Part shown: in pieces, positions 1 to 21,365 of the stretch | How positions within the stretch are numbered: position 1 is the first letter of the stretch | Layout of the letters: each line of letters starts with the position of its first letter | IMG/VR virus record: IMGVR_UViG_2574180227_000016 | Origin: a virus | Lineage: Duplodnaviria; Heunggongvirae; Uroviricota; Caudoviricetes | Reading direction: 5' to 3' (one strand) | DNA: 21,365 bases | Position numbers and translations under genes: made by a program | The notes under the pieces: generated by a model | The model's input: only the letters and a program-made list of their open reading frames with translations | Told to the model about the DNA's origin: nothing | The model's database searches: none

Positions 1-285
1 CCCTTCACCAAAAGACATTGAGTTTGACTGCCCCGCCAGAACAACAACAAAGTAATACTCCGGTTCGCTGGTGGTGCTGATAACTGTGCCTTCTCCATCC
101 GACGGCTTCACCACCACAGGTGTGGTGACATCACCTTCCGCCGCAATGGCCTGCATCAGGGTATAAGGCGTGATGGCGACAGGGCTGCCAAATGGCTGCC
201 ACCCCTCCTTCAGTTTTTGTGTCAGTCGCTCCGCAAGGTCTGACGGCGATGCCGCCCTGACAACATCATAGTGTTTAAATGCCAT
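1..285 (-). CDS. 5' portion of a DUF1737 / SGNH-hydrolase (NanS-p-like sialate O-acetylesterase) gene; continues beyond the window start
   Basis: Reverse-strand ATG at 283-285, open to position 1. Translation MAFKHYDVVRAASPSDLAERLTQKLKEGW...YYFVVVLAGQSNSMSFGEG has a GQSN block typical of SGNH/SASA esterases. Sits downstream of Q in the late direction. Not in the ORF track because it is truncated. Confidence 0.55.
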   Translation of the reverse strand, partial: MAFKHYDVVRAASPSDLAERLTQKLKEGWQPFGSPVAITPYTLMQAIAAEGDVTTPVVVKPSDGEGTVISTTSEPEYYFVVVLAGQSNSMSFGEG

Positions 286-545
286 GGTTCTTTCCACCAT
301 CTGAAAAATAATTCTTTAAAATACCTGACATGTAATACAGAAAAAACACAAAACCATACCTTAAATAAAAACCTCATCATCAAGCAGATATGCATGGGTA
401 AACTACAAGACGAGATATAAACCACCCTGCATTTAAATAAACAATAAACAACATCAGAAAAATAATTCTGCTCTATGGTTTACATTCAAAAATATCATTT
501 ATACTTTTCAGAACATCACCAGCAAGACATAAACAAGGAAACTAA

Positions 546-881
546 ATGAAGTGGATTGTGATTGATACAGTTATCCAGCCATCATGCGGAATATCTTTTT
601 CAGTCATATGGAGTAAAATAAAATTAATAATCTGGTATCAATCGGATGCTTTCTTACCTCCTGAAAGTATATTTACACTGACTCACACAGGCATCATGCT
701 CAATAACAAAGTGCTACCTGTAACCATTTACAACGTAGTACCATTCAATAAAAAATTCTGGAATTTAATCAAAAACAGCCAGGAATGCCCTACAAATACA
801 GATAACGTATTGAATGAATGCTTTAATAACCGTTGCACTCTGCAAATATGTCCTTATGGACTAAAACAACAAAGTCCATAA
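546..881 (+). CDS. hypothetical protein, AT-rich, oriented against late transcription (possible moron)
   Basis: 111-aa ORF with AAGGAA 5 nt upstream of the ATG and a hairpin just downstream. Composition is unusual and no family is recognised, so it may be non-coding. Confidence 0.25.
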
Positions 882-899
882 GGAGTTTACTCACATCTG

Positions 900-936
900 A
901 CAAAATCAATATAAACAGCCCCTCCGGAGAGGGGCT
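900..936 (-). terminator. candidate stem-loop terminator (AGCCCCTC-CGGA-GAGGGGCT)
   Basis: Perfect 8-bp stem with 4-nt loop at 917-936. On the - strand it is followed by a moderately T-rich tract (GTTTATATTGATTTTG). Confidence 0.3.
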
Positions 937-1176
937 GGAGAGTGGCGCTATGTGCCATTGCATGGTGCCGGGTGCCTCCCGGTGAGTTCAGTATCAGCAC
1001 CTGAACCCGCACAGAAAGGATAAGGGTCGGTGACAAAACACCAGTTGCTGATTGCCCCTCCGCACAGGGGGATTCACCATGCCAGTTTCTTTTAACAAAC
1101 TCCCCGCAAACCAGACAACAGTCAACCGCCTGAATTGTGAGGCATTTAAAAATTTCAACGGGTAACTGATACCCTG

Positions 1177-1329
1177 CTAATCGCCTGATGCTTTCTTTTT
1201 CAGCAACGGGAAAGCAACAACCACCACACCCGCCACCAGCACACCGTCAGCCAGCACTGACATTATCCGGCTGCTGAAGTCCACCATCACCACCAGAAAC
1301 AGCAGGAGCGCAACCACAGCCAGACGCAT
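1177..1329 (-). CDS. small hydrophobic membrane protein (50 aa)
   Basis: Manual translation MRLAVVALLLFLVVMVDFSSRIMSVLADGVLVAGVVVVAFPLLKKKASGD. ATG lies 8 nt after the stop of the upstream TerB-like gene. Under the ORF-track length cut-off. Confidence 0.3.
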   Translation of the reverse strand: MRLAVVALLLFLVVMVDFSSRIMSVLADGVLVAGVVVVAFPLLKKKASGD

Positions 1330-1337
1330 TTTTACCG

Positions 1338-1769
1338 TCACAGATGATTCTCCAGACGAAGGCCCAGGACACCGGCAATCTCTTCCAGCACCTTGCGCTC
1401 TTCCGGCTCTATTTCGCCGTCTGCTTCGGCAATGGCCACCGCCACATCCAGCACGTCTTCCGCTTCACGCGTATCGTGTTTCACATCCTCGATCTCACGT
1501 AACGCCGCTCGACGACCAATTTTAAAGTTCGTATCCAGCTGACCGATAATGGTTGCGCTAATCGCATTAATTTCTGACGTAAACGCGGACAACGCAGGCT
1601 GGTTACGCAAGACCTGCTCGATCTTCGCTTTCTCTGAAGCCTCACATTCACCATCTGCATAGGCCACCAGATAGGCAGCATTAATAACCGCCTGTGCCAG
1701 ATCACGTTTCTCAAACTTTTTAATTTCCACTGCCGCTCGGCGGGCTTTTTTACCAAAAATACCAAACAT
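1338..1769 (-). CDS. TerB-like (tellurite-resistance TerB fold) protein
   Basis: Start set at the internal ATG (MFGIFGKK...) preceded by AAGGAA. Two copies of the TerB-type A-x-A-D-G-E motif (LVAYADGECEASEK and AIAEADGEIEPEER). Confidence 0.6.
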   Translation of the reverse strand: MFGIFGKKARRAAVEIKKFEKRDLAQAVINAAYLVAYADGECEASEKAKIEQVLRNQPALSAFTSEINAISATIIGQLDTNFKIGRRAALREIEDVKHDTREAEDVLDVAVAIAEADGEIEPEERKVLEEIAGVLGLRLENHL

Positions 1770-1937
1770 CGTGACGTTCCTTTGGGTGGGTGAGCCAACG
1801 CCCGGGAGCGATCTGCCCACAGAGAAAGTCACACTGACCACTCCGTAAGCTCACCCCCGAAAGGCTCTGTGGTTGATATGCGCCGGGCGTGGCGCAGATA
1901 CAAAAAAAGCCCGCCGAAGCGAGCCTGATAATAAATC

Positions 1938-2012
1938 TGGAGCGGGTAGCGGGAATCGAACCACGATAAGAAGGTTAACAGCCTTCCGTAATGACCTTTA
2001 TACGACTGACCC
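1938..2012 (-). pseudogene. degenerate tRNA-like sequence (tRNA-Gly-like scaffold, GUU in the anticodon loop, unpaired acceptor and T stems)
   Basis: Reverse complement reads GGGTCAGTCGTATAAAGGTCATTACGGAAGGCTGTTAACCTTCTTATCGTGGTTCGATTCCCGCTACCCGCTCCA. It has U8, a D arm, an anticodon stem GAAGG/CCTTC with loop CUGUUAA, a TTCGATT T-loop and 3' CCA, but the acceptor and T stems do not pair. Confidence 0.35.
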
Positions 2013-2058
2013 AAATAAAAAAAGCCACCGTTGCAACTTAAGAGTCACTAACGGCAGC
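2013..2058 (-). terminator. rho-independent terminator just downstream of Q (tR'-like candidate)
   Basis: In - strand sense: GCTGCCGTT-(17-nt loop)-AACGGTGGC followed by TTTTTTTATTT. The 9-bp stem includes two G-U pairs. It lies 18 nt after the Q stop. Confidence 0.5.
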
Positions 2059-2075
2059 TTACCCTCTAATTATGG

Positions 2076-2594
2076 CTAAATGGCTAATTGCATGTCAAGG
2101 CTTTTAACAGCAACATGCTTAACTTTCTCAACACGTTTACGCATTTTGAAAGCATTTTGCATTGGTTGGTACAAAACAAATAATGACGCTTTCAGGATAT
2201 CGTCAATTTCGTTTCTACAGGTTGCCAGTGAAGGTTTTCTCCATCCCTCGCCACCGCGTCCACACATCTTGCGTGGCTTTGCAGTCGCGTGATAGTAGGA
2301 TGCAATTGCTCTCTTAGATGAACCATGAGCGTAGTAGCTGAGGAGGATGCCAAAGGCTTTCTTGTCAATGTACATGACGGAATCGACGACCTGAGAAATC
2401 AACATTCCATCATCATCATTACACATTGGTCTTGTCATAACTCTTCCCGGCTCTACGCTCTCCATGAACTTCGCTATTACGCTGCTCATGCGCTTTTCCA
2501 GACGACCTGAATAAACCCATGCGCCCCACAGTTCAAGCCAGCCATTCAGCCAATCGTGCTGTTCTTTGGTGAGGTTTAGTTCTCTTATGCCCAT
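2076..2594 (-). CDS. Q: late-gene antiterminator Q (Q82/QuuD-type family)
   Basis: 172 aa with a WLELWGAWV...RPMCNDDDGMLI...YYAHG pattern resembling QuuD-type antiterminators. AAGGGAGAAG RBS. Positioned at the end of the nin region before the late genes. Confidence 0.7.
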   Translation of the reverse strand: MGIRELNLTKEQHDWLNGWLELWGAWVYSGRLEKRMSSVIAKFMESVEPGRVMTRPMCNDDDGMLISQVVDSVMYIDKKAFGILLSYYAHGSSKRAIASYYHATAKPRKMCGRGGEGWRKPSLATCRNEIDDILKASLFVLYQPMQNAFKMRKRVEKVKHVAVKSLDMQLAI

Positions 2595-2637
2595 GCGACT
2601 TCTCCCTTGTTATCTGGAATGGTTTTTACTGAGAGCG

Positions 2638-3243
2638 TCATGCGGCCTCACTTCTGCTGTTTCGCAGGTCTTTGAGTTTCTGTTGGTACTCTGCCTTGAT
2701 GGCCCTGCACTCTTCGACAGTCCAGCGATGGCGGTTATGGTTTGATTCGATTTCATCTACTGCTTCCTGCCCGATGCGGCTAATCAGTTCGACGCGATAC
2801 GGAACGAGATTTCCGCTTTTGTGCTGGTTGCACACCACGCATTGCTTGTGAATATTGCGTTCATCAAATCGGAGTTGAGGTGCCGCAGCAGTTGTCCGGT
2901 AATGTCCGGCATCCCACTGAGCAGACGTGAGCGTTCCGCACGAGATACATGGTAAGTCGCGGTCTCTTTCTCTGATGAAGGCGTTTACGGCTTGTTGGGC
3001 TTGTTTAATCCAGTAACTGCGGGGCTTTAAGGCGAGTTTTCGAATCTTCAGTTTATCTTTCTGTTTCTGCTCCTCTCGTCGTCGTTTCTTCTCTGCTGCT
3101 TTTTCCGCTTTTTCGCGTTCTTTACTTCGTCGTTCGAGTGCTAATTGAGTTCCGTGTTCCGGGCAGCACCACCACTGATTTGAGAATGCCGGGTGAAACC
3201 ATTCTTTGCATATTTTGCATTTCCTTCGCGCTGGTTTAGCCAT
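2638..3243 (-). CDS. ninG: NinG (Rap) recombination protein
   Basis: 201 aa, [26 protein letters not shown]...[19 protein letters not shown], close to lambda NinG. Start overlaps the upstream stop (TAATG). Confidence 0.85.
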
Positions 3244-3971
3244 TAAGCAGCCTCCCCTGTTACTTTCAGCATTCCGTTATCGAGCAGCTTTCTGGTCAGC
3301 CACTGTTGACCACGCCCGGTGATTTTTGTGGTGAACGATATCTGTATTCCGTGATTTGTGTTGACCGCTGTTTCTTTCACTGTGAAATAGCCGCGCTCCA
3401 TATATTCCTGCATTGGCACATTGCGCCGGGCACCTGAAGTAATAAGGATTTTGTGATCGCGCATCCACGCAAACAGTTTGTTTGGACCAATTCCAACAAC
3501 CTTTGCATAGTTTCCAATCAAAATTCCGCTGGCCTCGCCAACGCGATCGGCAAACTCAACTTTAGGTGCTGCGAGAGCAAGCTGTTTCTCCAGTTCAGCC
3601 TTCTGGTCTTCAAGGTCGGCCGCAAGGCGCAATGCCTCAGAAAAGGTTTGTGGTATTTTCGCGGTTGCCCCTTCGAGTTCTCGCCAACGGTCAACAAGAC
3701 GAGCGGTGAATTCCGGCGACAACTGAGCGACGACAATAATGCTGTCTCGCTTACCTTGTTCGCCTTCGAATATATACACGCTTGTGAATTTGTTAGGGCT
3801 AATTGTTTGTTTATTTTCAACTTTTTGCATTGGAGGAAGTTGAATCACCCCACGCTTTGCCAGACGTTCTATTGATATTCTGACATTACCGTGTTGGCTT
3901 CCCACCAACTCAGCGATTTCAATGCTTGTCATTTTGATGACGTTGCTATTTATCAGCTCATTCATTGTCAT
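3243..3971 (-). CDS. phage antirepressor-like protein (Rha-type N-terminal domain, KilA-C-type C-terminal domain)
   Basis: 242 aa with GAGAGG RBS. Domain assignment is from recalled family patterns, not a search. Confidence 0.5.
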
Positions 3972-4039
3972 GTCCTCTCATATTGAAAATTCAGCAATAA
4001 AAAACCCAGCCGAAGCTGGGTTTGTTAAGTTGTCAATTG

Positions 4040-4723
4040 TCAGTAGCGATGCAGTGAAGGCGGCAACTCTTTGTTCTTAAGCCTTTCCCATGCCAGAAGG
4101 TTCGTCGGCCCGTCAGGCTCATAAATATCTATATCCCGCGTGTGATTAATTAAAACGCCCCTCGCCCTCCCGATGGTATACGAGAACTCATAGCCGTAGT
4201 CGTGGCATATGCCGGAATAGCCAGACTGAATCAGTTTTAATGCGGGATACAACTCACGGAACAATGCCTGTGAGCGGTTGGCATAATCCCACAGCCATAC
4301 AAGGCTGTCTGTTTCTTTTGCGGAAAGCCCGTTGGGCTTCTTCTCTTGTTTGCCAGTATTTTTCTCGCACTGGCTGAAATAGCAGTCTTCCAGTTTTTCG
4401 AACACTTCCCACGCCCGATCGGTTTCGAGCATTTTTGCATGACGGGCTGCGCCGCGTTCTGTCCATAGGATGAGGGAGCGAACGTTACGGGCAATTTTCA
4501 CAGAGTAGTTAAAAGCTACTCTGTGCTTGAACTCACGTAAAGTTTCACCTTCAAGTTTGAAGAAGTGTTTTTCCTCAATGAAACGACCTTTGTTTTCGTG
4601 GTGATTCTGGCGAATACGAATAGCTTCTGTGCCGTAAAGGTGCGCCAAAAGTTCGGTAGTGATAACGGGGATCTGCTTGTAAGTAATCGTGGAGAGTGTT
4701 TCAACAGAAACTTGAGTTGTCAT
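4040..4723 (-). CDS. nin-region DNA-binding/antirepressor-like protein (ORF6N/Roi-like)
   Basis: 227 aa. N-terminus [33 protein letters not shown] resembles ORF6N-type antirepressor domains. Preceded by a 277-bp structured intergenic region. Confidence 0.45.
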
Positions 4724-4884
4724 AATGACGCCCTCGAGTGGTTTCTAAACTATCACCACCGTCAGGTTCCTAATCATCGGGTGGCGAGACGTACAGGGTT
4801 AGGAACTACCGGGAAACCAACCGGCGAGCTTTTCAGCTCCCCTATACGCCCCACCATAATTCAGATGTGCGTGTGCATACGACA

Positions 4885-4909
4885 ATAAAAAACACGCTCG
4901 CGGCGTGTC
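4885..4909 (-). terminator. rho-independent terminator inside the nin region (tR2-like candidate)
   Basis: In - strand sense: ACACGC-CGCGA-GCGTGT followed by TTTTTTATTG. Confidence 0.45.
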
Positions 4910-5000
4910 TCTGTCGCGGTTTCTATCCGGGGTTCCTAATCCCGACGCCAGATTTTGCTGGCGCGTGAGGAATATAGCCCCGAATAAATCATCACGTCAA

Positions 5001-5183
5001 TCACCTTGTTTTCCTCGCACGATGTCTTAGCCACCGGATATCCCACAGGTGAGCCGTGTAATTGAAGGTTTTAACGTCAGATTCTTTTGGGATTGGCCTG
5101 GGTTTATTTCTGGAGCGTTTCGTTGGAAGGTATTTGCAGTTTTCGCAGATGATGTCGGTGATACTTCGTCGCTGTCGCCTCAT
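5001..5183 (-). CDS. ninE: NinE
   Basis: 60 aa from the internal ATG: [60 protein letters not shown], matching lambda NinE as recalled. ATGA overlap with the upstream methyltransferase stop. Confidence 0.7.
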
Positions 5184-5707
5184 GCCGCCCTCCTGACGCC
5201 CTGCCCGATCGCCATCAATGCCGCTTTGGATACGGTAGTAAACATCCGTCGAGGACTGATGAACGGTCGCCAAATCAGCAGCATGGAACCTTTGCTGTTT
5301 CCCTTCTTCTCCAGCCCTGTCGATGGTTCGATAAAATTAATCCGTCCATCAGTGATGATGCGAACTTCGTCAACACTCTCCAGAGCCTTACTGAACCATC
5401 CGACAGACATATCCTCTGGCACAAGCATCACTACCGTCTGTCGTTGTTGTATGCACTGCTCAGCGGCTTTTTCCACCCACGGCCTGATATTGCTGTACGG
5501 TGGGTTATTCCAGATTGCACCGTGGCTTACCCACTCAGAATTGAGCGCGTCGTCGGCCTCAGTTAGCCAGTGAGCACACAGAGCATTTTTGTCGCTCGCT
5601 GCCGAATCCAGCCAGAATCCAAACTCAATATCCAGTGCATCAAAAAGCCAAAGCGGCGTTTGCCAGCAGTCCTTGTCGTGTGCTGGCGTATTTGATTTGA
5701 TAGTCAT
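5180..5707 (-). CDS. phage Dam-family DNA N6-adenine methyltransferase
   Basis: 175 aa from the ATG overlapping the NinB stop. Contains the NPPY motif (IWNNPPYS) of N6-adenine methyltransferases and an upstream WQTP motif. Confidence 0.75.
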
Positions 5708-6150
5708 GCAGCCTTCCCTTTTCGTTGTGACCATTCATACTCTCGCCAGGAGTCATCACTCCACCGCACGTTGCGCTCTGAGCCGAACCAGAACATGATT
5801 TCGATAAGCTCAGTCATGCTGGCCTTCCGCATTTTGCTGGTGCGCACACCAAGCATGACAACGCCACCGCCGATACCAGGCGCACTTCGTTGCTCCAGTT
5901 TTTTGGTCTTAAGCCACAGGGCAGTGAACAGGTCTTTCCAGTCTTCCGGCGCCAGCCGTTGACCATGCCATAGCACCTGACGCGAAACATCGTTCAGCAT
6001 CGGCCACATACGGTCATTCTGCGCTTTGCTACGCTTGGGTTCTTTAACGTGGACTTCGTGGGGTGACTTGTCGTCGATGGGTAGTGAGAGAATGGCGTCT
6101 ATGGCGTTATTTCTGATTGCTTCGTTGCGAAGCAGAAAGGTTTGCTTCAT
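5704..6150 (-). CDS. ninB: NinB (Orf-family recombination mediator)
   Basis: 148 aa from the ATG at 6150 with GGAGAG upstream. LNDVSRQVLWHGQRL and WSDDSWREYEW blocks parallel lambda NinB. Confidence 0.8.
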   Translation of the reverse strand: MKQTFLLRNEAIRNNAIDAILSLPIDDKSPHEVHVKEPKRSKAQNDRMWPMLNDVSRQVLWHGQRLAPEDWKDLFTALWLKTKKLEQRSAPGIGGGVVMLGVRTSKMRKASMTELIEIMFWFGSERNVRWSDDSWREYEWSQRKGKAA

Positions 6151-6343
6151 CTCCTGCTCTCCGGTTCCATTTTTCAGCCGCCGCAGCAACTGATGGTGCC
6201 CACGCCCCCCTGGCTTCACAGAGGTCACATTCTGCATAGCCCCACACATCAATATTTATTCCGGCCTCAACCCACAGACGAGCATTACCGCCGCAAAACG
6301 GACATTCTTTTAGCTTTGGCTGGGTTAATGATAGGTCGCTCAT
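6107..6343 (-). CDS. Lar-family restriction-alleviation-like zinc-ribbon protein
   Basis: MSDLSLTQPKLKECPFCGG...ECDLCEARG...KWNRRA has the CPFCG/CxxC and AWNRR-type signature of Lar-family proteins. GAAGGAG RBS 5 nt upstream. The 3' end overlaps the ninB start in another frame. Confidence 0.55.
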   Translation of the reverse strand: MSDLSLTQPKLKECPFCGGNARLWVEAGINIDVWGYAECDLCEARGAWAPSVAAAAEKWNRRAGDEANLSASQRSNQK

Positions 6344-6353
6344 GCTCACTCCT

Positions 6354-6569
6354 TCACTTTAAATCCAGACTCCGGATAATTCTGTTGCGCTGAAACTCAT
6401 TGTTGAGTTTGAACAACCGTCGAAGAACACGGTCACGCGGATAGCATCGTGCGGCAGGTGAATGCTCATACAACTCATCAAGCGGCAAACTGGACGATGA
6501 ACGATACCGATACCAACGCACCAACTCTTCACGAAAATTAGCCCTGACAAGCTCAGCTATCGTACTCAT
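6354..6569 (-). CDS. hypothetical protein (nin region)
   Basis: 71-aa ORF. Its ATG overlaps the stop of the upstream small ORF and its stop lies in the Lar RBS. No family recognised. Confidence 0.4.
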   Translation of the reverse strand: MSTIAELVRANFREELVRWYRYRSSSSLPLDELYEHSPAARCYPRDRVLRRLFKLNNEFQRNRIIRSLDLK

Positions 6570-6658
6570 TTCTTAAAGCCTCCAATTACTCTTCCCCAAA
6601 TAAAAAGGCCTGCGATTACCAGCAGGCCTGTTACAAGCTCAGTGATGTAGATGGTCAT
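6566..6658 (-). CDS. small hydrophobic peptide (30 aa)
   Basis: MTIYITELVTGLLVIAGLFIWGRVIGGFKK. ATGA overlap with the ren stop and TGA/ATG overlap with the next ORF. Under the ORF-track cut-off. Confidence 0.25.
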   Translation of the reverse strand: MTIYITELVTGLLVIAGLFIWGRVIGGFKK

Positions 6659-6945
6659 CTTTTAACTCCATATACCGCCAATACCCGTTTCATCACTGCA
6701 CTCTGGCGACACTCCTTAAAAATCAGGTTCGTGCTCACCTTTCCTTCCCGTTCTTCCCTGGTAGCAAACCGGTAATACACCGTTCGCCAGACCTTACCAT
6801 CAATGACAAGGATTCCTGCCCGCGCCATTTTAGCCGCAGCCTGATTTATACTGGTTACGGTTGCGCCTGTTACCGCGGAAACGTCCTGTGCACAGAAGTT
6901 CTTATGCGCCCCGAGGTAATGAATAATTGCCTCTTTGCCCGTCAT
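6655..6945 (-). CDS. ren: Ren
   Basis: 96 aa, MTGKEAIIHYLGAHKNFCAQDVSAVTGATVTSINQAAAKMARAGILVIDGKVWRTVYYRFATREEREGK, near-identical to lambda Ren as recalled. Confidence 0.85.
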   Translation of the reverse strand: MTGKEAIIHYLGAHKNFCAQDVSAVTGATVTSINQAAAKMARAGILVIDGKVWRTVYYRFATREEREGKVSTNLIFKECRQSAVMKRVLAVYGVKR

Positions 6946-7643
6946 ACACTTGCTCCTTTCAGTCCGAACTTAGCTTTAATTTCTGCGATCTTCGCCAGAG
7001 CCTGTGCTCGATTTAGAGGTCTGCCGCCCATGACAGGAAGTTGTTTTACTGGTTCAGGTATCGTCTCACCACGGTTAATTCGTGCTGTCATACAGGTCAG
7101 TTCATCGGCAGCCTTGCGCCGTAATTCCGCGTCAGTCAGCGCATTGGCCCGCATGTTCTGGTACAGGTTGGTAACCAGCCAGTAGTGCGCGTTTGATTTC
7201 CACGGATAAGACTCTGCATCCGGATACAGGCCACGCTTCCGGCAATACTCGTAAACCATATCAACCAGCTCGCTGACGTTTGGCAGTCCGGCGATAACGG
7301 ATGCTTCTTCCCGGCACCATGCAACAAACTGCCCGGGTGATGGAAGAAATGGTCGATTCTGCCGACGGGCTACGCGCATTCCTGCGTTAACCTGTTCCAT
7401 CGAGGTGATCCCGTTTTCCCGGAAAGCCAGAACCCACTGGCGGCGGATTTCATTCAGTTCGTTCTGGCCCCGGTTAGCCAGACTCGCCGGGAAAGTTGCC
7501 AGTAACTGGCTGAACACACCGTTGATGATCTGCGCTACCTGTTGTACCTGCGGCTTTTCGTCGTACTGTTCCGGCATGTTGTTGGCGATCCGACGCATCT
7601 GCTCACGGTCAAAGTTAACCATCTGTGCGGCGATGTTTTTCAT
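6942..7643 (-). CDS. P: replication protein P (DnaB helicase loader)
   Basis: 233 aa, [44 protein letters not shown]..., essentially lambda P. Overlaps the O stop by 4 nt. Confidence 0.9.
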   Translation of the reverse strand: MKNIAAQMVNFDREQMRRIANNMPEQYDEKPQVQQVAQIINGVFSQLLATFPASLANRGQNELNEIRRQWVLAFRENGITSMEQVNAGMRVARRQNRPFLPSPGQFVAWCREEASVIAGLPNVSELVDMVYEYCRKRGLYPDAESYPWKSNAHYWLVTNLYQNMRANALTDAELRRKAADELTCMTARINRGETIPEPVKQLPVMGGRPLNRAQALAKIAEIKAKFGLKGASV

Positions 7644-8545
7644 AAATCCACCCCGTAAATCCAGTCAGTGTTTGTCAGGTCGAGTTTTGGTTTGCTGGCT
7701 GTCACGCCTGCCTGTTGCTTGTTACGGTTGATTTCGAGCTGGGTCCACTTGTCGCGGAGTTTGGCCGGACTCAGCACGTTACCGGACCAGAAGTTGTCCT
7801 GGCAGGCCCAGCGGAAAAGCACACACATATCGCGGTGGTTACGTCCGTCACGTTCACGCATCAGGCGGATATCGTTAGCCCACCCTGCAAAATTCGGTTT
7901 TCTGGCTGATGGTGCGATGGTCTTCACCATGTCAAACATCCACTCTGCGGCGGTCAGGTCTTCTGCTGTTCCCCACTTGCTGCCGCTCTGAATTGCAGCA
8001 TCCGGTTTAACCACAGAAAGATCGTTTTCTGGCTGGTCAGAGGATTCGCCAGAATTCTCGGACGAATAATCTTTTCTTTTTTCTTTTGTAATAGTTTCTT
8101 TTGTGTGTCCCTGTTTTGGTGACAGCGCTGTCACCGTTTTGGTGACACTTTTTGTCACCAATGCAGTGACATTATCACCAGAGTAGTGACACCCTTCGAT
8201 TTGCCATTCCTCGATGTTCTTGTTAGGCCCGATTTGCTGGCCTTCGCGAAGGATAACCTTCATCGCGATAAGCTCATTCTTGGCCTTGTTTACCTTCTGT
8301 CTTGGCAGCCTGGTAATTTGAGCTAACTGACTATCAGAGATGCGATCCATCTTTTTACCGTAGCCGTATGTTTTACGGCATATGGCGTGGGCAACCTTGC
8401 TCTGATTTTTCGTTAAATCTGCGCCGATAAGCTCTTCATACAGGGCATTTGCAAGACGGGTATAACCATCTTCAACTTCTGCCACACGACGCTCCACAGG
8501 CCGTTGTGAAGGCCTTAAATGTGTTACGGTTGCAAGATTACTCAT
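7640..8545 (-). CDS. O: replication initiator O
   Basis: 301 aa. N-terminus ([56 protein letters not shown]) parallels lambda O. The central linker is encoded by the iteron region. Confidence 0.9.
8064..8195. other. candidate replication origin inside O: AT-rich tract plus four GTGACA/TGTCACC-type inverted-repeat iterons
   Basis: AT-rich 8064-8105. Iterons GGTGACAGCGCTGTCACC (8118-8135), GGTGACACTTTTTGTCACC (8141-8159), GTGACATTATCAC (about 8166-8178) and GTGACAC (about 8185-8191). The location matches ori-lambda sitting in the O linker. Confidence 0.5.
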
Positions 8546-8716
8546 GACCTTTCTCCTTCTGCATCAGCTTCACTTTTTCCAACCCAGCCCGGAATCGACC
8601 AGGCTGCTTGAAGCTGGACAGGAAGCGATCACGTAGTATGTGTTTGTGAATTTTGTCCTGGTAAGGACTGAGTTGTTTTGTCATAATGACTCCTGTAGAT
8701 TGATCCAGTAATTCCC

Positions 8717-9013
8717 TCAGAATTCCATCTGGATTTGTTCAGAACGCTCGGTTGCCGCCGGGCGTTTTTTATTGGTGATTCCATCAAGCGCATACTTAAA
8801 AGCCCTGCTAATCGGACTGATGTCTGATGCCATTCCGAAAGCACACAGGACCGAAGCAATAAATCTCCAGTCCGTTCTGCTTATCTTCGATTCATGACAG
8901 CCAATCATCTTTGCCAGTCCCCTTTGCGTCAGAGCTGACAGGTTGATAAGTAAATCCGTTTCAGCGCGATCAACGTCACGCTGTGATAGTTTGCTGTAAC
9001 TTGTTTGTGTCAT
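8717..9013 (-). CDS. cII: CII-like transcriptional activator
   Basis: 98 aa. The C-terminal tail [20 protein letters not shown] matches the lambda CII C-terminus; the N-terminal part is divergent. Lies between cro and O. Confidence 0.75.
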
Positions 9014-9098
9014 TTCTTAATATTTCCAATAGTGAATAGTTAGTTGAAAGGTATGCGTGGAAACGCATATGGCCTTAGTTGGTCAGATATATTGGGAC

Positions 9099-9144
9099 TC
9101 GCTTTGTCAGCGACGTAGGACGAATGTCCATTGTGAAAAGAGTG
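9099..9144 (-). promoter_or_regulatory. nutR candidate: boxA-like CACTCTTTTCACAA and boxB hairpin TCGCTGACAAAGCGA
   Basis: In - strand sense, between cro and cII. The boxB loop TGACAAA is identical to the boxB hairpin upstream of N. Confidence 0.5.
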
Positions 9145-9154
9145 GATCCGCTTA

Positions 9155-9370
9155 TTAAGCGGCTTGGTGTTCCGGCGGGAACACGTCATCAAGACTGACT
9201 TTTGCGCCGAACTTGTTTAGGCACGCAACAAGAGCACGGCATGTTTTAAGGTCTGGGAAGCGACGACCAGATTCCCAATGTCCGATAGCCCCCTGTGTGC
9301 ATCCAACAGCCTTAGCAAGGGTTGTTTGAGAGATCTTCAGTGACTCTCGATATTTTCGTAGGTTGCTCAT
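9155..9370 (-). CDS. cro: Cro-like HTH repressor
   Basis: 71 aa from the internal ATG with GGAGGG RBS: MSNLRKYRESLKISQTTLAKAVGCTQGAIGHWESGRRFPDL. Divergent from the repressor gene. Confidence 0.75.
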   Translation of the reverse strand: MSNLRKYRESLKISQTTLAKAVGCTQGAIGHWESGRRFPDLKTCRALVACLNKFGAKVSLDDVFPPEHQAA

Positions 9371-9396
9371 ATGCCCTCCATAGTAACCATGAAACA

Positions 9397-9425
9397 ATAA
9401 TACGATATGTACTTTTGGAATGCAA
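9397..9425 (-). promoter_or_regulatory. PR candidate promoter (TTGCAT-17 nt-TATTAT, - strand)
   Basis: Reverse complement of 9420-9425 is TTGCAT and of 9397-9402 is TATTAT, with a 17-nt spacer, about 30 nt upstream of the cro ATG. The -10 overlaps an operator repeat. Confidence 0.5.
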
Positions 9426-9473
9426 TCGAAAAAATACATCTTGTGCATGGATGGTTTTAGTACGGAGCGTAAT
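9399..9473. promoter_or_regulatory. OR operator cluster: three 15-bp sites of form AGTAC-N5-GTACT
   Basis: AATACGATATGTACT (9399-9413), AATACATCTTGTGCA (9433-9447, weaker), AGTACGGAGCGTAAT (9459-9473). The same motif recurs at OL (AGTACACATCGTACT). Confidence 0.45.
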
Positions 9474-9488
9474 AATGAGGGTATGAAA

Positions 9489-10142
9489 ATGAAATGGTAT
9501 GAACTGGCTAGATCCAGAATGAAAGAACTCAGCATAACTCAAGAGAAGTTAGCTGAAGAGCTTGGTATGACGCAGGGTGGAATTGGTCACTGGTTGCGCG
9601 GATCTCGTCATCCATCTCTTGACGAGATTGGTGTGGTGTTTAAGTACCTTGGTATTAATAACGTCTCATTCAACCACGACGGTACATTTTCACCTGTTGG
9701 CGAATACTCATCAGCCCCCGTTAAAAAACAATATGAGTACCCTGTTTTTTCTCATGTTCAGGCCGGGATGTTCTCGTCTGAGCTTAGAACCTTTACCAAA
9801 GGTGATGCGGAGAGATGGGTAAGCACAACCAAAAAAGCCAGTGATTCTGCATTTTGGCTTGAGGTTGAAGGTAACTCAATGACCGCACCAACAGGTTCCA
9901 AACCCAGTTTTCCTGACGGGATGTTAATTCTTGTTGACCCTGAGCAGGCTGTTGAGCCAGGTGATTTCTGCATAGCCAGACTTGGTGGTGATGAGTTTAC
10001 CTTCAAGAAACTGATCAGGGATAGTGGTCAGGTGTTTCTACAGCCACTAAACCCACAGTACCCAATGATCCCATGCAATGAGAGTTGTTCCGTTGTTGGG
10101 AAAGTTATCGCCAGCCAGTGGCCTGAAGAGACGTTTGGGTGA
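9489..10142 (+). CDS. cI: CI-type prophage repressor (HTH plus LexA/S24 autopeptidase domain)
   Basis: N-terminal HTH ([25 protein letters not shown]) and C-terminal S24 signature ([10 protein letters not shown], catalytic Ser; TFKKL, Lys). GAGG sits 8 nt upstream of the ATG at 9489. An ATG at 9483 could give a leaderless start. Confidence 0.85.
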
Positions 10143-10151
10143 GGAGGATAG

Positions 10152-10493
10152 ATGGCGTTCACTGACCTTGAATATCAAGCGGTCAAAAAAGAAGTTCACC
10201 AATTCATTGAAAGCATAAGGCCGCCTGAACATATCCGCAATGAACTGGATATTGTTTATAGCATCAATGACCAAACGATAGATATCGGCGAACAGCGCCC
10301 CGTGTGGCAGGGCAACCCAGGTGAAACAAACATCCTGCCATCAGCAAGAATCAAGTACATACGTTCTCTGGATAGATGGAAAATCTATTGGATGCGGAAG
10401 GATATGAAATGGCATCAGTACAGTACTGAACTTTCGCTGACTGATGCGCTTGAGCTTGTGCGTGCTGACCCGGATTGCTGCTTCTTCGGATGA
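10152..10493 (+). CDS. hypothetical protein co-transcribed with cI (cargo gene A, 113 aa)
   Basis: GAGGAGGA RBS directly after the cI stop. Tryptophan-rich C-terminal half (WKIYWMRKDMKWHQY). Flanked by a 15-nt direct repeat. Confidence 0.6.
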   Translation: MAFTDLEYQAVKKEVHQFIESIRPPEHIRNELDIVYSINDQTIDIGEQRPVWQGNPGETNILPSARIKYIRSLDRWKIYWMRKDMKWHQYSTELSLTDALELVRADPDCCFFG

Positions 10494-10563
10494 GTGAAGA
10501 GACGTTTGGATGATGGATGGTCGCAGAGATGCTCGTAGAGCATACAGCGATGCAGGAGAATTT

Positions 10564-10998
10564 ATGGCACTTAATTTAGAAAGAATATCTTTTATAACCC
10601 CATTTGATAGCAGCGAAGAACCCAACCAACCGACGCTTAATTTTACATGCAATGAATTTCCTGCGCGGCTATCAATTGATTTCAGGGTTGGTATGATCGG
10701 GTTGAAACCAAATTCAAGATATAATTTGGGTATTATGGTAATCCCCGCGCACCTAATTATAAAAAAAGGTGAGGAAATTCAATTCCCTGACGGCTCTTCG
10801 GAATCAGTTTCACTTTTCATCGATACGAAAGATAGCCATTTTGAAACAGGGGTTGGCGGACAGGTAATAGTAACATTGAAAGAAATTAGGGTCCCAGCTA
10901 AAGGGCTGTATAGTGTTATAGGGATATTGCAAGATAATGAAGACCCTAAAAATGAACTTCATAAAAATGAATCATTTTTCACCGTAGAGCTATTATGA
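10564..10998 (+). CDS. hypothetical protein (cargo gene B, 144 aa), AT-rich
   Basis: AGGAGA RBS 5 nt before the ATG at 10564. No TM segment and no recognised family. Confidence 0.55.
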   Translation: MALNLERISFITPFDSSEEPNQPTLNFTCNEFPARLSIDFRVGMIGLKPNSRYNLGIMVIPAHLIIKKGEEIQFPDGSSESVSLFIDTKDSHFETGVGGQVIVTLKEIRVPAKGLYSVIGILQDNEDPKNELHKNESFFTVELL

Positions 10999-11615
10999 GT
11001 GACGACAGTAATTTAAATAATCATGGAAAGCAAGACACCAACATATCTGAAAGCCGGAGGTTGAAGGTTGTTGGCGGTTCTGATTTTGAGGCTGAATTTG
11101 ATAATTCTCCCACCAAGGTGCAAAATAATTACATAAAACCGCCACAAACGGAGGAAGAAGTGGGAACGATCAGCAGAGAGGAACTTGATGCTCGCTTAGC
11201 TGCTAATAAAGCAGAGATGGAGTCTATTGCTTCCTCCATTAGGGCTGACATGGCTCTATCTCGTGAAAGCGTTAATGTCCAATTTGCATCACTTAATGCA
11301 GCCATAAGCTCTCTATCGTCCAAGATCGATGGAAAGATGGATAGCGCTGCTGGCGATATAAAAGCAATTAATGGGAGATTCGAAGGAATTCAAGGACAAA
11401 TAACAGGGGTTAATACCGCAATTAGTGGTGTTCAGTCGGGTATTTCTATACGATTAGCCATTTTTAGTGTCATTATCGCTGTAATAGTTGCGATTCCCGG
11501 GCTGGTATCAGCTTTAAAGTCAGACCACGCACCTTTGCAACAGCCTTCCACTTTGCAAGCGCCGCCACAAAATACCCAGCCAACAGACAACAAAAAAATC
11601 ACTCCCCAGCATTAA
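10995..11615 (+). CDS. hypothetical membrane-anchored protein (cargo gene C, 206 aa)
   Basis: ATGA overlap with gene B. Polar N-terminus, repetitive Ser/Ala/Ile-rich central segment, one predicted TM helix (IRLAIFSVIIAVIVAIPGLVSAL) and a Pro/Gln-rich tail. Followed by a strong terminator. Confidence 0.6.
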   Translation: MSDDSNLNNHGKQDTNISESRRLKVVGGSDFEAEFDNSPTKVQNNYIKPPQTEEEVGTISREELDARLAANKAEMESIASSIRADMALSRESVNVQFASLNAAISSLSSKIDGKMDSAAGDIKAINGRFEGIQGQITGVNTAISGVQSGISIRLAIFSVIIAVIVAIPGLVSALKSDHAPLQQPSTLQAPPQNTQPTDNKKITPQH

Positions 11616-11621
11616 CGCATT

Positions 11622-11649
11622 AACCCGGCCTCAGCGCCGGGTTTTCTTT
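11622..11649 (+). terminator. rho-independent terminator ending the cI operon (tIMM-like)
   Basis: AACCCGGC-CTCAGC-GCCGGGTT followed by TTTTCTTT. Confidence 0.6.
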
Positions 11650-11821
11650 GCCTCGCGATCCCCCACCTAAAAAAACATAACTCATTGTATTTATTGAAAA
11701 ATAAATAGATACAACTCACTAAACATCGCAATTCAGATCTCTCGATCACCTCCCAAGCCACTCAACCCTGCAAAATATAACCCCATAAAATACAAAACGT
11801 TATAAAAAACTAATCATATTT

Positions 11822-11864
11822 AGAACATTTTGTATTGACCCAATAAAGTACACATCGTACTATT
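11822..11864 (+). promoter_or_regulatory. PL candidate promoter (TTGACC-17 nt-TACTAT) with two overlapping OL operator sites
   Basis: -35 TTGACC 11836-11841, -10 TACTAT 11859-11864. OL sites AGTACACATCGTACT (11848-11862, perfect inverted repeat) and AGAACATTTTGTATT (11822-11836). Confidence 0.55.
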
Positions 11865-11931
11865 TAGCCATCAGCAGGATGCACCACTCACCAGGGCGGT
11901 GAATATACAACGATTCGAATATGAATCTACG

Positions 11932-11946
11932 GCGCTGACAAAGCGC
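11932..11946 (+). promoter_or_regulatory. nutL boxB hairpin GCGCTGACAAAGCGC
   Basis: Perfect 4-bp GC stem with loop TGACAAA, in the leader about 165 nt upstream of N. This sequence matches the P22-type boxB as recalled. Confidence 0.5.
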
Positions 11947-12111
11947 AATAACCAAAGTGAACTTTGGGGTGTGGTGAAGGGTTCATGGACGGGAATATGT
12001 CGCACGTAAAGCGGCGAGGCCTGCGGGACTATTGCCGAATTGAAGTAGGCCGAAACAGGTCGAAATGGGTCTCCCACCTACCACACCACCAAAGTTCATC
12101 AGGAGGTCTAT

Positions 12112-12495
12112 ATGACACGCAGAACTCAGTTCAAAGGCAATTCACGTTCTCGTCGTCGTGAGCGTTTAAAGGCAAAGGCATTAGCTAACTGCGTACTGGC
12201 CCGCGAAGAAGCAATAAGTTCAGAAGTATTACACCGCCCTACTCTAAGCAGAGCGCAGATTCAGGCTAAAGGTACTCACGAAACGCCTGAGCGCATAGAA
12301 GACGCTAAGCCAATTAAGTTCATGGCACAGGACGTGATCTGGCAACAGAAAGAATACAGACGCAATCTGGAGCGAGCAGCCATTGTGTACGCGAATGAGT
12401 TTGGACATAAGCAACCAGAAACTGGTGTATGTCTTCCAAACGTAGCCATTTACGCGGCAGGCTACCGGAAATCAAAACAACTGACGGCGAGGTGA
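12112..12495 (+). CDS. N: N-type antitermination protein with N-terminal arginine-rich motif
   Basis: AGGAGG RBS. N-terminus MTRRTQFKGNSRSRRRERLKAKA is an arginine-rich motif. First gene downstream of PL/nutL. Confidence 0.7.
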   Translation: MTRRTQFKGNSRSRRRERLKAKALANCVLAREEAISSEVLHRPTLSRAQIQAKGTHETPERIEDAKPIKFMAQDVIWQQKEYRRNLERAAIVYANEFGHKQPETGVCLPNVAIYAAGYRKSKQLTAR

Positions 12496-12556
12496 CTTGT
12501 GTTGGTCGCCAGAAAATGAGATTAGGCAGCAAACCACTTATTTGAGAGGAATTAAT

Positions 12557-13180
12557 ATGTCATCAATCCGCTTAACTACGAGAATGAAAGAGGAAATCGC
12601 TCGTAACGCTTTAATTAAGTCTGGGGTTTTCACTGAACTTGAAGAAGTAACAAAGTTAAAGAACCAGCTTGCACTTGACGCCAGAGTTATTGCGTTTGGC
12701 GGTAAAAAGAAAACTGAGGAAGTGGATCAGTTATCATCCAAGTTGGTAGCTATAAGTGAAGAACTTGAAAAGATGGGATGTTCATTTTACTCATACGATG
12801 TTAGTTCTACTTCAATTTATCTGACTGTATCTGGCAGAAGGGTTGGATGGCATTCATATGGGAAAGACGGCAACGGCAAAGATATATTGCTCCCTACTCC
12901 GACCAAAGATAAATGCATGTTTGACGCAGAGCACGAAATAACAAAAAGGTTTGATGAAATCTGCGCATTGCAACAAAAACTTGAAGCCAAGAAAAAGGAT
13001 ATCGAATCAAATGTATGGGCTGCTTTAAACTCAGTCACAACAGTTAAGCGATTTATTGAAGTTTGGCCTGAAAGCAAAGAATTGCTACCAAAAGAAGCAG
13101 ATAAAGCAAGTACAGCACTTCCTGCTTTACGGGTAGAAGATTTGAATAAGATGATTGGACTTCCTTCCGAGGCCGCATAA
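12557..13180 (+). CDS. hypothetical protein (207 aa), AT-rich cargo between N and cIII
   Basis: Start placed at the internal ATG with GAGAGGA RBS (the track ORF begins with TTG at 12497). Lysine/glutamate-rich, no recognised family. Confidence 0.55.
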   Translation: MSSIRLTTRMKEEIARNALIKSGVFTELEEVTKLKNQLALDARVIAFGGKKKTEEVDQLSSKLVAISEELEKMGCSFYSYDVSSTSIYLTVSGRRVGWHSYGKDGNGKDILLPTPTKDKCMFDAEHEITKRFDEICALQQKLEAKKKDIESNVWAALNSVTTVKRFIEVWPESKELLPKEADKASTALPALRVEDLNKMIGLPSEAA

Positions 13181-13313
13181 TCAGCCTTTATTTTTGGCAT
13201 AAACAACAGAATAAACACTGCACTGTGTATTCATTCCAACGAGTGAATACACGGAGCAATGTCGCTCGTAACTAAACAGGAGCCGACTTGTTCTGATTAT
13301 TGGAAATCTTCTT

Positions 13314-13337
13314 TGCCCTCCAATGTGAGGGCTTTTT
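13314..13337 (+). terminator. rho-independent terminator (tL-like)
   Basis: GCCCTC-CAATGT-GAGGGC followed by TTTTTT. Confidence 0.55.
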
Positions 13338-13352
13338 TATATGCATACCAAT

Positions 13353-13377
13353 AACGCTTCACTAGAGGCGTTTTCGT
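13353..13377 (+). terminator. second weaker hairpin terminator
   Basis: ACGCTTC-ACTA-GAGGCGT (one mismatch) followed by TTTCGTT. Confidence 0.35.
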
Positions 13378-13404
13378 TATGTGTAAATAAATAAGGAGCA
13401 CACC

Positions 13405-13545
13405 ATGCAATATGCCATTGCAGGGTGGCCTGTTGCTGGCTGCCCTTCCGAATCTTTACTTGAACGAATCACCCGTAAATTACGTGACGGATGGAAACGC
13501 CTTATCGACATACTTAATCAGCCAGGAGTTCCCAAAAATGGATAA
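13405..13545 (+). CDS. cIII: CIII (FtsH/HflB inhibitor)
   Basis: Manual translation [46 protein letters not shown] (46 aa) matches lambda CIII over its length; AAGGAG RBS. Under the ORF-track cut-off. Confidence 0.8.
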   Translation: MQYAIAGWPVAGCPSESLLERITRKLRDGWKRLIDILNQPGVPKNG

Positions 13546-13681
13546 AACACTTATGGCTATCCAGACTAAATTCACTATCGCCACTTTTATTGGTGATGAA
13601 AAGATGTTTCGTGAAGCCGTCGACGCTTATAAAAAATGGATATTAATACTGAAACTGAGATCAAGCAAAAGCATTCACTAA
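13538..13681 (+). CDS. kil: Kil (host cell-division inhibitor)
   Basis: 47 aa, [47 protein letters not shown]. Overlaps the cIII stop (ATGGATAA). Confidence 0.75.
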
Positions 13682-13754
13682 CCCCTTTCCTGTTTTCCTA
13701 ATCAGCCCGGCATTTCGCGGGCGATATTTTCACAGCTATTTCAGGAGTTCAGCC

Positions 13755-14051
13755 ATGAACGCTTATTACATTCAGGATCGTCTTGAGGCTCAGAGCTGGG
13801 CGCGTCACTACCAGCAGATCGCCCGTGAAGAGAAAGAGGCAGAACTGGCAGACGACATGGAAAAAGGCCTGCCCCAGCACCTGTTTGAATCGCTATGCAT
13901 CGATCATTTGCAACGCCACGGGGCCAGCAAAAAAGCCATTATCCGTGCGTTTGATGACGATGTTGAGTTTCAGGAGCGCATGGCAGAACACATCCGGTAC
14001 ATGGTTGAAACCATTGCTCACCATCAGGTTGATATTGATTCAGAGGTATAA
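13755..14051 (+). CDS. gam: Gam (RecBCD inhibitor, short form)
   Basis: 98 aa, [60 protein letters not shown], near-identical to lambda GamS. Confidence 0.9.
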
Positions 14052-14056
14052 AACGG

Positions 14057-14842
14057 ATGAGTACAGCACTCGCAACGCTGGCAGGGAAGCTGGCTGAACG
14101 TGTCGGCATGGATTCTGTCGACCCACAGGAACTGATCACCACTCTTCGCCAGACGGCATTTAAAGGCGATGCCAGCGATGCGCAGTTCATCGCATTGTTG
14201 ATCGTCGCCAACCAGTACGGCCTTAATCCGTGGACGAAAGAAATTTACGCCTTCCCTGATAAGCAGAACGGCATCGTTCCGGTGGTGGGCGTTGATGGCT
14301 GGTCCCGCATCATCAATGAAAACCAGCAGTTTGATGGCATGGACTTTGAGCAGGACAATGAATCCTGTACATGCCGGATTTACCGCAAGGACCGTAATCA
14401 TCCGATCTGCGTTACCGAATGGATGGATGAATGCCGCCGCGAACCATTCAAAACCCGCGAAGGCAGAGAAATCACCGGACCGTGGCAGTCGCATCCCAAA
14501 CGGATGTTACGGCATAAAGCCATGATTCAGTGTGCCCGTCTGGCCTTCGGATTTGCTGGTATCTATGACAAGGATGAAGCCGAGCGCATTGTCGAAAATA
14601 CTGCATACACTGCAGAACGTCAGCCAGAACGCGACATCACTCCGGTTAACGATGAAACCATGCAGGAGATTAACACTCTGCTGATCGCCCTGGATAAAAC
14701 ATGGGATGACGACTTATTGCCGCTCTGTTCCCAGATATTTCGCCGCGACATTCGCGCATCGTCAGAACTGACACAGGCCGAAGCAGTGAAAGCTCTTGGA
14801 TTCCTGAAACAGAAAGCCACTGAGCAGAAGGTGGCAGCATGA
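14057..14842 (+). CDS. bet: Bet (Red-beta single-strand annealing protein)
   Basis: 261 aa, essentially identical to lambda Bet over the full length. Confidence 0.9.
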
Positions 14843-15519
14843 CACCGGACATTATCCTGCAGCGTACCGGGATCGACGTGAGAGCTGTCGAACAGGGGGA
14901 TGATGCATGGCACAAATTACGGCTCGGCGTCATCACCGCTTCAGAAGTTCACAACGTGATAGCAAAGCCCCGCTCAGGAAAAAAGTGGCCTGACATGAAA
15001 ATGTCCTACTTCCACACCCTGCTGGCTGAGGTTTGCACCGGTGTGGCTCCGGAAGTTAATGCTAAGGCGCTGGCCTGGGGAAAACAGTACGAGAACGACG
15101 CCAGAACCCTGTTTGAATTCACTTCCGGCGTGAATGTTACTGAATCCCCGATCATCTATCGCGACGAAAGTATGCGCACAGCCTGCTCTCCCGATGGTTT
15201 ATGCAGTGACGGCAATGGCCTTGAGCTGAAATGCCCGTTTACCTCCAGGGATTTCATGAAGTTCCGGCTCGGTGGTTTCGAGGCCATAAAGTCGGCTTAC
15301 ATGGCCCAGGTGCAGTACAGCATGTGGGTGACGCGAAAAGATGCCTGGTACTTTGCCAACTATGACCCGCGTATGAAGCGTGAAGGCCTGCATTATGTCG
15401 TGATTGAGCGGAATGAAAAGTACATGGCGAATTTTGACGAGATGGTGCCGGAGTTCATCGAAAAAATGGACGAGGCACTGGCTGAAATTGGTTTTGTATA
15501 TGGGGAGCAATGGCAATGA
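14839..15519 (+). CDS. exo: Exo (lambda exonuclease, Red-alpha)
   Basis: 226 aa, essentially identical to lambda Exo. Overlaps the bet stop. Confidence 0.9.
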
Positions 15520-15674
15520 AGCATCCTCACGATAATATCCGGGTAGGCGCGATCACTTTCGTCTACTCCGTTACAAAGCGAGGCTGGGTATTTCCCGGCC
15601 TTTCTGTTATCCGAAATCCGCTGAAAGCACAGCGGCTGGCTGAGGAGATAAATAATAAACGGGAGAGTGTATGA
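15516..15674 (+). CDS. small protein coupled to exo (orf60a-like position)
   Basis: Manual translation [52 protein letters not shown] (52 aa). ATGA overlap with the exo stop and ATGA overlap with the next gene. Confidence 0.4.
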
Positions 15675-16423
15675 TTCATTTTCACGGTGGTCCAATAACT
15701 CCCGATACCTGTGCGTTGAAAGCCTGGAAAGGCAGACACGCATTCATCAGTTTTGCTAATCCAGCTCAGATTGATCTGGCTTCCGAAGTCACCCAATCAT
15801 TTGCTCTTGATAATGGTGCATTCACATTCTGGACAAAAAACAAGGCCATAGACTGGAATGAATATTACAGATTTGTTGAACGCTGGGGTAATCACCCTCG
15901 TTTCTCATTCGCAGTTATCCCGGATGTTATCGGCGGAACCAGTGAAGAGAATGACGCCCTGATTGCGGCATGGCCTCACGGTAAATTTATTGGTGCTCCG
16001 GTGTGGCACATGAACGAACCAGATGAGCGATTTATTCGTCTGTGCCATGAGTTTCCCCGCGTCTGCATCGGCTCGATGGGGGAATACGATGCAAAACGAC
16101 CGAGAGCGTGTCGGGCTAAACTACGCGATCTTATACGTCATGTTGTAGATCAGTACGGCTACCCAATCACCAAGATTCATGGGTTACGGATGTTAAATAA
16201 AGACATTTTTACTCATGTACCGCTTTCGTCTGCAGACAGCACGAACGTCGCAAGAAATATAGGCATCGACAAATCCTGGGTAGGTTCGCCATATGCTCCC
16301 GCAAGTAAAGAAACCCGTACGCAAGTTCTTGTGGAACGCATTGAATCATTCAACAGTGCCAGTTCACTTAATTACAACGCTGAACGGGACGTCTTTACCC
16401 CTCAACTGGCATTCGAAGTGTGA
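15671..16423 (+). CDS. TGT-fold / DpdA-like protein (putative nucleic-acid guanine transglycosylase); function tentative
   Basis: 250 aa. Motifs FALDNGAFTFW, VIPDVIGG and HGLRM...SSADSTNVARN resemble the catalytic Asp blocks of queuine tRNA-ribosyltransferase. There is no C-terminal zinc motif, as in phage DpdA-type proteins. Confidence 0.5.
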   Translation: MIHFHGGPITPDTCALKAWKGRHAFISFANPAQIDLASEVTQSFALDNGAFTFWTKNKAIDWNEYYRFVERWGNHPRFSFAVIPDVIGGTSEENDALIAAWPHGKFIGAPVWHMNEPDERFIRLCHEFPRVCIGSMGEYDAKRPRACRAKLRDLIRHVVDQYGYPITKIHGLRMLNKDIFTHVPLSSADSTNVARNIGIDKSWVGSPYAPASKETRTQVLVERIESFNSASSLNYNAERDVFTPQLAFEV

Positions 16424-16430
16424 GGCCAAT

Positions 16431-16646
16431 ATGACAATAGAACATAATAACGCCCTTCGCAGCATTGCCCGTCAGGCTAATTCTGAAATCAAAAAAGCCA
16501 GACAGCAGTTTCCGGATAAAAACGTCGATGACATTTGCCGTAGCGTACTGAAGAAGCACCGCGAAACGGTAACGCTGATGGGATTCACACCGACTCACTT
16601 AAGTCTGGCAATCGGTATGTTAAACGGCGTCTTTAAGGAACGGTGA
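16431..16646 (+). CDS. small hypothetical protein (71 aa), exo-xis region
   Basis: MTIEHNNALRSIARQANSEIKKARQQFPDKNVDDICRSVLKKHRETVTLMGF... Start at the internal ATG with GAGG upstream. Confidence 0.5.
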   Translation: MTIEHNNALRSIARQANSEIKKARQQFPDKNVDDICRSVLKKHRETVTLMGFTPTHLSLAIGMLNGVFKER

Positions 16647-16744
16647 ACATGAAAAGCAAAATCATCAGGGAGCTACAGGCTCCTTTTTTATTATTCGCAT
16701 TCACCCTCAAGCGTATTAACCAACAATTCAGGGATTAATGGAAG

Positions 16745-16966
16745 ATGGCAGACCTCATTGATTCAGCATCAGAAATTGAAGAATTACAGCGCAACACAGC
16801 AATAAAAATGCGCCGCCTGAACCACCAGGCTATATCTGCCACTCATTGTTGTGAGTGTGGCGATCCCATAGATGAGCGAAGACGCCTGGCCGTTCAGGGT
16901 TGTCGGACTTGTGCAAGTTGCCAGGAGGATCTGGAGCTTATCAGTAAACAGAGAGGTTCGAAGTGA
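16745..16966 (+). CDS. TraR/DksA-family C4 zinc-finger protein (lambda Orf73-like)
   Basis: 73 aa with two Cys pairs (CCECG and CRTCASC), the DksA/TraR zinc-finger arrangement, at the usual exo-xis location. Confidence 0.6.
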   Translation: MADLIDSASEIEELQRNTAIKMRRLNHQAISATHCCECGDPIDERRRLAVQGCRTCASCQEDLELISKQRGSK

Positions 16967-17748
16967 GCGAAATTAACTATCAGGAACTGCGTGAAAAGGC
17001 AGAGAAAGCAACTAAAGGAAGCTACATCGTAGGGCATACATCTGTTAACCAGCACGGCAATTTAACAGGAGTTTTTGTTTGTCAAAAATGGAAAGGAGAA
17101 CCCGGTGGCGTGATTGCCGAATGTCATGTTAACTGCCTGATTGAATCAGATGCTCAGGCTTATGCAAACGCTGAATTTATAGCAGATGCTAACCCAGCTA
17201 CCGTACTGGCGCTACTGGATGAACGGGAAAGAAACCAGCAATACATCAAACGCCGCGACCAGGAGAACGAGGATATTGCGCTTACGGTTGGGAAGCTGAG
17301 AGTTGAGCTTGAGGAGACAAAATCAAAACTCAACGAGCAGCGTGAGTATTACGAAGGTGTTATCTCGGATGGGAGTAAGCGTATTGCTGAACTGGAGAAA
17401 ATCGCCACTGACTATGCACTGAAATTTCAGAAAGCCCAGGACGCATTAAAGTACGCTGTTTTGCTGCGCAAATCAGGGCAGGAAGCACGGGAAATAAAAC
17501 CAGCCAAAGGCGAAGTTCTTGTCGTTGTATCTGGTTTTACTGGTTGCGGAAAAAGCGCCATCGCCGGGGAAATAGAAATCGCGATGAAGTCTATTGGTGT
17601 ACCGGTTAAGTGGACTAATGGCGATGCGGAAAAGCGCATGACAGGAGCTGACTGGCTGACAGCGATTGAGATGTACAAACCAACAGTGCGCATCGTGGAA
17701 GTTAATGTGCCACGCGCCGCAGGCATTCGCATCAAAGGAGGTGCGTAA
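16963..17748 (+). CDS. ea22: Ea22-like mosaic protein
   Basis: GTG start with GAGAGG RBS, overlapping the upstream stop. Central block LLDERERNQQYIKRRDQENEDIALTVGKLRVELE...NEQREYYEGVISDGSKRIAELE matches the conserved Ea22 core. N- and C-terminal domains differ from lambda. Confidence 0.65.
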   Translation: MSEINYQELREKAEKATKGSYIVGHTSVNQHGNLTGVFVCQKWKGEPGGVIAECHVNCLIESDAQAYANAEFIADANPATVLALLDERERNQQYIKRRDQENEDIALTVGKLRVELEETKSKLNEQREYYEGVISDGSKRIAELEKIATDYALKFQKAQDALKYAVLLRKSGQEAREIKPAKGEVLVVVSGFTGCGKSAIAGEIEIAMKSIGVPVKWTNGDAEKRMTGADWLTAIEMYKPTVRIVEVNVPRAAGIRIKGGA

Positions 17749-17924
17749 TGCGTGTCGCGTTTATCGGTTTATTACCATACCCGACTCGTTTTTGGGCTTC
17801 TGCGCTAATTGCAAAGCCGCATGTACTGATGGCTGACAACATCATCCCGGCACCAAAGCGCCGCCATACCGGTATTGCGGCTGCACGACGCGAAGTAAAG
17901 AAACGCAGGAGAGCAAAACGATGA
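17748..17924 (+). CDS. small basic protein (58 aa)
   Basis: AGGAGG RBS 6 nt upstream; TAATG overlap with the ea22 stop. Manual translation MRVAFIGLLPYPTRFWASALIAKPHVLMADNIIPAPKRRHTGIAAARREVKKRRRAKR. Confidence 0.35.
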   Translation: MRVAFIGLLPYPTRFWASALIAKPHVLMADNIIPAPKRRHTGIAAARREVKKRRRAKR

Positions 17925-18103
17925 AAAACCGTAAGGCAAAAATTCTGTTAGCTCGCAGAAACGGTGTTGGGGTCTGGCGCTGGTTGAGGATTAGTAACAG
18001 ACGAGTGAGGTTGACGGGGTGTTGCGGGGTGATGGGGCACAGCTGTTGCAAAAAGCCCAGCGCGTCACAGAACAGGCGGAAGAAAGGGTACGCAGTAAGA
18101 TGA
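17921..18103 (+). CDS. small basic protein, first of a tandem paralogous pair
   Basis: MKNRKAKILLARRNGVGVWRWLRISNRRVRL... ATGA overlaps on both sides. Confidence 0.35.
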   Translation: MKNRKAKILLARRNGVGVWRWLRISNRRVRLTGCCGVMGHSCCKKPSASQNRRKKGYAVR

Positions 18104-18291
18104 AAAACCGTAAAGCAAAGATGCTTATTTCCCGTGTATACAGACGTTGCTATCCCAGCCAGTGGTTGAGAGTTAGCAATCGCCGTGTGGTGTTGTACTT
18201 ATATTCTGGAATTGCCAGAGAGGGAATCAAAGATAAGCGCAGCGCGGCGCAAAACCGCTGGAAAAAACACTTGCGCACTAAAGGAGCCTGA
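18100..18291 (+). CDS. small basic protein, second of the tandem pair
   Basis: MKNRKAKMLISRVYRRCYPSQWLRVSNRRVVL... shares the start and the WLR-SNRRV-L block with the preceding ORF. Confidence 0.35.
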   Translation: MKNRKAKMLISRVYRRCYPSQWLRVSNRRVVLYLYSGIAREGIKDKRSAAQNRWKKHLRTKGA

Positions 18292-18292
18292 T

Positions 18293-18502
18293 ATGTCTAT
18301 TGCCGCAAGTTACACCATGCATCTCTATTGTGACTGCCGCCAGTGTACGGAAGGTGTATATCCAGTGCCAGACTTCGGTGAGTATATCGGTACGTCATGG
18401 TCTGGTTGTGCAAAAGAGGACCGTAAAGACGGGTGGCGAATAAGCAAAGACAAAACACGTGCTTTTGCGCCAGGGCATAAAGTTTTAAGGATTAACACAT
18501 GA
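18293..18502 (+). CDS. hypothetical Cys-rich small protein (69 aa)
   Basis: AAGGAG RBS. MSIAASYTMHLYCDCRQCTEGVYPVPDFGEY... Confidence 0.45.
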   Translation: MSIAASYTMHLYCDCRQCTEGVYPVPDFGEYIGTSWSGCAKEDRKDGWRISKDKTRAFAPGHKVLRINT

Positions 18503-18918
18503 CCACTATTACCAAAGAACGTATTGAATTGTTCATTAAAAATCCGCTTGAAAACGGGCTTACTCGTGGCGAACAAATGGAACTGGCACGAATTGCACTG
18601 GCATCACTGGAACGCGAACTGATTCGCCACGAGCATGCCAAATGGTCTGACTCCACATTTGGCTGCGTTGGCCCCATTGGTCCACTGAAACACCTCTCAA
18701 AAGAGGCTCTGGAAGCCGCAGCCGAACCAGACGATCTCAGCGAGTGGGCTGATATGCATTTCCTGTTGTGGGATGCACAGCGCCGTTCTGGCATCAGCGA
18801 TGCTGAAATTACCGCTGCTATGGAAGATAAATTGAAGATCAACATGGAGCGCCAGTGGCCTGAACCAAAAGATGGTGAGCCTCGCTTGCACATTAAAGAA
18901 CCGGCAACTCTCCGGTAA
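18499..18918 (+). CDS. DUF550-like / MazG-like nucleotide pyrophosphohydrolase-type protein (tentative)
   Basis: 139 aa. The acidic helix KEALEAAAEPDDLSEWADMHFLLWD resembles the MazG-type E/D metal-binding motif. ATGA overlap upstream. Confidence 0.4.
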   Translation: MTTITKERIELFIKNPLENGLTRGEQMELARIALASLERELIRHEHAKWSDSTFGCVGPIGPLKHLSKEALEAAAEPDDLSEWADMHFLLWDAQRRSGISDAEITAAMEDKLKINMERQWPEPKDGEPRLHIKEPATLR

Positions 18919-18971
18919 TTCCGGATGGTTTATCCACGGTACGAGCTGAGGCTTATCAGGTTGTAGGAGTT

Positions 18972-19307
18972 ATGGCAGATGCGCTTGGTGTATTCGGTGA
19001 TGCAGCAGTACAGAAAGTTCTGGATAACCTGTCACAGCAAAAACTTGTTCACAGAGATGTGCTGCCGTTCTCGCTTCCGGTAACTCCGGATGGTTGGATA
19101 AGCTGTAGTGAGCGAATGCCGAACGATAAACAGTATGTTTGGTGTTGGGGTAAGTCTTACGGCTGGACTGAGTGCGATACCTTCGAAGGGTATTACGATT
19201 GTTCGAGAAACAAATGGTGGGCAGTTACTGACAATGGGGAAGAACCGGCATCGAAAGTAACCCACTGGATGCCGCTGCCAGAACCGCCGCAGGAGGTGAA
19301 TCAATGA
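18972..19307 (+). CDS. DUF551-like protein
   Basis: 111 aa with the GWISCSERMPND...THWMPLPEPP pattern typical of DUF551 prophage proteins. GGAG RBS. Confidence 0.5.
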   Translation: MADALGVFGDAAVQKVLDNLSQQKLVHRDVLPFSLPVTPDGWISCSERMPNDKQYVWCWGKSYGWTECDTFEGYYDCSRNKWWAVTDNGEEPASKVTHWMPLPEPPQEVNQ

Positions 19308-19391
19308 GCTGGCCTGATGCAATCGTAACTCTGGGGATGGTATTCGCAGTAGCGTTTGTTGTGTACTCGATTTGTCGATGGGGATAACCAC

Positions 19392-19634
19392 ATGTTCGCT
19401 TTGATTCAACGCGGGCAGATATACACCGATAGTGCTGGCTACCCGATAAAAATTGTTCGCTGCATAAACAACACTGTGTTGTACAGAAGAATGGATGGGC
19501 GAACACAGTCAGTAAAAATAAACGATTTCAATGAACTGTTTGAACGGATTGATCACCAAGAATACCGACAAATTCTGGCAGAAACAGAGCAGGAAGCTCA
19601 TCTGAAAAAATTACGGGCCATGAAAAGGAAGTAA
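19392..19634 (+). CDS. hypothetical protein (80 aa)
   Basis: Start at the internal ATG. MFALIQRGQIYTDSAGYPIKIVRCINNTVLYRRMDGRTQSVKINDFNELFERIDHQEYRQILAETEQEAHLKKLRAMKRK. Confidence 0.45.
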   Translation: MFALIQRGQIYTDSAGYPIKIVRCINNTVLYRRMDGRTQSVKINDFNELFERIDHQEYRQILAETEQEAHLKKLRAMKRK

Positions 19635-19637
19635 ACA

Positions 19638-19772
19638 ATGAATAAAGCATTTGAACGATGGGTCCACCAGCGTTACAGCAATCGCTATGATCTGACGCGA
19701 GATGTTGACGGTTTCTACTGTCGTGAAGTTGTGAAGCGAATGTTTGACGTGTGGTGCCACTGCCGTGGATGA
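19638..19772 (+). CDS. small hypothetical protein (44 aa)
   Basis: AAGGAAG RBS. MNKAFERWVHQRYSNRYDLTRDVDGFYCREVVKRMFDVWCHCRG. Under the ORF-track cut-off. Confidence 0.3.
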   Translation: MNKAFERWVHQRYSNRYDLTRDVDGFYCREVVKRMFDVWCHCRG

Positions 19773-19790
19773 AAATTTTATGAGGTTGGC

Positions 19791-20045
19791 ATGCAGACAA
19801 TCATCTATCAGATAACCCCCAGCAAATGGTGTACGGAGAGAGTCCTCATTGCATCAACAGGGCTAAAGCCTGGCACCATTGAGCGGGCAAGAAGAAAGTC
19901 ATGGATGCAGGGAAAAGAATACCGCCATTACGCTGTAGAAGTTGATCCGGGGCACTACAGTGAATGCCTGTACAACATCGAAGAAATTATGCGATGGATC
20001 GAAAACCAGAAACAACCAGGTGCCAAAAATGCAAGTTCCGGTTAA
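19791..20045 (+). CDS. putative excisionase / recombination directionality factor
   Basis: 84-aa basic protein immediately upstream of the integrase, with GAGG 5 nt before the ATG. Assignment rests on position and size only. Confidence 0.45.
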   Translation: MQTIIYQITPSKWCTERVLIASTGLKPGTIERARRKSWMQGKEYRHYAVEVDPGHYSECLYNIEEIMRWIENQKQPGAKNASSG

Positions 20046-20078
20046 CCTGTTAATGCTCCTGGACGTCTGGGAGGTTTA

Positions 20079-21365
20079 ATGAGTAACGCATCATACCCGA
20101 CAGGCGTTGAAAACCATGGAGGATCACTCCGTATATGGTTTCACTATAATGGCAAACGTGTCAGAGAAAACCTCGGTGTTCCTGACACAGCCAAAAACCG
20201 GAAGATCGCTGGTGAACTTCGCACTTCCGTTTGTTTTGCAATCAGAATGGGGAGTTTCGACTACGCCGCGCAGTTCCCTAATTCCCCTAACCTGAAACAC
20301 TTTGGTCTGGGAAAAAGAGAGATAACCGTTAAGGCACTTTCGGAAAAATGGTTGGACCTTAAGAAAATTGAGATTTGTGCGAATGCACTTAACCGTTACC
20401 AGTCAGTAATTAAAAACATGTTACCAATGTTAGGTGAAAAAAAACTGGTTTCATCCATAACAAAAGAGGATTTACTTTTCGTAAGGAGAGATTTGTTGAC
20501 CGGTTACCAAAAGCTTTCTAATGGAAAGACTTCTTCCATAAAAGGGCGCTCAGTGGTCACGGTAAACTACTATATGACAACCATAGCTGGAATGTTTCAA
20601 TTTGCAACAGATAATGGTTATACCTCAGGAAACCCATTTAACGGTCTGGCTCCCTTAAAAAAGTCCAAGGTAAAACCAGATCCTCTCACCCGTGACGAAT
20701 TTATTCGTTTTATTGAGGCTTGCCGTCATCAACAAACAAAAAACCTGTGGATTCTCGCTGTATACACGGGTATTCGTCACGGGGAGTTGGTATCGCTGGC
20801 ATGGGAAGATATAGACCTTAAAGCAAGGACTATAACCATCCGTAGAAATTATACAAAACTTGGCGAATTCACTCCACCAAAAACCGATGCAGGCACCGGA
20901 AGGACAATTCATCTGGTTCAACCAGCTATTGATGCTCTTAAAAGCCAGGCGGAAATGACCATGCTTGGAAAGCAACATTCTGTAGAGGTGAAGCAGAGGG
21001 AATATGGGAGAACTGCTGTGCATAAATGCACTTTTGTTTTTAGTCCTCAGGTAACAAAACAGCAGCAGTTGTCCGGACCTCACTACAAGGTTGACTCCAT
21101 CAGGGAGTCATGGACAAGTATCTTAAAACGCGCAGGTCTGAGACACAGAAAATCGTACCAATCCAGGCATACTTATGCATGCTGGTCACTTGCCGCAGGA
21201 GCTAATCCTAGTTTTATCGCAAGCCAGATGGGCCACACAAACACACAAATGGTATTCAATGTTTACGGAGCATGGATGAAAGACAACAATCACGAACAGA
21301 TAGAACTCCTTAACAAAAGACTATCTGAAAGTGTCCCATGTATGCCCCATAAGAAAGCTGGGTAA
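20079..21365 (+). CDS. int: tyrosine site-specific integrase
   Basis: 428 aa. C-terminal catalytic region contains the R...HxxR...Y tyrosine-recombinase signature (GIRHGELVSLAWEDID; SRHTYACWSLAAG; VYGAWM). Stop is at the last base of the window, so the att site lies beyond it. Confidence 0.9.
   Translation: MSNASYPTGVENHGGSLRIWFHYNGKRVRENLGVPDTAKNRKIAGELRTSVCFAIRMGSFDYAAQFPNSPNLKHFGLGKREITVKALSEKWLDLKKIEICANALNRYQSVIKNMLPMLGEKKLVSSITKEDLLFVRRDLLTGYQKLSNGKTSSIKGRSVVTVNYYMTTIAGMFQFATDNGYTSGNPFNGLAPLKKSKVKPDPLTRDEFIRFIEACRHQQTKNLWILAVYTGIRHGELVSLAWEDIDLKARTITIRRNYTKLGEFTPPKTDAGTGRTIHLVQPAIDALKSQAEMTMLGKQHSVEVKQREYGRTAVHKCTFVFSPQVTKQQQLSGPHYKVDSIRESWTSILKRAGLRHRKSYQSRHTYACWSLAAGANPSFIASQMGHTNTQMVFNVYGAWMKDNNHEQIELLNKRLSESVPCMPHKKAG

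Follow-up and report, generated by a model that had tools for sequence, protein, structure and literature searches.

The locus raises the question whether the stretch between the late antiterminator gene Q and a NanS-p-like esterase gene of an E. coli prophage is the slot which holds the stx genes in Stx phages, and what it holds here. The window, i.e. the whole stretch of DNA analysed, comprises 21,365 nucleotides. A first-pass annotation of it had proposed the stx slot with a TerB-like gene, a small membrane protein gene, a hairpin terminator and a reverse-oriented ORF as cargo, all expressed on Q-dependent late transcription. According to our comparisons, the locus is probably the accessory-gene (moron) slot with which the late operon of a lambdoid E. 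coli prophage begins; it holds three separately regulated and previously described modules: the gene pair tciA-tciB, an sRNA of the STnc100/PasD family and iraL.

Identity of the slot

Read along the minus strand, the order is Q, pR'-like promoter, tR' hairpin, hybrid tRNA, second terminator, tciA, tciB, STnc100/PasD sRNA, AT-rich island and start of the DUF1737 esterase (Table 1).

Table 1 Features of the slot, listed along the minus strand (positions in the window)
Feature	Position	Strand	Evidence
Late antiterminator Q, 172 aa	2076-2594	-	PF06530, E=1.3e-25; PHROG 943, E=3.3e-93; 84% nt identity to q of Stx2c phage 1717
Putative pR'-like late promoter, TTGACA-18-CATAAT, overlapping the end of Q	2069-2098	-	11/12 consensus match, best in the 2.7-kb region
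tR' candidate, long hairpin 2058-2024, then U7 2023-2017	2017-2058	-	RNA fold
Pseudo-tRNA, tRNA-Asn 5' part joined at the T-loop to tRNA-Gly 3' end	1943-2012	-	Rfam tRNA, 32.6 bits (gathering score 29)
Second intrinsic terminator, stem 1926-1907 and T run, between tRNA remnant and tciA leader	1899-1926	-	Terminator scan and fold
tciA, TerB-family protein, 143 aa, acidic, soluble	1338-1769	-	PF05099, E=3.9e-16, 59.8 bits (cutoff 24.4); PHROG 632, E=3.2e-69, full length
tciB, DUF3927 small protein, 54 aa, two hydrophobic segments	1177-1341	-	PF13064, E=4.8e-20; PHROG 1470 'TciB-like', E=1.6e-24; hydropathy
STnc100/PasD-family sRNA, terminator hairpin 937-916	907-1111	-	Rfam RF02076, 137.6 bits (gathering score 47), model positions 1-206 (full length)
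iraL, RssB anti-adaptor, IraM family, 111 aa, convergent with the late operon	546-881	+	NCBIfam NF007393, 162 bits (cutoff 121)
iraL promoter and 5' UTR: -10 TATACT 500-505 (assigned by eye), TSS equivalent 513, 33-nt leader	400-545	+	Identical to CFT073 from about -113 to -2
DUF1737/SASA (NanS-p-like) esterase, start at 285, N-terminal 95 codons, runs off the window	1-285	-	PF08410, E=5.6e-17

Two parts of the window align with Stx2c phage 1717, positions 1989-2607 with Q, pR' and tR' (84% nucleotide identity) and positions 2-1140 with the esterase start, an iraM-like gene and STnc100 (72%). In the phage, these alignments sit on either side of stx2cAB. The sole replaced block is 1141-1988, which comprises tciAB with leader and terminator and the greater part of the pseudo-tRNA; phage 1717 has three tRNAs and stx2cAB there instead. 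By DNA homology on both sides, the stretch from Q to the esterase corresponds to the slot of the stx genes in Stx phages, which bears out the position proposed from the layout of Q, tRNA-like element, cargo and esterase. No toxin ORF for stxA or stxB was found in the slot with the ORF list and the profile search; the slot ORFs were assigned to TerB and DUF3927. By position, the slot is of the Stx-phage type, but the prophage is not of the Stx-converting kind, stxA and stxB being absent from the slot.

Gene order and orientation are common to the window and the stx locus of phages 1717 and 2851 (Q - tRNAs - stx2cAB - STnc100 - iraM-like gene - nanS-p esterase). Shared are the Q family and the pR'/tR' region and, downstream, the sRNA, the reverse-oriented iraM-family gene and the esterase start. 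The differences concern the cargo ORFs (tciA-tciB instead of stx2cA-stx2cB), the tRNAs (one degenerate hybrid instead of three intact genes) and the anti-adaptor, which is of the IraL type in the window (99% to CFT073) and a more divergent copy in the Stx2c phages. Escherichia phage JLK-2012 (O55:H7 DEC5E), annotated with Q - tRNA Asn/Thr/Gly - tciA - tciB - yjhS esterase, has the same Q family as the window. Leader, terminator, tciB and sRNA are alike in both (96.7% nucleotide identity over window positions 951-1962), but JLK-2012 kept all three tRNAs and has no iraL island. The same order was found in STEC1590, SCU-104 and the potB prophage of CFT073 as well as in JLK-2012, the locus of SCU-104 being 98-99.9% identical to the window.

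Every feature named in the first-pass annotation was found again at or near its place (Q, tRNA-like element, TerB gene, membrane ORF, hairpin, AT-rich stretch, reverse ORF and esterase N-terminus). It had overlooked the separate tR' hairpin, and it had not recognised that its hairpin terminator corresponds to the 3' hairpin of the STnc100 sRNA, its reverse ORF to iraL and its tRNA-like element to a deletion hybrid of two tRNAs.

Putative late promoter, terminators and tRNA remnant

For the pR'-like promoter, a function in late transcription is suggested by its placement relative to Q and tR', which is as in lambdoid phages. pR' is constitutive and terminated at tR' in lysogens (PMC7547250). 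SCU-104 has an identical copy of the tR' candidate, and phage JLK-2012 a conserved one; the second terminator is conserved in JLK-2012 and STEC1590. The number of terminators by itself is not significant (5 found, 2.6 ± 1.6 expected); the two relevant ones are kept in relatives. Between pR' and tciA, no promoter-like site was detected on the late strand by a simple consensus scan, which weak or non-sigma70 promoters would escape.

Relatives carry three intact tRNAs where the window has only the Asn/Gly hybrid, and alignment with the Asn-Thr-Gly array of JLK-2012 revealed a deletion of about 159 bp in the window. No tRNA was called at this element by ARAGORN. The element was read as a hybrid remnant and not as a functional tRNA. 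The hybrid indicates recombination at the T-loop.

The tciA-tciB pair

The family E-values of the slot genes are far beyond chance. TciA was also matched to the TerB structure PDB 2JXU (E=6e-8 over residues 15-137), and it is 99.3% identical to TciA of phage JLK-2012 and 52.8% identical to TciA of P1. In 11 homologues, down to 52% identity, a duplicated ADG...E motif was found with G40, E46, A116, D117, G118 and E124 invariant and D39 nearly so; the motifs align with SDG..EEK and SDG..DEK of 2JXU. Fold family and duplicated acidic motif are thus common to TciA and TerB of the Klebsiella terZABCDE tellurite-resistance system. In contrast to that system, no other ter genes are among the annotated ORFs of the window, and here the 54-aa membrane element is a protein in its own right. 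A weak match was obtained with the TerB-like region of DjlA, but TciA has no J domain.

The GTG start of tciB overlaps the stop of tciA as GTGA (4-nt overlap). A membrane ORF of 50 aa had been described at this site; the ORF is present, but the 50 aa count from an internal ATG, and 54 aa are annotated in RefSeq. From the gene overlap and from rare fused TerB-DUF3927 ORFs we infer that TciA and TciB may interact; the fused ORFs carry little weight, since they look like rare frameshift variants and are possibly artefacts.

The arrangement of the pair matches tciA-tciB-tciC of phage P1, with a TerB-family TciA followed by a TciB-like small protein and tRNA genes nearby. The window differs by having no tciC; P1 is not lambdoid, and its tci genes are not behind a Q-controlled pR'. 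The P1 genes tciABC are non-essential (PMC10695390). The tci names used here rest on similarity only, and a literature search gave no paper testing the function of prophage TciA/TciB or reporting their induction, nor an experimental report of tellurite, colicin or phage resistance for prophage TciA. With PADLOC no defence system was matched, TciA giving only a sub-threshold hit to PDC-S48 and TciB and IraL none; therefore no defence system is claimed.

The sRNA downstream of the cargo

The same sRNA element was found behind stx2cB of phage 1717 and behind tciB of JLK-2012, STEC1590 and SCU-104; the copy of JLK-2012 is divergent at the 3' end (107 bits). In the conserved block upstream of position 1111 no convincing -35/-10 was seen by eye. 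STnc100 was located 75 nt downstream of stx2 (PMC12370729), and the related PasD adjoins the esterase gene (bioRxiv 10.64898/2026.05.13.724894). Transcription as a discrete, Hfq-associated sRNA is known from reports on other copies than that of the window, PasD of EPEC and STnc100 of STEC and Salmonella.

iraL and the esterase

The GC content falls to 28-35% over about 300-900, compared with 50-57% in the flanks. For the reverse ORF in this island there is no Pfam model, and it was resolved with NCBIfam and PHROGs. Its product is identical in 110 of 111 residues to the characterised IraL of CFT073 and 62% identical to IraM of K-12. In K-12 the iraM promoter carries a PhoP box. Such a promoter was rejected for the window, where the upstream region of K-12 iraM does not align at all; therefore the promoter is taken to be of the sigma70 type known for iraL. 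CFT073 iraL has a sigma70-type promoter with a TSS mapped by 5' RACE; the region upstream of iraL in the window is identical to it over about 110 nt, and the published RACE sequence matches window positions 513-544 at 30 of 32 positions. CFT073 IraL stabilises RpoS by binding RssB (PMC4045071). As only one residue differs, the same activity is assumed for IraL of the window.

The iraL locus in the potB-island prophage of CFT073 (Hryckowian et al. 2014, PMC4045071) has a promoter identical to that of the window and the same position, between the DUF3927/sRNA block and the DUF1737 esterase and downstream of antiterminator and tRNAs. In contrast, it has an antiterminator of another family, an IS200 insertion and intact Ile/Arg/Arg tRNAs, and of tciAB its slot contains a short DUF3927 ORF only, without annotated tciA, and the esterase is truncated. 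In SCU-104 a full-length 'SASA family carbohydrate esterase' with 98% identity is annotated, followed by holin and related genes; the lysis genes lie outside the window.

Expression and possible roles of the slot genes

Expression of the whole slot on Q-dependent late transcription, as originally proposed, is plausible for tciAB alone, which have two terminators and no consensus promoter upstream. Because iraL is on the opposite strand and has its own promoter, identical to that of CFT073, it is not late-transcribed cargo. Late expression of the complete slot is also opposed by reports that STnc100/PasD-family sRNAs are abundant in uninduced cells, and by RpoD/RpoN binding patterns reported at the STnc100 loci of Salmonella. 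Most likely, tciAB, being on the late strand behind pR', tR' and the second terminator, would mostly be made when Q-modified RNA polymerase reads through on induction, like stx2. The strong hairpin of the sRNA could also end the unmodified tciAB transcript. TciB, whose translation would be coupled to that of TciA, may anchor or partner TciA at the inner membrane, and the pair might be a dispensable accessory that acts, while the phage grows, on envelope or metal stress, which is the weakest step of this scheme. IraL would be expressed in the lysogen from its own sigma70 promoter, bind RssB and stabilise RpoS. Since iraL is on the opposite strand, late transcription would run antisense to it after induction in order to reach the esterase and lysis genes. 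A silencing of iraL by this antisense transcription is pure conjecture.

A different role for tciAB would be that of lysogenic-conversion cargo: the pair would be active in the lysogen without induction, through leaky terminators or a promoter of its own that escaped detection, and would give the host a ter-like phenotype (tolerance of tellurite or colicins, exclusion of other phages) instead of serving in the lytic cycle. Both tci families are filed by PHROGs under 'moron, auxiliary metabolic gene and host takeover', and hundreds of E. coli prophages keep the pair intact in near-identical form. As pR' is constitutive in lysogens (PMC7547250), any leak of the terminators gives basal expression of tciAB. 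Furthermore, in the Stx2 phage of Sakai the tRNAs are transcribed from a promoter that lies between tR' and stx2AB, thus internal promoters do exist in the stx slot. Nevertheless, we regard this role as unlikely: tciAB are preceded by two strong terminators, the consensus scan gave no promoter-like late-strand site between tR' and tciA, and PADLOC gave no match. Full-length homologues also occur in strictly lytic phages, e.g. N4-like and Erwinia jumbo phages, which argues for a role during phage growth. TciB as membrane effector and TciA as its regulator could also act at the inner membrane on lysis timing or superinfection exclusion, e.g. on holin triggering or by a block of DNA entry. The position of tciAB at the beginning of the late operon and ahead of the holin-endolysin cassette, the two membrane segments of the small TciB and the tight coupling of both genes are in line with this. 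However, neither protein resembles a holin, antiholin, spanin or known exclusion family in Pfam, PADLOC or PHROGs, the non-essential tci genes of P1 are outside its lysis region, and many relatives have the same lysis cassette without tciAB, so that such an action appears very unlikely.

It is extremely improbable that the slot contains decaying remains of earlier recombination events and has no function today. The tRNA indeed appears to be a non-functional deletion hybrid, and in the CFT073 slot tciA is lost, the esterase truncated and only a short DUF3927 ORF left. In contrast, tciA, tciB and iraL of the window are intact full-length ORFs with 99-100% identity to widely conserved copies, the iraL promoter is intact, and the score of the sRNA against the full Rfam model is about threefold the gathering score. 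The late, Q-dependent expression of an accessory tciAB pair remains our preferred reading.

Distribution and exchange of cargo

The tciAB pair is present in 803 of 5426 complete E. coli genomes, at up to 8 places per genome, and the block of iraL and sRNA in 1430 of these 5426. TciA/TciB and STnc100 are both very widespread in E. coli prophages. Each part of the slot bears a name in databases or papers and is common; the locus is real but ordinary. As the arrangement is very common and already annotated, the novelty implied at first is not supported. The objection that the arrangement might be common and unrelated to the stx slot applies in its first half, but the homology to phage 1717 on both flanks contradicts the second. 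The value of the locus is mainly annotation and context, and the copy in the window adds nothing beyond many near-identical ones that are annotated already. The Shiga toxin slot appears as a general and frequently reshuffled cargo position; the genes usually found there (a TerB-family pair, an RpoS stabiliser and an Hfq-type sRNA) bear on the stress physiology of the host. Among these, iraL would be the occupant expressed in the lysogen, antisense to the late operon.

Taken further, the slot might work as a toggle of convergent transcription. In lysogeny iraL would be on and RpoS raised; on induction Q-modified polymerase would pass both terminators, make TciA/TciB and silence iraL head-on or by antisense transcription, while the bracketing structured-RNA genes (tRNA 3' ends and STnc100 core) would be recombination linkers for stxAB, tciAB and other cargo. 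We consider this combined reading quite unlikely. If it were true, prophages of the tciAB type would be an ancestral or alternative occupant from which Stx phages arise or to which they revert.

As to the exchange itself, cargo is probably swapped where recombination takes place within the conserved RNA genes on either side, namely the 3' ends of the tRNAs upstream and the core of STnc100 downstream. In alignment with relatives, each end of the sRNA coincides with a mosaic joint, one at about 914 and the other at about 1140. Of 120 IMG/VR loci with the sRNA core, 13 have TciA as upstream occupant (2 more have a distant homologue), 4 have Stx2AB, about 10 a DNA methyltransferase and the remainder other genes; in 51 of the 120 the sRNA is followed by the esterase.

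Late-region layout and the stx slot

The leftmost 2.7 kb of the window correspond to the beginning of a lambdoid prophage late region, which is read on the minus strand (table). In the first-pass annotation a cargo locus between Q and the NanS-p-like esterase gene was described at 286-1769. The features of this locus were present and both positions are exact gene boundaries. The GTG start of tciB (DUF3927) and the stop of tciA (TerB family) overlap in GTGA. The reported hairpin terminator belongs to the PasD-family sRNA STnc100 (937-916). The tRNA-like element was rejected as a tRNA by ARAGORN.

Features of the late region and further elements of the window
Feature	Position	Strand	Evidence
Q	2076-2594	minus	PF06530
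Sigma70-like site TTGACA-18-CATAAT, overlapping the end of Q	2098-2069	minus	best such site of the region
tR' candidate, long hairpin followed by U7	2058-2024	minus	RNA fold
tRNA-like element	2012-1943	minus	Rfam score barely above threshold
Second terminator, hairpin and T run	1926-1907	minus	terminator scan
tciA leader, 137 nt, with AGGA Shine-Dalgarno	between second terminator and tciA	minus	sequence
tciA	1338-1769	minus	TerB, PF05099, 3.9e-16
tciB	1177-1341	minus	DUF3927, 4.8e-20
STnc100 sRNA, full length	1111-907	minus	137.6 bits, gathering score 47
AT-rich island, GC 28-35%, containing ORF 546-881		ORF on plus	GC scan
Esterase N-terminus, DUF1737	starts 285, continues off the window	minus	domain match
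ORF6N/P22AR-type antirepressor gene	4040-4723	minus	
IsrK, C4 antisense RNA, a1/b1 target sites	4777-4977	minus	each above Rfam gathering threshold
Three co-directional ORFs	10152-11615	plus	PDC-S43 (7.2e-42); PHROG 5893 and 5820
Nmad5 protein gene	12497-13180	plus	PF18757, 1.8e-70
Lambda cIII thermoregulator	13392-13450	plus	88.5 bits

The proposal that this locus corresponds to the stxAB position of Stx phages was borne out by Stx2c phage 1717, which is homologous on both flanks. Identity was 84% over window 1989-2607 (Q, promoter, tR') and 72% over 2-1140 (esterase start, iraM-family gene that is likewise reversed, STnc100). Only 1141-1988 is swapped, for three tRNAs and stx2cAB, and the homology ends 37 nt past the stop codon of tciB (window) and 46 nt past that of stx2cB (phage). 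An iraM-like gene occupies the same position in about 41 Stx2 phage records, and STnc100 lies 75 nt downstream of stx2 (PMC12370729). In phage JLK-2012 the order is Q, tRNA Asn/Thr/Gly, tciA and tciB (already so named), STnc100 and esterase; STEC1590 has a different antiterminator, tRNAs, tciAB, STnc100, iraM and esterase.

For the cargo survey, 120 IMG/VR loci with the sRNA core motif were sampled. The antiterminator, where visible, always precedes the sRNA, and the esterase N-terminus was found behind it in 51 loci. The ORF just upstream of the sRNA encodes TciA in 13 loci (distant homologues in 2 more), a DNA methyltransferase in about 10, Stx2AB in 4 and various other products in the rest; IraL, an RssB anti-adaptor, lies between sRNA and esterase in 13. 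The slot is therefore a general, variable cargo position, with tciAB among its commonest occupants. Among 5426 complete E. coli genomes the pair was nearly full-length in 803, and any match was obtained in 2363, at up to 8 places per genome. The block of iraL plus sRNA occurred in 1430 genomes, ST131 among them.

All components are already named in databases or papers, and the finding as such is already known. This applies to tciA/tciB (JLK-2012, P1), IraL (2014), Q, pR' and tR' as well as STnc100/PasD (Rfam RF02076; Zhu, Shabalina and Storz 2026 preprint; PMC12370729); TerB is one of the conserved genes near PasA/PasC that the preprint names. Small additions are the exact two-sided boundaries of the swap against stx2cAB, the hybrid tRNA and the iraL gene convergent with the late operon.

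Cargo exchange

The tRNA-like element joins the JLK-2012 tRNA-Asn, represented by its 5' two-thirds, to the 3' end of that phage's tRNA-Gly. The fusion point is the shared GGTTCGA T-loop, and tRNA-Thr was deleted by the join. This hybrid, identical in E. coli SCU-104, directly attests to recombination between adjacent phage tRNA genes. The module of terminator, leader, tciAB and sRNA was found behind various tRNA arrays and Q families, its homology beginning within the 3' end of the last tRNA.

In its composition the window is mosaic. With SCU-104 it shares 99.9% identity across 914-2700 and 98% across 1-286, but that strain carries a second STnc100 copy at the iraL position (core motifs 487 nt apart); another strain matches the iraL block at 98.9% identity. 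None of the complete genomes searched contained at least 80% of this 2.7-kb stretch at a single place. This pattern places joints in the tRNA and near 914 and 1140, which are the ends of the sRNA. We infer that conserved RNA genes serve as recombination linkers. Head-to-tail arrays of 3 to 5 STnc100 cores with a period of about 253 nt were also seen in some IMG/VR phage contigs (L019, 456-982; L030, 1809-2335; L063, 4462-5453; L001, 3507-4199).

Expression and function of the cargo

The lambdoid promoter pR' is constitutive, terminated at tR' in lysogens and antiterminated by Q upon induction (Sy et al. 2020, PMC7547250). Terminator scan and fold gave two terminators between pR' and tciA, and no promoter-like site was detected on the late strand from pR' to tciA by a crude consensus scan. 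Because of this arrangement, tciAB would be expressed late and Q-dependently, like stx2. Some basal expression is conceivable, since the scan was crude and internal promoters occur in Stx2 phage (PMC7547250).

TciA, a soluble acidic protein (pI 5.0), retains the duplicated ADG...E motif of TerB. TciB is basic, has 54 aa and contains two hydrophobic segments. The coupling of the genes, together with rare fused ORFs, suggests a membrane-tethered TerB module. This putative module resembles, by a weak match, the TerB-like domain of DjlA, which is membrane-anchored. The literature yielded no functional experiment with TciA or TciB from any phage. The pair is dispensable in P1, from which its names presumably originate. 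Homologues of TciA are present in 131 phage records, including P1, D6, N4-like podophages and Erwinia jumbo phages; because lytic phages are among the carriers, a role in phage growth is favoured over pure lysogenic conversion. Two rare database ORFs, P0007 (197 aa) and P0065 (170 aa), have a TerB domain fused in frame to a DUF3927 membrane segment. Such fusions could have arisen by frameshift, or they may be a natural indication that both proteins cooperate.

The reverse ORF of the AT-rich island was assigned to iraL by sequence comparison. Its product belongs to the IraM family by NCBIfam (162 bits, cutoff 121), is 62% identical to K-12 IraM and shares 110 of 111 aa with the CFT073 potB-prophage protein annotated as IraM in RefSeq. 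The latter is the IraL of Hryckowian et al. 2014, which binds RssB's N-terminal domain and stabilises RpoS in log phase (PMC4045071). Between the published 5' end of iraL and window 513-544, 30 of 32 positions agree. Over about 110 nt the upstream sequence is identical to CFT073, including the -10 TATACT at 500-505; the upstream region of K-12 iraM did not align with that of the window. CFT073 has iraL at the same position (antiterminator, IS200, tRNA Ile/Arg/Arg, DUF3927, reverse iraL, DUF1737 remnant, holin). Thus, the first-pass view that the slot is expressed Q-dependently late can be kept, as a prediction, for tciAB, but not for iraL with its opposite strand and CFT073-identical promoter region. 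The gene runs counter to the late operon and is predicted to be independently transcribed and expressed in the lysogen. Since the esterase and lysis genes of this operon lie beyond iraL, late transcription crosses it antisense, which would switch iraL off upon induction. Members of the STnc100/PasD family were reported to be abundant in uninduced cells.

Early region

Outside the left 2.7 kb lies a canonical early region with NinG, Roi, ORF6N/P22AR antirepressor, DNA methyltransferase, P, O, cI-like repressor, N-like gene, lambda cIII thermoregulator, bet/exo and integrase. IsrK, C4 and a1/b1 lie just upstream of the antirepressor gene; judged by these matches, they form with it a putative P1/P7 immI-like antirepressor control module within the nin region. 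The three ORFs directly behind the cI-like repressor occupy the rexAB position of lambda. One encodes a DUF3024 protein matching a PADLOC candidate defence family, the other two have no assigned function, and the group is possibly lysogen-expressed defence or exclusion cargo. In the pL operon, the gene for the Nmad5 (nucleotide-modification-associated domain 5) protein stands directly behind that of the N-like antiterminator. The presence of the cIII thermoregulator confirms the orientation of this operon and lambda-like early regulation.

Follow-up and report, generated by a model that had tools for sequence, protein, structure and literature searches.

The 21,365-nt stretch of Caudoviricetes DNA analysed here (IMG/VR record IMGVR_UViG_2574180227_000016; "the window" below) is a lambdoid/P22-like prophage read backwards. 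On its minus strand, shortly after the antiterminator gene Q, it carries a 75-nt tRNA-like sequence (2012..1938; GGGTCAGTCGTATAAAGGTCATTACGGAAGGCTGTTAACCTTCTTATCGTGGTTCGATTCCCGCTACCCGCTCCA). What is this sequence, and how did it come to lie there? An earlier note had listed its tRNA hallmarks, had seen a tRNA-Gly-like 3' end, and had offered two origins, a decayed phage tRNA or the relic of a tRNA-targeted recombination event. The hallmarks are indeed all present on the reverse strand: read from the sequence, the element has U8, a D arm with a 3-bp stem, an anticodon arm with a perfect 5-bp stem and the loop CUGUUAA (anticodon GUU), a TTCGATT T-loop and a CCA terminus. Comparison with related prophages leads us to conclude, with high confidence, that the element is a hybrid tRNA pseudogene, in which a single 159-bp deletion fused the 5' part of a phage tRNA-Asn to the 3' part of a tRNA-Gly.

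The late-leader setting

The surroundings of the element are those of the start of a late operon, with the following features:

2076..2594 (-), late-gene antiterminator Q, 172 aa, of the phage-21 / Sf6 gene 59 type (open reading frame)
2069..2098 (-), late promoter pR' (TTGACA, 18-nt spacer, CATAAT), overlapping the 3' end of Q
2017..2059 (-), late-leader terminator tR', read from the sequence, with a hairpin at 2059..2024 and a 7-T run at 2023..2017
1902..1926 (-), second intrinsic terminator, from a terminator scan, with an 8-bp stem and UUCG loop (1926..1907) and a T-run at 1908..1902
1338..1771 (-), TerB-family gene, the first gene of the late region past the array (annotated so in the identical RefSeq locus; tciA in JLK-2012)

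The assignments draw on annotated relatives. A 100%-identical RefSeq locus in E. coli SCU-104 labels the Q gene 'antiterminator Q family protein', and the record of the homologue in Sf6 annotates similarity to phage 21 Q. The promoter agrees with 11 of the 12 consensus positions in a promoter scan. Around the promoter and terminator, the window is about 98% identical to Sf6, whose record places on the homologous stretch a phage-21-like late promoter pR', a qut site and the terminator tR'; the sequence homologous to pR' is described there as 'nearly identical to phage 21 late promoter' and that homologous to tR' as 'putative late mRNA leader terminator; t R''. The two strands of the tR' stem, AGCUGCCGUU / AACGGUGGCU, occupy 2059..2050 and 2032..2023, the final pair using the first T of the run, and tR' is invariant in our alignment (A1). 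In the second terminator, the T-run begins within the last two stem positions; this terminator is conserved 3' of the tRNA-Gly in phage JLK-2012 and in DEC5B, and it closes the tRNA array in the relatives. Beyond it, the TerB-family gene is accompanied by a DUF3927 gene, the pair being tciA and tciB in JLK-2012.

The element lies between the two terminators, its 5' end lying at 2012 and its CCA ending at 1938. It had been described as beginning right at the T-run of the terminator; the two are adjacent, but do not quite abut, as the four nucleotides ATTT (2016..2013) separate the T-run of tR' from the element.

Several other RNA elements were seen in the window. A full-length match to the STnc100 sRNA (907-1111, minus strand; 137.6 bits) lies in the late region, 3' of the TerB and DUF3927 genes; one or two copies occur in related loci, and in one of these (L006) a match to AsxR, an anti-stx2 sRNA, lies beside one. 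On the same strand, 4777-4977 holds IsrK (4887-4964), the C4 antisense RNA (4777-4861) and its a1/b1 target (4924-4977), just upstream of two P22AR / KilAC-type antirepressor ORFs (4723..4040 and 3971..3243), and resembles the sRNA-controlled antirepressor modules of the P1/P7 or Gifsy type, here within the nin region. The lambda cIII thermoregulator element (13392-13450, 88.5 bits) is on the plus strand, which therefore also carries the early-left operon and sets the window in inverted lambda orientation. Among the other Rfam families overlapping the region of the tRNA-like element, TarB, isrB, rsmX and the rest scored far below their thresholds and matched merely the terminator hairpin.

Parentage of the element and the missing 159 bp

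The tRNA-like sequence can be divided into three parts, each with an exact counterpart in related phages:

1963..2012 (-), Asn-derived part, nt 1-50 of phage tRNA-Asn(GUU), identical to the tRNA-Asn of JLK-2012, DEC5B and Sf6
1956..1962 (-), deletion junction, the 7-nt microhomology GGTTCGA, common to the T-arms of tRNA-Asn and tRNA-Gly
1938..1955 (-), Gly-derived part, the last 18 nt of phage tRNA-Gly(UCC), identical to the tRNA-Gly of JLK-2012 and DEC5B

Compared base by base (alignment A1), nucleotides 1-57 of the element equal the tRNA-Asn of JLK-2012, and the first 57 nt equal that of Sf6 as well, while nucleotides 51-75 equal the tRNA-Gly of JLK-2012, with no mismatches; the two identities overlap by 57 + 25 - 75 = 7 nt. 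The Asn-derived part supplies the 5' strand of the acceptor, the D arm, the anticodon arm and the 5' strand of the T stem. The shared GGTTCGA, at positions 51-57 in both 75-nt parents, comprises the last two bases of that T-stem strand and the start of the T-loop, and the Gly-derived part supplies the remaining T-loop, the 3' strands of the T stem and acceptor, U73 and the CCA. The glyT-like 3' end reported earlier is thereby confirmed and made more precise: the last 25 nt are identical to the phage tRNA-Gly(UCC) and differ by one base from the host glyT, the element carrying the phage allele A67 where glyT has G67. Over their whole length, the phage tRNA-Gly and host glyT are about 90% identical. 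What had gone unrecognised is that the 5' two-thirds of the element are a well-known phage tRNA-Asn, otherwise intact, for which Sf6, phage L and BTP1 have annotations.

The relatives also show what the window lacks. When positions 2120..1850 were searched with BLAST against complete E. coli genomes, prophages of O55:H7 strains and others matched in two pieces. The subject spanned 159 bp more than the query, and the annotation beneath the match showed tRNA-Asn, tRNA-Thr and tRNA-Gly; phage JLK-2012 shows the same two-piece match, again 159 bp longer. The array at this site in JLK-2012, DEC5B and other O55:H7 prophages consists of tRNA-Asn(GUU), tRNA-Thr(UGU) and tRNA-Gly(UCC), set between the same tR' and terminator. 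In JLK-2012 (L003), the intact genes lie at 1549-1623, 1629-1704 and 1708-1782. The offset between the starts of the Asn and Gly genes is 159 bp both there (1549 and 1708) and in DEC5B (1602 and 1761), where Asn and Gly are annotated with a Thr-like sequence in between; Sf6 has Asn and Thr. Against the intact array, the window is short of exactly 159 bp, namely the entire Thr gene together with the 3' part of Asn and the 5' part of Gly. Its flanks align collinearly with those of the intact loci and are nearly identical to them, from the tR' hairpin to past the downstream terminator (alignment A1). The fusion is in register and retains one copy of a 7-nt direct repeat whose copies were originally 159 bp apart. 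Parental halves joined in register, undeleted collinear relatives and a junction within shared sequence, the three marks of a tRNA hybrid formed by deletion, are all found here, and we found nothing that contradicts such an origin.

The middle gene of the array deserves a comment of its own. The tRNA-Thr(UGU) is weak in both JLK-2012 (L003 1629-1704) and DEC5B (L002 1682-1754): ARAGORN makes no call, the scores are 49 and 47 bits against 61.5 for the tRNA-Thr of Sf6, the T stem contains an A·C mismatch, and the DEC5B copy is left unannotated by NCBI's pipeline. The tRNA array in the undeleted relatives may already be decaying.

We propose that an ancestor of the prophage carried tandem genes for tRNA-Asn(GUU), tRNA-Thr(UGU) and tRNA-Gly(UCC) in the leader of its late operon, between the Q-controlled tR' and the second terminator. 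One 159-bp deletion between the GGTTCGA of tRNA-Asn and the same motif in tRNA-Gly, 159 bp downstream, would have removed Thr entirely, along with one third of Asn at its 3' end and two-thirds of Gly at its 5' end; being a single deletion, it would have cost the prophage all three tRNAs in one step. Short-homology deletion between direct repeats is classical in E. coli, and the likeliest route would be slipped-strand mispairing or another form of RecA-independent, short-homology illegitimate recombination, probably aided by the wider, imperfect similarity of the Asn and Gly T-arms. The remnant would now be transcribed only when Q-modified RNA polymerase passes tR' and would form part of the late mRNA leader; we read it so because of the lambda and phage 21 paradigm and the homologous sites annotated in Sf6. 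Of the earlier idea of a decayed phage tRNA, the core survives, as the element is a non-functional remnant of phage tRNAs; decay by point mutation does not, as every base matches an intact phage tRNA.

Folding, and other readings of the element

The proposed deletion left the anticodon and D arms whole and rebuilt the two remaining stems from mismatched strands. In the canonical register, four of the seven acceptor pairs and three of the five T-stem pairs are non-standard, seven broken pairs in total, because each stem joins an Asn 5' strand with a Gly 3' strand; the inability of these stems to pair had been seen correctly in the earlier note. The energy of the cloverleaf is +0.5 kcal/mol for the hybrid, compared with -19.1 for Asn and -25.4 for Gly. 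The hybrid's structure of minimum free energy (-15.8 kcal/mol) departs from the cloverleaf, and shuffled sequences fold just as well (z = 0.04), while the parents reach z-scores of -1.74 (Asn) and -4.08 (Gly). At its default settings, ARAGORN finds no tRNA gene in the 21-kb window or in the identical locus in E. coli (L004), and in the relatives it calls Asn and Gly. By contrast, the Rfam covariance model for tRNA (RF00005) matches 2012..1943 at 32.6 bits against a threshold of 29 (E = 3.9e-05 in a local search), and the similarity to tRNA is therefore real and not due to chance. The match passes only by way of a one-base deletion in each 3' strand, that of the T stem and that of the acceptor, and at about 23 bits below the parents (55.3 for Asn; 55.4 and 53.7 for Gly). 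The residual score arises because the Gly 3' strands resemble those of Asn save for two one-base gaps, which allow a shifted pseudo-cloverleaf. Neither of the outcomes that the earlier note had named as refuting it is seen: the covariance model reveals no well-paired functional tRNA, and the similarity to tRNAs is clear.

One might nevertheless take the element for an odd but working tRNA-Asn that adopts the shifted cloverleaf, has its CUCCA trailer trimmed and a CCA added, and is charged by AsnRS through G34, U35, U36 and G73. The Rfam gathering threshold is, after all, passed in just this register; ARAGORN calls a distorted tRNA-Asn(gtt) at the element once its -ps threshold is lowered; the D and anticodon arms come from an intact tRNA-Asn; and the shifted fold, which bulges C5 and U50, shortens the acceptor to 6 bp and the T stem to 4 bp and has a G as discriminator, is energetically possible at -11.3 kcal/mol. 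That fold, however, is 4.5 kcal/mol worse than the non-cloverleaf minimum, itself no better than shuffled sequence, and its coaxial acceptor-T helix, normally 12 continuous pairs, would be reduced to 10 and interrupted by two bulges. The discriminator is followed by CUCCA, so that no CCA is encoded in register, and a pairable 7-bp acceptor and 5-bp T stem followed by discriminator and CCA are not found in either register. Besides the score far below both parents, the deletion accounts for every base of the element, none of the 14 known copies bears a compensatory change, and the NCBI pipeline leaves the element unannotated in all four complete genomes that carry it. These fold predictions make it very unlikely that the hybrid works as a tRNA, or that it is processed, charged or used in translation. 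A broader version has the late-expressed hybrid mature in the shifted fold, either into something like tRNA-Asn that can be charged or into a stable tRNA-like RNA that regulates or serves as a decoy. On the same modelling it is highly improbable; were it true, the allele would persist for that role, for example as a decoy against tRNA-targeting host defences, and not through mere neutrality.

Three further readings leave translation aside. Many integrases target the segment from the T-loop to the 3' end of a tRNA and leave partial tRNA copies behind, and the Gly-derived part of our element does start in the T-loop; it could thus be a partial duplicate of the attL or attR type, with a tRNA-Gly 3' end as the attachment site. 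A remnant of this kind would border unrelated DNA, but both sides of the element are the same phage late leader, no foreign DNA adjoins it, and its only difference from the intact Asn-Thr-Gly array is the missing 159 bp. Moreover, the Gly part agrees exactly with the tRNA-Gly of the phage, including A67, where host glyT has G67, and the element, being in the leader of the late operon, is a long way from the int/att end. Nothing has been inserted here, and collinearity refutes the relic of tRNA-targeted recombination suggested earlier, a reading to which we give next to no weight. No more credible is an artefact of assembly. Short-read assemblers can collapse tandem repeats, and a shared motif does lie at the junction; the shared sequence is only 7 nt, however, far under any assembler k-mer, and the junction recurs in four independent complete genomes from the USA and China and in nine contigs from independent projects, behind three different Q modules. 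Finally, the remnant might be kept as an RNA element of the late leader, as an entry site for RNase P or RNase E or as a structure for transcript stability or antitermination. It does sit between two terminators in a Q-dependent leader, all 14 copies are identical, and how tRNAs are released here from the late mRNA is not known (PMC8022706). A recent origin explains the identity equally well, however, as the surrounding 240 nt differ at no more than two positions and no constraint is demonstrated; the thermodynamic signal is nil (z = 0.04), and related phages range from no tRNA (P22) to three, so that the leader tolerates any content. We consider such a role extremely unlikely. The preferred reading remains that of a hybrid pseudogene left by one deletion.

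Distribution, meaning and known systems

To follow the hybrid across genomes, we used a 47-nt junction probe built so that neither intact parent seeds a megablast hit. It matched four of 5426 complete E. coli genomes (SCU-104, PM4-5, LZSFT34 and EC100), and an exact 33-mer across the junction was found in six IMG/VR contigs and three gut-metagenome contigs. The hybrid is unannotated by the NCBI pipeline in the four genomes and likewise in every record that we examined. The 33-mer junction was not found among the GTDB species-representative genomes, and the GenBank phage collection holds no copy of the hybrid, its sole phage match being an intact tRNA-Asn variant in the Flyfo siphovirus Tbat2_3. 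This tRNA-Asn (L008 371-442) is one base from that of Sf6 and JLK-2012, with the T-loop TTCGATT in place of TTCGAGT, and belongs to an Asn-Phe-Thr array upstream of a holin gene, showing the same tRNA-Asn travelling with different partner tRNAs. Among the complete E. coli genomes, the Asn gene and leader are widespread, with matches in 1295, while the intact Asn-Thr-Gly array is itself uncommon (13 genomes with at least 80% coverage).

The 14 copies of the hybrid are all identical across the 75 nt, and the 13 that span the full surrounding 240 nt differ at no more than two positions. Their uniformity ends abruptly at the first base of the tR' stem. Upstream of about 2059, the copies split among three unrelated Q/pR' modules: the 519-bp Q of the window, a 489-bp Q of the JLK-2012 type, and a Q of 525 bp with an HNH endonuclease gene behind it. 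The mosaic breakpoint is sharp, at about 2059-2063 at the 5' base of the stem (loci L004-L007 and L009-L017); downstream of it everything is common to all carriers of the hybrid, and upstream lie the three unrelated Q/pR'/qut modules. In L006, the HNH endonuclease gene is inserted between Q and tR'. Just 3' of the hybrid, the TerB-family gene tciA is an annotated pseudogene with an internal stop in PM4-5 and EC100 (L005 and L007, 3714-4145), a sign that, in some carriers, the accessory region of the late leader may have decayed further.

Did the deletion happen once or repeatedly? Every base that the hybrid retains is the same in the intact JLK-2012 array, and the SNPs in the flanks are uninformative on this point. 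The array offers other short repeats, and we looked for their products in the complete E. coli genomes: a Thr/Gly hybrid, with a 10-nt microhomology, has no match, and an Asn/Thr hybrid, with one of 6 nt, matched only the same four carriers of Asn/Gly, by the shared Asn half. T-loop deletions therefore do not appear to be a frequent, recurrent process in this array. Because three Q modules share one scar and the other T-loop hybrids are not found, one deletion followed by mosaic exchange of Q modules seems, on sequence comparison, the more parsimonious history than recurrent deletion. Whatever the history, the hybrid allele is stable, of low frequency, and shuffled behind at least three Q/pR' modules.

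Overall, the element is an ordinary scar, now fully explained, and opens no new question. It matters little beyond annotation, where the label due is that of a tRNA pseudogene (Asn/Gly fusion), and it accounts for an unannotated Rfam tRNA match that would otherwise resemble a cryptic or degenerate tRNA. The category is known, tRNA pseudogenes being formed by deletion between tandem tRNA genes; the Asn/Gly fusion itself was previously unannotated in the records examined. For those working on these lambdoid prophages, the scar indicates that the tRNAs of the late leader can be dispensed with and that a single step suffices to lose the array, the universally conserved T-loop motif acting as microhomology, and the hybrid junction is an unambiguous marker of Q/pR' module exchange upstream of an otherwise identical late leader. 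Our literature searches turned up nothing relevant on bacterial hybrid or chimeric tRNA genes formed by deletion, and on tciA nothing bearing on tRNAs.

Phage tRNA genes associated with late expression are familiar from several systems. Stx phages carry the ileZ-argN-argO tRNA array upstream of stx. In some P22-like phages, the late operon opens with tRNA genes: Sf6 carries Asn and Thr, and phage L carries Asn and Leu, its tRNA-Asn matching the AAC codon bias of the capsid gene (PMC8022706; PMC2629481). The late-leader arrays of Sf6 and phage 21 (Asn-Thr), phage L (Asn-Leu) and JLK-2012 (Asn-Thr-Gly) lie, like our element, directly after pR'/qut/tR' and 3' of Q; they differ in that the array of the window has collapsed to a single hybrid that does not fold. 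The loss of late-leader tRNAs is evidently tolerated, since P22 has none.

Partial tRNA copies within prophage DNA are otherwise known from attachment sites; E. coli K-12, for example, has pseudo-copies of argU, thrW and argW. Phage L, too, has a thrW-like att segment (PMC8022706). Like these, the element holds a fragment of a tRNA 3' end from the T-loop region; att-site copies, however, come from integrase exchange at the ends of the prophage and have unrelated DNA on one side, whereas the element is internal and its flanks are collinear with the intact array.

Further precedents are deletions between repeats. In E. coli, spontaneous lacI deletions occur between direct repeats of 5-8 bp, and tandem tRNA genes undergo unequal recombination, as at tyrT-tyrV, or deletion, as within the tRNA cluster of phage T4. 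As in those cases, the endpoints of our element lie in a short direct repeat (7 nt) within a longer, imperfect similarity, and one copy of the repeat is kept. Unlike in the tandem-tRNA recombinants, the two parents differ in amino-acid identity, and the fusion is therefore, in all likelihood, dead rather than a functional recombinant tRNA.

Follow-up and report, generated by a model that had tools for sequence, protein, structure and literature searches.

An antisense-RNA cassette of the phage P1 C4 and Salmonella IsrK kind before an antirepressor-like gene in a lambdoid nin region

A known kind of RNA element in the ninE-ORF6N spacer

The 277-bp spacer between ninE and an ORF6N gene in the window (the whole 21,365-nt stretch of viral DNA analyzed here) is an element of a known kind, an antisense-RNA cassette like that of phage P1 C4 and Salmonella IsrK, placed before an antirepressor gene. 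Its minus strand matches three curated Rfam families, isrK, c4-a1b1 and C4, each above the gathering threshold of the covariance model, and is predicted to fold with the pairing sites a1, a' and b' unpaired. Three repeats in the spacer are the RNA pairing sites a1, a' and a2 of this cassette, and not protein-binding sites; a repeat array is thus explained by a known RNA family. Very probably, the minus strand of the spacer is a complete P1 immI-type or Gifsy-1 isrK-type control cassette for the antirepressor-like gene downstream of it. The promoter, the ends of C4 and the direction of regulation at this locus are putative, and are assigned by homology.

Repeats in the spacer

The first-pass annotation described the spacer as non-coding and structured, and this description holds, with ninE ending at 5001 and the ORF6N gene starting at 4723. 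Candidate ORFs on the plus strand (33-107 aa) are unsupported, and a minus-strand ORF of 27 codons is not conserved in length or frame. The same annotation reported a direct repeat on the plus strand, and GGTTCCTAATC reads at 4765-4775 and 4931-4941 exactly as stated. It also reported an inverted copy at 4786-4797; the inverted copy exists, but it is GGTTAGGAACT at 4797-4807, about 10 nt away. The exact 8-mer common to the direct and inverted copies is TTAGGAAC/GTTCCTAA (4799-4806).

Allowing at most one mismatch, GGTTCCTAA occurs five times on both strands of the whole 21.4-kb window, compared with 3.7 expected, and four of these five near-copies lie inside the 277-bp spacer, where about 0.05 would be expected. 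When the spacer was shuffled 5000 times with its dinucleotides preserved, only 19 shuffles contained a direct repeat of at least 11 nt. The clustering and the shuffles together rule out a chance repeat. The fourth near-copy, GGTTTCTAA at 4740-4748, belongs to another set of sites, separate from the first and termed the b sites.

Promoter, IsrK-type RNA and terminator

A putative sigma-70 promoter occupies 5000-4971 on the minus strand, with a -35 element TTGACG (5000-4995) that abuts the ninE stop codon (5003-5001), an 18-nt spacer and a -10 element TATATT (4976-4971). In a consensus scan it matched at 10 of 12 positions, and the predicted transcription start lies at about 4964. The promoter appears constitutive. 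In 12 diverged loci, a TTGAC-type -35 and a -10 hexamer are set equally far from the 5' end of IsrK.

The predicted start coincides with the 5' end of a 78-nt IsrK-type sRNA (4964-4887, minus strand), which matches RF01394 isrK over its full length (model positions 1-77 of 77) with 70.1 bits against a gathering score of 50. The overlapping c4-a1b1 element (RF03163, 4977-4924, minus strand) scores 47.8 bits against 46.7, and the IsrK-type sRNA is the counterpart of the a1/b1 element in phage P1 immI. It consists of stem-loop 1 (4964-4945), hairpin 2 (4944-4928), a single-stranded linker and a terminator, with an MFE fold of -27.6 kcal/mol (z = -2.6). With the Rfam models, 11 homologous loci in lambdoid, Klebsiella and Yersinia phages also gave the isrK and C4 pair, and stem 1 shows compensatory changes across 11 loci.

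Site a1, UUAGGAAC (4939-4932, minus strand), lies in the loop of IsrK hairpin 2, is unpaired in both the MFE and the centroid folds, and corresponds to the repeat at 4931-4941. It is a perfect 8-nt complement of site a' (4806-4799) in C4. Site b1, GAAACCG (4923-4917, minus strand), lies in the single-stranded linker, and pairs with site b' of C4 through six Watson-Crick pairs and a terminal G-U.

The intrinsic terminator of IsrK (4908-4887, minus strand) is predicted from the stem ACACGC/GCGUGU (4908-4903/4897-4892), the loop CGCGA (4902-4898) and U6 (4892-4887). The helix is present in the Rfam isrK model and in the MFE fold, and confirms a minus-strand terminator that had been noted at 4885-4909; its GC stem and U-tract are kept in 11 loci. 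A simple terminator scan listed only plus-strand candidates and did not include the IsrK terminator in its output, perhaps, as a guess, because of greedy extension of the stem into the U-tract.

The C4-type RNA and its pairing sites

Downstream of the terminator, 4861-4777 on the minus strand scores 66.0 bits with RF01695 C4, for which the gathering score is 45, and covers model positions 1-87 of 87. When it is aligned with the 77-nt C4 annotated in phage P1, a mature RNA of 76 nt is predicted, at about 4855-4780. The architecture is that of C4, with a 17-bp closing stem around two internal hairpins. The MFE and centroid folds are identical (-43.8 kcal/mol, z = -5.0), and none of 200 shuffles folded as well. 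Across 12 loci, 14 of the 27 consensus pairs change in a compensatory manner.

Two sites in C4 are unpaired in the MFE fold. Site b', UGGUUUC (4819-4813, minus strand), lies in the loop of hairpin 2, and is a hypervariable block of alignment columns that varies in step with b1 and b2. Site a', GUUCCUAA (4806-4799, minus strand), lies in the single-stranded 3' junction, and is the inverted copy described above. The distance from a1 to a' is 133 nt, and that from a' to a2 is 33 nt. Cofolding C4 with either IsrK or the leader in RNAcofold gave no net gain; the program considers nested structures only, and kissing-loop contacts are not representable.

Leader of the antirepressor-like gene

Site a2, UUAGGAAC (4773-4766, minus strand), starts 4 nt past the end of the C4 match in an unstructured leader, and corresponds to the repeat at 4765-4775. 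It is complementary to a' at 8 of 8 positions, and across 39 specificity types the position of a2 lies between +5 and +10. Further downstream, GGUGGUGA (4760-4753, minus strand) can pair with UCGCCACC (4787-4780) in the 3' strand of the C4 closing stem. It would form the 3' arm of an alternative hairpin that shows a2 in its loop. Of 59 unique arm/downstream combinations, 43 could form an alternative helix of at least 8 bp, and the arms covary, for example as GCUACCACC/GGUGGUAGC; we infer that such a hairpin may function in displaying a2.

Site b2, GAAACCA (4745-4739, minus strand), is a perfect complement of b' (7 of 7 nt). Its end lies 3 nt upstream of the Shine-Dalgarno sequence GAGGG (4735-4731), which is followed by a 7-nt spacer and the ATG start codon (4723-4721). 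In the present allele b2 therefore adjoins the ribosome-binding site and does not overlap it; in many other loci b2 runs into a GGAGG Shine-Dalgarno sequence.

The gene that follows (4723-4040, minus strand) encodes a 227-aa antirepressor-like protein with an N-terminal ORF6N domain (PF10543, 1.2e-19) and a C-terminal P22AR_C domain (PF10548, 2.3e-24). An identical protein is named 'phage antirepressor Ant' in RefSeq. A second antirepressor-like ORF at 3243-3971 contains Rha and KilAC domains. The neighbors had been given as ninE and two antirepressor-like genes, and Pfam domains support both of the latter.

Comparison with phage P1

The phage P1 record annotates a promoter, a1, b1, C4, a2 and b2, followed by icd/ant. 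The present cassette has in common with P1 immI the order and spacing of promoter, a1, b1, C4, a2, b2 and antirepressor gene, and a scan of phage P1 with Rfam models returned C4 and c4-a1b1. The counterpart of the promoter is annotated in P1 as the sigma-70 promoter P1c4 (formerly P51b). The RNA fold of C4 is the same in both, a' of P1 (CUGUCAA) has the same position in C4 as the present a', and a2 directly follows C4 in both. The site sequences are different: the a site is UUAGGAAC here and UUGACAG in P1, and the b site is GAAACC here and GUUAGUG in P1. P1 and P7 likewise differ in their site sequences yet retain complementarity, the basis of their heteroimmunity, and the same pattern is observed here.

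Several other features set the present cassette apart. It is located in the nin region of a lambdoid prophage, whereas P1 is a plasmid prophage, and unlike P1 it has no evident C1-type operator at the promoter. Also unlike P1, it contains a clear intrinsic terminator between a1/b1 and C4, so that a1/b1 could be released as a separate sRNA. In P1, b2 overlaps the ribosome-binding site of icd, whereas here it is 3 nt away from the Shine-Dalgarno sequence. Between C4 and the antirepressor gene, a small icd-like ORF is absent; the ORF6N/P22AR_C gene comes directly after b2, whereas P1 has icd and then Ant1/2. In P1, RNase P excises C4 from the primary transcript as a stable RNA of about 77 nt, and synthesis of the antirepressor is repressed; translation of icd is needed for transcription of ant. 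Because no icd-like gene is present here, the translation-coupled Rho termination of P1 may not transfer to this locus.

Comparison with Salmonella Gifsy-1

The IsrK of Gifsy-1 is homologous to the present sRNA, with the same type of promoter, two 5' hairpins and a terminator. Gifsy-1 gives all three Rfam matches (isrK, C4 and c4-a1b1), with C4 at the same distance after IsrK. Its antirepressor AnrP (STM2616) shows 67% identity to the N-terminal 126 aa of the window protein (E = 3e-55); both contain ORF6N, and their C-terminal domains differ. The a and b sites of Gifsy-1 (UUGGCGU and UCACCG) are unlike those of the present cassette. The location differs as well: the Gifsy-1 order is Q, isrK, anrP, whereas the present cassette precedes ninG and Q, with ninE on one side and the antirepressor genes on the other. 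The isrK locus of Gifsy-1 is just downstream of the Q-like antQ, which AnrP up-regulates (PMC4825925).

Published experiments bear directly on the pairing sites. Compensatory mutation shows that G28 and G31 of IsrK pair with C162 and C159 (PMC4825925), and by our mapping onto Gifsy-1 these pairs, G28-C162 and G31-C159, would belong to the a1:a' helix. IsrK supplied in trans raises anrP translation more than 100-fold (PMC4825925, Table 1B). STnc1160 is a processed, stable RNA from the region downstream of IsrK (PMC4825925), and this region is where the C4 match of Gifsy-1 lies. The Gifsy-1 paper makes no reference to P1, C4 or RNase P (PMC4825925), so the equation of IsrK with a1/b1 and of orf45/STnc1160 with C4 is our own mapping. 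In the literature searched, we found no paper that joins isrK with the antisense RNA of phage P1; Tree et al. 2014 do not mention the present locus, and a literature search combining antirepressor, Stx2a and ninE returned nothing specific.

One observation in Gifsy-1 does not fit a pure decoy model. With G28A and G31A, cis mutations in a1, basal anrP translation increases from 4 units to 93 and 218, respectively (PMC4825925), and a simple decoy predicts a fall. The authors account for this rise by a long-range a1:a' helix that holds the transcript inactive, together with coupling to an upstream ORF (PMC4825925). Carried over unchanged to the window, their model would have the a1:a' helix inactivate the long transcript, IsrK in trans open it, ribosomes then read orf45, a small ORF that overlaps C4, and the antirepressor be made solely through coupling to that translation, with C4 not an independent antisense repressor. 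The model is backed by direct genetics and native gels in Gifsy-1, where cis a1 mutations derepress as it predicts (PMC4825925), and the same AUG is present in the window, where it lies at the C4 5' end (4857).

We nevertheless consider it improbable as an account of the present cassette. The orf45 of Gifsy-1 has 45 codons, and its stop overlaps the anrP start (AUGA) in a coupled arrangement, whereas the ORF from 4857 is 27 codons long and its stop (4776-4774) precedes the antirepressor ATG by 50 nt, which makes coupling unlikely. Among 82 unique leaders with a recognizable downstream gene, the stop overlaps the downstream start in only three, and the ORF can be as short as 8 codons or long enough to be fused to the next gene. 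The C4 stems covary as RNA, and the authors themselves report that the nucleotides of orf45 are conserved while its amino acids are variable (PMC4825925). The model also leaves a2 and b2 without a role, although they are conserved and co-varying in every locus including Gifsy-1. Finally, in double mutants with compensatory changes the gel conformer returned and repression did not (224 and 327 units, compared with 4 for the wild type; PMC4825925), a failure that we would expect if a' also pairs with a2, a third partner not altered in these mutants.

Proposed mechanism

In the preferred reading, transcription from the putative promoter would produce the 78-nt IsrK-type sRNA, with a1 in a loop and b1 in the linker, ending at the terminator. 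C4 would be reached by transcripts that read through this terminator, and, by analogy with phage P1, would then be cut from the transcript. As in P1, C4 may pair with a2 and b2 in cis or in trans and block the ribosome, keeping the antirepressor off in the lysogen. As in Gifsy-1, the short IsrK RNA may bind the same a'/b' surface of C4 and turn antirepressor translation on. The state of the switch would be set by the balance of terminated and read-through transcripts. From its position, the IsrK terminator would lie in the path from pR to Q, and N-antiterminated polymerase would have to pass it. Occlusion of the ribosome by C4 at b2 is plausible but not obvious, with b2 stopping 3 nt short of the Shine-Dalgarno sequence.

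Alternatively, the cassette could gate transcription in the style of P4 CI RNA and its seqA/seqC sites, with the processed RNA binding the copies on either side of it to cause or prevent premature termination before the antirepressor and roi-ninG-Q genes, in place of a direct block on translation. The location of the cassette, with its intrinsic terminator, in the pR-to-Q path is consistent with this idea, and the final effect of C4 on ant in P1 is reportedly transcriptional, via polarity. The likeness to P4 CI RNA lies in a small processed RNA from the leader of its own operon, complementary copies upstream and downstream, and immunity without a protein repressor. P4 CI acts via premature transcription termination of replication genes. 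The Rfam scan reported no P4 CI-type family in the window. The Gifsy-1 authors cite P4 CI RNA as a structural analog, raise the P4 analogy for regulation, and observed an 8-fold increase with a transcriptional fusion (PMC4825925). The translational effect in Gifsy-1 was however 139-fold, far above the transcriptional one, and constitutive STnc1160 left the effect of IsrK undiminished (PMC4825925). Together with the position of b2 at or beside the ribosome-binding site in essentially all loci, these data make gating of transcription a very unlikely alternative to translational control by C4.

A tentative generalization of translational control by C4, which we regard as possible, is that IsrK and C4 form a general three-partner RNA titration switch, consisting of a decoy (a1/b1), an antisense RNA (a'/b') and a target (a2/b2), with dozens of specificity types that would recombine freely. 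Prophages resident in one host, Shiga-toxin phages included, could then silence or trigger the antirepressors of one another without SOS if their codes match. If true, such a switch would unify the literatures on P1 C4 and on Gifsy-1 IsrK/orf45/STnc1160, which are separate in the papers searched.

Co-variation of the pairing sites

To the extent that the first-pass annotation took the repeats for functional recognition elements, it was right: they are conserved in kind across homologous nin regions. It had expected the motif itself to be conserved there, and the literal sequence is not; the variation is instead compensatory, as expected for RNA-RNA pairing. In 12 BLAST-derived loci, the a and b sequences vary from locus to locus, and within any one locus they match without exception. 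Scanning viral contigs for the pattern returned 115 copies of the cassette, corresponding to 89 unique leaders and 39 a'/b' combinations, with 13 variants of a' and 25 of b'.

RNAduplex of the whole recognition segments gave -31 kcal/mol for cognate and -21 kcal/mol for non-cognate sets, a comparison with a high background because the conserved CCGG stems pair with one another. For this reason the RNAduplex matrix was replaced with a position-restricted test of helix length, in which the a1, b1, a2 and b2 helices must each be at least 6 bp. All four helices were present at the expected positions in 95% of the cognate sets; among 1264 non-cognate sets, the share was 5.4%. A single phage can contain as many as three orthogonal cassettes in tandem. 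Elsewhere, the first genes after C4 encode antirepressor-like proteins of the ORF6N, Rha, Bro-N or 'Derepression' families.

The sites do not follow the adjacent proteins. Locus L102 has ACGCCAA in place of GUUCCUAA, beside an ORF6N protein of 98.2% identity and a Roi-like protein of 86.8% identity, and loci with an identical a'/b' pair have ORF6N proteins that are only 53-67% identical. A protein 98% identical beside a completely different a site leaves a protein-binding array unsupported. The proposal that the three copies are DNA half-sites, forming an array for a prophage protein, perhaps the product of 4040-4723 or 3243-3971, draws on their occurrence within 180 bp, above chance, and on the ORF6N, Rha and KilAC domains of the neighbors, which are domains of DNA-binding or regulatory phage proteins, but is hardly credible, as the copies fall on a1, a' and a2 of curated RNA models and of the P1 annotation, a1 and a' lie in RNA predicted to be unpaired, the copies change jointly as complementary RNA partners, a second and unrelated trio (b1, b' and b2) obeys the same logic, the motif is uncoupled from the adjacent proteins, and spacings of 133 and 33 nt are unlike those of dimer half-sites. 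Reading the repeats as an RNA specificity code, and not as operators, guides the choice of mutations and predicts which prophages may cross-regulate one another.

Distribution and annotation

The Gifsy-1 homolog AnrP triggers prophage induction (PMC4825925), which makes the antirepressor-like gene of the window a candidate route of induction that bypasses the classical SOS/RecA pathway. Among the lambdoid-phage and RefSeq E. coli records inspected, none carries an RNA annotation at the cassette, in contrast to the phage P1 record, and several place a spurious 'hypothetical protein' over it. In Shiga-toxin phages, VT2-Sakai among them, close copies of the cassette sit at this same place in nin, and 769 of 5426 complete E. 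coli genomes also contain close copies. A 311-bp segment comprising the cassette is 100% identical in E. coli NCTC9112, in which the upstream gene order differs.

An IsrK–C4 cassette between ninE and the antirepressor-like gene

The right operon of a lambdoid prophage runs along the minus strand of the window, in the order P, ren, small ORFs, ninB, dam, ninE, a 277-bp spacer (4724-5000), an ORF6N/P22AR_C gene, a Rha/KilAC (Roi-like) gene, ninG and Q. The first-pass annotation reported three repeats and a terminator in the spacer, and this observation stands except for one coordinate slip. Sequence reading showed exact direct copies of GGTTCCTAATC at 4765-4775 and 4931-4941; the inverted copy GGTTAGGAACT exists, at 4797-4807 and not at 4786-4797 as claimed, and the minus-strand hairpin with its U-tract was confirmed at 4908-4887. 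A search of the whole window for GGTTCCTAA, allowing at most one mismatch, placed four of five matches inside the spacer (about 0.05 expected there). When the spacer was dinucleotide-shuffled 5000 times, just 19 of the shuffled sequences contained a direct repeat of at least 11 nt.

Scanning of the window against Rfam with curated thresholds gave three minus-strand matches in the spacer: isrK at 4964-4887 (70.1 bits, gathering score 50), c4-a1b1 at 4977-4924 (47.8 bits, against 46.7) and C4 antisense RNA at 4861-4777 (66.0 bits, against 45). A sigma-70-like promoter (TTGACG-18 nt-TATATT) was predicted on the same strand at 5000-4971, ending 7 nt ahead of the start of the isrK match. Curated models detect the feature, which is real and belongs to a known kind.

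The archetype of such a cassette is found in the record of phage P1, with annotated features in the order promoter P1c4 (P51b), a1, b1, a 77-nt C4 RNA, a2, b2, icd and ant. Aligning the window to this layout placed two trios of pairing sites, each with an upstream, a C4 and a leader copy, all on the minus strand. Site a1 (UUAGGAAC, 4939-4932) lies in the loop of IsrK hairpin 2, a' (GUUCCUAA, 4806-4799) in a single-stranded junction of C4, and a2 (UUAGGAAC, 4773-4766) begins 4 nt past the C4 match; these are the three repeats. Site b1 (GAAACCG, 4923-4917) occupies a single-stranded linker of IsrK, b' (UGGUUUC, 4819-4813) the loop of C4 hairpin 2, and b2 (GAAACCA, 4745-4739) ends 3 nt ahead of the Shine-Dalgarno sequence GAGGG (4735-4731), which is followed by the ATG of the ORF6N/P22AR_C gene at 4723. 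In phage P1, a2 comes directly after C4, and b2 covers the icd ribosome-binding site.

Folded alone, C4 adopted the family structure (-43.8 kcal/mol, z = -5.0), the MFE structure accounting for 61% of the ensemble, with a' and b' both unpaired. The predicted IsrK fold has a1 in a 9-nt loop, b1 single-stranded and the terminator hairpin at its end. On the minus strand, UCGCCACC (4787-4780), which forms the 3' side of the C4 closing stem, can also pair with a conserved downstream GGUGGUGA (4760-4753). This hairpin would show a2 in its loop and may be an alternative structure of the precursor; its arms show covariation in other loci, where 43 of 59 unique combinations allow a helix of at least 8 bp. 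In the MFE structure of the full leader, GGUGGUG of the closing-stem 3' strand pairs with the b2 region instead. On the plus strand, a terminator scan gave a hairpin followed by TTTCTATCCG at 4898-4919. The complement of the IsrK terminator hairpin and linker overlaps this stretch, which is probably no separate element.

Co-variation of the pairing sites across related loci

By BLAST, 270 phage records contain the cassette, as do 769 of 5426 complete E. coli genomes. The junction between ninE and the antirepressor gene is a frequent site (VT2-Sakai, PA-series Stx2a phages and PhiR12_1, for example); others are beside cI/cro in some Stx phages, in a Klebsiella N15-like phage and in a Yersinia phage. 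Rfam models of isrK and C4 matched 11 of 11 diverged phage loci, phage P1 matched C4 and c4-a1b1, and Gifsy-1 matched all three.

In the aligned loci the stems are kept or covarying, with compensatory changes at 14 of 27 C4 pairs. The a and b blocks vary more than any other columns, yet within each locus they remain complementary. VT2-Sakai has AUUGGCGU at a1 and a2 and ACGCCAA at a'; PhiR12_1 has AUUUGCAC and GUGCAAA, with UCAACC at the b sites and GGUUGA at b'; Stx2a_F451 has AUUAGCAC and GUGCUAA, with AUCGAAAC and GUUUCGA; and PA28 has b sites GAAAAAGG and b' CCUUUUUC. A pattern scan of viral contigs, with the a and b blocks left free, yielded 115 parsable copies. Of their leaders 89 are unique, and 13 a' variants and 25 b' variants occur in 39 a'/b' combinations. 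In 95% of cognate combinations, a1, b1, a2 and b2 each gave a helix of at least 6 bp at the expected position, compared with 5.4% of non-cognate ones (n = 1264). In many types b2 enters the GGAGG Shine-Dalgarno sequence. Such three-way, two-site co-variation is the hallmark of RNA–RNA recognition, and the cassette displays a rich, recombining specificity code.

Some viral contigs (loci L026, L027, L038, L071, L086 and L091) carry two or three tandem C4 cassettes, mostly about 656 nt apart; in L038 the minus-strand copies begin at 1542, 2198 and 2854 (reverse-complement coordinates). Several of their leaders sit ahead of a Rha-like gene of about 120 aa. The a'/b' combination differs from copy to copy, and thus one phage can hold several orthogonal antisense channels.

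The first-pass annotation, essentially right in its structural description, was wrong in its functional guess that the repeats form a half-site array for a DNA-binding protein, perhaps one encoded by the adjacent genes. The motif is uncoupled from these proteins. In a related locus, L102, the ORF6N and Roi-like proteins share 98.2% (over the full 227 residues) and 86.8% identity, respectively, with those of the window, but a' is ACGCCAA in place of GUUCCUAA; loci sharing a'/b' with the window have ORF6N proteins that are just 53-67% identical. Given also that a1, a' and b' fall in RNA segments predicted to be unpaired, there is little scope for an array of DNA half-sites.

Proposed mechanism

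Anatomy, family membership, complementarity and co-variation across related loci are observed properties of the cassette, and the regulated gene is antirepressor-like; in other loci it encodes an ORF6N, Rha, Bro-N or 'Derepression' family protein. By analogy with phage P1, C4 would be excised from read-through or upstream-initiated transcripts, and its a' and b' would pair with a2 and b2, hindering the 30S subunit at the ribosome-binding site that starts 3 nt past b2. The terminated 78-nt RNA would, as in Gifsy-1, show the same two sites more closely spaced (a1-b1 8 nt, against 20 nt for a2-b2). Its pairing potential with C4 is far greater than that of the leader (-52 vs -34 kcal/mol, unconstrained duplexes). 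Closer sites and stronger potential pairing suggest, on the Gifsy-1 precedent, that the 78-nt RNA can compete for C4, turning the gene on. From its position, the IsrK terminator would be one of the terminators between pR and Q.

Comparison with the Gifsy-1 isrK locus

The isrK locus of Gifsy-1 is an experimentally studied homologue (PMC4825925), with IsrK at 34316-34240, the C4 match at 34214-34131 and the anrP start at 34076. When positions are numbered from the 5' end of IsrK, the G28-C162 and G31-C159 pairs of the published compensatory mutants coincide exactly with a1 (U26-U32) and a' (A158-A164). A107, the 'first AUG' of that study, is the one at the C4 5' edge, and its helix d-II pair G114-C175 is a C4 closing-stem pair. 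By this mapping, C4 is the counterpart of the study's 'orf45' RNA and of the processed species STnc1160, and the a1/b1 element is that of IsrK. The study cites phage P4 CI as an analogue and mentions neither P1, C4 nor RNase P (PMC4825925); a 2025 review gives isrK and the P1 antisense RNA as separate items, and our literature search found no paper joining them. The cassette unifies the two descriptions.

Translation of anrP rose 139-fold with IsrK in trans, and IsrK a1 mutants were inactive (PMC4825925). AnrP and the ORF6N/P22AR_C protein of the window share 67% identity in the N-terminal ORF6N domain. In cis, a1 mutations raised basal expression rather than lowering it (PMC4825925), which does not fit the mechanism proposed for the window. 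The authors explained this effect by an inactive conformer, in which a1 and a' pair over a long range, together with a coupled upstream ORF. Their double mutants G28A+C162U and G31A+C159U regained the gel conformer but not repression, with 224 and 327 Miller units where the wild type gave 4 (Table 1D, PMC4825925). In our reading, which is not that of the authors, unrestored repression would be expected from a third, unaltered partner, a2. The a2 (UUGGCGU) and b2 (AUCACCG, abutting a GGAGGG Shine-Dalgarno sequence) of Gifsy-1 are intact, and the published model makes no use of them. The window counterpart of the upstream ORF has 27 codons and stops 50 nt ahead of the ATG, and a Gifsy-like stop/start overlap occurs in just 3 of 82 leaders; coupling to an upstream ORF therefore cannot be the general mechanism.

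Annotation of the cassette and other elements

The cassette is present in Shiga-toxin phages, and among the records inspected only that of phage P1 has an RNA annotation at it, all lambdoid-phage and RefSeq E. coli records lacking one. A 'hypothetical protein' CDS covers the IsrK or C4 RNA in PhiR12_1 (L003, 1506-1649), Stx2_95 (L009, 1383-2045) and Yersinia phage vB_YpM_44 (L010, 1590-1877). The last also has a minus-strand ryfA match at 114-412 (Rfam, 134.6 bits), about 1 kb upstream of its cassette.

Elsewhere in the window, a weak Rfam tRNA match just downstream of Q (1943-2012, minus strand; 32.6 bits, gathering score 29) may be a degenerate phage tRNA remnant, since ARAGORN found no tRNA in the window. 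STnc100 gave a strong Rfam match at 907-1111 (minus strand, 137.6 bits), downstream of Q, the place expected for the short leader RNA made from the late promoter (pR') in lambdoid phages. A full-length match to the lambda cIII thermoregulator element at 13392-13450 (plus strand; Rfam, 88.5 bits) places the pL operon on the plus strand, opposite to the pR operon that bears the cassette.

Follow-up and report, generated by a model that had tools for sequence, protein, structure and literature searches.

An orphan phage N6-adenine methyltransferase and a Lar-family protein in the nin region of a probable Stx-type lambdoid prophage

The minus-strand block between positions 5,001 and 6,343 of the window, by which we mean the whole 21,365-nucleotide stretch of viral DNA that was analyzed, very probably belongs to the delayed-early PR (nin) operon of a Shiga-toxin (Stx)-type lambdoid prophage and carries two of its known accessory genes, which are independent of each other. 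One encodes an orphan phage adenine methyltransferase and the other a small Lar-like protein. Both are already known genes: PGAP names them routinely, and the target of the methylase has been published for exactly this protein, as given in a paper that cites the original report.

Gene order and expression of the block

All five genes of the block lie on the minus strand, in the order DUF7301, Lar-like, ninB, methyltransferase, ninE, and their profile matches are far above chance expectation. The DUF7301 gene (6354..6569, 71 aa; PF23975, E 1.9e-25) is the first gene past the terminator described below; it accompanies lar in Stx phages, and the VT2-Sakai copy is H0102. It is followed by the gene for the Lar-family zinc-ribbon protein (6107..6343, 78 aa; PF14354 and TIGR03655), by ninB, which encodes the Orf recombination mediator (5704..6150, 148 aa; PF05772, E 9.3e-48; phrog_72), by the gene for the orphan phage N6-adenine methyltransferase (5180..5707, 175 aa; PF05869 and TIGR01712) and by ninE (5001..5183, 60 aa; PF05322, E 2.7e-43). 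The placement of the methyltransferase gene between ninB and ninE with an ATGA at both ends can be read directly from the sequence. The ninB stop and the methyltransferase start share 5704..5707, and the methyltransferase stop and the ninE start share 5180..5183, both on the minus strand and with the same boundaries in the PGAP annotation. At the other end of ninB, its 5' end overlaps the 3' end of lar by 44 nt (6107..6150, minus strand). Profiles and sequence together bear out the initial annotation in its naming of both genes, in the NPPY motif, in the coupling through ATGA and in the ninB overlap.

Three longer mechanical ORFs (5180-5734, 5704-6252 and 6107-6349) begin at in-frame codons further upstream. 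We discarded these starts in favor of the shorter ones, which PGAP also calls in two prophages that are nearly identical, those of E. coli SCU-104 and O26:H11 11368, where gene calls and names are identical. The shorter lar start has an AAGGAG Shine-Dalgarno sequence 5 nt ahead of its ATG at 6343. Three antisense ORFs on the plus strand (5049-5573, 5589-5798 and 6142-6393) gave zero family matches and were taken as spurious.

A terminator scan located an intrinsic terminator, a hairpin followed by a T-run, at 6606..6629 on the minus strand. Read in the direction of transcription (6629..6606), the hairpin precedes all five genes of the block; it is identical to the corresponding element of the lambda ren-ninB spacer and falls in a region of near-identity with lambda 40570-40640. 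We take this hairpin to be lambda tR2. A crude consensus scan of the minus strand found no promoter-like site from ren to ninE, and neither a promoter-like nor a terminator-like site over 5000-6600. The position of the genes on the same strand downstream of PR, as first described, stands. The description of lar and dam as "morons" does not hold in the strict sense, since neither gene has its own promoter or terminator and both overlap their neighbors in the nin operon.

Expression "early from PR", as originally proposed, is right with respect to position and needs amending with respect to timing. Because the tR2-identical hairpin lies upstream, expression should need N antitermination; that is, it should be delayed-early. 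This dependence of lar and dam on N is one that we infer from lambda. On induction or infection, N-antiterminated PR transcripts would read through tR2, and the methylase would be made by translation that, on the lambda model, is presumably coupled to that of ninB through the ATGA. Induction of Phi24B significantly changed the expression of its dam gene (clone CM2), which is identical to that of the window, and four of the five CMAT genes analyzed in that phage showed expression linked to the lytic cycle, the exception described being CM18 and not dam.

The methyltransferase and its GATC target

By its profile matches, the methyltransferase is a member of the phage "Dam" family of T1, HP1 and VT2. 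It scores 218.4 bits against PF05869 "Dam" (cut-off 28.1; E 6.4e-65) and 265.9 bits against the TIGR01712 phage_N6A_met equivalog (cut-off 97.05), and no Pfam family besides PF05869 is matched even at E ≤ 10. Alignment of seven sequences, comprising the window protein, T1 Dam, HP1 Dam and four other phage homologues, shows W15, T17, P18, L33, D34, N68-P-P-Y71, R122 and F125 to be invariant. The NPPY tetrad (residues 68-71) is catalytic motif IV, read from the sequence at 5495..5506 on the minus strand. T1 Dam and HP1 Dam thus share with the window enzyme both profiles and the invariant WxTP, LD, NPPY, R and F, and all three are small orphan enzymes of phage early regions that have no separate large target-recognition domain. 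The window enzyme is 33% identical to T1 Dam, which has 45 extra residues at the N terminus and an internal insertion, and 38% identical to HP1 Dam. Its orphan character is equally apparent from its surroundings, as its neighbors are NinB and NinE with no adjacent restriction endonuclease, and the top PADLOC models for it are "orphan methyltransferase". A sequence search found no related solved structure.

Membership in this family sets the enzyme apart from two other kinds of adenine methylase. E. coli K-12 Dam, like T4 Dam and DpnM, belongs to PF02086; its reported target, G(m6A)TC, and its chemistry are the same, but its family is different. Similarity between the window enzyme and K-12 Dam is undetectable by BLASTP (E 7.5), and with PF05869 as the sole Pfam match, we rejected kinship with the alpha-class host enzyme. 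The label "Dam-family" in the initial annotation is accordingly correct as the name of a Pfam family and incorrect as a statement of relatedness to E. coli Dam. We also rejected the idea that the enzyme is non-specific in the manner of M.EcoGII or Hia5. M.EcoGII (beta-class) and Hia5/M.HaeV (Hia5 being alpha-class and Dam-related) (PMC5778455, PMC3299994) resemble the window enzyme as prophage-borne orphan adenine methylases, and both seem to be silent in their host strain, at least in the conditions under which they were tested. They are, however, larger, at 349 aa and about 281 aa, respectively, and have other architectures; they belong to other families, whereas the window enzyme matches only PF05869 and its twin is, in the citing paper, reported to be GATC-specific.

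That twin is the dam product of VT2-Sakai (M.EcoVT2Dam; AP000422, BAA94133), to which the window protein is 100% identical over 175 residues. M.EcoVT2Dam is reported to target 5'-GATC-3' (PMC6602927, citing Radlinska & Bujnicki 2001). By virtue of this identity, the window enzyme is a reported GATC methylase, with the target as stated in the citing paper. The initial annotation had called for its methylation motif to be mapped; going by the citing paper, that specificity is already published for an exactly identical protein. The likeness to VT2-Sakai extends beyond the protein, as the gene has the same position between ninB and ninE and the same ATGA overlaps, and the DNA around it matches at 98.2% identity over 1.7 kb. 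Further upstream the two phages differ: the window phage has a lambda-type P together with ren, whereas the P of VT2-Sakai is described in its record as similar to HK022 P. Phi24B carries the same dam gene, and HK97 Dam is 99% identical, differing at 2 of the 175 residues.

The enzyme probably acts on GATC in phage DNA as it replicates and adds to the work of host Dam, which reportedly leaves lambda and P22 virion DNA incompletely methylated. Host Dam methylates GATC already. Since the activity of a GATC methylase is largely redundant with that of host Dam, the case for a broad anti-restriction role of the phage enzyme is weak, and any protection by it would be limited to restriction enzymes that are GATC-specific and sensitive to m6A. 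The "epigenetic/anti-restriction" character first assigned to the methylase was in this respect overstated, the identical enzyme being reported, in the citing paper, to act at the site that host Dam itself uses. The window has somewhat fewer GATC sites than expected, 57 against 78.8 ± 8.5. Given the activity of host Dam at GATC, any biological benefit of the additional methylation is one that we can only infer.

We consider it quite conceivable, if just short of probable, that the enzyme serves mainly the physiology of the phage, keeping fast-replicating phage DNA fully methylated at GATC, and not protection from restriction. In favor of such a role, lambda and P22 virion DNA is left undermethylated at Dam sites by the host (PMC8022706). 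The gains could include escape from MutH nicking or SeqA binding, the timing of replication or packaging, and more stable lysogeny decisions; on the last point, stable lysogeny of the Stx phage 933W reportedly requires host Dam (Murphy et al. 2008, as related in PMC3342100). A target equal to that of host Dam, as the citing paper gives it, and an orphan enzyme with no nuclease partner fit the same picture. In the hosts of T1 and HP1, on the other hand, GATC-specific restriction could be of importance, so that a benefit in host range is possible, and the literature yielded no direct deletion experiment on a phage dam gene.

The Lar-like protein and its junction with ninB

The Lar-like protein scores 41.3 bits against PF14354 (cut-off 28.6) and 62.3 bits against TIGR03655 (cut-off 39.6), and it matches phrog_599 with an E value of 9e-39. 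Its sequence is that of VT2-Sakai H0103 (100% identity), and a Phi24B gene annotated "lar" encodes the same protein; lar is already listed among the conserved genes of Stx phages (PMC3430580). Its two cysteine knuckles, Cys14/Cys17 and Cys39/Cys42, have the layout CPFCG...CxxC, and a C-terminal motif reads AWNRRAGDE. Whereas a search with the single sequence retrieved 6 proteins, a number set by the word-index limit of the search, a profile search retrieved 699. Across 55 aligned Lar-family members, the four cysteines (C14, C17, C39 and C42) never vary, and conservation is 90% or more at W59 and R62.

The AlphaFold2 model has a confident core at residues 11-60, with block-mean pLDDT values of 85-94, in which strands 21-27 and 33-39 precede a helix at 52-60. 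Sequence and model together predict a four-cysteine zinc ribbon followed by a helix bearing AWNRR. A Foldseek search with this model returned no significant structural match (best E 0.9); its non-significant top matches were zinc ribbons of the RNA-polymerase/TFIIS kind and dsRBDs, which are uninformative on function. A sequence search of solved structures gave only marginal matches to the eL43 zinc ribbon (best E 0.009).

Going by homology, the Lar-like protein would most likely serve to relieve type I (EcoKI-like) restriction transiently, early in the lytic cycle. The same kind of function is known from lambda Ral, which alleviates type I restriction; no homologue of Ral is apparent in the window, where an Nmad5-family gene occupies the position that ral has after N in lambda. 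King and Murray reportedly found in 1995 that Rac Lar alleviates type I restriction and enhances modification. To our knowledge, Rac Lar is the sole member of the Lar family for which restriction alleviation has been reported, and our literature search found functional reports for Rac Lar/RalR alone and no experiment on the Lar clade of Stx phages. The window protein and Rac Lar/RalR have in common their Pfam and NCBIfam family, the four cysteines, the WN(R/K)R motif and their small size, and both genes sit in a phage early operon with recombination genes adjacent. They differ in that Rac lar/ralR belongs to the PL/recET operon and the window gene to the PR/nin operon, and in that the window protein has a 16-residue C-terminal tail, the coding sequence of which overlaps ninB. 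The family membership given in the initial annotation is borne out, while the anti-restriction function is carried over at 36% identity from Rac Lar/RalR, a protein also reported to be a DNase. The label "restriction alleviation" is in this sense a homology transfer from one protein of disputed biochemistry.

In view of the DNase report, the Lar-like protein may not itself alleviate restriction directly. Lar and RalR are two names for one Rac protein, which is reported to be a toxic, non-specific DNase that cuts both methylated and unmethylated DNA (PMC4041452). The window protein could on this basis be a DNA-damaging toxin of the RalR type, with alleviation following indirectly as the damage triggers a ClpXP-dependent pathway of the host. 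We judge this improbable. The four cysteines and the WNRR motif are common to both proteins, and ClpXP-dependent alleviation is described as a response to unmodified target sites produced by replication or recombination. Yet with 36% identity comes a score of just 27.6 bits against the RalR equivalog NF007260, far under its cut-off of 113, and the AlphaFold2 model, with its zinc ribbon of about 50 residues and single helix, has no significant match to any solved structure, nucleases included. The window also shows no counterpart of the RalA antitoxin RNA. A blastn search with Rac ralA gave chance matches of 10-16 nt (E ≥ 0.7), and an Rfam scan, within the models of that database, placed no such RNA in the window and no other regulatory RNA inside 5180-6343. 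A toxin-antitoxin role would, moreover, make little sense in a lytic operon.

The overlap between lar and ninB raises the idea that the two products form a functional recombination pair, in which the zinc ribbon is a partner or regulator of the Orf/NinB mediator and the name "restriction alleviation" is misleading. The overlap is indeed kept, as Salmonella prophages have the same 44-nt overlap as E. coli although their Lar is just 49% identical, Enterobacter has an overlap of 29 nt, and the zinc-ribbon cores are at most 49% identical throughout. The ninB Shine-Dalgarno sequence and ATG sit within the lar codons for RRAGDE, the most conserved motif of the family. Elsewhere, Rac lar/ralR directly adjoins recT-recE, one homologue, in Serratia, falls within an ERF/SSB region, and another, in a Ruminococcus phage, is two genes from RusA. 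Set against this, other Lar-family members adjoin unrelated genes (radical SAM, Thy1 and HNH), ninB is common in phages that do not have lar, such as lambda and HK97, and tight packing with overlaps is usual among all nin genes (PMC8022706). DNA alignment of the lar region shows conserved flanks around a diverged core, and a mosaic recombination boundary explains the conservation of the junction more simply than functional pairing does. A NinB partnership thus seems to us rather unlikely, even more so than a toxin, and we prefer a role in transiently relieving type I restriction.

Two separate mosaic cassettes and their meaning

Relative to lambda, lar and the DUF7301 gene are inserted between tR2 and ninB, and dam stands in place of ninC-ninD, between ninB and ninE. 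The two insertions are found apart from one another. HK97 has ninB-dam-ninE and no Lar-family gene; we considered HK97 gp60 as a hidden Lar relative and rejected it, as it had no Pfam support. Salmonella and Enterobacter prophages show the reverse arrangement, lar-ninB without dam. Among 5426 complete E. coli genomes, the dam allele is present in 1566 (29%) and the lar allele in 486 (9%). At the 17 other loci sampled, no Lar-family gene adjoins a PF05869 methylase; the neighbor of lar in Serratia gives a weak, generic methyltransferase match that is under the cut-off (E 0.012). The presentation of the methylase and Lar as a linked pair is not sustained by the HK97, Salmonella and Enterobacter arrangements or by the allele counts. 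Judged from these distributions, dam and lar are separate mosaic cassettes and not a system.

As a discovery, the region is of small value, since both are ordinary accessory genes of Shiga-toxin-type lambdoid phages. Its value lies in the corrections, namely that the phage carries a reported GATC enzyme with no detectable similarity to host Dam, and that the two genes are neither a system nor morons. Two questions reach beyond this window to the families as a whole: what the zinc ribbons of the Lar family do, and how methylases like this one of 175 residues, lacking any large recognition domain set apart from the rest, read GATC.

Gene order and predicted expression in the nin region

The genes at issue are all encoded by the minus strand, in the 5'→3' order ren (6655-6945, phrog_142), a 30-codon ORF (6566-6658), a DUF7301 gene (6354-6569), a Lar-family gene (lar, 6107-6343), ninB (5704-6150), a PF05869 methyltransferase gene (dam, 5180-5707), and ninE (5001-5183). 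The DUF7301 gene, ninB, and ninE were assigned by family profile matches, and the profile scores of the methyltransferase (PF05869, 218 bits versus 28; TIGR01712, 266 versus 97) and of the Lar-family protein (PF14354, 41.3 bits versus 28.6; TIGR03655, 62.3 versus 39.6) are all well above the curated thresholds. As read from the sequence, ATGA at 5704-5707 joins ninB to dam and ATGA at 5180-5183 joins dam to ninE. The NPPY motif occupies methyltransferase residues 68-71 (5495-5506), the lar ORF overlaps the start of ninB by 44 nt, and an AAGGAG sequence stands 5 nt ahead of the lar ATG at 6343. The start codons chosen are those of the PGAP annotation in two near-identical prophages; longer, mechanically listed ORFs open at upstream in-frame start codons that we did not take as real starts. 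The initial annotation, which had described an NPPY methyltransferase between ninB and ninE with ATGA on both sides and an upstream Lar-family gene overlapping the ninB start, holds in every detail, and its location and naming are correct.

A consensus scan of the minus strand from ren to the end of ninE revealed no promoter-like site and a sole terminator-like site, a G+C-rich hairpin with a T-run at 6629..6606. In sequence, the hairpin with its flanks is nearly the same as the ren-ninB spacer of lambda, whose hairpin we take to be tR2. Given a tR2-like hairpin upstream and no promoter-like site in the scan, the methyltransferase and lar genes should be delayed-early, transcribed from PR only after N antitermination; an N homologue is encoded at 12112-12495. 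The earlier statement that they are expressed early from PR is thus right in that they lie downstream of PR on the same strand, but needs qualifying as to timing. In Phi24B, the identical dam gene underwent a significant change upon induction. Taken strictly, a moron is a prophage-expressed insert with a promoter and a terminator of its own, which describes neither gene here: the scan showed no promoter-like site and no terminator of their own, and both genes overlap their neighbors. Overlap at ATGA is typical of nin regions (PMC8022706). The tR2-like hairpin falls within the coding sequence of the ORF at 6566-6658 (minus strand), which encodes the hydrophobic peptide MTIYITELVTGLLVIAGLFIWGRVIGGFKK (phrog_5907 match, E = 4e-17); the same DNA is found in lambda between ren and ninB.

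Distribution of dam and lar and neighboring modules

Both genes are ordinary and already known. The 1.8-kb block at 4900-6700 is 98.8% identical to that of Escherichia coli SCU-104, where all five genes have the same PGAP boundaries as here and are named 'NinE family protein', 'phage N-6-adenine-methyltransferase', 'recombination protein NinB', 'Lar family restriction alleviation protein', and 'DUF7301 family protein'. The block recurs in O26:H11 strain 11368, in its Stx1 prophage, and in 114 phage records with at least 80% query coverage, mostly Stx-converting phages. Among 5426 complete E. coli genomes, 1566 contain the dam allele (at least 95% nucleotide identity) and 486 the lar allele. 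In a comparative study of Stx phages, lar already figures as a conserved gene whose type is known (PMC3430580).

The dam and lar cassettes are separate from each other. HK97 has ninB-dam-ninE, with a small gene upstream of ninB (gp60) that gave no Lar-family match. In P22-like prophages of Salmonella, a Lar-like gene of 49% identity shows the same 44-nt overlap with ninB, and ninE comes directly after ninB, without dam. An Enterobacter prophage has a 29-nt lar/ninB overlap, again without dam. Compared with lambda, an insertion of DUF7301 and lar separates the ren-proximal terminator from ninB, and dam stands in place of ninC-ninD. Distant Lar family members occur in tightly packed early regions, beside ERF and SSB (Serratia), RusA (a Ruminococcus phage), and elsewhere radical SAM, HNH, or Thy1 genes; none of 17 sampled loci had a PF05869 gene beside lar. 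Of the proposed pair of 'epigenetic/anti-restriction morons', the gene identities hold and the moron label and the pairing do not, so that this interpretation has only partial support. In a Serratia prophage (locus L018, 3508-4035), a gene for a 175-aa protein lies just upstream of a RalR-like Lar gene and overlaps it; this protein lies outside PF05869, and its methyltransferase matches are only weak and generic (E = 0.012-0.015, below the cut-off).

When the lar-ninB junctions of E. coli and Salmonella are aligned as DNA, the zinc-ribbon core has diverged strongly and the flanks on either side are nearly identical, the usual lambdoid mosaic pattern. The conserved flanks comprise the lar ribosome-binding site and ATG and the WNRRAGDE codons running into ninB, of which the RRAGDE codons enclose the Shine-Dalgarno sequence and ATG of ninB. 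The most conserved Lar motif, AWNRRAGDE, thereby doubles as ninB start-signal DNA, both here (6107-6170, minus strand) and in a compared locus, L011 (5190-5260).

Just downstream of ninE on the minus strand are Rfam matches to c4-a1b1 (4924-4977), isrK (4887-4964), and C4 antisense RNA (4777-4861), followed by an ORF6N/P22AR_C (4040-4723) and then a KilAC/Rha (3243-3971) antirepressor gene, with a promoter-like TTGACG-18-TATATT at 5000..4971. The arrangement resembles an antirepressor module of the P1/P7 immI type or the Gifsy-1 IsrK type, inserted between ninE and ninG, and it suits the moron idea better than dam and lar do. On the plus strand, immediately after the N gene and in the position of lambda ral, 12497-13180 encodes an Nmad5-family protein ('nucleotide modification associated domain 5', PF18757, E = 1.8e-70); the window showed no Ral homologue. 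The segment 10152-11615 (plus strand), in the position lambda uses for rexAB, may be a prophage-expressed defense cassette: a DUF3024 gene (PADLOC candidate family PDC-S43, E = 7e-42) directly follows the cI-like repressor gene and precedes two ORFs (10510-10998 and 10995-11615) that match no family above threshold. Downstream of the gene for the Q antiterminator (2076-2594), at the site of stx in Stx phages, the minus strand at 907-2012 holds a tRNA-like match (1943-2012, 32.6 bits), a TerB-family gene (1338-1841), and the sRNA STnc100 (907-1111), and no toxin gene.

The Lar-like protein

The Lar-like protein is 100% identical to H0103 of phage VT2-Sakai and to a Phi24B gene product annotated 'lar'. 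It shares 36% identity over 58 residues with Lar of the Rac prophage (now RalR), with all four cysteines kept, and scores 27.6 bits against the RalR equivalog model (cut-off 113), which places it in the Lar family (699 members by profile search) and not, by sequence, among RalR orthologues. Across 55 members, K12, C14, F16, C17, C39, and C42 are invariant and P13, P15, G18, W59, and R62 at least 90% conserved, giving the consensus KPCPFCG...CxxC...AWNRRA. An AlphaFold2 model built from the family alignment (mean pLDDT 79.9) has a confident core (residues 11-60), in which 21-27 and 33-39 form strands and 52-60 a helix, and a low-confidence tail (61-78). Foldseek found nothing significant in the PDB (best E = 0.9), the top matches being zinc ribbons of RNA-polymerase subunits and TFIIS, and dsRBDs; sequence searches gave marginal eL43 zinc-ribbon matches (E = 0.009). 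The zinc ribbon is thus well supported as a fold class, which is uninformative on function.

To our knowledge, functional reports on the Lar family concern the Rac protein only, which reportedly alleviates restriction and enhances modification (King and Murray 1995). RalR is also reported to be a toxic, non-specific DNase controlled by the antitoxin RNA RalA (PMC4041452), and any effect of the Lar-like protein on restriction might likewise be indirect and damage-mediated; comparison with Rac ralA and Rfam detected no RalA homologue in the window. Less probably still, the protein may be tied to NinB-dependent recombination. Our literature search found no experiment on Lar-like proteins of the Stx-phage clade. 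The role that can best be proposed for the protein is to alleviate type I restriction, with a likelihood of about one half.

The methyltransferase and probable GATC methylation

Over 175 residues the methyltransferase matches M.EcoVT2Dam, encoded by dam of VT2-Sakai (BAA94133), at 100% identity, and it is 99% identical to its HK97 counterpart. According to a methylome paper (PMC6602927), which cites Radlinska & Bujnicki 2001, M.EcoVT2Dam 'is known to target 5'-GATC-3''; on that statement, the motif mapping proposed in the initial annotation has already been reported for the exact protein. Its PF05869 companions include the Dam proteins of phages T1 (33% identity) and HP1 (38%), and an alignment of seven sequences from phages of Gram-negative, Gram-positive, and actinobacterial hosts has W15, T17, P18, L33, D34, NPPY68-71, R122, and F125 invariant. 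Similarity to E. coli K-12 Dam is not detectable (BLASTP E = 7.5), so 'Dam family' denotes a common name and target, not ancestry visible in the sequence. A Pfam search at E ≤ 10 returned no other family, and sequence searches found no relatives of solved structure. The protein is neither of the M.EcoGII type (beta-class, 349 aa) nor of the Hia5 type (alpha-class) of non-specific methylase. It is an orphan, adjoined by NinB and NinE and matched by PADLOC orphan-methylase models.

Following the established chemistry of amino-methyltransferases, and with the target taken from the literature, the enzyme very likely marks GATC on replicating phage DNA by SAM-dependent methylation of adenine N6. 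The window shows a mild depletion of GATC: it has 57 sites versus 78.8 ± 8.5 expected from 100 dinucleotide shuffles, all of which had at least 57; a single site (5207) lies in the 2.3 kb from ninE to ren (4674-6986). Host Dam makes the same mark as predicted for the phage enzyme. Dam sites are reported to be undermethylated in lambda and P22 virions (PMC8022706), and stable lysogeny of 933W is reported, as cited in PMC3342100, to need host Dam. Protection from restriction by the methylase could extend only to GATC-specific, m6A-sensitive nucleases; in light of the virion undermethylation and the need for host Dam, a role in phage physiology, by completing GATC methylation, is at least as likely as such protection.

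Follow-up and report, generated by a model that had tools for sequence, protein, structure and literature searches.

Whether the two divergent early transcripts of a lambdoid prophage carry matching nut sites, and to which N protein such a pair answers, is the question raised by the 21,365-nt stretch of DNA analysed here (IMG/VR record IMGVR_UViG_2574180227_000016; hereafter the window). An initial annotation had placed the same boxB hairpin on both transcripts and had seen in the nutL copy and in N a likeness to phage P22, in a prophage with otherwise lambda-like genes. The pL promoter (11835..11863, + strand, TTGACC-17-TACTAT) was called by a promoter scan, and its transcript starts at about 11870 (ATCAGCAGGA) by homology to the annotated pL starts of HK106 and lambda. 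The pR promoter (9397..9425, - strand, TTGCAT-17-TATTAT) was not called by the consensus promoter scan; its hexamers were read from the sequence, and it overlaps an operator common to pL, as the inverted repeat I2 (9396-9415 / 11845-11864, 90% complementary) places a 20-nt operator/-10 block in both promoters. From pL the transcript enters the N antiterminator gene (12112..12495, + strand, 127 aa; Pfam PF25694 N_peptide, 2e-15; PHROG 271, 1.5e-38), 240 nt downstream of the promoter. On the pR side cro (9155..9373, - strand, 72 aa; Pfam HTH_3) is the first gene, upstream of nutR, and cII (8717..9013, - strand; Pfam Phage_CII, 1.4e-33) is the first gene downstream of nutR and tR1, its expression depending on antitermination. 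The nut sites occupy the canonical positions, pL-nutL-N and cro-nutR-cII, and each lies in sense orientation within its own transcript, nutL about 60 nt and nutR about 280 nt from the transcript start.

Both 15-mers lie exactly where they had been placed, the nutL boxB (GCGCU-GACAA-AGCGC, GCGCTGACAAAGCGC) at 11932-11946 on the + strand and the nutR boxB (UCGCU-GACAA-AGCGA, TCGCTGACAAAGCGA) at 9099-9113 on the - strand. Their assignment to two divergent early transcripts is upheld. An exact 13-mer is common to both copies, CGCTGACAAAGCG, which occurs twice, once per strand, against a chance expectation of 0.01 matches on average (none of 100 shuffles reached two). No further boxB-like copy within 2 mismatches exists elsewhere in the window. 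As isolated 29-mers, the nutL copy folds at -8.5 kcal/mol (z -2.7) and the nutR copy at -6.6 kcal/mol (z -2.1), both forming a stem of 5 bp around a loop of 5 nt; what had been described as a 7-nt loop, TGACAAA, is in the fold the pentaloop GACAA with a closing U-A pair. The sole difference between the copies is a compensatory change from G-C to U-A in the outermost pair, and across variants the partners in stem pairs 1-3 change together in a compensatory manner, which keeps the RNA stem paired. These pairs were tallied in register by a script, MAFFT alignment of the 14-15-nt hairpins having misplaced the tetraloop gap at the 3' end. By folds and stem pair table, then, both copies are boxB elements, that is, short RNA hairpins with a 5-bp stem and a loop of the GNRA-like 4-5 nt class; an Rfam search in E-value mode matched no nut or boxB family.

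Each boxB is preceded by a second hairpin and a boxA-like element. The nutL spacer hairpin (11912..11927, + strand, GATTC-GAATAT-GAATC), found in both the MFE and centroid folds, is joined to boxB by a TACG linker and lies inside the annotated nutL of 933W; among relatives its stem is kept and its loop is variable. Its nutR counterpart (9118..9129, - strand, GGAC-AUUC-GUCC; centroid fold) has the same TACG linker and is identical to that of H-19B nutR, and a G.U variant of it, GGGC..GTCC, is found in 7 loci, which the relaxed pattern used in the nutR locus search was able to take in. A dyad between boxA and boxB, a trait of the H-19B/933W type, is thus present at both nut sites. The boxA-like elements are less regular. 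At nutL, TGCACCACT (11880..11888, + strand) is a degenerate, poor match to the consensus CGCTCTT(T)A expected upstream of boxB, in a position homologous to the annotated HK106 nutL boxA; HK106 and H-19B have CGCACTACT there and 933W has CGCATTACT, together CGCA(C/T)TACT. At nutR, CACTCTTTT (9136..9144, - strand) differs by a G-to-A change at position 2 from CGCTCTTTT or CGCTATTTT in relatives (CGCT(C/A)TTTT in H-19B and 933W), a variant found in only 2 of 30 distinct nutR contexts. Both departures would matter if boxA, NusB and NusE were required. For H-19B N, boxA, NusB and S10 are reportedly dispensable, a finding that is said to go back to Neely and Friedman in 2000.

The N protein itself points in the same direction as the spacer hairpins. 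Its identity is 99.2% with 933W N, 96.9% with H-19B N and only 27.6% with P22 gp24, and its arginine-rich motif (ARM; residues 7-26, FKGNSRSRRRERLKAKALAN, nt 12130-12189), with the H-19B/933W-type motif 12-RSRRRER-18, is the same in all three of the window, 933W and H-19B proteins. The one substitution relative to 933W, G27C, falls just beyond the ARM and recurs in 4 of 80 related loci. HK106 and mEp234 belong to the same group, throughout which the ARM is unchanged and N identity is 97-99%. The N gene often goes uncalled in RefSeq; the intact N of E. coli SCU-104, for instance, has no annotation beyond a pseudogene fragment of 69 bp. Searching PDB by sequence with the complete N and the 20-mer P22 peptide gave no N-peptide entries, and the only hits, weak RecQ5 matches (E at least 0.03), were taken as chance.

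Agreement with H-19B and 933W extends to gene order (pL-nutL-N and cro-nutR-cII), both boxBs, both spacer hairpins and the TACG linkers. The nutL region matches 933W at 240 of 244 positions, with only boxA differing, the long N leader is identical to that of 933W, and nutR is identical to both phages from the spacer through boxB and beyond. HK106 also has both boxB copies, and P22 that of nutL. Among loci carrying the 933W-type N, this nutL boxB was found in 78 of 79, and this nutR boxB in 74 of the 75 with enough upstream sequence. Further differences are the immunity cassette between the nut sites and, for H-19B, recombination genes of the erf type in place of Red. We therefore regard the module as very probably an N/nut antitermination system of the H-19B/933W (Stx-phage) type, belonging to a lambdoid prophage of Escherichia coli; the support consists of sequence, position, fold, covariation, identity to a studied system and strict co-inheritance of ARM and loop. 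Because hairpins and N are near-identical to those already studied in H-19B and 933W, the finding is a known and ordinary one.

In that studied system, experiments showed that H-19B N binds boxB and gives read-through of terminators; with H-19B nutR/tR1 an alanine ARM mutant is dead and R3H, S11F, R15C/P and R18P are loss-of-function mutants (PMC3526286); all of the residues so affected are conserved in the window N. H-19B nutR forms two hairpins, of which the spacer and boxB, but not boxA, are protected by N together with NusA/G (PMC3526286). The in vitro assays of the Sen laboratory contained only NusA and NusG. By analogy, N of the window prophage probably binds both hairpins and mediates antitermination there. 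On loss of repressor, pL and pR would fire divergently, each transcript carrying a nut site composed of a weak boxA, a short spacer hairpin, the TACG linker and a boxB with 5-bp stem and GACAA pentaloop. N would recruit NusA to the spacer and remain attached to RNA polymerase, which could then transcribe past the Rho-dependent tR1 and the terminators beyond it, reaching cII-O-P in one direction and cIII-kil-gam-bet-exo in the opposite one.

It may be asked whether a module with intact sequences is still in use, or has fallen silent or begun to decay within a cryptic prophage, its hairpins no longer serving antitermination in the host. The rare G-to-A in the nutR boxA would fit such a history, as would the closest complete genome, E. 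coli SCU-104, in which a G-to-A in the nutL boxB breaks an otherwise invariant C-G pair and shows that such decay does occur in the lineage. In the window, by contrast, both boxBs and both spacer hairpins are intact, each of N, cI, cro, cII, O, P, gam, bet, exo and int is a full-length ORF that matches its family strongly, and a second assembly contains a near-identical copy (99.993% over 14.4 kb). Decay of this module is improbable on these grounds.

Derivation from P22, with N as a gp24 orthologue acting on P22-type nut sites and recombined into a lambda-like backbone, is less probable still. In its favour, as the initial annotation had rightly stated, the nutL boxB is identical at 15 of 15 positions to P22 boxB-left (GCGCUGACAAAGCGC), the RNA of the P22 N-peptide complex of PDB 1A4T (PMC11480772). 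P22 also has the GACAA pentaloop in common with the window, and gp24 and the window N have in common an ARM frame, F-x-G-N-x-x-x-R-R-x-E-R, in which gp24 Lys16 aligns with Arg12 and Ile28 with Leu24, as well as a C-terminal RNA polymerase-binding tail conserved over the last ~20 residues, VA(I/L)YAAG(Y/H)RKSKQ(L/I)TAR. An arginine-rich N-terminus corresponding to that of P22 had been proposed; the arginine-rich terminus is real (Pfam N_peptide), but the gp24 ARM GNAKTRRHERRRKLAIERDT is identical to that of the window at only 8 of 20 positions, and the window ARM is not of the gp24 type. At nutR, P22 has the boxA GCTCTTTA followed by CCGCC-GACAA-CGCGG, with C.C at the closing position, unlike the UCGCU-GACAA-AGCGA of the window. 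P22 nut sites carry that consensus boxA beside boxB without a spacer hairpin, whereas the window has spacer hairpins at both sites and no such boxA. The leaders are only ~54% identical to P22, and the identity values already group N and the nut regions with H-19B/933W.

In lambda, positions and layout are the same, and its 5-bp boxB stem is likewise closed by U-A, but lambda N is 23.6% identical to the window N, lambda boxB (GCCCU-GAA(A/G)A-AGGGC) is unlike that of the window, and the consensus boxA CGCTCTTA lies 8 nt from boxB without a spacer hairpin.

That the hairpins are not N sites at all, but palindromes due to chance, intrinsic terminators or sites bound by proteins at the DNA level, is a reading that the commonness of short GC-rich inverted repeats and the modest z-scores of the isolated 29-mers (-2.1 to -2.7) might invite, but it is already effectively refuted by the 13-mer on both strands with 0.01 expected, compensatory stem changes that keep RNA pairing, loop classes that follow the N ARM class in ~140 loci, and published N-dependent protection of the identical H-19B boxB (PMC3526286). 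The terminator version was discarded, a U-tract being absent after both stems.

With the H-19B/933W assignment in place, the mosaic character of the prophage can be located more precisely. The replication and recombination genes had been called lambda-like, and O/P and Gam/Bet/Exo are so, the Red genes and P being 97-100% identical to lambda. Mosaicism as such is real, but the pairing of this N with Red genes is not its sign, being the ordinary 933W arrangement; 933W too has the same N together with Red genes of the lambda kind, which leaves the immunity cassette as the one foreign part. The cI and Cro proteins are 92-94% identical to the Sakai type and about 20% identical to those of 933W and H-19B, with Cro at 94.4% to that of a Sakai-type Stx1 phage. 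The real mosaic joint is the Sakai-type cI/cro cassette, flanked by a pair of cognate nut sites. N proteins of the HK97/Sakai and S137/epsilon34 types, which are of the same family as the window N, have its C-terminus and, in part, its central region, and their loci the same nutR spacer hairpin (GGACATTCGTCC) and TACG linker, but these types have ARMs of the form (T/S)AA(S/G)RRR(A/E)RRA and a GAAA tetraloop boxB at both sites. The window immunity region derives from this group; the window nutR does not.

The co-inheritance of ARM and loop invites a broader generalization. GACAA-type ARMs accompany G(A/U)CAA at both nut sites in 72 of 72 loci and RRA-type ARMs accompany GAAA at both in 69 of 69, with no discordant case among ~140 non-redundant IMG/VR and reference loci, counts that represent non-independent events, the loci sharing descent. 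The 933W-type N, moreover, retains its nutL and nutR unchanged over more than 35 different N-nutR spacings, and hence across different immunity regions. An exceptionless recognition code across this N family, in which RR(R/H)ER(L/R)(K/R)(A/K) ARMs pair with G(A/U)CAA and RRR(E/A)RRA ARMs with the GAAA tetraloop at both nut sites despite immunity swaps, nevertheless seems rather doubtful. Were it a true code, P22 gp24 and H-19B/933W N would each be active on the other's nutL, allowing trans-antitermination between Salmonella P22-like and E. coli Stx phages, and the immunity swap in the window would be survivable only via a joint between cro and the nutR spacer.

Agreement between ARM class and loop class offers a rapid way to check mosaic lambdoid prophages for consistency. 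The importance of the present case is small beyond correct annotation, in which homology allows exact placement of nut sites. The module itself controls delayed-early expression in many E. coli prophages that form a large group, among them the Stx phages, in which N-dependent read-through feeds Q and toxin expression.

The window carries a lambdoid early region in the orientation opposite to the lambda map, with genes assigned by Pfam: P (6942-7643), O (7640-8545), cII (8717-9013) and cro (9155-9373) on the minus strand, and cI (9483-10142), N (12112-12495; PF25694, 2e-15), the kil region (13412-13681), gam (13755-14051), bet (14057-14842), exo (14839-15519) and an integrase (20079 to the window end) on the plus strand. 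The cI operon ends at a strong terminator (11622-11643), and pL (TTGACC-17-TACTAT) lies at 11835-11863 on the plus strand. Because a 20-nt block that includes the pL -10 element has a second, inverted copy at 9396-9415, pR (TTGCAT-17-TATTAT) can be placed at 9397-9425 on the minus strand. The pL transcript reaches the nutL boxB after about 63 nt, 165 nt ahead of the N start codon, and the nutR boxB is situated after the cro stop and before the cII start; both are in canonical nut positions. Matching stretches are annotated as nutL and nutR in the 933W and HK106 records, the latter also marking boxA and boxB. The assignment of the two hairpins to divergent early transcripts in the initial annotation is supported.

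Direct reading of the sequence confirms both hairpins, GCGCTGACAAAGCGC at nutL (11932-11946, + strand) and TCGCTGACAAAGCGA at nutR (9113-9099, - strand). They share the 13-mer CGCTGACAAAGCG, which occurs exactly twice in the window, once on each strand, as against a mean of 0.01 matches by chance and none of 100 dinucleotide shuffles reaching two; a whole-window search at up to two mismatches found no further boxB-like match. Each folds into a 5-bp stem with the 5-nt loop GACAA (nutL, -8.5 kcal/mol, z -2.7; nutR, -6.6 kcal/mol, z -2.1). The loop had been given as TGACAAA; a hairpin presenting GACAA stands, but the closing U-A pair had been wrongly counted as loop. The two copies differ solely by a compensatory change of the outermost pair, which is G-C at nutL and U-A at nutR. 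Variants show compensatory changes at stem positions 1-3 and an invariant C-G at position 4, with U-A, U.G or C.C at position 5.

A TACG linker joins each boxB to a spacer hairpin, predicted by folding as GATTC-GAATAT-GAATC at nutL (11912-11927, +) and GGAC-AUUC-GUCC at nutR (9129-9118, -). Among relatives the nutL spacer keeps its stem while its loop varies, and the nutR spacer stem has an A-U to G.U variant. Downstream of nutL, the N leader (11957-12097, +), which runs to the N ribosome-binding site, is predicted to form a long-range helix of about 19 bp enclosing about 100 nt, with GAACUUUGGGGUGUGGUG... paired with ...CACCACACCACCAAAGUUC; the whole leader folds with z -3.7, a stability equalled by none of 200 shuffles. 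The H-19B leader has a replaced interior, and its ends still pair with different bases (GGGGTGAAT / ATTCACCGCC). This helix resembles the RNase III-processed stem of the lambda N leader, which controls N translation.

The closest kin of this module are the Stx phages. The window N is 99.2% identical to that of the Stx2 phage 933W, G27C being the only difference, and 96.9% identical to H-19B N, as against 41.7% for a Sakai-type N, 27.6% for P22 gp24 and 23.6% for lambda N. The pL-to-N leader matches 933W at 240 of 244 nt, every difference falling in or beside boxA, and from the spacer onward the window agrees with H-19B and 933W throughout the cro-cII intergenic region, save at two downstream positions. 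H-19B N reportedly requires NusA, but not NusB, S10 or boxA (Neely and Friedman, 2000). In vivo and in vitro, H-19B N antiterminates at its nutR/tR1, no factors other than NusA and NusG being added (PMC3526286). Activity is abolished when 12-RSRRRER-18 is changed to alanine, and random loss-of-function mutants fell at R3, S11, R15 and R18 (PMC3526286), all conserved in the window N. Together with NusA/G, H-19B N protects boxB, its loop G included, as well as the spacer, and leaves boxA unprotected; the authors remarked on the two hairpins in nutR (PMC3526286). The window arginine-rich motif (ARM), nutR spacer and boxB are identical to the versions used in that study. Judged by sequence, the window module is a near-identical copy of an experimentally dissected N/nut system and is thus already known, and the earlier reading of antitermination function appears essentially correct.

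The likeness to P22 proposed for nutL also holds, as the P22 nutL boxB has the same 15-mer, which is the published P22 boxB RNA of the N-peptide complex 1A4T (PMC11480772). The two ARMs align without gaps (FKGNSRSRRRERLKAKALAN in the window against FAGNAKTRRHERRRKLAIER in P22), with 8 of 20 residues identical, P22 Lys16 facing window Arg12 and P22 Ile28 facing window Leu24. In the P22 peptide a lysine touches G6/A7 and an isoleucine touches the extruded C8 (PMC11480772); by our own numbering these are Lys16 and Ile28. The P22 nutR boxB (CCGCC-GACAA-CGCGG), however, differs from that of the window, the P22 boxA is the consensus GCTCTTTA, unlike the window, the P22 nut sites lack the spacer hairpin present at both window sites, and the leaders are only ~54% identical. 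The module therefore looks P22-like in its action at the boxB loop, yet it does not belong to the P22 gp24/nut set. A loop-closing C.C mismatch is present in both Salmonella phage Oslo nutL and P22 nutR.

The prophage had been called mosaic for pairing this N with lambda-like genes. Exo, Bet and Gam are 97.3, 99.6 and 96.9% identical to lambda and 98.7, 100 and 99.0% identical to 933W, and P and O are 97.0 and 74.1% identical to lambda. The cII protein is 85-88% identical to those of 933W, H-19B and Sakai-type phages, and cI and Cro match a Sakai-type Stx1 phage (91.8 and 94.4%) rather than 933W (17.9 and 20.0%) or H-19B (22.6 and 29.9%). Mosaicism is thus right, but the combination of N with lambda-like Red genes is no more than what 933W has, and it is the immunity cassette that is foreign. 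In Sakai-type phages N is a different one and the nut sites are of the GAAA kind, whereas the window nutR has GACAA, matching its own N; the switch from Sakai-like (TAAGCGGA) to H-19B-like (…TTTTCACAATGGAC) sequence falls within or next to boxA. The nutR boxA (9136-9144, -) is CACTCTTTT, with a G-to-A at position 2 that is rare among relatives (2 of 30 distinct nutR contexts) and is located at the very point where Sakai-like cro-proximal sequence gives way to H-19B-like nut sequence.

Other features accompany the module. Three ORFs occupy the 'rex' position, after cI and ahead of the terminator of its operon (10152-11615, +): a 113-aa DUF3024 protein with a match (7e-42) to PDC-S43, a PADLOC candidate defence family, and proteins of 162 and 206 aa of unknown function (PHROGs 5893 and 5820); these are probably prophage-expressed exclusion or defence genes. 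Directly after N, at 12497-13180 (+), lies an Nmad5 gene (nucleotide modification associated domain 5, Pfam 1.8e-70), where 933W has a different ORF. Rfam matches comprise STnc100 sRNA (1e-30; 907-1111, -), C4 antisense RNA (4777-4861, -) with its a1/b1 target (4887-4964, -), isrK (4924-4977, -), the lambda cIII thermoregulator (1e-20; 13392-13450, +) and a weak tRNA call (1943-2012, -); C4 and isrK together suggest a control region of the antirepressor or anti-Q type, like those of Gifsy and Stx prophages.

One IMG/VR contig matches window 5112-19492 at 99.993% identity, and the best complete genome match is E. coli SCU-104 (91% coverage, 97.8% identity). Of 5426 complete E. coli genomes, 309 have the pL-nutL-N segment at no less than 80% coverage. 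In SCU-104 (NZ_CP053284.1) the N ORF at 4092-4475 is intact and identical to the window N, although all that RefSeq shows there is a 69-bp 'regulator' pseudogene fragment. The nutL boxB of SCU-104 (near locus 3910) is GCGCTGACAAAACGC, where a G-to-A disrupts the C-G stem pair that is invariant elsewhere.

IMG/VR was scanned four times with N variants, giving a close set of 80 loci with N at least 98% identical to the window N. In this set the nutL boxB is GCGCTGACAAAGCGC in 78 of 79, and the nutR boxB is TCGCTGACAAAGCGA in 74 of the 75 loci with enough upstream sequence. Because the N-nutR distance takes more than 35 distinct values (1.4-3.7 kb), this one N and nut pair is found around many different immunity regions. 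At one locus with a 100% identical N (L010, IMGVR_UViG_2585427768_000008) the 7 kb upstream yielded no hairpin of the nutR type, and at another (L059) the nutL region is rearranged, the leader containing a duplicate of part of the N 5' end; in each case the cause could be a faulty assembly or a true rearrangement. Across this N family more broadly, ARMs of the H-19B, Salmonella phage Oslo (FKGTSRARRRERLKAK) and P22 types accompany G(A/U)CAA pentaloops at both nut sites (72 loci), and ARMs of the HK97/Sakai (FKGTAASRRRARRANLQ) and S137 (FNGSAAGRRRERRAALQN) types accompany GAAA tetraloops at both (69 loci). No discordance of ARM and loop class was seen among ~140 non-redundant loci (L010-L327 from IMG/VR, and L006-L009), which are related by descent, so that the counts are not independent events. 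This clean correspondence is a by-product that is only mildly new; the agreement at nutR across a freely exchanged immunity cassette offers good comparative evidence for functional coupling of N and nut.

Follow-up and report, generated by a model that had tools for sequence, protein, structure and literature searches.

A stretch of DNA between two divergent genes, at positions 9371-9488 of the window (the 21,365-bp viral sequence analyzed here as a whole), raises two questions: at which base does the message for the repressor of this phage begin, and to which sites would the repressor bind? With good confidence, we take the locus to be a lambdoid E. coli prophage switch of the VT2-Sakai/Sp5 type, with six operators and with a cI gene that is probably expressed without a leader from ATG 9483. 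The operators, the promoters and the overall plan, which is that of textbook lambda, were already predicted between 1999 and 2003 for phages of this immunity type. The present analysis adds a corrected consensus, a sixth site and statistical and comparative support for the sites. From sequence comparison it also proposes 9483 as the homologous start, a leaderless geometry that appears to be family-wide, and an association between Shine-Dalgarno (SD)-like sequences and methionine at codon 3.

A lambdoid immunity region in reversed orientation

The window holds a lambdoid immunity region in the orientation opposite to the lambda map (Table 1). Pfam assigns cI, Cro, CII and N, and gene order and Pfam identities together bear out the reversed-lambda layout assumed in the initial annotation. 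The cro-cI intergenic region corresponds exactly to 9371-9488; the genes are divergent, and the gap between them (112 bp) is short, as in a lambdoid switch. To the right of cI are three small genes, followed by an intrinsic terminator, the PL promoter and the N gene. The length and position of cro equal those of the annotated cro of VT2-Sakai and of the Stx1 phage.

Other features of a lambdoid switch are a repressor with HTH and S24 autopeptidase domains encoded divergently from cro, and three related dyads at both OR and OL, over PR, PRM and PL. The cI C-terminal domain is that of lambda cI save one residue, with the Ala-Gly cleavage site and the Ser and Lys motifs included (the motifs read QAG, GNSM and FKKL). 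A search of solved structures with the cI N-terminal domain returned none that is close, the best being a generic HTH (E = 6e-4), and a homologue search with this 83-aa domain returned near-identical fragments only, with no diversity. Whereas lambda Cro has a different fold, the Cro of the window and the cI N-terminal domain are HTH_3 paralogues (35% identity, E = 3e-13). The recognition helix of cI is TQGGIGHW, and cI and Cro share TQG(G/A)IGHW; such near-identical helices fit two proteins that compete for one set of sites.

Table 1. Coordinates of genes and predicted regulatory elements of the immunity region in the 21,365-bp window
Feature	Position	Strand	Sequence elements	Remarks
Phage_CII gene	8717-9013			left of cro; replication genes also on the left
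Predicted CII site	8991-9004	+	TTGC-N6-TTGT	position-for-position homologue of the AP000422 CII binding site
PRE candidate	8991-9023	+	-10 TAATAT 9018-9023	homologue of the AP000422 promoter
cro	9155-9370	-	recognition helix CTQGAIGHWESG	71 aa; HTH_3 (Pfam)
PR candidate	9397-9425	-	-35 TTGCAT 9425-9420, 17-bp spacer, -10 TATTAT 9402-9397	
Predicted OR1	9398-9414		TAATACGATATGTACTT; 15-mer core 9399-9413 = AATACGATATGTACT	over PR -10
Predicted OR2	9432-9448		AAATACATCTTGTGCAT; core 9433-9447 = AATACATCTTGTGCA	weakest OR site
PRM candidate	9448-9476	+	-35 TGGATG 9448-9453, 17-bp spacer, -10 AATAAT 9471-9476	
Predicted OR3	9458-9474		TAGTACGGAGCGTAATA; core 9459-9473 = AGTACGGAGCGTAAT	right half GTAAT enters PRM -10
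SD-like element	9477-9481	+	GAGGG	1 nt before ATG 9483, 7 nt before ATG 9489
cI	9483-10142	+		HTH_3 and Peptidase_S24; 219 aa from ATG 9483, 217 aa from ATG 9489
Intrinsic terminator of cI operon	11622-11653	+		AP000422 annotates the homologous terminator of the PRM transcript
Predicted OL3	11788-11804		AAATACAAAACGTTATA; core 11789-11803 = AATACAAAACGTTAT	annotated operator in relatives
Predicted OL2	11821-11837		TAGAACATTTTGTATTG; core 11822-11836 = AGAACATTTTGTATT	over PL -35
PL	11835-11863	+	TTGACC-17-TACTAT	predicted start near 11870
Predicted OL1	11846-11862		AAGTACACATCGTACTA; core 11847-11861	over PL -10
nutL boxB	11932-11946		GCGCTGACAAAGCGC	
N antiterminator	12112-12495	+		first gene of the PL operon; N-peptide; Pfam-assigned

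Promoter candidates

The start sequence of PL (ATCAGCAGGA) is as at lambda PL. A standard promoter scan of the window reported neither PR nor PRM; a permissive scan was needed, and both are weak matches. PR is the best minus-strand match of the intergenic region and PRM the top plus-strand match, each agreeing with the sigma-70 consensus at 8 of 12 positions, with predicted starts near 9390 and at 9483, respectively. The PR candidate is homologous to the 'major rightward promoter' annotated in AP000422 (VT2-Sakai) and AP005153 (Stx1 phage), and AP000422 labels the element homologous to AATAAT as the -10 of the cI maintenance promoter.

The cI message probably begins at ATG 9483

Three cI start codons are in use in public records, and the practical value of our comparison, which favours ATG 9483, lies mainly in annotation. 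The 9447-equivalent codon is chosen by PGAP and in AP005153 (231 aa), the 9489-equivalent in AP000422 (217 aa) and the 9483-equivalent in the RefSeq record of the sal5 homologue; cI genes of the VT2-Sakai type have been described as 'annotated with different amino termini' (PMC3430580).

The -10-like TAATAAT that the initial annotation had placed just before ATG 9483 is present at 9470-9476 and is followed by six bases and the ATG. The spacing of AATAAT, 6 nt and ATG 9483 is the same as that of TAGATT, 6 nt (TAACGT) and ATG in lambda. Such a hexamer lies 6-7 nt upstream of only 2 of the 809 ATG triplets in the window, one of which is 9483. We compared 164 cI starts from 38 distinct sequences, split into lineages at <85% identity over the first 40 residues, with PSA-2T joined to the set by hand (16 lineages in all). 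In 13 of the 16, the start ATG is preceded by AATAAT, TATAAT or AATCAT at a distance of 6 nt in most cases and 7 nt in the others, and lineages that keep this spacing have repressors as little as 50% identical. The sequence of the gap is free to vary (CGGCGC, CGTGGG, GCAAAA, TAGCTT, CTGATT and others) and is not SD-like in most lineages; the phage L lineage has eight different gap sequences ahead of an identical MKTPW. Fixed distance, free sequence and no SD make up the signature that would be expected for a transcription start at the A of the AUG. An outlier lineage (L166), in which the OR3/-10 block lies 22 nt upstream of the ATG and GAGG precedes the ATG, is a leadered version with an SD.

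In an alignment of seven N-terminal domains that are 40-54% identical to that of the window cI, M1, K2 and W5 are invariant (the family starts read MKMKW in the window, MKTPW in phage L and MKQRW in a Klebsiella phage), which places the family start at 9483. The conserved spacing and the alignment thus lend comparative support to the earlier suggestion of a leaderless cI, and we consider a leaderless PRM transcript starting at 9483 to be the most likely reading, probable though short of secure. Experimental mapping has shown repressor mRNAs to be leaderless for PY54 cI and for paaR2 of CP-933P (PMC4488713, PMC8630535), and for lambda cI this is long established (PMC3342100).

The features of a lambda-type leaderless mRNA are found in part: the -10 lies within 6-7 nt of the AUG, as a start at its A would require, but the sequence upstream of the start is not free of an SD, with GAGGG at 9477-9481. 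The window, unlike lambda, has an SD-like element and a second ATG after the PRM -10. If cI were translated conventionally from ATG 9489 via GAGGG in the lysogen too, with the operators as described, the 5' end of the maintenance transcript would lie upstream of 9477 and AATAAT would be merely OR3 and its flank. GAGGG does lie 7 nt ahead of ATG 9489, as the conventional ribosome-binding site that had been pointed out there; its purine-rich AGG core is present in all 32 OR variants of the close relatives described below, and the VT2-Sakai record annotates the 9489-equivalent start. A cloned 217-aa Sp5 cI (the second-ATG form) blocks zygotic induction of Sp5 (PMC3355084), so the first two codons of the 219-aa protein are dispensable. 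We nevertheless judge this reading unlikely. There is no better plus-strand promoter upstream, the alternatives matching at 7/12 and lying within OR1 or OR2; the 6-7-nt spacing to the first ATG is kept in lineages that mostly have neither an SD nor a second ATG; and in phage L, the Klebsiella phage and a Pseudomonas phage the only start codon available is the one that aligns with the first ATG.

A start at the in-frame ATG 9447, giving 231 aa, is very improbable, even though the cI frame is free of stops over 9420-10142 on the plus strand and PGAP and AP005153 choose this codon. The codon lies inside OR2 and the PRM -35 and has no SD, and the extension is without counterpart in homologues, in which M1, K2 and W5 are invariant and, in Klebsiella and Vibrio relatives, a stop codon is found a few codons upstream of the MK start. 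When residues are counted from ATG 9483 (219 aa), moreover, HTH_3 starts at residue 11.

A tentative second start on leadered transcripts

Because GAGGG is just 1 nt from ATG 9483, it can serve ATG 9489 only. It sits in the PRM discriminator, ahead of the predicted start of the PRM message, and is therefore expected only on leadered transcripts. The predicted PRE transcript would be such a message, with a length inferred to be ~450 nt. The window carries both an SD-like gap and a second in-frame ATG, unlike most relatives. In the window group the six-base gaps are purine-rich (GAGGGT, AAGGGT, AAGGAT, AGGGGT, AAGGAC) and codon 3 is Met. Across the lineages, an SD-like gap is present in three of the four with Met at codon 3 and in none of the 12 without (Fisher p = 0.007), an association that rests on a small lineage sample. 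The three lineages with both features are the window group, sal5/epsilon34 and L154, and their gap sequences are unrelated (AAGGGT, TTAAGG and TTGGAG, respectively). The association points to a second start on leadered PRE messages. Under a dual-start scheme, which we put forward tentatively as a possibility of modest weight, the leaderless AUG 9483 would be used on PRM transcripts in the lysogen (219 aa) and the GAGGG-led AUG 9489 on the long CII-dependent PRE transcripts during establishment (217 aa).

Six degenerate dyads are predicted operators

The initial annotation had described one 15-mer, AGTAC-N5-GTACT, as occurring five times. The sites are present, but they are degenerate: a single exact copy occurs in 21,365 bp, at OL1 (11847-11861), and the other four have one (9399-9413), three (9433-9447), one (9459-9473) and two (11822-11836) mismatches. 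The two OL sites noted initially, OL1 and OL2, both stand, and a third, OL3 (11789-11803), had been overlooked. What is observed is a degenerate family of six members and not five copies of one 15-mer.

When up to two mismatches are allowed, the strict consensus AGTAC-N5-GTACT is not enriched across the window (8 matches compared with 5.05 expected, a count equalled in 14 of 100 shuffles), and half of these matches (4/8) lie inside OR or OL. Because the exact motif is hit once and the strict version is not enriched at two mismatches, we relaxed the consensus to ARTAC-N5-GTAYT. This predicted operator consensus, A(A/G)TAC-N5-GTA(C/T)T, describes the sites better (OR 9399, 9433 and 9459; OL 11789, 11822 and 11847). 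With at most one mismatch it matches six times window-wide (1.52 expected; none of 100 shuffles reaches six), and four of the six matches fall in OR and OL, an area of ~200 bp or ~1% of the window. OR1 and OL1 are perfect fits, and OR2 and OL3 are weak matches with two mismatches each. We also ran an unbiased dyad search over every half-site of 4 or 5 bases and every spacer from 1 to 9 bp, requiring at least two occurrences in both OR and OL. Its top dyad is AATAC-N5-GTATT, with 7 of 18 window-wide matches in OR and OL, and AGTAC-N5-GTACT ranks second. A stronger OR2 over the PR -35, by analogy with OL2, was considered and rejected; 9423-9439 reads without a convincing dyad.

The placement of the sites is lambda-like. 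The motif overlaps the PR and PL -10 elements, as had been noted, through OR1 and OL1. The centre of OR1 is at -16 from the predicted PR start, and those of OL1 and OL2 are at -16 and -41 from the PL start at 11870. Relative to ATG 9483, OR3 is centred at -17 and OR2 at -43, with OR2 abutting the PRM -35. OR2 does not cover the PR -35; this site lies upstream of that element, 34 bp from OR1.

We next compared 80 IMG/VR loci whose cI N-terminal domain has at least 97% protein identity to that of the window, together with two Stx-phage records; the set comprises 32 distinct OR and 46 distinct OL sequences. Variable columns number 7 of 60 in the operator half-sites, where every change is confined to a single variant, compared with 14 of 30 in the central five operator bases and 49 of 113 in the rest of the intergenic DNA. 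Half-sites differ from central bases with a Fisher p of 4e-4 and from the other intergenic columns with one of 1.5e-5, values to be read with the close relatedness of these loci in mind, their columns not being independent evolutionary events. The pattern is that expected of an HTH dimer that touches a pair of 5-bp half-sites spaced by one helical turn. One OR1 variant changes AATAC to AGTAC, in agreement with the A/G degeneracy among the six sites. Relatives have a run of 5 to 8 A between the PR -35 and OR2, which makes their OR1-OR2 spacing range from 32 to 36 bp; the spacings OR2-OR3 (26 bp) and OL1-OL2 (25 bp) are constant. The PRM -10 AATAAT is invariant across the 32 OR variants.

The operator reading thus finds agreement among the dyad search, the clustering, the half-site conservation, the shared helix, the lambda-like placement and the annotations of relatives, and the dyads are supported as predicted operators, three at OR and three at OL. 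That they are a chance product of A+T-rich intergenic DNA with no binding function, to which the poor showing of the strict consensus against shuffled sequence might point, is hardly credible given the clustering of the relaxed matches, the selective conservation of half-sites compared with their own central bases and the recurrence of the same half-sites with the same helix in repressors only 50% identical.

The half-site belongs to a broad repressor family

The same helix and half-sites recur in repressors that are ~50% identical to that of the window, namely those of phage L (c2), a Klebsiella phage and IMG/VR lineages. The c2 sites of phage L are AATACATTTCGTACT, AATACAATATGTGTG and AATACATCTCGTAAT at OR and AGTACATTTTGTATT and CATACACATAGTATT at OL, and Klebsiella phage ST512-KPC3phi13.5 and many IMG/VR lineages have A(A/G)TAC-N5-GTA(C/T)T at OR1 too. 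Altered helices go with shifted half-sites: epsilon34/sal5 has the helix TKGAVSHW and annotated ATAC-N5-GTAT sites, and Vibrio phage H2 has SQSAIAHW and ATTAC-N5-GTAAT. The half-site had been put forward as the immunity specificity of this phage, which cannot be defined by the half-site alone, this being common to many diverged repressor lineages. From these comparisons, A(A/G)TAC is a property of a broad repressor family and not of one immunity group by itself. 'Different' immunity types among the phages of E. coli, Salmonella and Klebsiella may cross-react, since their repressors have this half-site and the TQGxIGHW helix in common.

Comparison with VT2-Sakai, lambda and phage L

The cro-OR-cI DNA is 96-97% identical in vB_EcoP-720R6, vB_EcoP-683R2, Dewey, Louie and phi458, and ~92% identical in VT2-Sakai (Sp5), the Stx1-converting phage, Stx2 phage II, Nil2, 2851 and the PA phages, which are with 1717 members of the VT2-Sakai/Sp5 group, the 'cI2c' immunity type of PMC3430580. 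The cI N-terminal domain of VT2-Sakai is 93.8% identical over 81 aa to that of the window and has an identical recognition helix. AP000422 and AP005153 annotate six 17-bp 'putative operators' that map one-to-one onto the sites in the window, and they also carry PR, PRM, PL, CII site and terminator annotations. Half-sites agree in 11 of 12 cases, the exception being the right half of OL3 (GTTAT in the window, GTTGT in the Sakai-type record), whereas the central 5 bp differ in every operator. The two systems differ also in OR1-OR2 spacing (34 bp in the window, 32 bp in Sakai), in the type of N gene and nutL, and in the genes between cI and OL, where the window has a DUF3024 block shared with HK542 and HK244. 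In the sequence shown, the phage of the window is not an Stx phage, unlike VT2-Sakai. The six VT2-Sakai operators have been taken as given in later work, in which binding was assayed with lambda CI only (PMC9803871, PMC10742460); the EMSA on VT2-Sakai sites used lambda CI and not the cognate repressor (PMC10742460). The literature yielded no EMSA, footprint, transcript-start or N-terminal data for a cognate Sp5-type repressor, with Makino 1999, Fattah 2000 and Sato 2003 covered through annotations and citations only.

With lambda the window shares divergent cI and cro genes, three operators each at OR and OL ~2.4 kb apart, OR1 and OL1 over -10 elements and a -10 exactly 6 nt before the cI ATG. 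OR2 and OR3 are centred at -42 and -19 from the cI ATG in lambda, compared with -43 and -17 in the window. The lambda N-terminal domain and operator sequence (TATCACCGCCAGAGGTA type) are unrelated to those of the window, and the OR1-OR2 distance, 24 bp in lambda, is here 34 bp and variable, with OR2 off the PR -35.

The c2 repressor of Salmonella phage L (X94331) has an N-terminal domain ~52% identical to that of the window and an almost identical helix (KTQGAIGHWLNG). Its half-sites AATAC-N5-GTACT, GTGTG and GTAAT, its start-to-start site spacings (34 and 26 bp) and the arrangement of GTAATAAT, 6 nt and ATG are all the same as in the window. In contrast to the window, phage L has neither an SD-like gap nor a second ATG, and its PRM (TTGTCA-17-AATAAT) has a much better -35. 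Its host and the remainder of its genome, which is P22-like, also differ. Epsilon34, with its annotated ATAC-N5-GTAT sites, has the same MKM double ATG as the window.

A proposed switch

We propose that cI dimers would recognize 15-17-bp dyads of the type A(A/G)TAC-N5-GTA(C/T)T at OR and OL, and that Cro, with its near-identical helix, would be expected at the same sites. In the lysogen, cI on OR1 and OL1 would occlude the PR and PL -10 elements and so turn lytic transcription off, with cI at OL2 additionally covering the PL -35. PRM may be stimulated by cI at the weak OR2, whose centre is at -43 and which adjoins the poor -35 TGGATG, in the way that lambda cI acts from -42. Filling of OR3 by excess cI or by Cro would cover the PRM -10 and shut this promoter, through negative autoregulation or Cro repression. 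PRM transcription would start at the A of ATG 9483 and yield a leaderless cI mRNA in the lysogen, and GAGGG and ATG 9489 would operate on leadered, CII-dependent PRE transcripts only. With a lambda-identical C-terminal domain and an OL1-OR1 distance of 2448 bp, the switch may plausibly show cooperativity, OL-OR looping and RecA-stimulated autocleavage of the lambda kind.

The fixed distance between -10 and ATG points to leaderless expression as the usual mode for the repressors of many enterobacterial, Vibrio and Pseudomonas prophages, a modest but useful generalization if true. In O157:H7 Sakai, the Stx2 prophage Sp5 is under the control of a switch of the VT2-Sakai type, which therefore governs Shiga-toxin induction there. 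The immunity type is a common one: 776 of the 5426 complete E. coli genomes carry a cro-OR-cI stretch at least 90% identical to that of the window.

Predicted operator recognition and repressor domain exchange

The recognition helix TQGxIGHW and half-sites of the relaxed form A(A/G)TAC-N5-GTA(C/T)T are retained in repressors that are just 50-60% identical to the window cI, among them phage L c2, the repressor of a Klebsiella prophage and those of many IMG/VR lineages. Nominally distinct immunity types of E. coli, Salmonella and Klebsiella phages might therefore cross-react.

[quoted passage not shown] Judged by sequence, the junction between the domains is a clean recombination at their boundary. 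Fattah et al. are cited for cross-immunity between VT2-Sakai and lambda in a passage of PMC10742460, and mixed oligomers formed through the common C-terminal domain could explain it.

Comparison of 32 OR variants revealed that the centers of OR1 and OR2 lie 32 to 36 bp apart, because the A-run between the PR -35 element and OR2 differs in length (5 to 8 A). Two other spacings are fixed among the relatives' variants (26 bp for OR2-OR3 and 25 bp for OL1-OL2), and the A-run occupies the sole position where a change in length spares the core geometry of both PR and PRM. Its variation casts doubt on whether helical phase matters for OR1-OR2 cooperativity in this immunity group.

Annotation of the repressor gene

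Three in-frame ATGs are in use as the cI start in public records (see table). The start codon of the 231-amino acid form falls within OR2 and the PRM -35 element; very probably this start was mis-annotated and the error has spread through RefSeq E. coli genomes. In the epsilon34 repressor as sequenced, the conserved Trp5 codon reads TGA (AACTGA, compared with AACTGG in sal5), which fits the depositor's remark that an inactivating mutation is present in the genome sequenced.

Regions flanking the immunity genes

The nutL boxB hairpin (GCGCTGACAAAGCGC) has the same sequence as the P22/phage L-type boxB. VT2-Sakai differs from the window in its N gene and nutL, despite a homologous OL. Between cI and the terminator we find three genes, which occupy the position of rexAB in lambda; the DUF3024 gene has a match (E = 7e-42) to PDC-S43, a candidate defence family of PADLOC. 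This three-gene block likewise lies 3' of cI in phages HK542 and HK244, where cI is of lambda immunity.

Coordinates of the features compared (window positions unless a related locus, L, is named)
Feature	Position	Remark
Repressors with retained helix and half-sites	L084 540-632; L087; L092-L163	
PR -35 to OR2	9426-9434	A-run 9430-9434
cI start, 231 aa	9447	PGAP, AP005153
cI start, ATG1	9483	a RefSeq homologue
cI start, 217 aa	9489	AP000422
cI starts compared, related loci	L091 3298; L001 1947; L002 3339	
cI C-terminal domain	9700-10142	
Lambda cI	L083 1828-2541	
Epsilon34 Trp5 region	L085 2500-2512	
Three-gene block	10152-11615	
DUF3024 gene	10152-10493	
phrog_5893 gene	10510-10998	
phrog_5820 gene	10995-11615	
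nutL boxB	11932-11946

Follow-up and report, generated by a model that had tools for sequence, protein, structure and literature searches.

The 15-nt sequence at the 3' end of the repressor gene cI that recurs behind the adjacent cargo gene, gene A, is probably (about 0.7 by our own estimate) a recombination relic of the end of a lambda-type cI gene, which would later have provided a short, portable homology for the gain and loss of cassettes at the hotspot between cI and N. The window considered here (the whole stretch of viral DNA that was analyzed, 21,365 nt) is 100% identical to a prophage adjoining mlrA in Escherichia coli SCU-104. According to the annotation, cI is flanked on one side by Cro, CII, O, and P, and on the other side by N, CIII, Kil, Gam, Bet, and Exo, with Bet and Exo being encoded within the window. 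The open reading frame (ORF) of cI, which carries the RefSeq name LexA family protein in the SCU-104 prophage, forms a single unit with genes A, B, and C that is closed by a strong intrinsic terminator (11622–11643, listed as 11622–11651 in Table 1). Neither a promoter-like nor a terminator-like site was found flanking positions 10152–10493 on the + strand. The GC content is 0.375 for gene B and 0.43 for gene C, compared to 0.46 for cI and gene A, and PHROG matches assign no known function to either B or C.

Table 1. Features of the cI-A-B-C region, in coordinates of the window.
Feature	Position	Strand	Basis and remarks
cI repressor	9447..10142	+	Pfam HTH_3 and Peptidase_S24; lambda-type C-terminus
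Repeat copy 1, coding 3' tail of cI (T1 tail)	10124..10138	+	Reaches 10142 (TGA) with one mismatch to copy 2
Shine-Dalgarno-like spacer GGAGGATAG	10143..10151	+	Constant companion of gene A
Gene A, cassette cargo, 113-aa DUF3024 protein	10152..10493	+	Pfam, PADLOC PDC-S43, phrog_3467
Mini-ORF ATGAGTGAAGAGACGTTTGGATGA (MSEETFG-stop)	10490..10513	+	Read from the sequence
Repeat copy 2, probable non-coding relic of a lambda-type cI 3' end	10495..10509	+	Reaches 10513 including the relic stop TGA
ATGATGGATGGTCGCAGAGATGC, left half of a conserved intrinsic-terminator hairpin	10510..10532	+	Same hairpin after cI tails elsewhere
B-C module (leader, gene B, gene C)	10533..11615	+	ORFs, PHROG, PGAP
Gene B, phrog_5893	10564-10998 (PGAP)	+	Frame open from 10510
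Gene C, phrog_5820, C-terminal membrane helix	10995-11615	+	PHROG
Intrinsic terminator ending the cI-A-B-C operon	11622..11651	+	Terminator prediction

The direct repeat reported in the preliminary description is real and exact: TGAAGAGACGTTTGG occurs exactly twice in the window, both times on the + strand, and no further match with up to 2 mismatches was found there (0.02 expected from shuffles). Two details of its placement had to be amended. Copy 1, which had been described as the last 15 nt of cI, does lie at the 3' end of the gene but ends one base short of the end of the last sense codon (GGG, ending at 10139, with the stop codon at 10140–10142). Likewise, copy 2 completes the bracket around gene A but does not follow its stop codon (10491–10493) immediately, since position 10494 is a G that belongs to neither. 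If one mismatch is allowed, the repeat comprises 19 nt (10124–10142 and 10495–10513), and a TGA ends both copies. The window contains one other exact 15-mer direct repeat (2885/21062), which is unrelated and corresponds approximately to the chance expectation for 21 kb. The improbable part is the spacing of 371 nt, which exactly brackets one gene. Overall, the in-window statistics are moderate and, on their own, suggestive; therefore, the case rests on the comparison with relatives.

The tail sequence itself contains neither an internal inverted repeat nor a stable fold; RNA folding at the two copies gave no significant structure (z = -0.6 and -0.2), and no Rfam family matches them. No inverted repeat pairs the two ends of the cassette (10139–10150 and 10480–10494). 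Around copy 2, the ATG of a mini-ORF overlaps the stop codon of gene A and its TGA overlaps an ATG at 10510; this mini-ORF is probably a by-product of the relic. The start of gene B according to PGAP and PHROG lies 55 nt past copy 2, behind an AGGAG of its own.

Origin of the second copy

Relatives in which cI is followed directly by gene B with a single repeat copy had been proposed as a check of the insertion of gene A, and such relatives exist. In HK542, HK244, E. coli AVS0655, and contig L237, cI is directly followed by B-C, with the junction reading ...CCTGAAGAGACGTTTGGGTGATGATAAGTCGCCGAGATGCTCG. A fifth relative, L262, reads ...TTTGGATGATGGATGGTCGCAGAGATGCTCG, in exact agreement with the right flank of copy 2 in the window. 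L262 is 99.7% identical to the window from exactly position 10495 on, while its cI is only 70% identical; in L262, therefore, the 15 bases of copy 2 truly terminate another repressor gene. These alignments point to a common history of copy 2 and B-C that does not include gene A. They also agree with the earlier suggestion that gene A arrived separately from genes B and C, as B-C was found without gene A, and gene A without B-C in at least 5 other downstream contexts.

The derivation of copy 2 from the coding end of a cI gene is visible in L100 as well. There, copy 1 (CAGTGGCCTGATGACACATTCTGA) belongs to a genuine cI of 237 aa, whose end it forms, whereas copy 2 (CAGTGGCCTGACGACACGTTTTAG) encodes the same peptide but differs at four synonymous or stop positions. 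Therefore, copy 2 was once the coding end of a cI gene, of another allele than the resident one. The view of the repeat as a duplication scar left by the insertion of gene A is not supported by these cases: copy 2 in the window is the cI end of another phage that arrived with the downstream DNA, the two copies in L100 stem from different cI alleles, and the length of the relics varies from 15 to approximately 60 nt. Furthermore, terminal inverted repeats are lacking, as is a recombinase fold in gene A.

The sequence shared between phages extends beyond the repeat. Positions 10510–10532 (ATGATGGATGGTCGCAGAGATGC) are common to phages with and without gene A and form, together with copy 2, a homology of 38 nt. 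The corresponding intact terminator (GGTCGCAGAGRTGCGGCC plus a T run) directly follows cI in L201, L191, and L247, and the same intact terminator follows a frameshifted gene A in Stx1-type phages; the contexts part after ...GATGC. Since 10510–10532 is the left half of this conserved hairpin, the left junction of B-C itself is placed at 10532/10533.

Bracketed cassettes across lineages

Gene A encodes a DUF3024 protein (PF11225; 108.7 bits with a cut-off of 24.9, residues 4-113) that also matches PADLOC PDC-S43 (E = 7e-42), a predicted defence candidate in that collection. The structure model (pLDDT 87.7) shows a helix, a five-strand sheet, and a second helix, and no nuclease or recombinase fold was found in it. 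Our literature search returned no paper on DUF3024, and in the available text of the literature the name PDC-S43 occurs as a single mention. The cassette consists of DUF3024 alone and contains no mobility gene, with the nearest integrase being the prophage's own at a distance of approximately 10 kb. A scan of genome contigs for relatives of gene A yielded only two distant homologues from metagenome-assembled genomes (MAGs), both without tails, which shows that the bracket does not accompany all DUF3024 genes.

The segment 10115–10532 of the window, comprising gene A and both tails, was found in 228 of 5,426 complete E. coli genomes, while only 18 of the 5,426 have the full cI-A-B-C order. Among viral contigs, gene A with copy 2 precedes at least 5 different downstream sequences and stands behind at least 4 unrelated repressor 3' ends. 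In every context of the E. coli lineage, unrelated repressors included, the sequence upstream of gene A is ...TTTGGGT[G/A]AGGAGGATAGATG. In immunity regions of the 933W type (EDL933 and others), the resident repressor ends 35 nt upstream, and the order is a non-coding relic CCAGTGGCCTGAAGAGACGTTTGGGTAAGGAGGATAGATG, gene A, GGATGAGTGAAGAGACGTTTGGATGATGGATGGTCGCAGAGATGC, and unrelated DNA with a RuvC-like gene and stk. In the Stx1 type, gene A is a frameshifted pseudogene, and copy 2 has decayed to AGAAAAGAGATTTAGG; it is also decayed in Rahnella. In L288 and L295, by contrast, copy 2 persists beside gene A although the context is not that of a cI gene.

Across lineages, the bracket varies with the local repressor. 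In Proteus and Providencia phages, where gene A is 37% identical, both flanks are TGACGACACGTTTTAGG, corresponding to the local cI tail (...QWPDDTF-stop). A single ancient neutral scar is ruled out by this finding, since copy 2 matches the local cI tail where gene A itself has diverged to 37% identity. In Kluyvera, the sequence on both sides of gene A is that of the second widespread repressor tail (T2), ...TGGTCGGCGCAT[A/G]G[C/T]TGGTGA, and Yersinia ruckeri has a third repeat type around gene A. (Sorting T2 tails into real and fossil ones by reading frame was unreliable and has been left out of the results.) In Erwinia, copy 2 and the hairpin are approximately 85% identical to those of E. coli, compared to 59% for the protein. 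Copy 2 abuts the stop codon of gene A even in lineages with 33-37% protein identity. Its left edge lies at the gene A stop in L100 and in Morganella phage IME1369_01 (TGA directly followed by CAG...). In Enterobacter, E. coli, Salmonella SE1, and Proteus, small deletions appear to have trimmed this edge, while the right part of copy 2 matches the local cI tails. Such a trimmed left edge with a locally matching right part is the pattern that repeated crossovers inside the tail would be expected to leave.

The breakpoints between exchangeable sequences coincide with the tail. The single-copy form of the Proteus type, CCTGACGACACGTTTTAGGGTG(TGG), occurs in 76 contigs with approximately 50 different following sequences, four of which are also found behind gene A, and the T1 tail of the E. 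coli type has approximately 46 different right flanks. Downstream of the junction of gene A stop and tail, at least 6 different modules were counted in Proteus phages and at least 5 in phages of E. coli. Moreover, the pairs L076/L117 and L077/L139 show that one downstream module can be present both with and without gene A: the members of each pair are 99-100% identical over 600-1200 nt from the tail on, whereas their upstream sequences are unrelated. An occurrence of the repeat in unrelated contexts had been named in advance as a result that would refute the earlier suggestion. Taken literally, this is what was found, as the tail follows unrelated repressors and other cassettes; it generalizes the observation rather than refuting it.

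Gene A is not the only cargo with this anatomy. T1 tails bracket two small ORFs, one hydrophobic and 23 aa long (period 87 nt), the other YoaK-like and 32 aa long, which are combined in one array with three tail copies in L255, while a 45-aa ORF (period 154 nt) is tail-bracketed in Proteus-type phages. Providencia phage PSTNGR2lys likewise has three copies, in the order cI, tail, 50-aa ORF, tail, gene A, tail, and the corresponding array in L294 is cI, tail, orf68 (68 aa), tail, gene A, tail. The 2.47 Mb of sequence surrounding 120 tails of the E. coli type contain nine extra tail copies; each of them lies on the same strand as its tail, at a downstream distance of 87, 213, or 371 nt, and there is none elsewhere in that sequence. 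Relics can also be stacked without any cassette: behind lambda cI stands a relic of 35 nt from the other tail family, L224 has the order T2-T1-T2, and the relics reach approximately 57 nt. Across all cases, repeat lengths range from 15 to 27 nt, with relics of up to approximately 60 nt, and this variability of the retained relic counts against a site-specific mechanism.

Proposed recombination at the repressor tail and its alternatives

Taken together, these sequence comparisons point to recombination at the tail. Copy 2 would mark the left edge of DNA that once stood directly behind a cI gene, consisting of tail, half-hairpin, and B-C as in L262 and HK542. Gene A with its ribosome-binding site is a separate cassette, situated mostly between a repressor tail on the left and a tail relic on the right. 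The cI-A-B-C order is most likely the product of an unequal crossover in which a phage with cI-A-tail-hairpin and a phage with cI-tail-hairpin'-B-C recombined inside the approximately 38 nt (tail plus 23 nt) common to both. For the first relic behind each cassette, an illegitimate join within the 3'-terminal part of a donor repressor gene must be assumed; afterwards, phage (Red/Erf-type) or host (RecA) recombination could add, swap, and delete cassettes downstream of cI. A precise junction without gene A, resulting from loss through the repeat, would read ...CCTGAAGAGACGTTTGGATGATGGATGG. The clustering of relics at 15-60 nt could reflect survivorship, as long repeats would be deleted fast and only joins that spare the neighboring genes would persist. 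A circular intermediate of the Campbell type was considered and appears unlikely, given that circularization demands more than the 87 and 154 bp of some cassettes; unequal crossover would yield the same products.

It is the order of these events, the recombination pathway, and a sufficient frequency of exchange through so short a homology that we infer. Red-beta requires 23-27 bp and RecA 31-34 bp as the minimal efficient pairing segment (PMC3945230). The 38 nt common to the two phages exceed the Red-beta minimum, whereas the intramolecular repeat of 15-19 nt is below it, and loss of gene A through it should therefore be rare. Several points weigh against the preferred reading: the exact repeat is shorter than the minimal segment, and the 38-nt homology applies only to phage-phage crosses; at least 7 independent illegitimate joins are needed, all approximately 15-60 nt from the repressor stop; and the presence of copy 2 in non-cI contexts (L288, L295), together with its conservation in Erwinia, could indicate a function.

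Among the alternatives, a transposition or integration-like insertion of gene A that duplicated 15 bp of its target would account for the clean presence/absence polymorphism, with one copy at empty sites, and for direct repeats that abut the cassette on both sides. However, the ends of the cassette lack terminal inverted repeats, mobility genes as well as nuclease and recombinase folds are absent, and the length of the repeat is not fixed. The same anatomy is found where the cassette is tiny (periods of 87 and 154 nt), and both copies have been carried to sites whose upstream gene has no such tail. Above all, the different allelic origins of the copies in L100, together with L262, largely refute a target-site duplication, which as judged from these alignments appears essentially excluded and which we regard as very unlikely. 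Even less weight, close to none, is given to a chance repeat without any history: while the window does contain another exact 15-mer pair, hundreds of genomes share the architecture, and distant lineages have it with repeat sequences of their own.

The tail could instead be maintained as a functional cis element, for translational coupling or re-initiation, for RNA processing of the PRM transcript, or as a DNA element related to the activity of the cargo. This would agree with its position at the gene A stop in lineages that have diverged to 33-37% protein identity, with its persistence in L288 and L295, and with the conservation in Erwinia. In addition, many cargo ORFs start at a TGATG overlapping the cI stop, the mini-ORF in the window connects the stop of gene A with the ATG at 10510, and the cI-cargo junction of BTP1 has a functional DNA element, the aba self-immunity element beside bstA (PMC8585504). 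A constraint of this kind is difficult to reconcile with the interchangeability of the bracket sequence (T2 in Kluyvera, the third type in Yersinia), its decay in Stx1-type phages and Rahnella, and the absence of significant RNA structure or an Rfam match at either copy. In the seemingly older arrangement, only the terminator and no gene follows copy 2, and gene B starts well downstream with its own AGGAG. The more specific idea that copy 2 is the 5' part of the initiation region of the next gene is weakened by the same two points, namely the Stx1-type arrangement and the distance to gene B. Repeated refreshment from coding cI tails would explain the conservation equally well, and we consider a functional element improbable.

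Similarly low is the probability we assign to purely passive scars, that is, to relics which record illegitimate joins but play no role in later exchange, new combinations being formed by fresh illegitimate events or through longer flanking homology. The variable relic length, the stacks without cassette behind lambda cI and in L224, and the fact that a repeat of 15-17 nt is shorter than the minimal efficient pairing segment (PMC3945230) would be expected in this case. On the other hand, one and the same junction of gene A stop and tail is found with the at least 6 Proteus and at least 5 E. coli downstream modules. Several of these modules also follow a cI tail directly, and there too the identity begins at the tail. 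If the joins had formed independently by illegitimate events, the left edge would not be the same each time. The crossover has to fall between gene A and the downstream module, where these phages have nothing in common but the tail and a few further bases.

With less confidence, the reading of copy 2 as a relic may be generalized. Repressor 3' tails might be the recurring boundaries of a cassette system without a dedicated recombinase, immediately downstream of cI in lambdoid prophages across the Enterobacterales, in which a relic tail, refreshed from real cI genes through recombination at short homology, lies 3' of each small cargo expressed in the lysogen, and cassettes are stacked, swapped between heteroimmune phages, and lost. 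The cargo in such a system would comprise DUF3024, YoaK-like and other tiny membrane peptides, and others. We regard this generalization as tentative and somewhat doubtful.

Relation to known modular systems

Short boundary or linker sequences at the junctions of lambdoid modules have been proposed as points of exchange in earlier work (Susskind & Botstein 1978; Clark et al. 2001, on HK620; both as summarized in PMC3029335). The tail resembles them in being a short sequence at the junctions of exchangeable modules with which breakpoints coincide, and in that general or phage recombination has been proposed for both. One short sequence is found with varied modules (approximately 46 and 50 flanks, at least 4 repressor ends), and the identity of recombinant relatives starts at the tail (window/L262, L076/L117, and L077/L139). 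Unlike these boundary sequences, the tail is the repressor's own coding 3' end or a relic thereof, depends on the allele, and is repeated for each stacked cassette. At most phage module junctions, linkers are hard to find (PMC3029335, PMC2327257).

The region between cI and N is also established as a mosaic cargo hotspot, with lambda rexAB, BTP1 bstA, and 933W stk as examples (Degnan et al. 2007, as cited in PMC8585504), which carries prophage defence and exclusion genes (PMC8585504). Locus and co-transcription of the cargo with the repressor in the lysogen are the same here; the known account concerns gene content, whereas ours concerns the anatomy of the junctions, i.e., relics, arrays, and co-variation with the local cI. 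Relaxed or homeologous recombination by Rad52-like phage recombinases (PMC2327257, PMC3945230) represents an enzymology able to use short or diverged homology, and the window encodes Bet and Exo, but the published substrates span hundreds of bases compared to the 15-38 nt that would be used in the present case.

Two further systems invite comparison. Gene A stands as an additional gene between neighbors that adjoin each other directly in relatives (cI-B-C vs cI-A-B-C) and is dispensable and plausibly of benefit to the lysogen, features reportedly ascribed to morons by Juhala and colleagues and by Hendrix and colleagues in 2000. Unlike a moron, it has no promoter or terminator of its own, rides in the cI operon, and has the GC content of cI. 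The arrays are reminiscent of those of integrons, with promoterless small cassettes stacked behind one promoter, a recurring short sequence after each, and individual presence or absence. However, an IntI-type integrase is missing among the annotated neighbors, the tail is no attC-like imperfect palindrome, its length and sequence vary, and the proposed exchange would be homologous or illegitimate rather than site-specific. The apparent novelty lies in a boundary that consists of the repressor's own 3' end, re-created for each stacked cassette and co-varying with the local repressor, although an earlier description is possible.

How mosaic joints in temperate phages arise has been debated for decades, with illegitimate recombination followed by selection on one side and homologous exchange at short linkers on the other. 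The locus described here provides a clear, repeated, and datable example of such a joint at a relevant site. The tail relics record the order of acquisition like strata, mark cassettes as independent units, and predict specific recombinant junctions. Scanning for repeats of the last 15-60 nt of the repressor would help prophage annotation to delimit cargo cassettes, including tiny unannotated ORFs. If true, a cassette system without a dedicated recombinase, bounded by repressor tails, would constitute a concrete, testable case of Botstein's 'linker' model at a hotspot of defence genes.

Repeats and a mini-ORF in the window

The second copy of the 15-nt cI 3' tail, located behind the DUF3024 cargo gene (gene A), creates a short reading frame, MSEETFG*, whose ATG overlaps the gene A stop and whose TGA overlaps the ATG at 10510, the start of the long form of gene B. 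Judging from the sequence, this mini-ORF could act as a coupling relay or could be a mere by-product of the relic.

Other repeats were found in the window as well. Two 19-nt units, TGTCCCTGTTTTGGTGACA and TGTCACCGTTTTGGTGACA, each partly palindromic, look like origin iterons within an O-like gene, an arrangement that would resemble lambda ori. Furthermore, the left portion of the cI tail, GCCAGTGGCCTGAA, recurs exactly in a hypothetical gene 8.7 kb away; since chance alone should yield approximately 1 exact 14-mer pair in a 21-kb sequence, this recurrence is probably without meaning.

Repeats and repressor-tail features in the window and in compared loci (L numbers)
Feature	Locus	Coordinates	Description
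Two near-identical 19-nt units	Window	8106-8147	23 nt apart; in replication gene 7640-8545, - strand
14-mer GCCAGTGGCCTGAA	Window	10114-10127; 18851-18864	Exact
Mini-ORF MSEETFG*	Window	10490-10513	Created by copy 2 of the tail
34-nt direct repeat	Window	17913-17946; 18092-18125	82% identity, 179 nt apart; early-left region, ea22/DUF551 side
Gene A pseudogene	L002	3750-4090	Frameshifted
933W-type block	L292	1501-3342	Order: tail, DUF3024, tail, hairpin, 153-aa protein, Ser/Thr kinase
Tail-bracketed mini-cassette	L255		YoaK-like 32-aa membrane peptide
Tail-bracketed mini-cassette	L008	2343-2400	YoaK-like 32-aa membrane peptide
Tail-bracketed mini-cassette	L293	1331-1429	YoaK-like 32-aa membrane peptide; PF28021 match

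Gene A in other phages

Gene A is a pseudogene in L002 (Stx1/Stx2 II, VT2-Sakai-type phages), where tblastn recovers it in 2 pieces with 83% identity. Behind it lie a decayed copy of the tail and then AAGGTCGCAGAGGTGCGGCCTTTTTT, an intrinsic terminator that is still intact (fold z = -2.3). The entire 933W-type block is syntenic between an Erwinia aphidicola prophage (L292) and EDL933 (L003), yet the DUF3024 proteins are only 59% identical. In the Erwinia prophage, the block is preceded by DinI- and DUF333-like genes instead of a repressor.

Repressor tails around other genes

A recurrent mini-cassette located 3' of repressors encodes the YoaK-like peptide, and such tiny ORFs are for the most part unannotated; in Salmonella phage SE1, a remnant of this peptide lies behind gene A.

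In 4 compared loci (L200, L206, L194, and L252), the final residues of the resident repressor (...YRRKR*) are an out-of-frame reading of a 57-nt relic that derives from a lambda-type cI end. Here, the recombination joint lies within the coding region and gives the resident repressor a new C-terminus.

Directly after the cI stop of lambda-type phages (L189/L192 and other lambda-type loci), the cI-rexA spacer contains TCGGCAAGGTGTTCTGGTCGGCGCATAGCTGATAA, which is a relic of approximately 35 nt from the 3' end of another repressor family (...IGKVFWSAHSW*). Thus, the cI-rexA interval of lambda-type phages holds a fossil repressor tail.

Follow-up and report, generated by a model that had tools for sequence, protein, structure and literature searches.

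In lambdoid prophages, the interval between the cI repressor gene and the terminator Timm is a plug-in accessory ('moron') slot. RexAB in lambda and BstA in the Salmonella prophage BTP1 are occupants of this slot, and both act against phages (PMC8585504, PMC7067206); according to Degnan 2007, as cited in the same two papers, the cI-N interval is a mosaic hotspot for morons (PMC8585504, PMC7067206). The BstA gene lies directly 3′ of the repressor gene, shares its promoter and keeps this synteny across genera, and RexB of lambda is a polytopic, ion-channel-like protein (PMC8585504). In 933W, the slot carries an annotated kinase gene, stk, in a cI operon of the order cI-L0084-L0083-stk-L0081-tM. 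Stk of 933W excludes HK97, i.e., it also acts against phages.

The window analyzed here, meaning the whole stretch of viral DNA of 21,365 nucleotides from an E. coli prophage, contains such a repressor operon on its plus strand. The cI gene (9447..10142, +) encodes HTH_3 and Peptidase_S24 domains (Pfam; S24, 9e-29; HTH_3, 2e-9); its start is uncertain, since 9420, 9447 and 9489 are all in frame, its stop codon TGA is at 10140-10142, and its orthologue in SCU-104 carries the RefSeq annotation LexA family protein. Bases 9732-10145 were 95% identical to the lambda-type cI of HK542, and the gene appears to be a hybrid of a lambda-type 3′ part and a 5′ part with a different DNA-binding domain. A first-pass annotation, made from the sequence of the window, had described three co-oriented ORFs after cI, the last two overlapping by ATGA, and the coordinates confirmed this description. 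Gene A (113 aa; 10152..10493, +) begins with the ATG at 10152, 9 nt from cI, and is preceded by a strong Shine-Dalgarno sequence, the RBS GAGGAGGA (10141..10148, +), which overlaps the cI stop codon and is also found before L0084 in 933W. Gene B (144 aa; 10564..10998, +) is preceded by AGGAGA at 10554-10559; an alternative ATG at 10510 would give 162 aa, and the homologues from other genera begin at the position of the 144-aa form. Gene C (206 aa; 10995..11615, +) shares the ATGA at 10995-10998 with B. The AT-richness that had been noted for B and C is real and modest (GC content 0.385-0.43 vs 0.455-0.48 for cI).

The repressor operon ends at an intrinsic terminator equivalent to Timm/tM (11622..11651, +), assigned by folding and by homology. 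The stem at 11622-11643 has 8 pairs, 6 of them G-C, and is followed by TTTCTTTG (-17 kcal/mol, z = -2.9). The region 11600-11780 was 91% identical to HK542, in which the corresponding element is annotated as Timm, and the terminator flank is homologous to lambda (86%) and to 933W tM (91%). A PL-like promoter (TTGACC-17-TACTAT; 11835..11863, +) lies downstream and reads into N (12112-12495), in the layout of 933W and HK542. The strong terminator before PL and the rexAB-equivalent position proposed in the first-pass annotation were thus both borne out, the latter by cI upstream and by the homology of the terminator to lambda Timm and 933W tM. As with lambda rexA and rexB, the genes are placed between the 3′ end of cI and Timm on the repressor strand. 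When the stretch between cI and C was scanned for signals, neither a terminator nor a promoter of convincing quality was found, which makes the cI promoter the probable origin of transcripts of the three genes; together with the annotation of HK542 and 933W, this suggests that A, B and C are probably co-transcribed with cI in the lysogen. A promoter-like site inside C (11098-11126) was dismissed as chance level (3 sites found vs 6.2 expected).

The product of gene A is predicted to be a small soluble protein, with neither signal peptide nor hydrophobic segment. It matched Pfam DUF3024 (PF11225; 2.4e-31) at 108.7 bits, the curated cut-off being 24.9, with residues 4-113 aligned to positions 2-112 of the 112-position profile. 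Over its full length (1-113) it also matched the PADLOC model PDLC05018 at 7.2e-42, which assigns it to the phage defence candidate PDC-S43; its PHROG family is phrog_3467. The earlier statement that none of the three proteins belongs to a recognized family therefore failed for A; for B and C, Pfam, PADLOC and NCBIfam gave no match. Sequence and profile searches of the PDB gave nothing significant for A, B or C; AvrPto, which appeared as a possible relative of A (E 0.07-0.16), was discarded as chance level. The PDC systems of PADLOC are predictions based on 'guilt by embedding', the genes having been picked out inside loci for BREX, DISARM or type I RM; no such system surrounds gene A here, which belongs to the operon of a prophage repressor. 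In the literature searched, no mention of DUF3024 was found, and PDC-S43 appeared only in one strain inventory. The segment 10115-10532, which contains gene A, was 98.6% identical at the nucleotide level to 933W, and A is the orthologue of L0084, the gene that heads the L0084-L0083-stk-L0081 block. The window and the 933W cI operon share the A orthologue, its RBS, the remnants of the cI 3′ end and the terminator family, but the window is without L0083, stk and L0081 and carries B-C there instead.

Repeat search showed that gene A is flanked on both sides by 19-nt direct copies of the cI 3′ end, which delimit an insert of 371 bp; as a module, A is a unit of one gene. Copy 1, TGAAGAGACGTTTGGGTGA (10124..10142, +), is the final 19 nt of cI including the stop codon, and copy 2, TGAAGAGACGTTTGGATGA (10495..10513, +), is left over from the 3′ end of a lambda-type cI. 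The match to HK542 begins at 10495 and the match to 933W ends at 10532; 933W has the same flanks of gene A, among them 19 nt of the cI-to-B spacer of HK542 type. Copy 2, where HK542 homology begins, marks the mosaic junction. Among 5426 E. coli genomes, A was found in 227, mostly without B-C (approximately 209), and B-C in 51 (0.9%), 33 of which were without A; one B-C copy was disrupted by IS1. HK542 and HK244, both of lambda immunity, carry B-C only, in place of rexAB. In Rahnella, Yersinia and Erwinia, gene A stood by itself or was accompanied by the stk block, and it was never found with the B-C homologues of Citrobacter, Cedecea, a metagenome contig and the more divergent types of viral contig. 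These distributions bear on the possibility that A, B and C are one integrated three-gene defence system, as a single cassette such as the first-pass annotation had drawn would imply. The three genes are indeed adjacent, co-oriented and in one apparent operon, and they occur together in 18 of the E. coli genomes and in 13 viral contigs, with no fewer than five different cI alleles upstream. However, the repeat around A marks a separate insertion, the two parts are mostly found apart in genomes and in the HK phages, and other genera keep B-C without A and A alone or with the stk block, so that an integrated system is very unlikely and the single cassette was abandoned. Judged from these sequence relationships, the interval is made up of two separately mobile modules, A and B-C, with different histories, rather than one three-gene system.

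Within the second module, B and C are shown by the layout of their reading frames to be a translationally coupled pair. Both matched PHROG families over their full length, B phrog_5893 (2.1e-50) and C phrog_5820 (1e-76), each annotated as 'unknown function'. B, which has neither signal peptide nor hydrophobic segment, is predicted to be soluble and acidic, with a 7-strand Ig-like beta-sandwich in the AF2 model (pLDDT 67, moderate confidence). For C, AF2 placed helices at residues 61-142 and 150-174 (pLDDT 59, poor confidence), and hydropathy analysis gave exactly one hydrophobic segment, at residues 156-174 (Kyte-Doolittle 2.71). Together with heptads and the family alignment, these data describe a disordered, variable N-terminus (1-55), a Gly-rich heptad coiled coil (approximately 60-150), a TM helix (approximately 154-175) and a Pro/Gln-rich tail of 31 aa. 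The 93-aa region before the TM helix contains 15 Ser and 14 Ala in heptads, in agreement with the Ser/Ala-rich repetitive region and single TM helix noted before, and no tandem repeats were found in the DNA under the heptads. C is accordingly predicted to be a tail-anchored protein that spans the inner membrane once and lies mostly in the cytoplasm (approximately 150 of 206 residues), as does all of B. The soluble partner and membrane-anchored protein proposed earlier are thus matched by the predictions for B and C. The best-conserved part of C in the family alignment is the juxtamembrane motif G-x-N-T-A-I-S-G-x-Q-S-G-x-S with the TM helix; a periplasmic motif, Q-P-I-I-I-Q-V-P, follows the TM helix immediately in most homologues and is degenerate in the C of the window (QPSTLQAPP).

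The order of a soluble cytoplasmic protein first and an inner-membrane protein second is that of RexA and RexB. The likeness does not extend to sequence or fold: no Rex model in Pfam-A, PADLOC, NCBIfam or PHROGs was matched by A, B or C, as the first-pass annotation had also held, the Ig-like B of 144 aa is unrelated to RexA, and C, a tail-anchored coiled coil, crosses the membrane once, unlike the polytopic RexB. BstA resembles this locus in its gene position behind a prophage repressor, but it consists of one large protein, soluble and DNA-binding, whose gene contains an anti-BstA DNA element, and it has no similarity to A, B or C. XhlA, CCDC90-like/DUF1640 and archaeal SlaB proteins also combine a coiled coil at the N-terminus with a single C-terminal TM helix, but their weak matches to C were below the family thresholds, no homology is claimed, and their roles are in lysis, mitochondria or S-layers and not in repressor operons. 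More widely, searches of Pfam, PADLOC, NCBIfam, PHROGs and PDB found no homology of A, B or C to a characterized defence, exclusion, housekeeping or structural protein, and homology of all three to housekeeping or structural proteins, the finding that would have spoken against an undescribed defence module, was not among the results. Weak similarity of the juxtamembrane part of C to the heads of ClyA-type alpha-pore-forming toxins (NCBIfam MakE, E 0.006, 15.7 bits against a cut-off of 360; SmhB by PDB profile, E 0.014 over 58 residues) is far below significance and is no more than a lead. Giant proteins of 2696-4194 aa retrieved with the B profile (E down to 9e-43) were set aside as artefacts of summed Ig/cadherin-like repeats of approximately 5 bits each.

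The ORFs are annotated as hypothetical only, and B-C is AT-rich, rare and in one copy disrupted, features that might be expected of chance reading frames or of decaying remnants without function. Nevertheless, intact orthologues of A, B and C were found across at least seven genera, and pN against the orthologues from other genera was 0.2-0.5, far below a saturated pS of 0.67-0.93. RBSs and translational coupling are conserved, and B folds into a beta-sandwich in the AF2 model. This conservation already refutes the chance-ORF reading, to which hardly any credence is given; because non-synonymous divergence is far below saturated synonymous divergence, A, B and C are taken on comparative grounds to be real genes under purifying selection.

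To compare B-C with its relatives, a module was defined as a C-family gene together with a small ORF that overlaps its start or ends no more than 20 nt before it, the pair being in most cases downstream of a prophage repressor gene. Modules of this kind were present in the window, HK542, Citrobacter, Cedecea, Salmonella, Leclercia, Pectobacterium, Yersinia and the metagenome contig. Homologues of C across Enterobacterales almost always lie behind a prophage repressor: in IMG/VR, 37 of 40 viral contigs with a C homologue had it behind a same-strand S24/HTH repressor, the synteny of partner and C was conserved in 39 of 40 loci, and at least nine sequence-distinct repressors were found upstream of such pairs. 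Spacing between partner and C ranged from an ATGA or 8-nt overlap to a 20-nt gap in every context examined. Each C homologue is preceded by one small partner gene, and the partners fall into five unrelated classes; a 149-aa Salmonella partner that shares 'GLY...FF.V' with B was rejected as a distant B homologue (profile comparison probability 0.3%, HMM E 0.098). Across relatives, C keeps its coiled coil, its Gly-rich juxtamembrane segment and its TM helix, while its N-terminal 40-110 residues are exchanged together with the upstream partner gene, and the N-terminal class of C co-varied with the partner class in 47 of 47 pairs. Simple linkage of neighbouring DNA could also account for this co-variation.

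A defence or exclusion role of the locus is plausible because the slot holds RexAB in lambda, BstA in BTP1 and the stk gene in 933W, and by this analogy it is reasonable to regard A and B-C as candidates for anti-phage defence. Their likeliest role is that of lysogen-expressed anti-phage modules, and in the literature searched no functional evidence for defence by A, B or C was found. The reading adopted here, held with about even confidence, is a moron slot with two modules, in which B-C is a variable adaptor joined to a conserved membrane effector, a candidate abortive or exclusion device, and A is a separate factor. The three proteins would be expressed with the repressor from the cI promoter in the lysogen; the partner, here B, would dock on the N-terminal segment of C and supply specificity, probably by recognizing a component of an infecting phage, and C, as the common membrane-acting effector, would disturb the inner membrane once triggered, giving the lysogen abortive or exclusion-type protection. 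Such logic would be analogous to that of RexA/RexB, without homology. The bolder proposal that B-C represents a modular prophage immunity family not recognized before, with a common membrane-permeabilizing coiled-coil effector and interchangeable small cytoplasmic partners of at least five unrelated folds, including the Ig-like B, that decide which invader triggers it, in repressor operons of Enterobacterales, is put forward tentatively and is somewhat doubtful. Gene A is most likely a separate, putative anti-phage or lysogeny-fitness factor.

B-C could also act by non-abortive superinfection exclusion at the inner membrane, at DNA entry or an envelope step, with the periplasmic tail or the TM helix of C as the active part. 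HK97 gp15, P22 SieA and T4 Imm block DNA entry or another envelope step, and morons are often found in tail-gene clusters, as is HK97 gp15. C is a predicted inner-membrane protein of a repressor operon, its periplasmic motif is conserved in most homologues, and the module also occurs in a tail-gene cluster, since a remote B homologue (phrog_5893, 3.5e-22) lies in a myovirus baseplate cluster, where the protein after it likewise has a coiled coil and a C-terminal TM helix. Against this, B in its entirety and most of C are predicted to lie in the cytoplasm, the motif is degenerate in the window, a variable cytoplasmic partner is hard to square with a periplasmic block, and A, B and C showed no similarity to known Sie proteins, matching no family of HK97 gp15, P22 SieA/SieB, T4 Imm/Sp or Cor in Pfam, PHROGs, PADLOC, NCBIfam or PDB. 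This form of exclusion is therefore judged unlikely.

Somewhat less unlikely than that, although still not favored, is a non-defence function in lysogenic conversion or regulation, affecting prophage induction, envelope physiology, stress tolerance or host colonization. Lambda lom and bor are said to serve host colonization, and Hex of phage 434 modulates prophage induction (PMC3564112). The position of A close behind cI with its strong Shine-Dalgarno sequence implies that it is made whenever the repressor is made; in other genera, A, as well as partner + C pairs, also lies next to DinI genes where prophages end; none of the proteins has a defence-specific domain, and slots of this kind hold many accessory genes with functions other than defence. 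On the other hand, the characterized occupants named in the papers cited here, RexAB and BstA, act against phages, as does Stk of 933W, the family of A was picked up in BREX, DISARM or RM loci, and arms-race systems typically pair a conserved effector with a partner that varies and sets specificity.

The first-pass description of the locus as undescribed was half true. The ORFs had already been deposited as hypothetical in 933W (L0084) and in HK542/HK244, on whose ORFs the literature searched contains nothing, and the slot as a moron hotspot and the family of A were known; the two-gene module of a partner and a tail-anchored coiled-coil protein is defined here. If none of the genes affects phages, the locus would be another pair of morons without known role. 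Since the cI-to-N slot has already given RexAB and BstA, as well as the stk block of 933W, its uncharacterized occupants are a good hunting ground for immunity mechanisms. HK542 and HK244 are isolated phages of lambda immunity in which B-C naturally replaces rexAB, so that a near-isogenic comparison with lambda is available and B-C is easily testable. If the core of C is an effector that accepts five unrelated partners, the module would be a compact case of diversified sensing with one killing or blocking device. Gene A is found next to cI in a large share of Shiga-toxin phages, so that what it does may be relevant to how stable EHEC lysogens are or how well they resist phages.

The window belongs to a lambdoid prophage of E. 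coli, and the SCU-104 prophage, which adjoins mlrA/yehW, was 99.9% identical to it over the queried 1.6 kb (10100-11700). The repressor gene cI (about 9447-10142, plus strand, HTH_3 and Peptidase_S24 domains), with cro, cII and O lying divergently upstream, is followed on the same strand by gene A (10152-10493, 113 aa), gene B (10564-10998, 144 aa), gene C (10995-11615, 206 aa), a hairpin terminator with a T-run (11622-11643, -17 kcal/mol, z = -2.9), a PL-like promoter (11835-11863) and an intact 127-aa ORF at the N position (12112-12495). The flank of N was 82% identical to the nutL/N region of 933W, and at the place of N in SCU-104 RefSeq annotates no more than a pseudogene fragment of 69 nt ("regulator, incomplete"). 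By comparison with HK542, cI reads as a hybrid repressor: its 3' part (9732-10145) was 95% identical to the lambda-type cI of that phage and its N-terminal DNA-binding part differed, implying that a lambda-like cleavage/dimerisation domain is here joined to a different immunity specificity.

The locus is real and was correctly observed in the first-pass annotation. The GAGGAGGA RBS overlapping the cI stop was read from the sequence, as was the ATGA overlap between B and C, and the single transmembrane (TM) helix of C does lie downstream of a Ser/Ala-rich heptad region. The B/C segment, described there as visibly AT-rich, had a lower GC content (0.385-0.43 versus 0.455-0.48 in cI), but the shift is only modest. 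The position is the rexAB-equivalent slot, as had been proposed: in the lambda-immunity phages HK542 and HK244, cI is directly followed by the B and C ORFs and then by a terminator annotated Timm. A, B and C are real genes under purifying selection: when they were compared with orthologues in other genera, pN (0.2-0.5) was far below a saturated pS (0.67-0.93).

Several other elements were noted in the prophage. Rfam C4 antisense RNA, its a1/b1 targets and isrK (4777-4977, minus strand) adjoin two antirepressor-type genes (annotated in SCU-104 as P22AR C-terminal domain protein and phage antirepressor), so that the prophage seems to carry a second, immI-like immunity region. The late region holds an STnc100 sRNA (907-1111, minus strand, 137.6 bits) and a weak tRNA-like match (1943-2012, minus strand, 32.6 bits), and a lambda cIII thermoregulator RNA element (13392-13450, plus strand, 88.5 bits) lies upstream of cIII. 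The SCU-104 counterpart of the first gene past N (about 12557-13180, plus strand) is annotated in RefSeq as "Nmad5 family putative nucleotide modification protein", which is unusual for the early left operon.

The three ORFs had been taken for one cassette. Window positions 10115-10532, containing gene A, were 98.6% identical to phage 933W (operon order cI-L0084-L0083-stk-L0081-tM, with the A orthologue L0084 first after cI), and B, C and the terminator were 98% identical to HK542 and HK244; the 933W match ran up to 10532 and the HK542 match began at 10495. Gene A is bracketed by a 19-nt direct repeat, one copy forming the last 19 nt of cI (10124-10142) and the other lying just past the A stop (10495-10513). 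The same footprints are present in 933W, though its cI end differs: a lambda-type cI 3'-end remnant precedes the L0084 RBS, and L0084 is followed by a second remnant and 19 nt of HK542-type cI-to-B spacer before divergence. The A insert therefore originated in, or at some point moved through, a cI-B-C arrangement resembling that of the window. The terminator flank is also common to lambda (86%) and 933W tM (91%), so conserved recombination handles flank the slot on both sides. Of 5426 complete E. coli genomes, 227 carried A, 51 carried B-C and 18 carried A, B and C together, so that about 209 had A but no B-C and 33 had B-C but no A; HK542 and HK244 were the only phage records encoding B and C among 50,697. 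A single three-gene system A-B-C is contradicted by this distribution and by the repeat flanking A; the cassette is a mosaic of two modules. An IS1A element interrupts the B-C region in E. coli NZ_CP031134.1 (103058-104886), and just 72% of the region is present in a second E. coli genome.

The earlier impression that no family could be recognised failed for A, a full-length DUF3024 protein (Pfam 2.4e-31; phrog_3467), and held for B and C, which belong solely to the unannotated families phrog_5893 and phrog_5820, respectively. In PADLOC, A matched the candidate PDC-S43 (7.2e-42). The PDC set comprises 145 candidate systems, derived from genes that lie inside BREX, DISARM and type I RM loci, and is regarded by others as unvalidated, and the role of DUF3024/PDC-S43 is predicted only. 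In the collection searched, the A family was confined to Enterobacterales (46 clusters, all about 113 aa, no fusions), with an invariant N-terminal MAF-D-E, a W-x-x-Y-W-x-R...W core and a C-terminal C-F-[FW]-G; sequence and profile searches of the PDB found no relative. In Rahnella, A stands alone beside DinI and tail-fibre genes, in Yersinia ruckeri it adjoins a P63C-domain gene near smpB, and in Erwinia it occurs beside DinI genes with the whole L0083-kinase-47aa block and without cI; across these settings it behaves as a self-contained single-gene moron. In E. aphidicola (contig positions 4001-6130) DUF3024, a 153-aa protein, a Ser/Thr-Tyr kinase and a 47-aa protein lie next to DinI and tail genes. 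That the whole 933W block is kept there without a repressor hints at a possible functional link between A and the kinase block as well.

Gene B, for which no match was found in Pfam, NCBIfam or PADLOC, encodes an acidic protein without a signal peptide or hydrophobic segment, modelled by AF2 as a 7-strand beta-sandwich (pLDDT 67, pTM 0.64). Its family is tiny: in 1.84 billion representatives there were 23 matches at E <= 1e-3, and several of these are repeat-protein artefacts. Protein C consists of a disordered N-terminus (1-55), a long helix (61-142) with heptads and regularly spaced Gly, a highly conserved juxtamembrane segment, the TM helix (about 154-175) and a 31-residue Pro/Gln-rich tail. 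It is predicted to be tail-anchored with a cytoplasmic N-terminus, because it lacks a signal peptide and 150 hydrophilic residues precede the sole TM helix. Weak sub-threshold matches of the juxtamembrane region to alpha-pore-forming toxin heads (MakE, SmhB) may serve as a lead only. A periplasmic Q-P-I-I-I-Q-V-P, about 10 residues past the TM helix, is conserved in most C homologues and has the degenerate form QPSTLQAPP in the window.

C homologues were inspected in Citrobacter, Cedecea, Salmonella, Leclercia, Pectobacterium, Yersinia and one metagenome contig. Almost all these loci had a prophage repressor, exactly one small ORF and then C as second gene, the sole exception being a Yersinia locus with the pair beside DinI and Mu-like baseplate genes. 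When IMG/VR was scanned with the C profile, a usable C gene was recovered at 40 loci, of which 39 had a small ORF directly upstream and 37 a same-strand repressor (S24 plus HTH, or HTH only) further upstream, at least nine of these repressors being sequence-distinct. The upstream partners form five classes that share no detectable similarity: the B family (143-150 aa), proteins of about 92-97 aa, proteins of about 98-101 aa, 112-120-aa proteins with CxxC...CxxC, and a 149-aa Salmonella protein. The N-terminal segment of C co-varied with partner class in 47/47 pairs and the coiled coil and TM helix stayed conserved, so the exchange unit is the partner plus the C N-terminus, with a boundary inside the C gene. 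B and C are tightly coupled, in a design of conserved core and variable partner. A remote yet significant B homologue (phrog_5893, 3.5e-22) lies between tail and baseplate genes of an E217/Pam3-like myovirus (contig positions 4001-4751 for the pair); the next gene, overlapping it by 8 nt, encodes a 108-aa protein that likewise combines a coiled coil with a C-terminal TM helix, so the pairing reaches beyond lambdoid repressor operons into a structural gene cluster. On one viral contig a further 141-aa protein (1559-1984), with an N-terminal hydrophobic segment and no Pfam match, separates the S24 repressor from the pair, so the slot can hold further cargo.

A, B and C would be transcribed with cI in the lysogen, since the stretch from cI to Timm has no convincing internal terminator or promoter and the equivalent HK542 and 933W operons are so annotated; that they are lysogen-expressed accessory modules is highly probable. 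An anti-phage function is slightly favoured, and a non-defence role in lysogenic conversion or regulation is possible. Tentatively, B would dock on the N-terminal segment of C and supply specificity, and C would act at the membrane as the effector of abortive or exclusion-type protection, a mechanism alike to RexA/RexB in logic, not in ancestry. A non-abortive block of DNA entry would fit poorly with a system whose layout is mostly cytoplasmic and with the degenerate periplasmic motif of the window C.

The repressor-to-N interval has been described as a mosaic hotspot of accessory loci (Degnan 2007, as cited in PMC8585504 and PMC7067206). Domain and profile scans placed none of A, B and C in RexAB, BstA, Stk or any Sie family, and no discussion of them was found in the literature searched. 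They occupy a known accessory/defence slot of prophages and are themselves uncharacterised; the locus is unsurprising in kind and its proposed function putative. The most interesting finding is the modular B-C pair, a variable partner with a conserved tail-anchored coiled-coil protein, which merits an experiment that HK542 makes easy.

Follow-up and report, generated by a model that had tools for sequence, protein, structure and literature searches.

The window considered here, a stretch of 21,365 nucleotides, is a lambda-like prophage written in the pL direction, and it raises the question of what is encoded by a gene located between N and the cIII-kil-gam genes (Table 1). The sequence-only reading placed the gene correctly in this variable slot after N, described an AT-rich ORF with a good ribosome-binding site but no recognisable family, and proposed an accessory role of the ral or sieB type. 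The present analysis indicates that the gene belongs to a large, already named family of phage proteins, and that a nucleotide-modifying function, which the family name implies, is improbable for its product.

The segment is a real gene under purifying selection. Its ATG start is preceded by a Shine-Dalgarno element, as noted earlier, and three lines of evidence argue against a chance ORF: a full-length Pfam match, a family of 2,288 clusters, and a median pN/pS of about 0.32 among 64 distinct alleles from 80 related loci. An alternative TTG start at 12497, which would give a protein of 227 aa, was ruled out because every homologue begins with M-x-x-R-L-T. The AT-richness of the gene also holds: its GC content is 0.396 (GC3 0.337), compared with 0.487 for N, 0.498 for gam, 0.523 for bet, 0.520 for exo, and 0.472 for the window. 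The encoded protein has a pI of 6.8 and a net charge of -0.3.

The view that this protein has no recognisable family is wrong, as profile searching gave a clear one. Residues 4-203 match Pfam PF18757 (Nmad5; InterPro IPR040835) over profile positions 1-206 of 206 (E = 1.3e-70; 238.1 bits, with a cut-off of 27), and the PHROG match is phrog_1965 (E = 9e-83). In RefSeq, identical or near-identical proteins are named "Nmad5 family putative nucleotide modification protein", and 211 of 5,426 complete E. coli genomes (about 4%) carry a gene under this name. HK542 gp33 is the same gene; the HK542 and mEp235 proteins are 97-98% identical to the window protein and share its architecture, the C-terminal WPE...LN..IGLP module and the post-N position, with no material difference. 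The gene is also found in PhiR12 phages and Stx1a phages, as in mEp235 always just after N, and HK244 has a homologue. Judged by its sequence, the window protein is thus an ordinary, already catalogued Nmad5 member, and the finding as originally worded is not new.

The family is widespread and uniform. An exhaustive profile search yields the 2,288 clusters at 50% identity, distributed across very different phages, and nearly all members are stand-alone proteins of about 200 aa (almost all of the best 150 representatives have 190-220 aa). All of 50 diverse members tested by Pfam match Nmad5 only; a YfjL_C match (E = 0.0034) is spurious, being present in only one of the 50. No domain fusions were found, and searching with the C-terminal module by itself returned short fragments and no multi-domain proteins. 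NCBIfam and PADLOC gave zero matches for the window protein, and a literature search for PF18757, phrog_1965 or PhiR12 returned nothing relevant. The Nmad families were reportedly defined by Iyer et al. in 2013. The words "nucleotide modification" in the family name are a contextual prediction, and the window locus is without such a context, its neighbours being N and cIII. As a neighbourhood of modification enzymes is a contextual trait, this does not affect membership in PF18757.

Table 1. Positions of the features discussed, in the window (nucleotides) and in the Nmad5 protein (residues).
Feature	Position	Strand	Basis or remarks
Dam-type methyltransferase	5180-5734	opposite to the Nmad5 gene	pR-side gene block
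P, O, cII, cro	6942-9535	-	
cI	9420-10142	+	
Three genes in the rex position	10152-11615	+	
Strong terminator on the plus strand	11622-11643		
pL-like sigma-70 promoter match, TTGACC-17-TACTAT	11835-11863	+	Consensus scan, 9/12 matches
N antiterminator	12112-12495	+	Pfam N_peptide PF25694, E=2.3e-15; phrog_271, E=1.5e-38
Shine-Dalgarno GAGAGG	12544-12549	+	Direct sequence reading; 7 nt 5' of ATG
Nmad5-family CDS	12557-13180	+	Translation; 207 codons plus stop, ATG start
Structured 3' segment travelling with the gene	13181-13345	+	Long hairpin arms 13215-13236 and 13241-13262; T-run hairpin 13315-13340
31-codon ORF of doubtful coding status	13259-13354	+	Inside or overlapping the structured 3' segment
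Second terminator-like hairpin, 5' of cIII	13353-13380	+	Consensus scan: 8-bp stem, then TTTCGTTATG
cIII RNA thermometer	13392-13450	+	Rfam RF01804, 88.5 bits, E=1e-21
cIII, right boundary of the slot	13405-13545	+	Pfam Lambda_CIII PF02061, E=9.4e-31
dATP/dGTP pyrophosphohydrolase	18499-18918		
Predicted N-terminal helices	residues 8-22, 24-47, 50-72		AlphaFold
Predicted beta-hairpin region	residues 86-122		AlphaFold
Predicted long helix	residues 127-158		AlphaFold
Predicted small C-terminal helical module	residues 163-176		AlphaFold
Low-confidence linker, then predicted terminal helix	residues 185-190, 193-200		AlphaFold
Conserved C-terminal module	residues 162-203		T162-x-K164-R165-(L/F)166-x3-W170-P171-E172-x2-E175-L176-x-P178, then L188-P189, L196-N197-x2-I200-G201-L202-P203

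The arrangement of the locus points to early expression. The pL-like promoter match has a counterpart in HK542, where a lambda-PL-like promoter is annotated at the equivalent place, and only 61 nt separate the N stop from the Nmad5 start. A terminator scan from the pL-like match to the Nmad5 gene found no convincing site, only a weak 5-bp stem inside N, and a promoter scan of the stretch between N and the Nmad5 gene was negative, the pL-like match being the only promoter-like site upstream. Beyond cIII lie kil, gam, bet, exo, an Ea22-like gene and int. The leftward operon of Escherichia, Klebsiella, Providencia and Serratia prophages carries the gene at its promoter-proximal end or close to it. 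The lack of a terminator between N and Nmad5, the hairpins 3' of the gene and this promoter-proximal place together suggest that the gene is transcribed with N, and would thus be among the first genes expressed after infection or induction and silent in a repressed prophage.

This transcriptional setting bears on the idea that the product is a SieB- or Rex-like exclusion or defence protein protecting the lysogen. In lambda, sieB occupies the equivalent slot, and the low GC content is like that of many morons, but a gene with no promoter-like site between N and itself should be silent under cI repression. The protein matches neither SieB in Pfam nor any entry in PADLOC, its predicted structure is a soluble helical bundle with a beta-hairpin and no obvious membrane segment, and strictly lytic phages (N4-like, Dhillonvirus and Yuavirus) commonly carry members of the family. 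An exclusion function of this kind is extremely improbable.

Comparison of the window with 80 closely related lambdoid loci shows that the gene has its own boundaries. Homology breaks on the left at 12490-12530, within about 40 nt of the N stop, in 66 of the 80 loci, and on the right at 13210-13420. Directly upstream, 59 loci have a member of one of three distinct N-like protein clusters, and 10 have lambda Ral (PF11058, E = 2e-48); the Ral-Nmad5 order is also found in a Providencia prophage, and in Klebsiella and Serratia prophages Nmad5 is the first called gene past the repressor. The downstream neighbours fall into 11 families, including cIII/kil, DUF2528, three unknown PHROGs and an unknown 354-aa protein. 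Between gene and neighbour, a 165-nt structured segment accompanies Nmad5 in about 75 of the 80 loci, with the variable cargo beginning beyond it; its predicted RNA fold has an energy of -52.1 kcal/mol (z = -5.2), and none of 200 shuffled sequences is as stable. The Nmad5 gene and this structured 3' segment of about 160 nt thus form a self-contained mosaic cassette directly after N, and the view of the gene as an accessory one in a variable slot is well founded.

The first 27 codons of the small ORF within this 3' segment recur about 80 nt past the Nmad5 stop in about 75 of the 80 loci, ahead of differing downstream genes. The ORF was considered as a remnant of a deleted gad1 gene, which was rejected because the same 27 codons are present in all these loci and Gad1 in one only.

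The gene is also interrupted in some phages. One Stx2a-converting phage has an IS3-family element inserted near codon 36, and the same two-piece, truncated match is seen in the listed Stx2a records, the Stx2a-converting records with a match numbering 48. The gene is thus dispensable, at least for prophage maintenance.

Several of the neighbours in the lambdoid slot are related to counter-defence. In addition to Ral on the upstream side, the downstream neighbours include P22 gp17 (PF17420; 4-5 loci), Gad1 (PF25705, E = 6e-67; one locus) and a PHROG "anti-restriction protein" (one locus), and a recognised counter-defence gene lies within 5 kb in 16 of the 80 loci. A classical anti-restriction function, either modulation of type I restriction-modification as by Ral or DNA mimicry as by Ocr and ArdA, would accord with these neighbours and with the slot and early timing, which are those of lambda ral. 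The properties of the protein argue otherwise. It has no Pfam match to Ral, Ocr or ArdA, no PHROG anti-restriction match and no fold match to any solved anti-restriction protein, and with a pI of 6.8 and a net charge of about 0 it does not resemble acidic DNA mimics (pI about 4). Ral, a family of 66 aa, Gad1 and P22 gp17 share the early leftward operon and the mosaic region with Nmad5, often adjacently, but they have no sequence or fold relationship to it; genuine Ral is a separate gene that coexists with Nmad5 in 10-11 of 80 E. coli loci as well as in the Providencia prophage, so Nmad5 does not replace it. Anti-restriction in the classical sense is thus very doubtful. Of the earlier ral/sieB proposal, the accessory slot after N stands, and a Ral- or SieB-type function is not supported, in view of the coexisting Ral, the neutral pI, and the lack of a SieB match or a promoter-like site of its own.

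Outside lambdoid phages, the Nmad5 gene is found in quite different surroundings. About 30 of 77 diverse viral loci share the gene order DUF2800 nuclease, Enc34-type SSB, Nmad5 and PolA, and within two genes on either side in 31 non-redundant loci the most common Pfam neighbours include DUF2800 (8), Enc34 SSB (7) and PolA (7). Nmad5 adjoins Rv2179c-type exonucleases and a dNMP kinase in some phages. These associations would fit a role as a structural accessory of the replisome or of recombination, in which Nmad5 would, for example, bridge SSB and polymerase or help Red or Erf, and would be sensed by the Tmn defence as a replisome component. The lambdoid gene is likewise located in an operon that carries gam-bet-exo or erf, and RIIB, an early protein that is the Tmn trigger in phage T2, is termed a replisome component in a preprint (PMC13001434).

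The SSB-PolA association was analyzed further by a synteny test, in which 80 loci were retrieved by SSB alone, all at least 90% identical in this protein, and 71 of them had enough downstream sequence. Nmad5 is present between SSB and PolA in only 16 of the 71. Among 76 loci with PolA placeable downstream of SSB, the gap is shorter than 200 nt in 17, and other gaps are occupied by unrelated cargo, among it a 501-aa protein and proteins encoded on the opposite strand whose N-termini are membrane-like. The SSB-PolA interval is therefore an accessory hot spot in which Nmad5 is optional cargo, and the gene order, present in so few closely related modules, was downgraded as evidence for the replisome. 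The IS interruption in Stx2a phages also weighs against a replisome function, and so does the composition of the family, in which a net charge near 0 and a median pI of 7.2 (range 5.2-9.6) do not suggest DNA binding. In addition, lambdoid phages use the host replisome to replicate. Taken together, a replisome or recombination role is unlikely, although its probability is not negligible.

Dhillonvirus carries Nmad5 amid its head genes, on the opposite strand. Variable accessory slots house the gene in three unrelated genome architectures. Its mosaic junctions, low GC content, variable neighbours, optional presence between SSB and PolA, position in Dhillonvirus and disruption by an IS all point to an accessory, mobile gene. 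This suggests that landing in accessory hot spots accounts both for the name "nucleotide modification" and for the seeming association with replication genes.

The context that would favour the name is clearest in Yuavirus (M6-like) genomes, in which Nmad5 lies between aGPT-Pplase1 and a thymidylate-synthase homologue, inside the thymidine-hypermodification cluster (PMC9476957). In an N4-like Shigella phage it adjoins ThyX, and in two other phages it is located beside DUF4406 and near methyltransferases. The window itself encodes a Dam-type methyltransferase and a dATP/dGTP pyrophosphohydrolase. Nmad5 could on these grounds be an accessory to base modification, a non-catalytic or cryptically catalytic helper of hydroxymethylases, aGPT-Pplases or methyltransferases. 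These two window genes are, however, 5-7 kb away, the Dam gene being on the opposite strand in the pR-side block, and no gene annotated as a methyltransferase, hydroxymethylase, aGPT-Pplase or nucleotide kinase occurs in the 39-kb HK542 genome. From the listed top families of the 124 neighbours in the 31 non-redundant viral loci, aGPT-Pplase and thymidylate synthase are both absent. For M6, thymidine hypermodification was assigned to gp51-gp54 and reconstituted with these proteins only; the term Nmad5 does not occur in that paper, whose text as searched gives such a protein no role (PMC8989533). Together with the lack of a recognisable enzyme fold, this makes a modification accessory quite improbable.

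The protein has a confident predicted structure. AlphaFold models have pLDDT values of 85.8 (23 sequences) and of 91.0 with a pTM of 0.81 (50 sequences), and consist mainly of N-terminal helices, a beta-hairpin region and a long helix followed by a small C-terminal module (Table 1). When the PDB was searched by sequence, both the protein alone and a profile of 50 sequences returned coiled-coil noise only, and a structure search of the PDB with the predicted model found no fold relative and no recognisable enzyme fold. The structural comparison advised by the sequence-only reading has thus yielded a confident predicted fold but no solved relative.

Conservation peaks at the C-terminus, at T162, K164, K/R165, L166, W170-P171-E172, E175-L176, P178, P189, L196-N197, G201 and P203. 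All of W170-P171-E172, E175-L176, P178, L196-N197, G201 and P203 are present in the window protein and, across 50 diverse members, each is either invariant or conserved in at least 90%; the last 25 residues of the module follow the low-confidence linker. Judged by eye, a likeness of this tail to beta-clamp-binding motifs was set aside, its spacing seeming to depart from the QL[SD]LF or QLxLxL consensus.

The lack of a fold or sequence relative in the PDB, the conservation peak in the C-terminal module and the assignment of the M6 chemistry to gp51-gp54 suggest that Nmad5 would be non-catalytic. Against this, the conserved polar residues R5, K21, R43, D/E125, H126, E172, E175 and N197 could form an active site.

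The sole experimentally informative residue in the family, and the sole genetic observation on it, comes from escape from Tmn defence in Dhillonvirus. The nmad5 substitutions K216E in phage SM_A8 and K296E in SM_S22 confer escape from Tmn, which links the family to immunity, and reverting the lysine-to-glutamate change restores sensitivity (PMC11846954). In the SM_S22 annotation, an 80-residue N-terminal extension lies upstream of the conserved MRLT start of the family, so K216 and K296 are the same residue. In an alignment with the retrieved phage genes, this lysine corresponds to R165 of the window protein, inside the TxKR-L-x3-WPE motif. The Dhillonvirus protein (CDS6/7 of SM_A8 and SM_S22) belongs to the same family and has the same C-terminal motif as the window protein, but it is only about 23% identical, has 254 aa with an enlarged beta insert of some 45 residues, and is encoded by a lytic siphovirus.

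Deletion of nmad5 in Dhillonvirus leaves Tmn sensitivity unchanged and gives no escape, and the gene could not be cloned, apparently because of toxicity (PMC11846954). As deletion does not alter sensitivity, the wild-type protein is not an anti-Tmn factor, and the Dhillonvirus alleles represent a gain of function rather than inhibition of Tmn by the normal protein. RIIB of T4 and T2 is like Nmad5 in being an early phage protein with Tmn-escape mutations, although the two are unrelated in sequence. RIIB is non-essential. Its nonsense (loss-of-function) mutants escape Tmn, whereas in nmad5 only the lysine-to-glutamate substitution, and not deletion, does so.

Context and conservation together lead us to favour, tentatively and at somewhat less than even probability, the explanation that Nmad5 is a non-catalytic, dispensable early protein that binds a partner for host takeover or counter-defence. 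The gene would be read with N from the pL-like promoter as an immediate-early gene. The product would be a scaffold of a helical bundle and a beta-hairpin rather than an enzyme, and its C-terminal module (TxKR-L-x3-WPE-x2-EL-x-P ... LN-x2-IGLP) would dock onto a conserved partner that functions in DNA metabolism or immunity of the host or the phage. Functionally, Nmad5 would then be grouped with its frequent neighbours Ral, Gad1 and gp17 but act on a different target; it would not itself be an enzyme that modifies nucleotides, and would not be an analogue of Ral or SieB.

A counter-defence role would fit the variable slot with these neighbours and the "anti-restriction protein", together with early expression. 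Other observations weigh against it. The family, with 2,288 clusters across very different phages, is broader and better conserved than is usual for an anti-defence gene, and a recognised counter-defence gene is nearby in only the minority of lambdoid loci given above. Genes of DNA metabolism (PolA, SSB, DUF2800 nuclease, Rv2179c-type exonuclease, dNMP kinase, ThyX/hydroxymethylase and aGPT-Pplase1) also recur as neighbours. The probability that remains beyond the favoured explanation and the four rival ones, namely the exclusion, anti-restriction, replisome and modification roles, falls to something else.

A bolder form of the host-takeover or counter-defence explanation can be considered, and is on present evidence unlikely. 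Nmad5 would be unrelated to nucleotide modification and would represent a non-enzymatic early protein of very wide distribution and novel structure, with an invariant C-terminal module that docks on one conserved bacterial protein of DNA metabolism or immunity, and the same surface (R165, or K216 in Dhillonvirus) would be monitored by Tmn.

The family has thousands of members in unrelated phages and a confident predicted fold without a solved relative, and it owes its name to gene neighbourhood only. The lambdoid copies, such as those of HK542 and mEp235, are easily engineered and share their slot with Ral, Gad1 and gp17, and therefore provide a convenient entry to the role of Nmad5. If the bolder proposal is true, Nmad5 would be a new class of host-takeover or counter-defence factor.

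The ~160 nt past the Nmad5 stop codon (window 13181-13345) are predicted to form a very stable fold (-52.1 kcal/mol, z=-5.2), which includes a perfectly paired stem of 14 bp and a hairpin bearing a T-run. This segment, which takes in codons 1-27 of a 31-codon ORF (see table), is kept behind Nmad5 in about 75 of the 80 related lambdoid loci, and directly past it the cargo genes differ between loci, each having its own GGAGGAG ribosome-binding site and ATG. It may act as a terminator resembling tL1, as a site for RNase III or as a joint for recombination. At this Nmad5-downstream junction, one locus (L010 5703-6773) bears a Gad1 homologue (PF25705, E=6e-67), and two others (L038 and L063; 5703-6764) encode a 354-aa protein 3' of Nmad5. 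The 354-aa protein has no match in Pfam and may be a further counter-defence candidate.

The Nmad5 gene itself is interrupted in the Stx2a-converting phage Stx2_716 (L171 1029-3025), where it is split near codon 36 by an IS3-family insertion sequence whose transposase ORFs (108 and 296 aa) lie on the strand opposite Nmad5. The same two-piece match occurs in Stx2a-converting phage records among the matches listed; 48 Stx2a-converting records in all have an Nmad5 match. In the Dhillonvirus phage SM_S22, CDS0006 (L170 5005-6009), annotated 'Nmad5', is 334 aa long, with an N-terminal extension of 80 residues that overlaps the scaffold gene and is absent from the 254-aa Nmad5 proteins of SM_A8 and KS_S9. 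The conserved MRLT start of the family corresponds to residue 81 of the SM_S22 annotation, and the extension is probably an annotation artefact. This extension explains why the Tmn paper (PMC11846954) refers to K296 in SM_S22 but to K216 in SM_A8.

Elsewhere in the window, between cI and pL, three co-oriented genes fill the rexA/rexB position (10152-11643); they constitute a candidate prophage-expressed exclusion module. The coiled-coil protein of this trio has weak matches to the MakA/MakE pore-forming toxins, and phage HK542 has homologues of both the 162-aa (phrog_5893) and the 206-aa (phrog_5820) proteins. In HK542, the gp54-gp55 region (L179 36330-38239), with lysis genes on one side and cos on the other, encodes two glycosyltransferases as well as an HNH endonuclease; candidate substrates of the glycosyltransferases are LPS or DNA. 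Downstream of the window's Q antiterminator homologue (2076-2594) is the TerB-domain gene, whose product is cargo unusual at that position.

Further features of the window
Feature	Position	Strand	Match	Location
TerB-domain protein	1338-1841	-	PF05099, E=1e-15	
Dam-type N6-adenine methyltransferase	5180-5734		PF05869, E=8e-65	nin region
DUF3024 protein, 113 aa	within 10152-11643			rexA/rexB position
162-aa protein	within 10152-11643		phrog_5893	rexA/rexB position
206-aa coiled-coil protein, C-terminal membrane helix	within 10152-11643		phrog_5820	rexA/rexB position
Strong terminator	11622-11643			after the three rex-position genes
31-codon ORF	13259-13354			3' of Nmad5
dATP/dGTP pyrophosphohydrolase-family protein	18499-18918		PF04447, E=7e-42	late in pL operon

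Across closely related replication modules (L180-L259, retrieved by their Enc34-type SSB), the gap between this SSB and DNA polymerase A varies from 75 to ~2,550 nt. The interval contains Nmad5 in 16 loci and is empty in 17; other occupants are a 501-aa protein (6 loci), a 174-aa protein (17 loci) and a 199-aa protein (8 loci), the latter two being encoded on the opposite strand and membrane-like at their N-termini. The SSB-PolA interval is a cargo hot spot.

Follow-up and report, generated by a model that had tools for sequence, protein, structure and literature searches.

We conclude that the product of the prophage gene described here is probably a phage DpdA of the stand-alone kind, a DNA-guanine transglycosylase with a minimal TGT fold that would use a host-derived 7-deazaguanine, and we put the probability of this reading at roughly 0.55. 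The window, by which we mean the whole stretch of 21,365 nt that was analysed, covers the early-left arm of a prophage of lambdoid, Stx-phage-like type, and the gene lies within it (Table 1).

Table 1. Features of the window and motifs of the dpdA-family product (residue numbers are those of the 250-aa protein)
Feature	Position	Strand	Description
cI	9420-10142		
DUF3024 gene	10152-10493	+	PADLOC candidate defence family PDC-S43 match, E=7e-42
Two ORFs, 162 and 206 aa	10510-10998, 10995-11615	+	No family match; co-oriented with DUF3024 gene
N	12112-12495		
Nmad5 gene	12557-13180	+	Pfam PF18757 'nucleotide modification associated domain 5', E=1.8e-70; between N and kil
kil, gam	between Nmad5 gene and bet		
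bet	14057-14842		
exo	14839-15519		
DUF1317 ORF, 54 aa	15510-15674	+	Pfam E=2e-33; upstream neighbour of dpdA
dpdA-family gene, 250 aa	15671-16423	+	Stand-alone 'singleton' type; ATG start; from ORF list and raw sequence; minimal TGT-like TIM barrel without zinc subdomain
FALDNGAF	15800-15823	+	D47, predicted general acid/base (CAjan D63, bDpdA D95); F51, predicted base-stacking/gate Phe (CAjan F67, bDpdA F99)
PDVIGG	15920-15937	+	D85, predicted Watson-Crick-edge reader (CAjan D105, bDpdA D130)
PVWHMNE	15998-16018	+	H113, predicted base-reading His (CAjan H132, bDpdA H181)
IGSMG	16067-16081	+	Putative beta6-alpha6 specificity loop; G134 conserved
HGLR	16178-16189	+	H170, invariant, by position analogous to Cap10 H226; L172, putative second base-stacking residue (bDpdA L236, CAjan F189)
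ADSTN	16232-16246	+	D189, predicted catalytic nucleophile (CAjan D206, bDpdA D256)
Small ORF, 71 aa	16431-16646	+	No family match; context only
Terminator-like hairpin	16667-16685		After 71-aa ORF
TraR/DksA zinc finger, then Ea22	downstream of 71-aa ORF		
PF04447 dATP/dGTP pyrophosphohydrolase	18499-18918	+	E=6.8e-42
DUF551, DUF4222, xis, int	after PF04447 gene		In that order

The TGT-fold, DpdA-like identity put forward in the original prediction is supported by profile matches, by alignment with validated DpdAs, by the predicted fold and by the active-site residues. The protein belongs to phrog_887 of PHROGs, named 'queuine tRNA-ribosyltransferase' (E=2e-99), and the validated DpdA of phage 9g, used as a control, falls in the same phrog (E=7e-98) and is likewise without a Pfam TGT match. 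The family profile aligned in hhalign with CAjan DpdA (98.7%, E=1.5e-16, 174 columns), with 9g DpdA (92.7%) and with the Rosebush-type DpdA of Rinkes, gp3 (96.7%), which sits within a GTP-cyclohydrolase-dpdA-queC-queD-queE-folE operon. By tblastn and BLASTP, 35-39% identity (E 1e-27 to 2e-47) was found to the stand-alone DpdAs of HK106 (37%), 7-11 (35%), SW9/SEN1 and MED16 (39%). Scans of the protein against Pfam, NCBIfam and PADLOC gave no matches; PF01702 in particular gave none at E<=10 for the protein and none for 51 family members, diverse relatives included (0/51). These Pfam TGT negatives are uninformative because the validated 9g DpdA also goes without a Pfam match, and of the two kinds of profile search that had been proposed as a check, the one against PF01702 came back empty while the DpdA-type profiles matched. 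Sequence searches of the PDB, with the single protein or with the profile, returned noise only (HipT, GCN4), and hhalign of the family profile against the single sequence of E. coli Tgt gave no signal.

In an AlphaFold2 model of the protein (pLDDT 80, pTM 0.78) strands and helices alternate as in a TIM barrel, and a TGT-like (beta/alpha)8 barrel is predicted. Foldseek against the PDB returned 'TIM barrel' only; among predicted viral structures there were 30 significant matches to the model, almost all of them phage DpdA/TGT-like proteins. The C-terminal zinc motif is absent, as originally proposed: CxCxxC...H is not present downstream of D189, the four cysteines of the protein (14, 125, 132 and 147) are all N-terminal to that residue with none past position 147, and the sequence of CAjan DpdA has no such zinc site either.

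The active site is intact and conserved. Residues were mapped on a MAFFT alignment with the CAjan, 9g, Rinkes, 7-11, HK106 and DMCA proteins, and conservation was counted over 114 diverse representatives at <=50% identity. To the residues published for CAjan DpdA (D63, S64, F67, D105, H132, G153, G154, F189, D206; PMC7544227) and for bacterial DpdA (D95, F99, D130, H181, G206, G207, L236, D256, with D95A and D256A inactive; PMC10164549) correspond D47, N48, F51, D85, H113, G134, S135, L172 and D189 of the window protein. The motifs follow the order of the TGT catalytic blocks, as had been noticed from the letters, with D47, D85 and D189 aligning to Asp residues of known DpdAs. D47 is present in 111/114 representatives, D85 in 112/114, H113 in 111/114 and N48, which replaces Ser, in 102/114; D189 and S190 are found in all 93 representatives that cover the position. 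H226 of Cap10, the positional counterpart of H170, hydrogen-bonds the nucleophile (10.1101/2025.04.06.647259). The role of D85 as Watson-Crick-edge reader is the least certain of the predicted assignments, hhalign placing this loop 3 residues off the MAFFT register; we favour the latter because the A-x-x-x-D-x-I-G pattern is common with Rinkes.

That the locus is a real gene under constraint is clear from its variation. The 250-aa frame stands where it had first been placed, ORF listing and raw letters agreeing, and the motifs occupy exactly the positions then given (FALDNGAF aa 44-51, PDVIGG aa 84-89, ADSTNVARN aa 188-196, from nt 16232). Across 63 distinct alleles, drawn from 80 viral contigs plus the window, the median dN/dS was 0.048 (640 pairs; dN 0.069, dS 1.26), an approximate ratio as dS is saturated, although dN is still far below dS; D189 is invariant in this set, and an internal stop occurs in one allele. 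Homologs of the family form 6182 clusters at 90% identity and 906 representatives at 50% identity. A copy at least 99% identical is carried by 100 of 5426 complete E. coli genomes, chromosomal in every case and labelled 'hypothetical protein' by PGAP. In relatives such as VT2-Sakai, PA30 and JLK-2012 the two flanks are retained at 96-97% identity and just ~775 nt are missing, by which the gene can be recognised as a discrete mosaic cassette. The related loci counted here and below come from the close-family alignment and represent relatives of 84-100% identity only, distant contexts being taken from phage records.

In the original prediction the gene was coupled to exo. The overlap with an upstream frame is there, a DUF1317 stop codon overlapping the dpdA start codon (ATGA) in an arrangement of translational coupling, but the neighbour is DUF1317 and not exo. 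No sigma-70-like site was seen upstream of dpdA on the + strand, which fits read-through from pL. Downstream, a 117-aa ORF (16293-16646, +) overlaps the final 131 nt of dpdA and is annotated so in SfI (gp33); the ATG at 16431, immediately past the dpdA stop, is the likelier true start of the small downstream ORF. This 71-aa frame was found in 38/80 related loci.

Several neighbours were considered as possible partners of DpdA. DUF1317 was rejected as a specific one: it is directly upstream of dpdA in only 29/70 related loci, and phages without DpdA, VT2-Sakai among them, carry it too. The gene first described as MazG/DUF550-like and as possibly acting on nucleotide pools proved to be a PF04447 dATP/dGTP pyrophosphohydrolase; occurring in only 8/53 related loci and absent from SfI, it was likewise rejected and is a module independent of DpdA. 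Nmad5 genes lie 1-3 kb from a DpdA homolog in Vibrio phage Athena1 (8345-8974 of locus L013) and, weakly, in MED16 (gp46, 24% identity). As a dedicated partner Nmad5 was rejected too, full-length genes being found in 2/66 lambdoid DpdA loci; it occurs in 375 phage records, mostly DpdA-less, and many DpdA-less Stx phages carry a 96-98% identical copy. Point mutants of nmad5 were linked to escape from Tmn defence in a 2025 paper. The mechanical ORF of the Nmad5 gene in the window begins at a TTG, at 12497. In Mycobacterium phage Rinkes, a ParB-like nuclease-domain protein (gp1, 1-1302 of locus L003) is encoded immediately 5' of the GTP-cyclohydrolase-dpdA-queCDE operon and recalls the ParB-fold DpdB ATPase required by bacterial DpdA; no ParB-like gene was found near the window's dpdA.

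Two further features of the prophage were recorded in passing. The DUF3024 gene and the two ORFs that follow it are directly downstream of cI, at the position of lambda rexAB, and may form a lysogen-expressed defence cassette. At 17913-18275 (+) there is a diverged direct duplication of ~180 nt (17913-17946 against 18092-18125, 82% identity; 17981-18013 against 18163-18195, 73%), each copy of which holds a small, very basic ORF starting MKNRKAK; TRF did not detect it as a tandem array.

Where the modified base would come from is constrained by gene content. Searches by tblastn with 15 FolE, QueD, QueE, QueC, Gat-QueC and YhhQ seeds found no preQ0-pathway gene in the window, in agreement with the original prediction, and none in 86 related loci (1.2 Mb), while as a positive control the pathway seeds cross-detected one another. 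Distant relatives in other phage backbones are also stand-alone, and some still more distant homologs adjoin que genes (DMCA beside QueD, Rinkes in a full operon). Because the phage is without a preQ0 pathway, the base, whether preQ0 or its amide ADG, must be taken from the host queuosine pathway. Such use of host precursor is on record for relatives: in E. coli, the DpdA of 9g by itself modifies plasmid DNA with preQ0 made by the host, at 0.03-0.3% of G (Hutinet et al. 2019), and CAjan folE and queC mutants retain about one twelfth of the modification (PMC7544227).

By homology, the enzyme would act on DNA through a TGT-type double displacement. Upon induction or infection the gene would be transcribed within the early leftward (pL) operon; D189 would displace guanine and D47 would deprotonate N9 of the incoming 7-deazaguanine, resolving the intermediate, while D85 and H113 would read the base and F51 and L172 would stack on either side of it. 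Host-made preQ0 or ADG would be inserted, and sparse modification (~0.01-0.3% of G) would be expected. What the data show is the family, the fold, an active site kept intact under constraint, the singleton state and the cassette character of the gene; DNA as the substrate, the identity and amount of the inserted base and any gain for the phage are inferred.

The evidence for 7-deazaguanine in the DNA of relatives is direct for 9g and CAjan and by correlation for 7-11 and MED16. Phage 7-11 has 50 dADG per 10^6 nt, ~0.02% of G (Hutinet et al. 2019), and MED16 has 354 dADG per 10^6 nt, ~0.13% of G, with dPreQ0 at only 3 per 10^6 nt; EcoRI, EcoRV, HaeIII and further enzymes digested MED16 DNA as usual (MED16 paper). 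The original prediction had taken the modification for an anti-restriction mark, a view which the data on 7-11 and MED16, the nearest tested relatives, temper. For SfI-type DpdAs we found no experiments in the literature.

Which base is inserted may depend on the beta6-alpha6 loop, known to govern specificity for the 7-substituent: in bacterial DpdA (bDpdA) M208 contacts the cyano group through its backbone NH and V209 limits the space in the pocket, and in eukaryotic TGT the missing Val side chain at this loop gives room for queuine (PMC10164549). All validated preQ0-inserting DpdAs have GG(M/L)V here (GGMV in CAjan and Rinkes, GGLV in 9g), of which S135 and G137 of the window protein replace the Gly and the pocket-restricting Val; the loop reads GSMG in the window, GSSG in MED16, GCMG in 7-11 and GCCG in HK106. 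GSSG is the dominant form and clade consensus (65 of the 114 representatives), and position 137 is Gly in 80/114 and Val in 1/114. Two further positions go with it: N48 stands in place of the Ser of DpdA1, TGT and Cap10, and R173, found in 92/114, is clade-specific and corresponds to Gly in DpdA1. Both tested clade members, 7-11 and MED16, carry dADG, not dPreQ0. Taken together, the alignment and these two phages suggest an altered base preference of the clade. We would go further only tentatively, to the doubtful proposal that SfI/7-11/MED16-type singletons are a functionally distinct DpdA subfamily which, by a 7-substituent pocket remodelled with Asn48, Gly-Ser-x-Gly and Arg173, inserts 7-amido-7-deazaguanine or another non-cyano, host-QueC-derived deazaguanine straight into DNA. 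If true, this would explain dADG without dPreQ0, and without a DpdC-like enzyme, in the tested members, and ~2% of complete E. coli genomes (100/5426) would carry a prophage able to write the mark.

One rival of the preferred reading concerns the base. The protein could be an active DNA transglycosylase whose cognate base is not preQ0 and is instead, through selection by the clade's changed pocket, ADG, the QueC intermediate, or a bulkier or more polar 7-substituted deazaguanine, and its role would then not be broad anti-restriction but, for example, escape from a particular defence or marking against it. We consider this possible though rather unlikely: the correlation comes from two phages, dADG could derive from dPreQ0 through an unrecognised phage or host hydratase, and the pocket geometry is read from the alignment alone. 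Improbable to our minds is an RNA target, with the enzyme acting like canonical TGT on host or phage tRNA and changing both translation and modifications of the queuosine family. A fold and catalytic residues of the TGT superfamily would suit such a substrate, as would the name queuine tRNA-ribosyltransferase given by RefSeq and PHROGs, but that name has been passed on from remote homology, the protein has no PF01702 match, zinc subdomain or C-terminal RNA-binding extension, and its closest detectable relatives are DNA-acting phage DpdAs.

A Cap10-like enzyme working on protein-linked deazaguanine, or some other role outside nucleic-acid modification, is more improbable still, given that the base-reading position carries the His of DpdA instead of a Lys (K154 in Cap10), that no Cap9/QueC-like or CD-NTase gene was found in the window or related loci and PADLOC gave no match, and that the gene is part of a phage's lytic operon rather than of a defence island. 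Decay, finally, is strongly disfavoured. A functionless remnant in the mosaic exo-xis region might be suspected from the accessory nature of the gene (VT2-Sakai lacks exactly its segment), from the one interrupted allele and from the very low modification levels of tested relatives, yet the low dN/dS, catalytic residues invariant over the 63 alleles and nearly so over the 114 representatives, and the presence of the gene in many unrelated phage backbones all speak against it.

DpdA is treated as the signature gene of 7-deazaguanine DNA modification, and stand-alone DpdAs are the largest phage DpdA group, one whose activity and benefit to the phage are putative. The allele in an inducible lambdoid prophage of preQ0-making E. 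coli would offer the easiest system for genetics and LC-MS, and a convenient case in which to ask if singleton DpdAs modify DNA at all, which base they use, and whether modification at so low a density protects against anything. Little is added as discovery, the gene being already catalogued and already named by RefSeq and PHROGs; what the analysis does add is the set of differences in the beta6-alpha6 loop, Asn48 and Arg173 that separate the singleton clade from DpdA1.

Among known systems, the place of the gene is in the singleton DpdA group already published; it is not a DpdA1, a bacterial DpdA, a canonical TGT or a Cap10. Its closest counterpart is gp34 of SfI (YP_009147480, 'queuine tRNA-ribosyltransferase' in RefSeq), with 99.6% DNA identity and identical gam-bet-exo-DUF1317 synteny; the window allele sits in a different, Stx-phage-like lambdoid backbone, and there is otherwise no difference of substance. 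Supplementary Data 1 of Hutinet et al. 2019 has SfI YP_009147480 and HK106 YP_007151699 in its DpdA column with no pathway genes, and the same work describes a third group of 76 DpdA-only phages and a gamma-proteobacterial singleton cluster in which functional divergence is possible. A near-identical gene was thus listed as DpdA in 2019, and an identity already known has been independently re-derived here. The singletons of SfI, HK106, Salmonella phage 7-11 and Pantoea phage MED16, which make up group 3 of Hutinet et al. 2019 and the 'DpdA/TGT_1' cluster of the MED16 paper, share with the window protein the short architecture, N48, G-S/C-x-G, HGLR and the lack of preQ0 genes. A protein sharing 68% identity with the window DpdA is encoded on the 1719-bp record OR850331.1 ('Staphylococcus phage SA 1298 Kay'). 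Homologs from Salmonella P22-like phages have this same identity and bit score (362), and the record is probably mislabelled or a contaminant.

From DpdA1, the validated preQ0 DNA insertases of Queuovirinae and Rosebush-type phages (9g, CAjan, Bas24, Rinkes/Rosebush), the protein does not differ in PHROG, in the Asp/Asp/His/Asp catalytic set or in the absence of a zinc motif. It is, however, only 17-24% identical to them and ~50-65 aa shorter, and it has neither the GG(M/L)V loop nor the clustering with folE/queD/queE/queC (with or without gat-queC and yhhQ), lying outside any folE-queDEC cluster; the changes from DpdA1 are Ser to Asn48, GG(M/L)V to GSMG and Gly to Arg173, and DpdA1 phages replace 25-32% of G, against <=0.13% in the tested singleton phages. 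The bacterial DpdA of S. Montevideo (PDB 7UI4), from the Dpd restriction-modification system, has 413 aa, with Ins1, Ins2, Ins3, Ins8 and a structural Zn site, none of them present in the 250-aa protein. It also depends on the DpdB ATPase and is encoded in a dpdA-K island (PMC10164549), whereas our protein has no PADLOC match and the neighbours of its gene in the window are ordinary lambdoid genes. Relative to bacterial and archaeosine TGT (PF01702), the protein is without zinc motif, N-terminal lid and RNA-binding domains. Cap10 of type IV CBASS (PDB 9NTN), at 9% identity, acts alongside Cap9 and a CD-NTase of the same defence operon and has a Lys as its base reader (K154; 10.1101/2025.04.06.647259), the position held in the window protein by His113.
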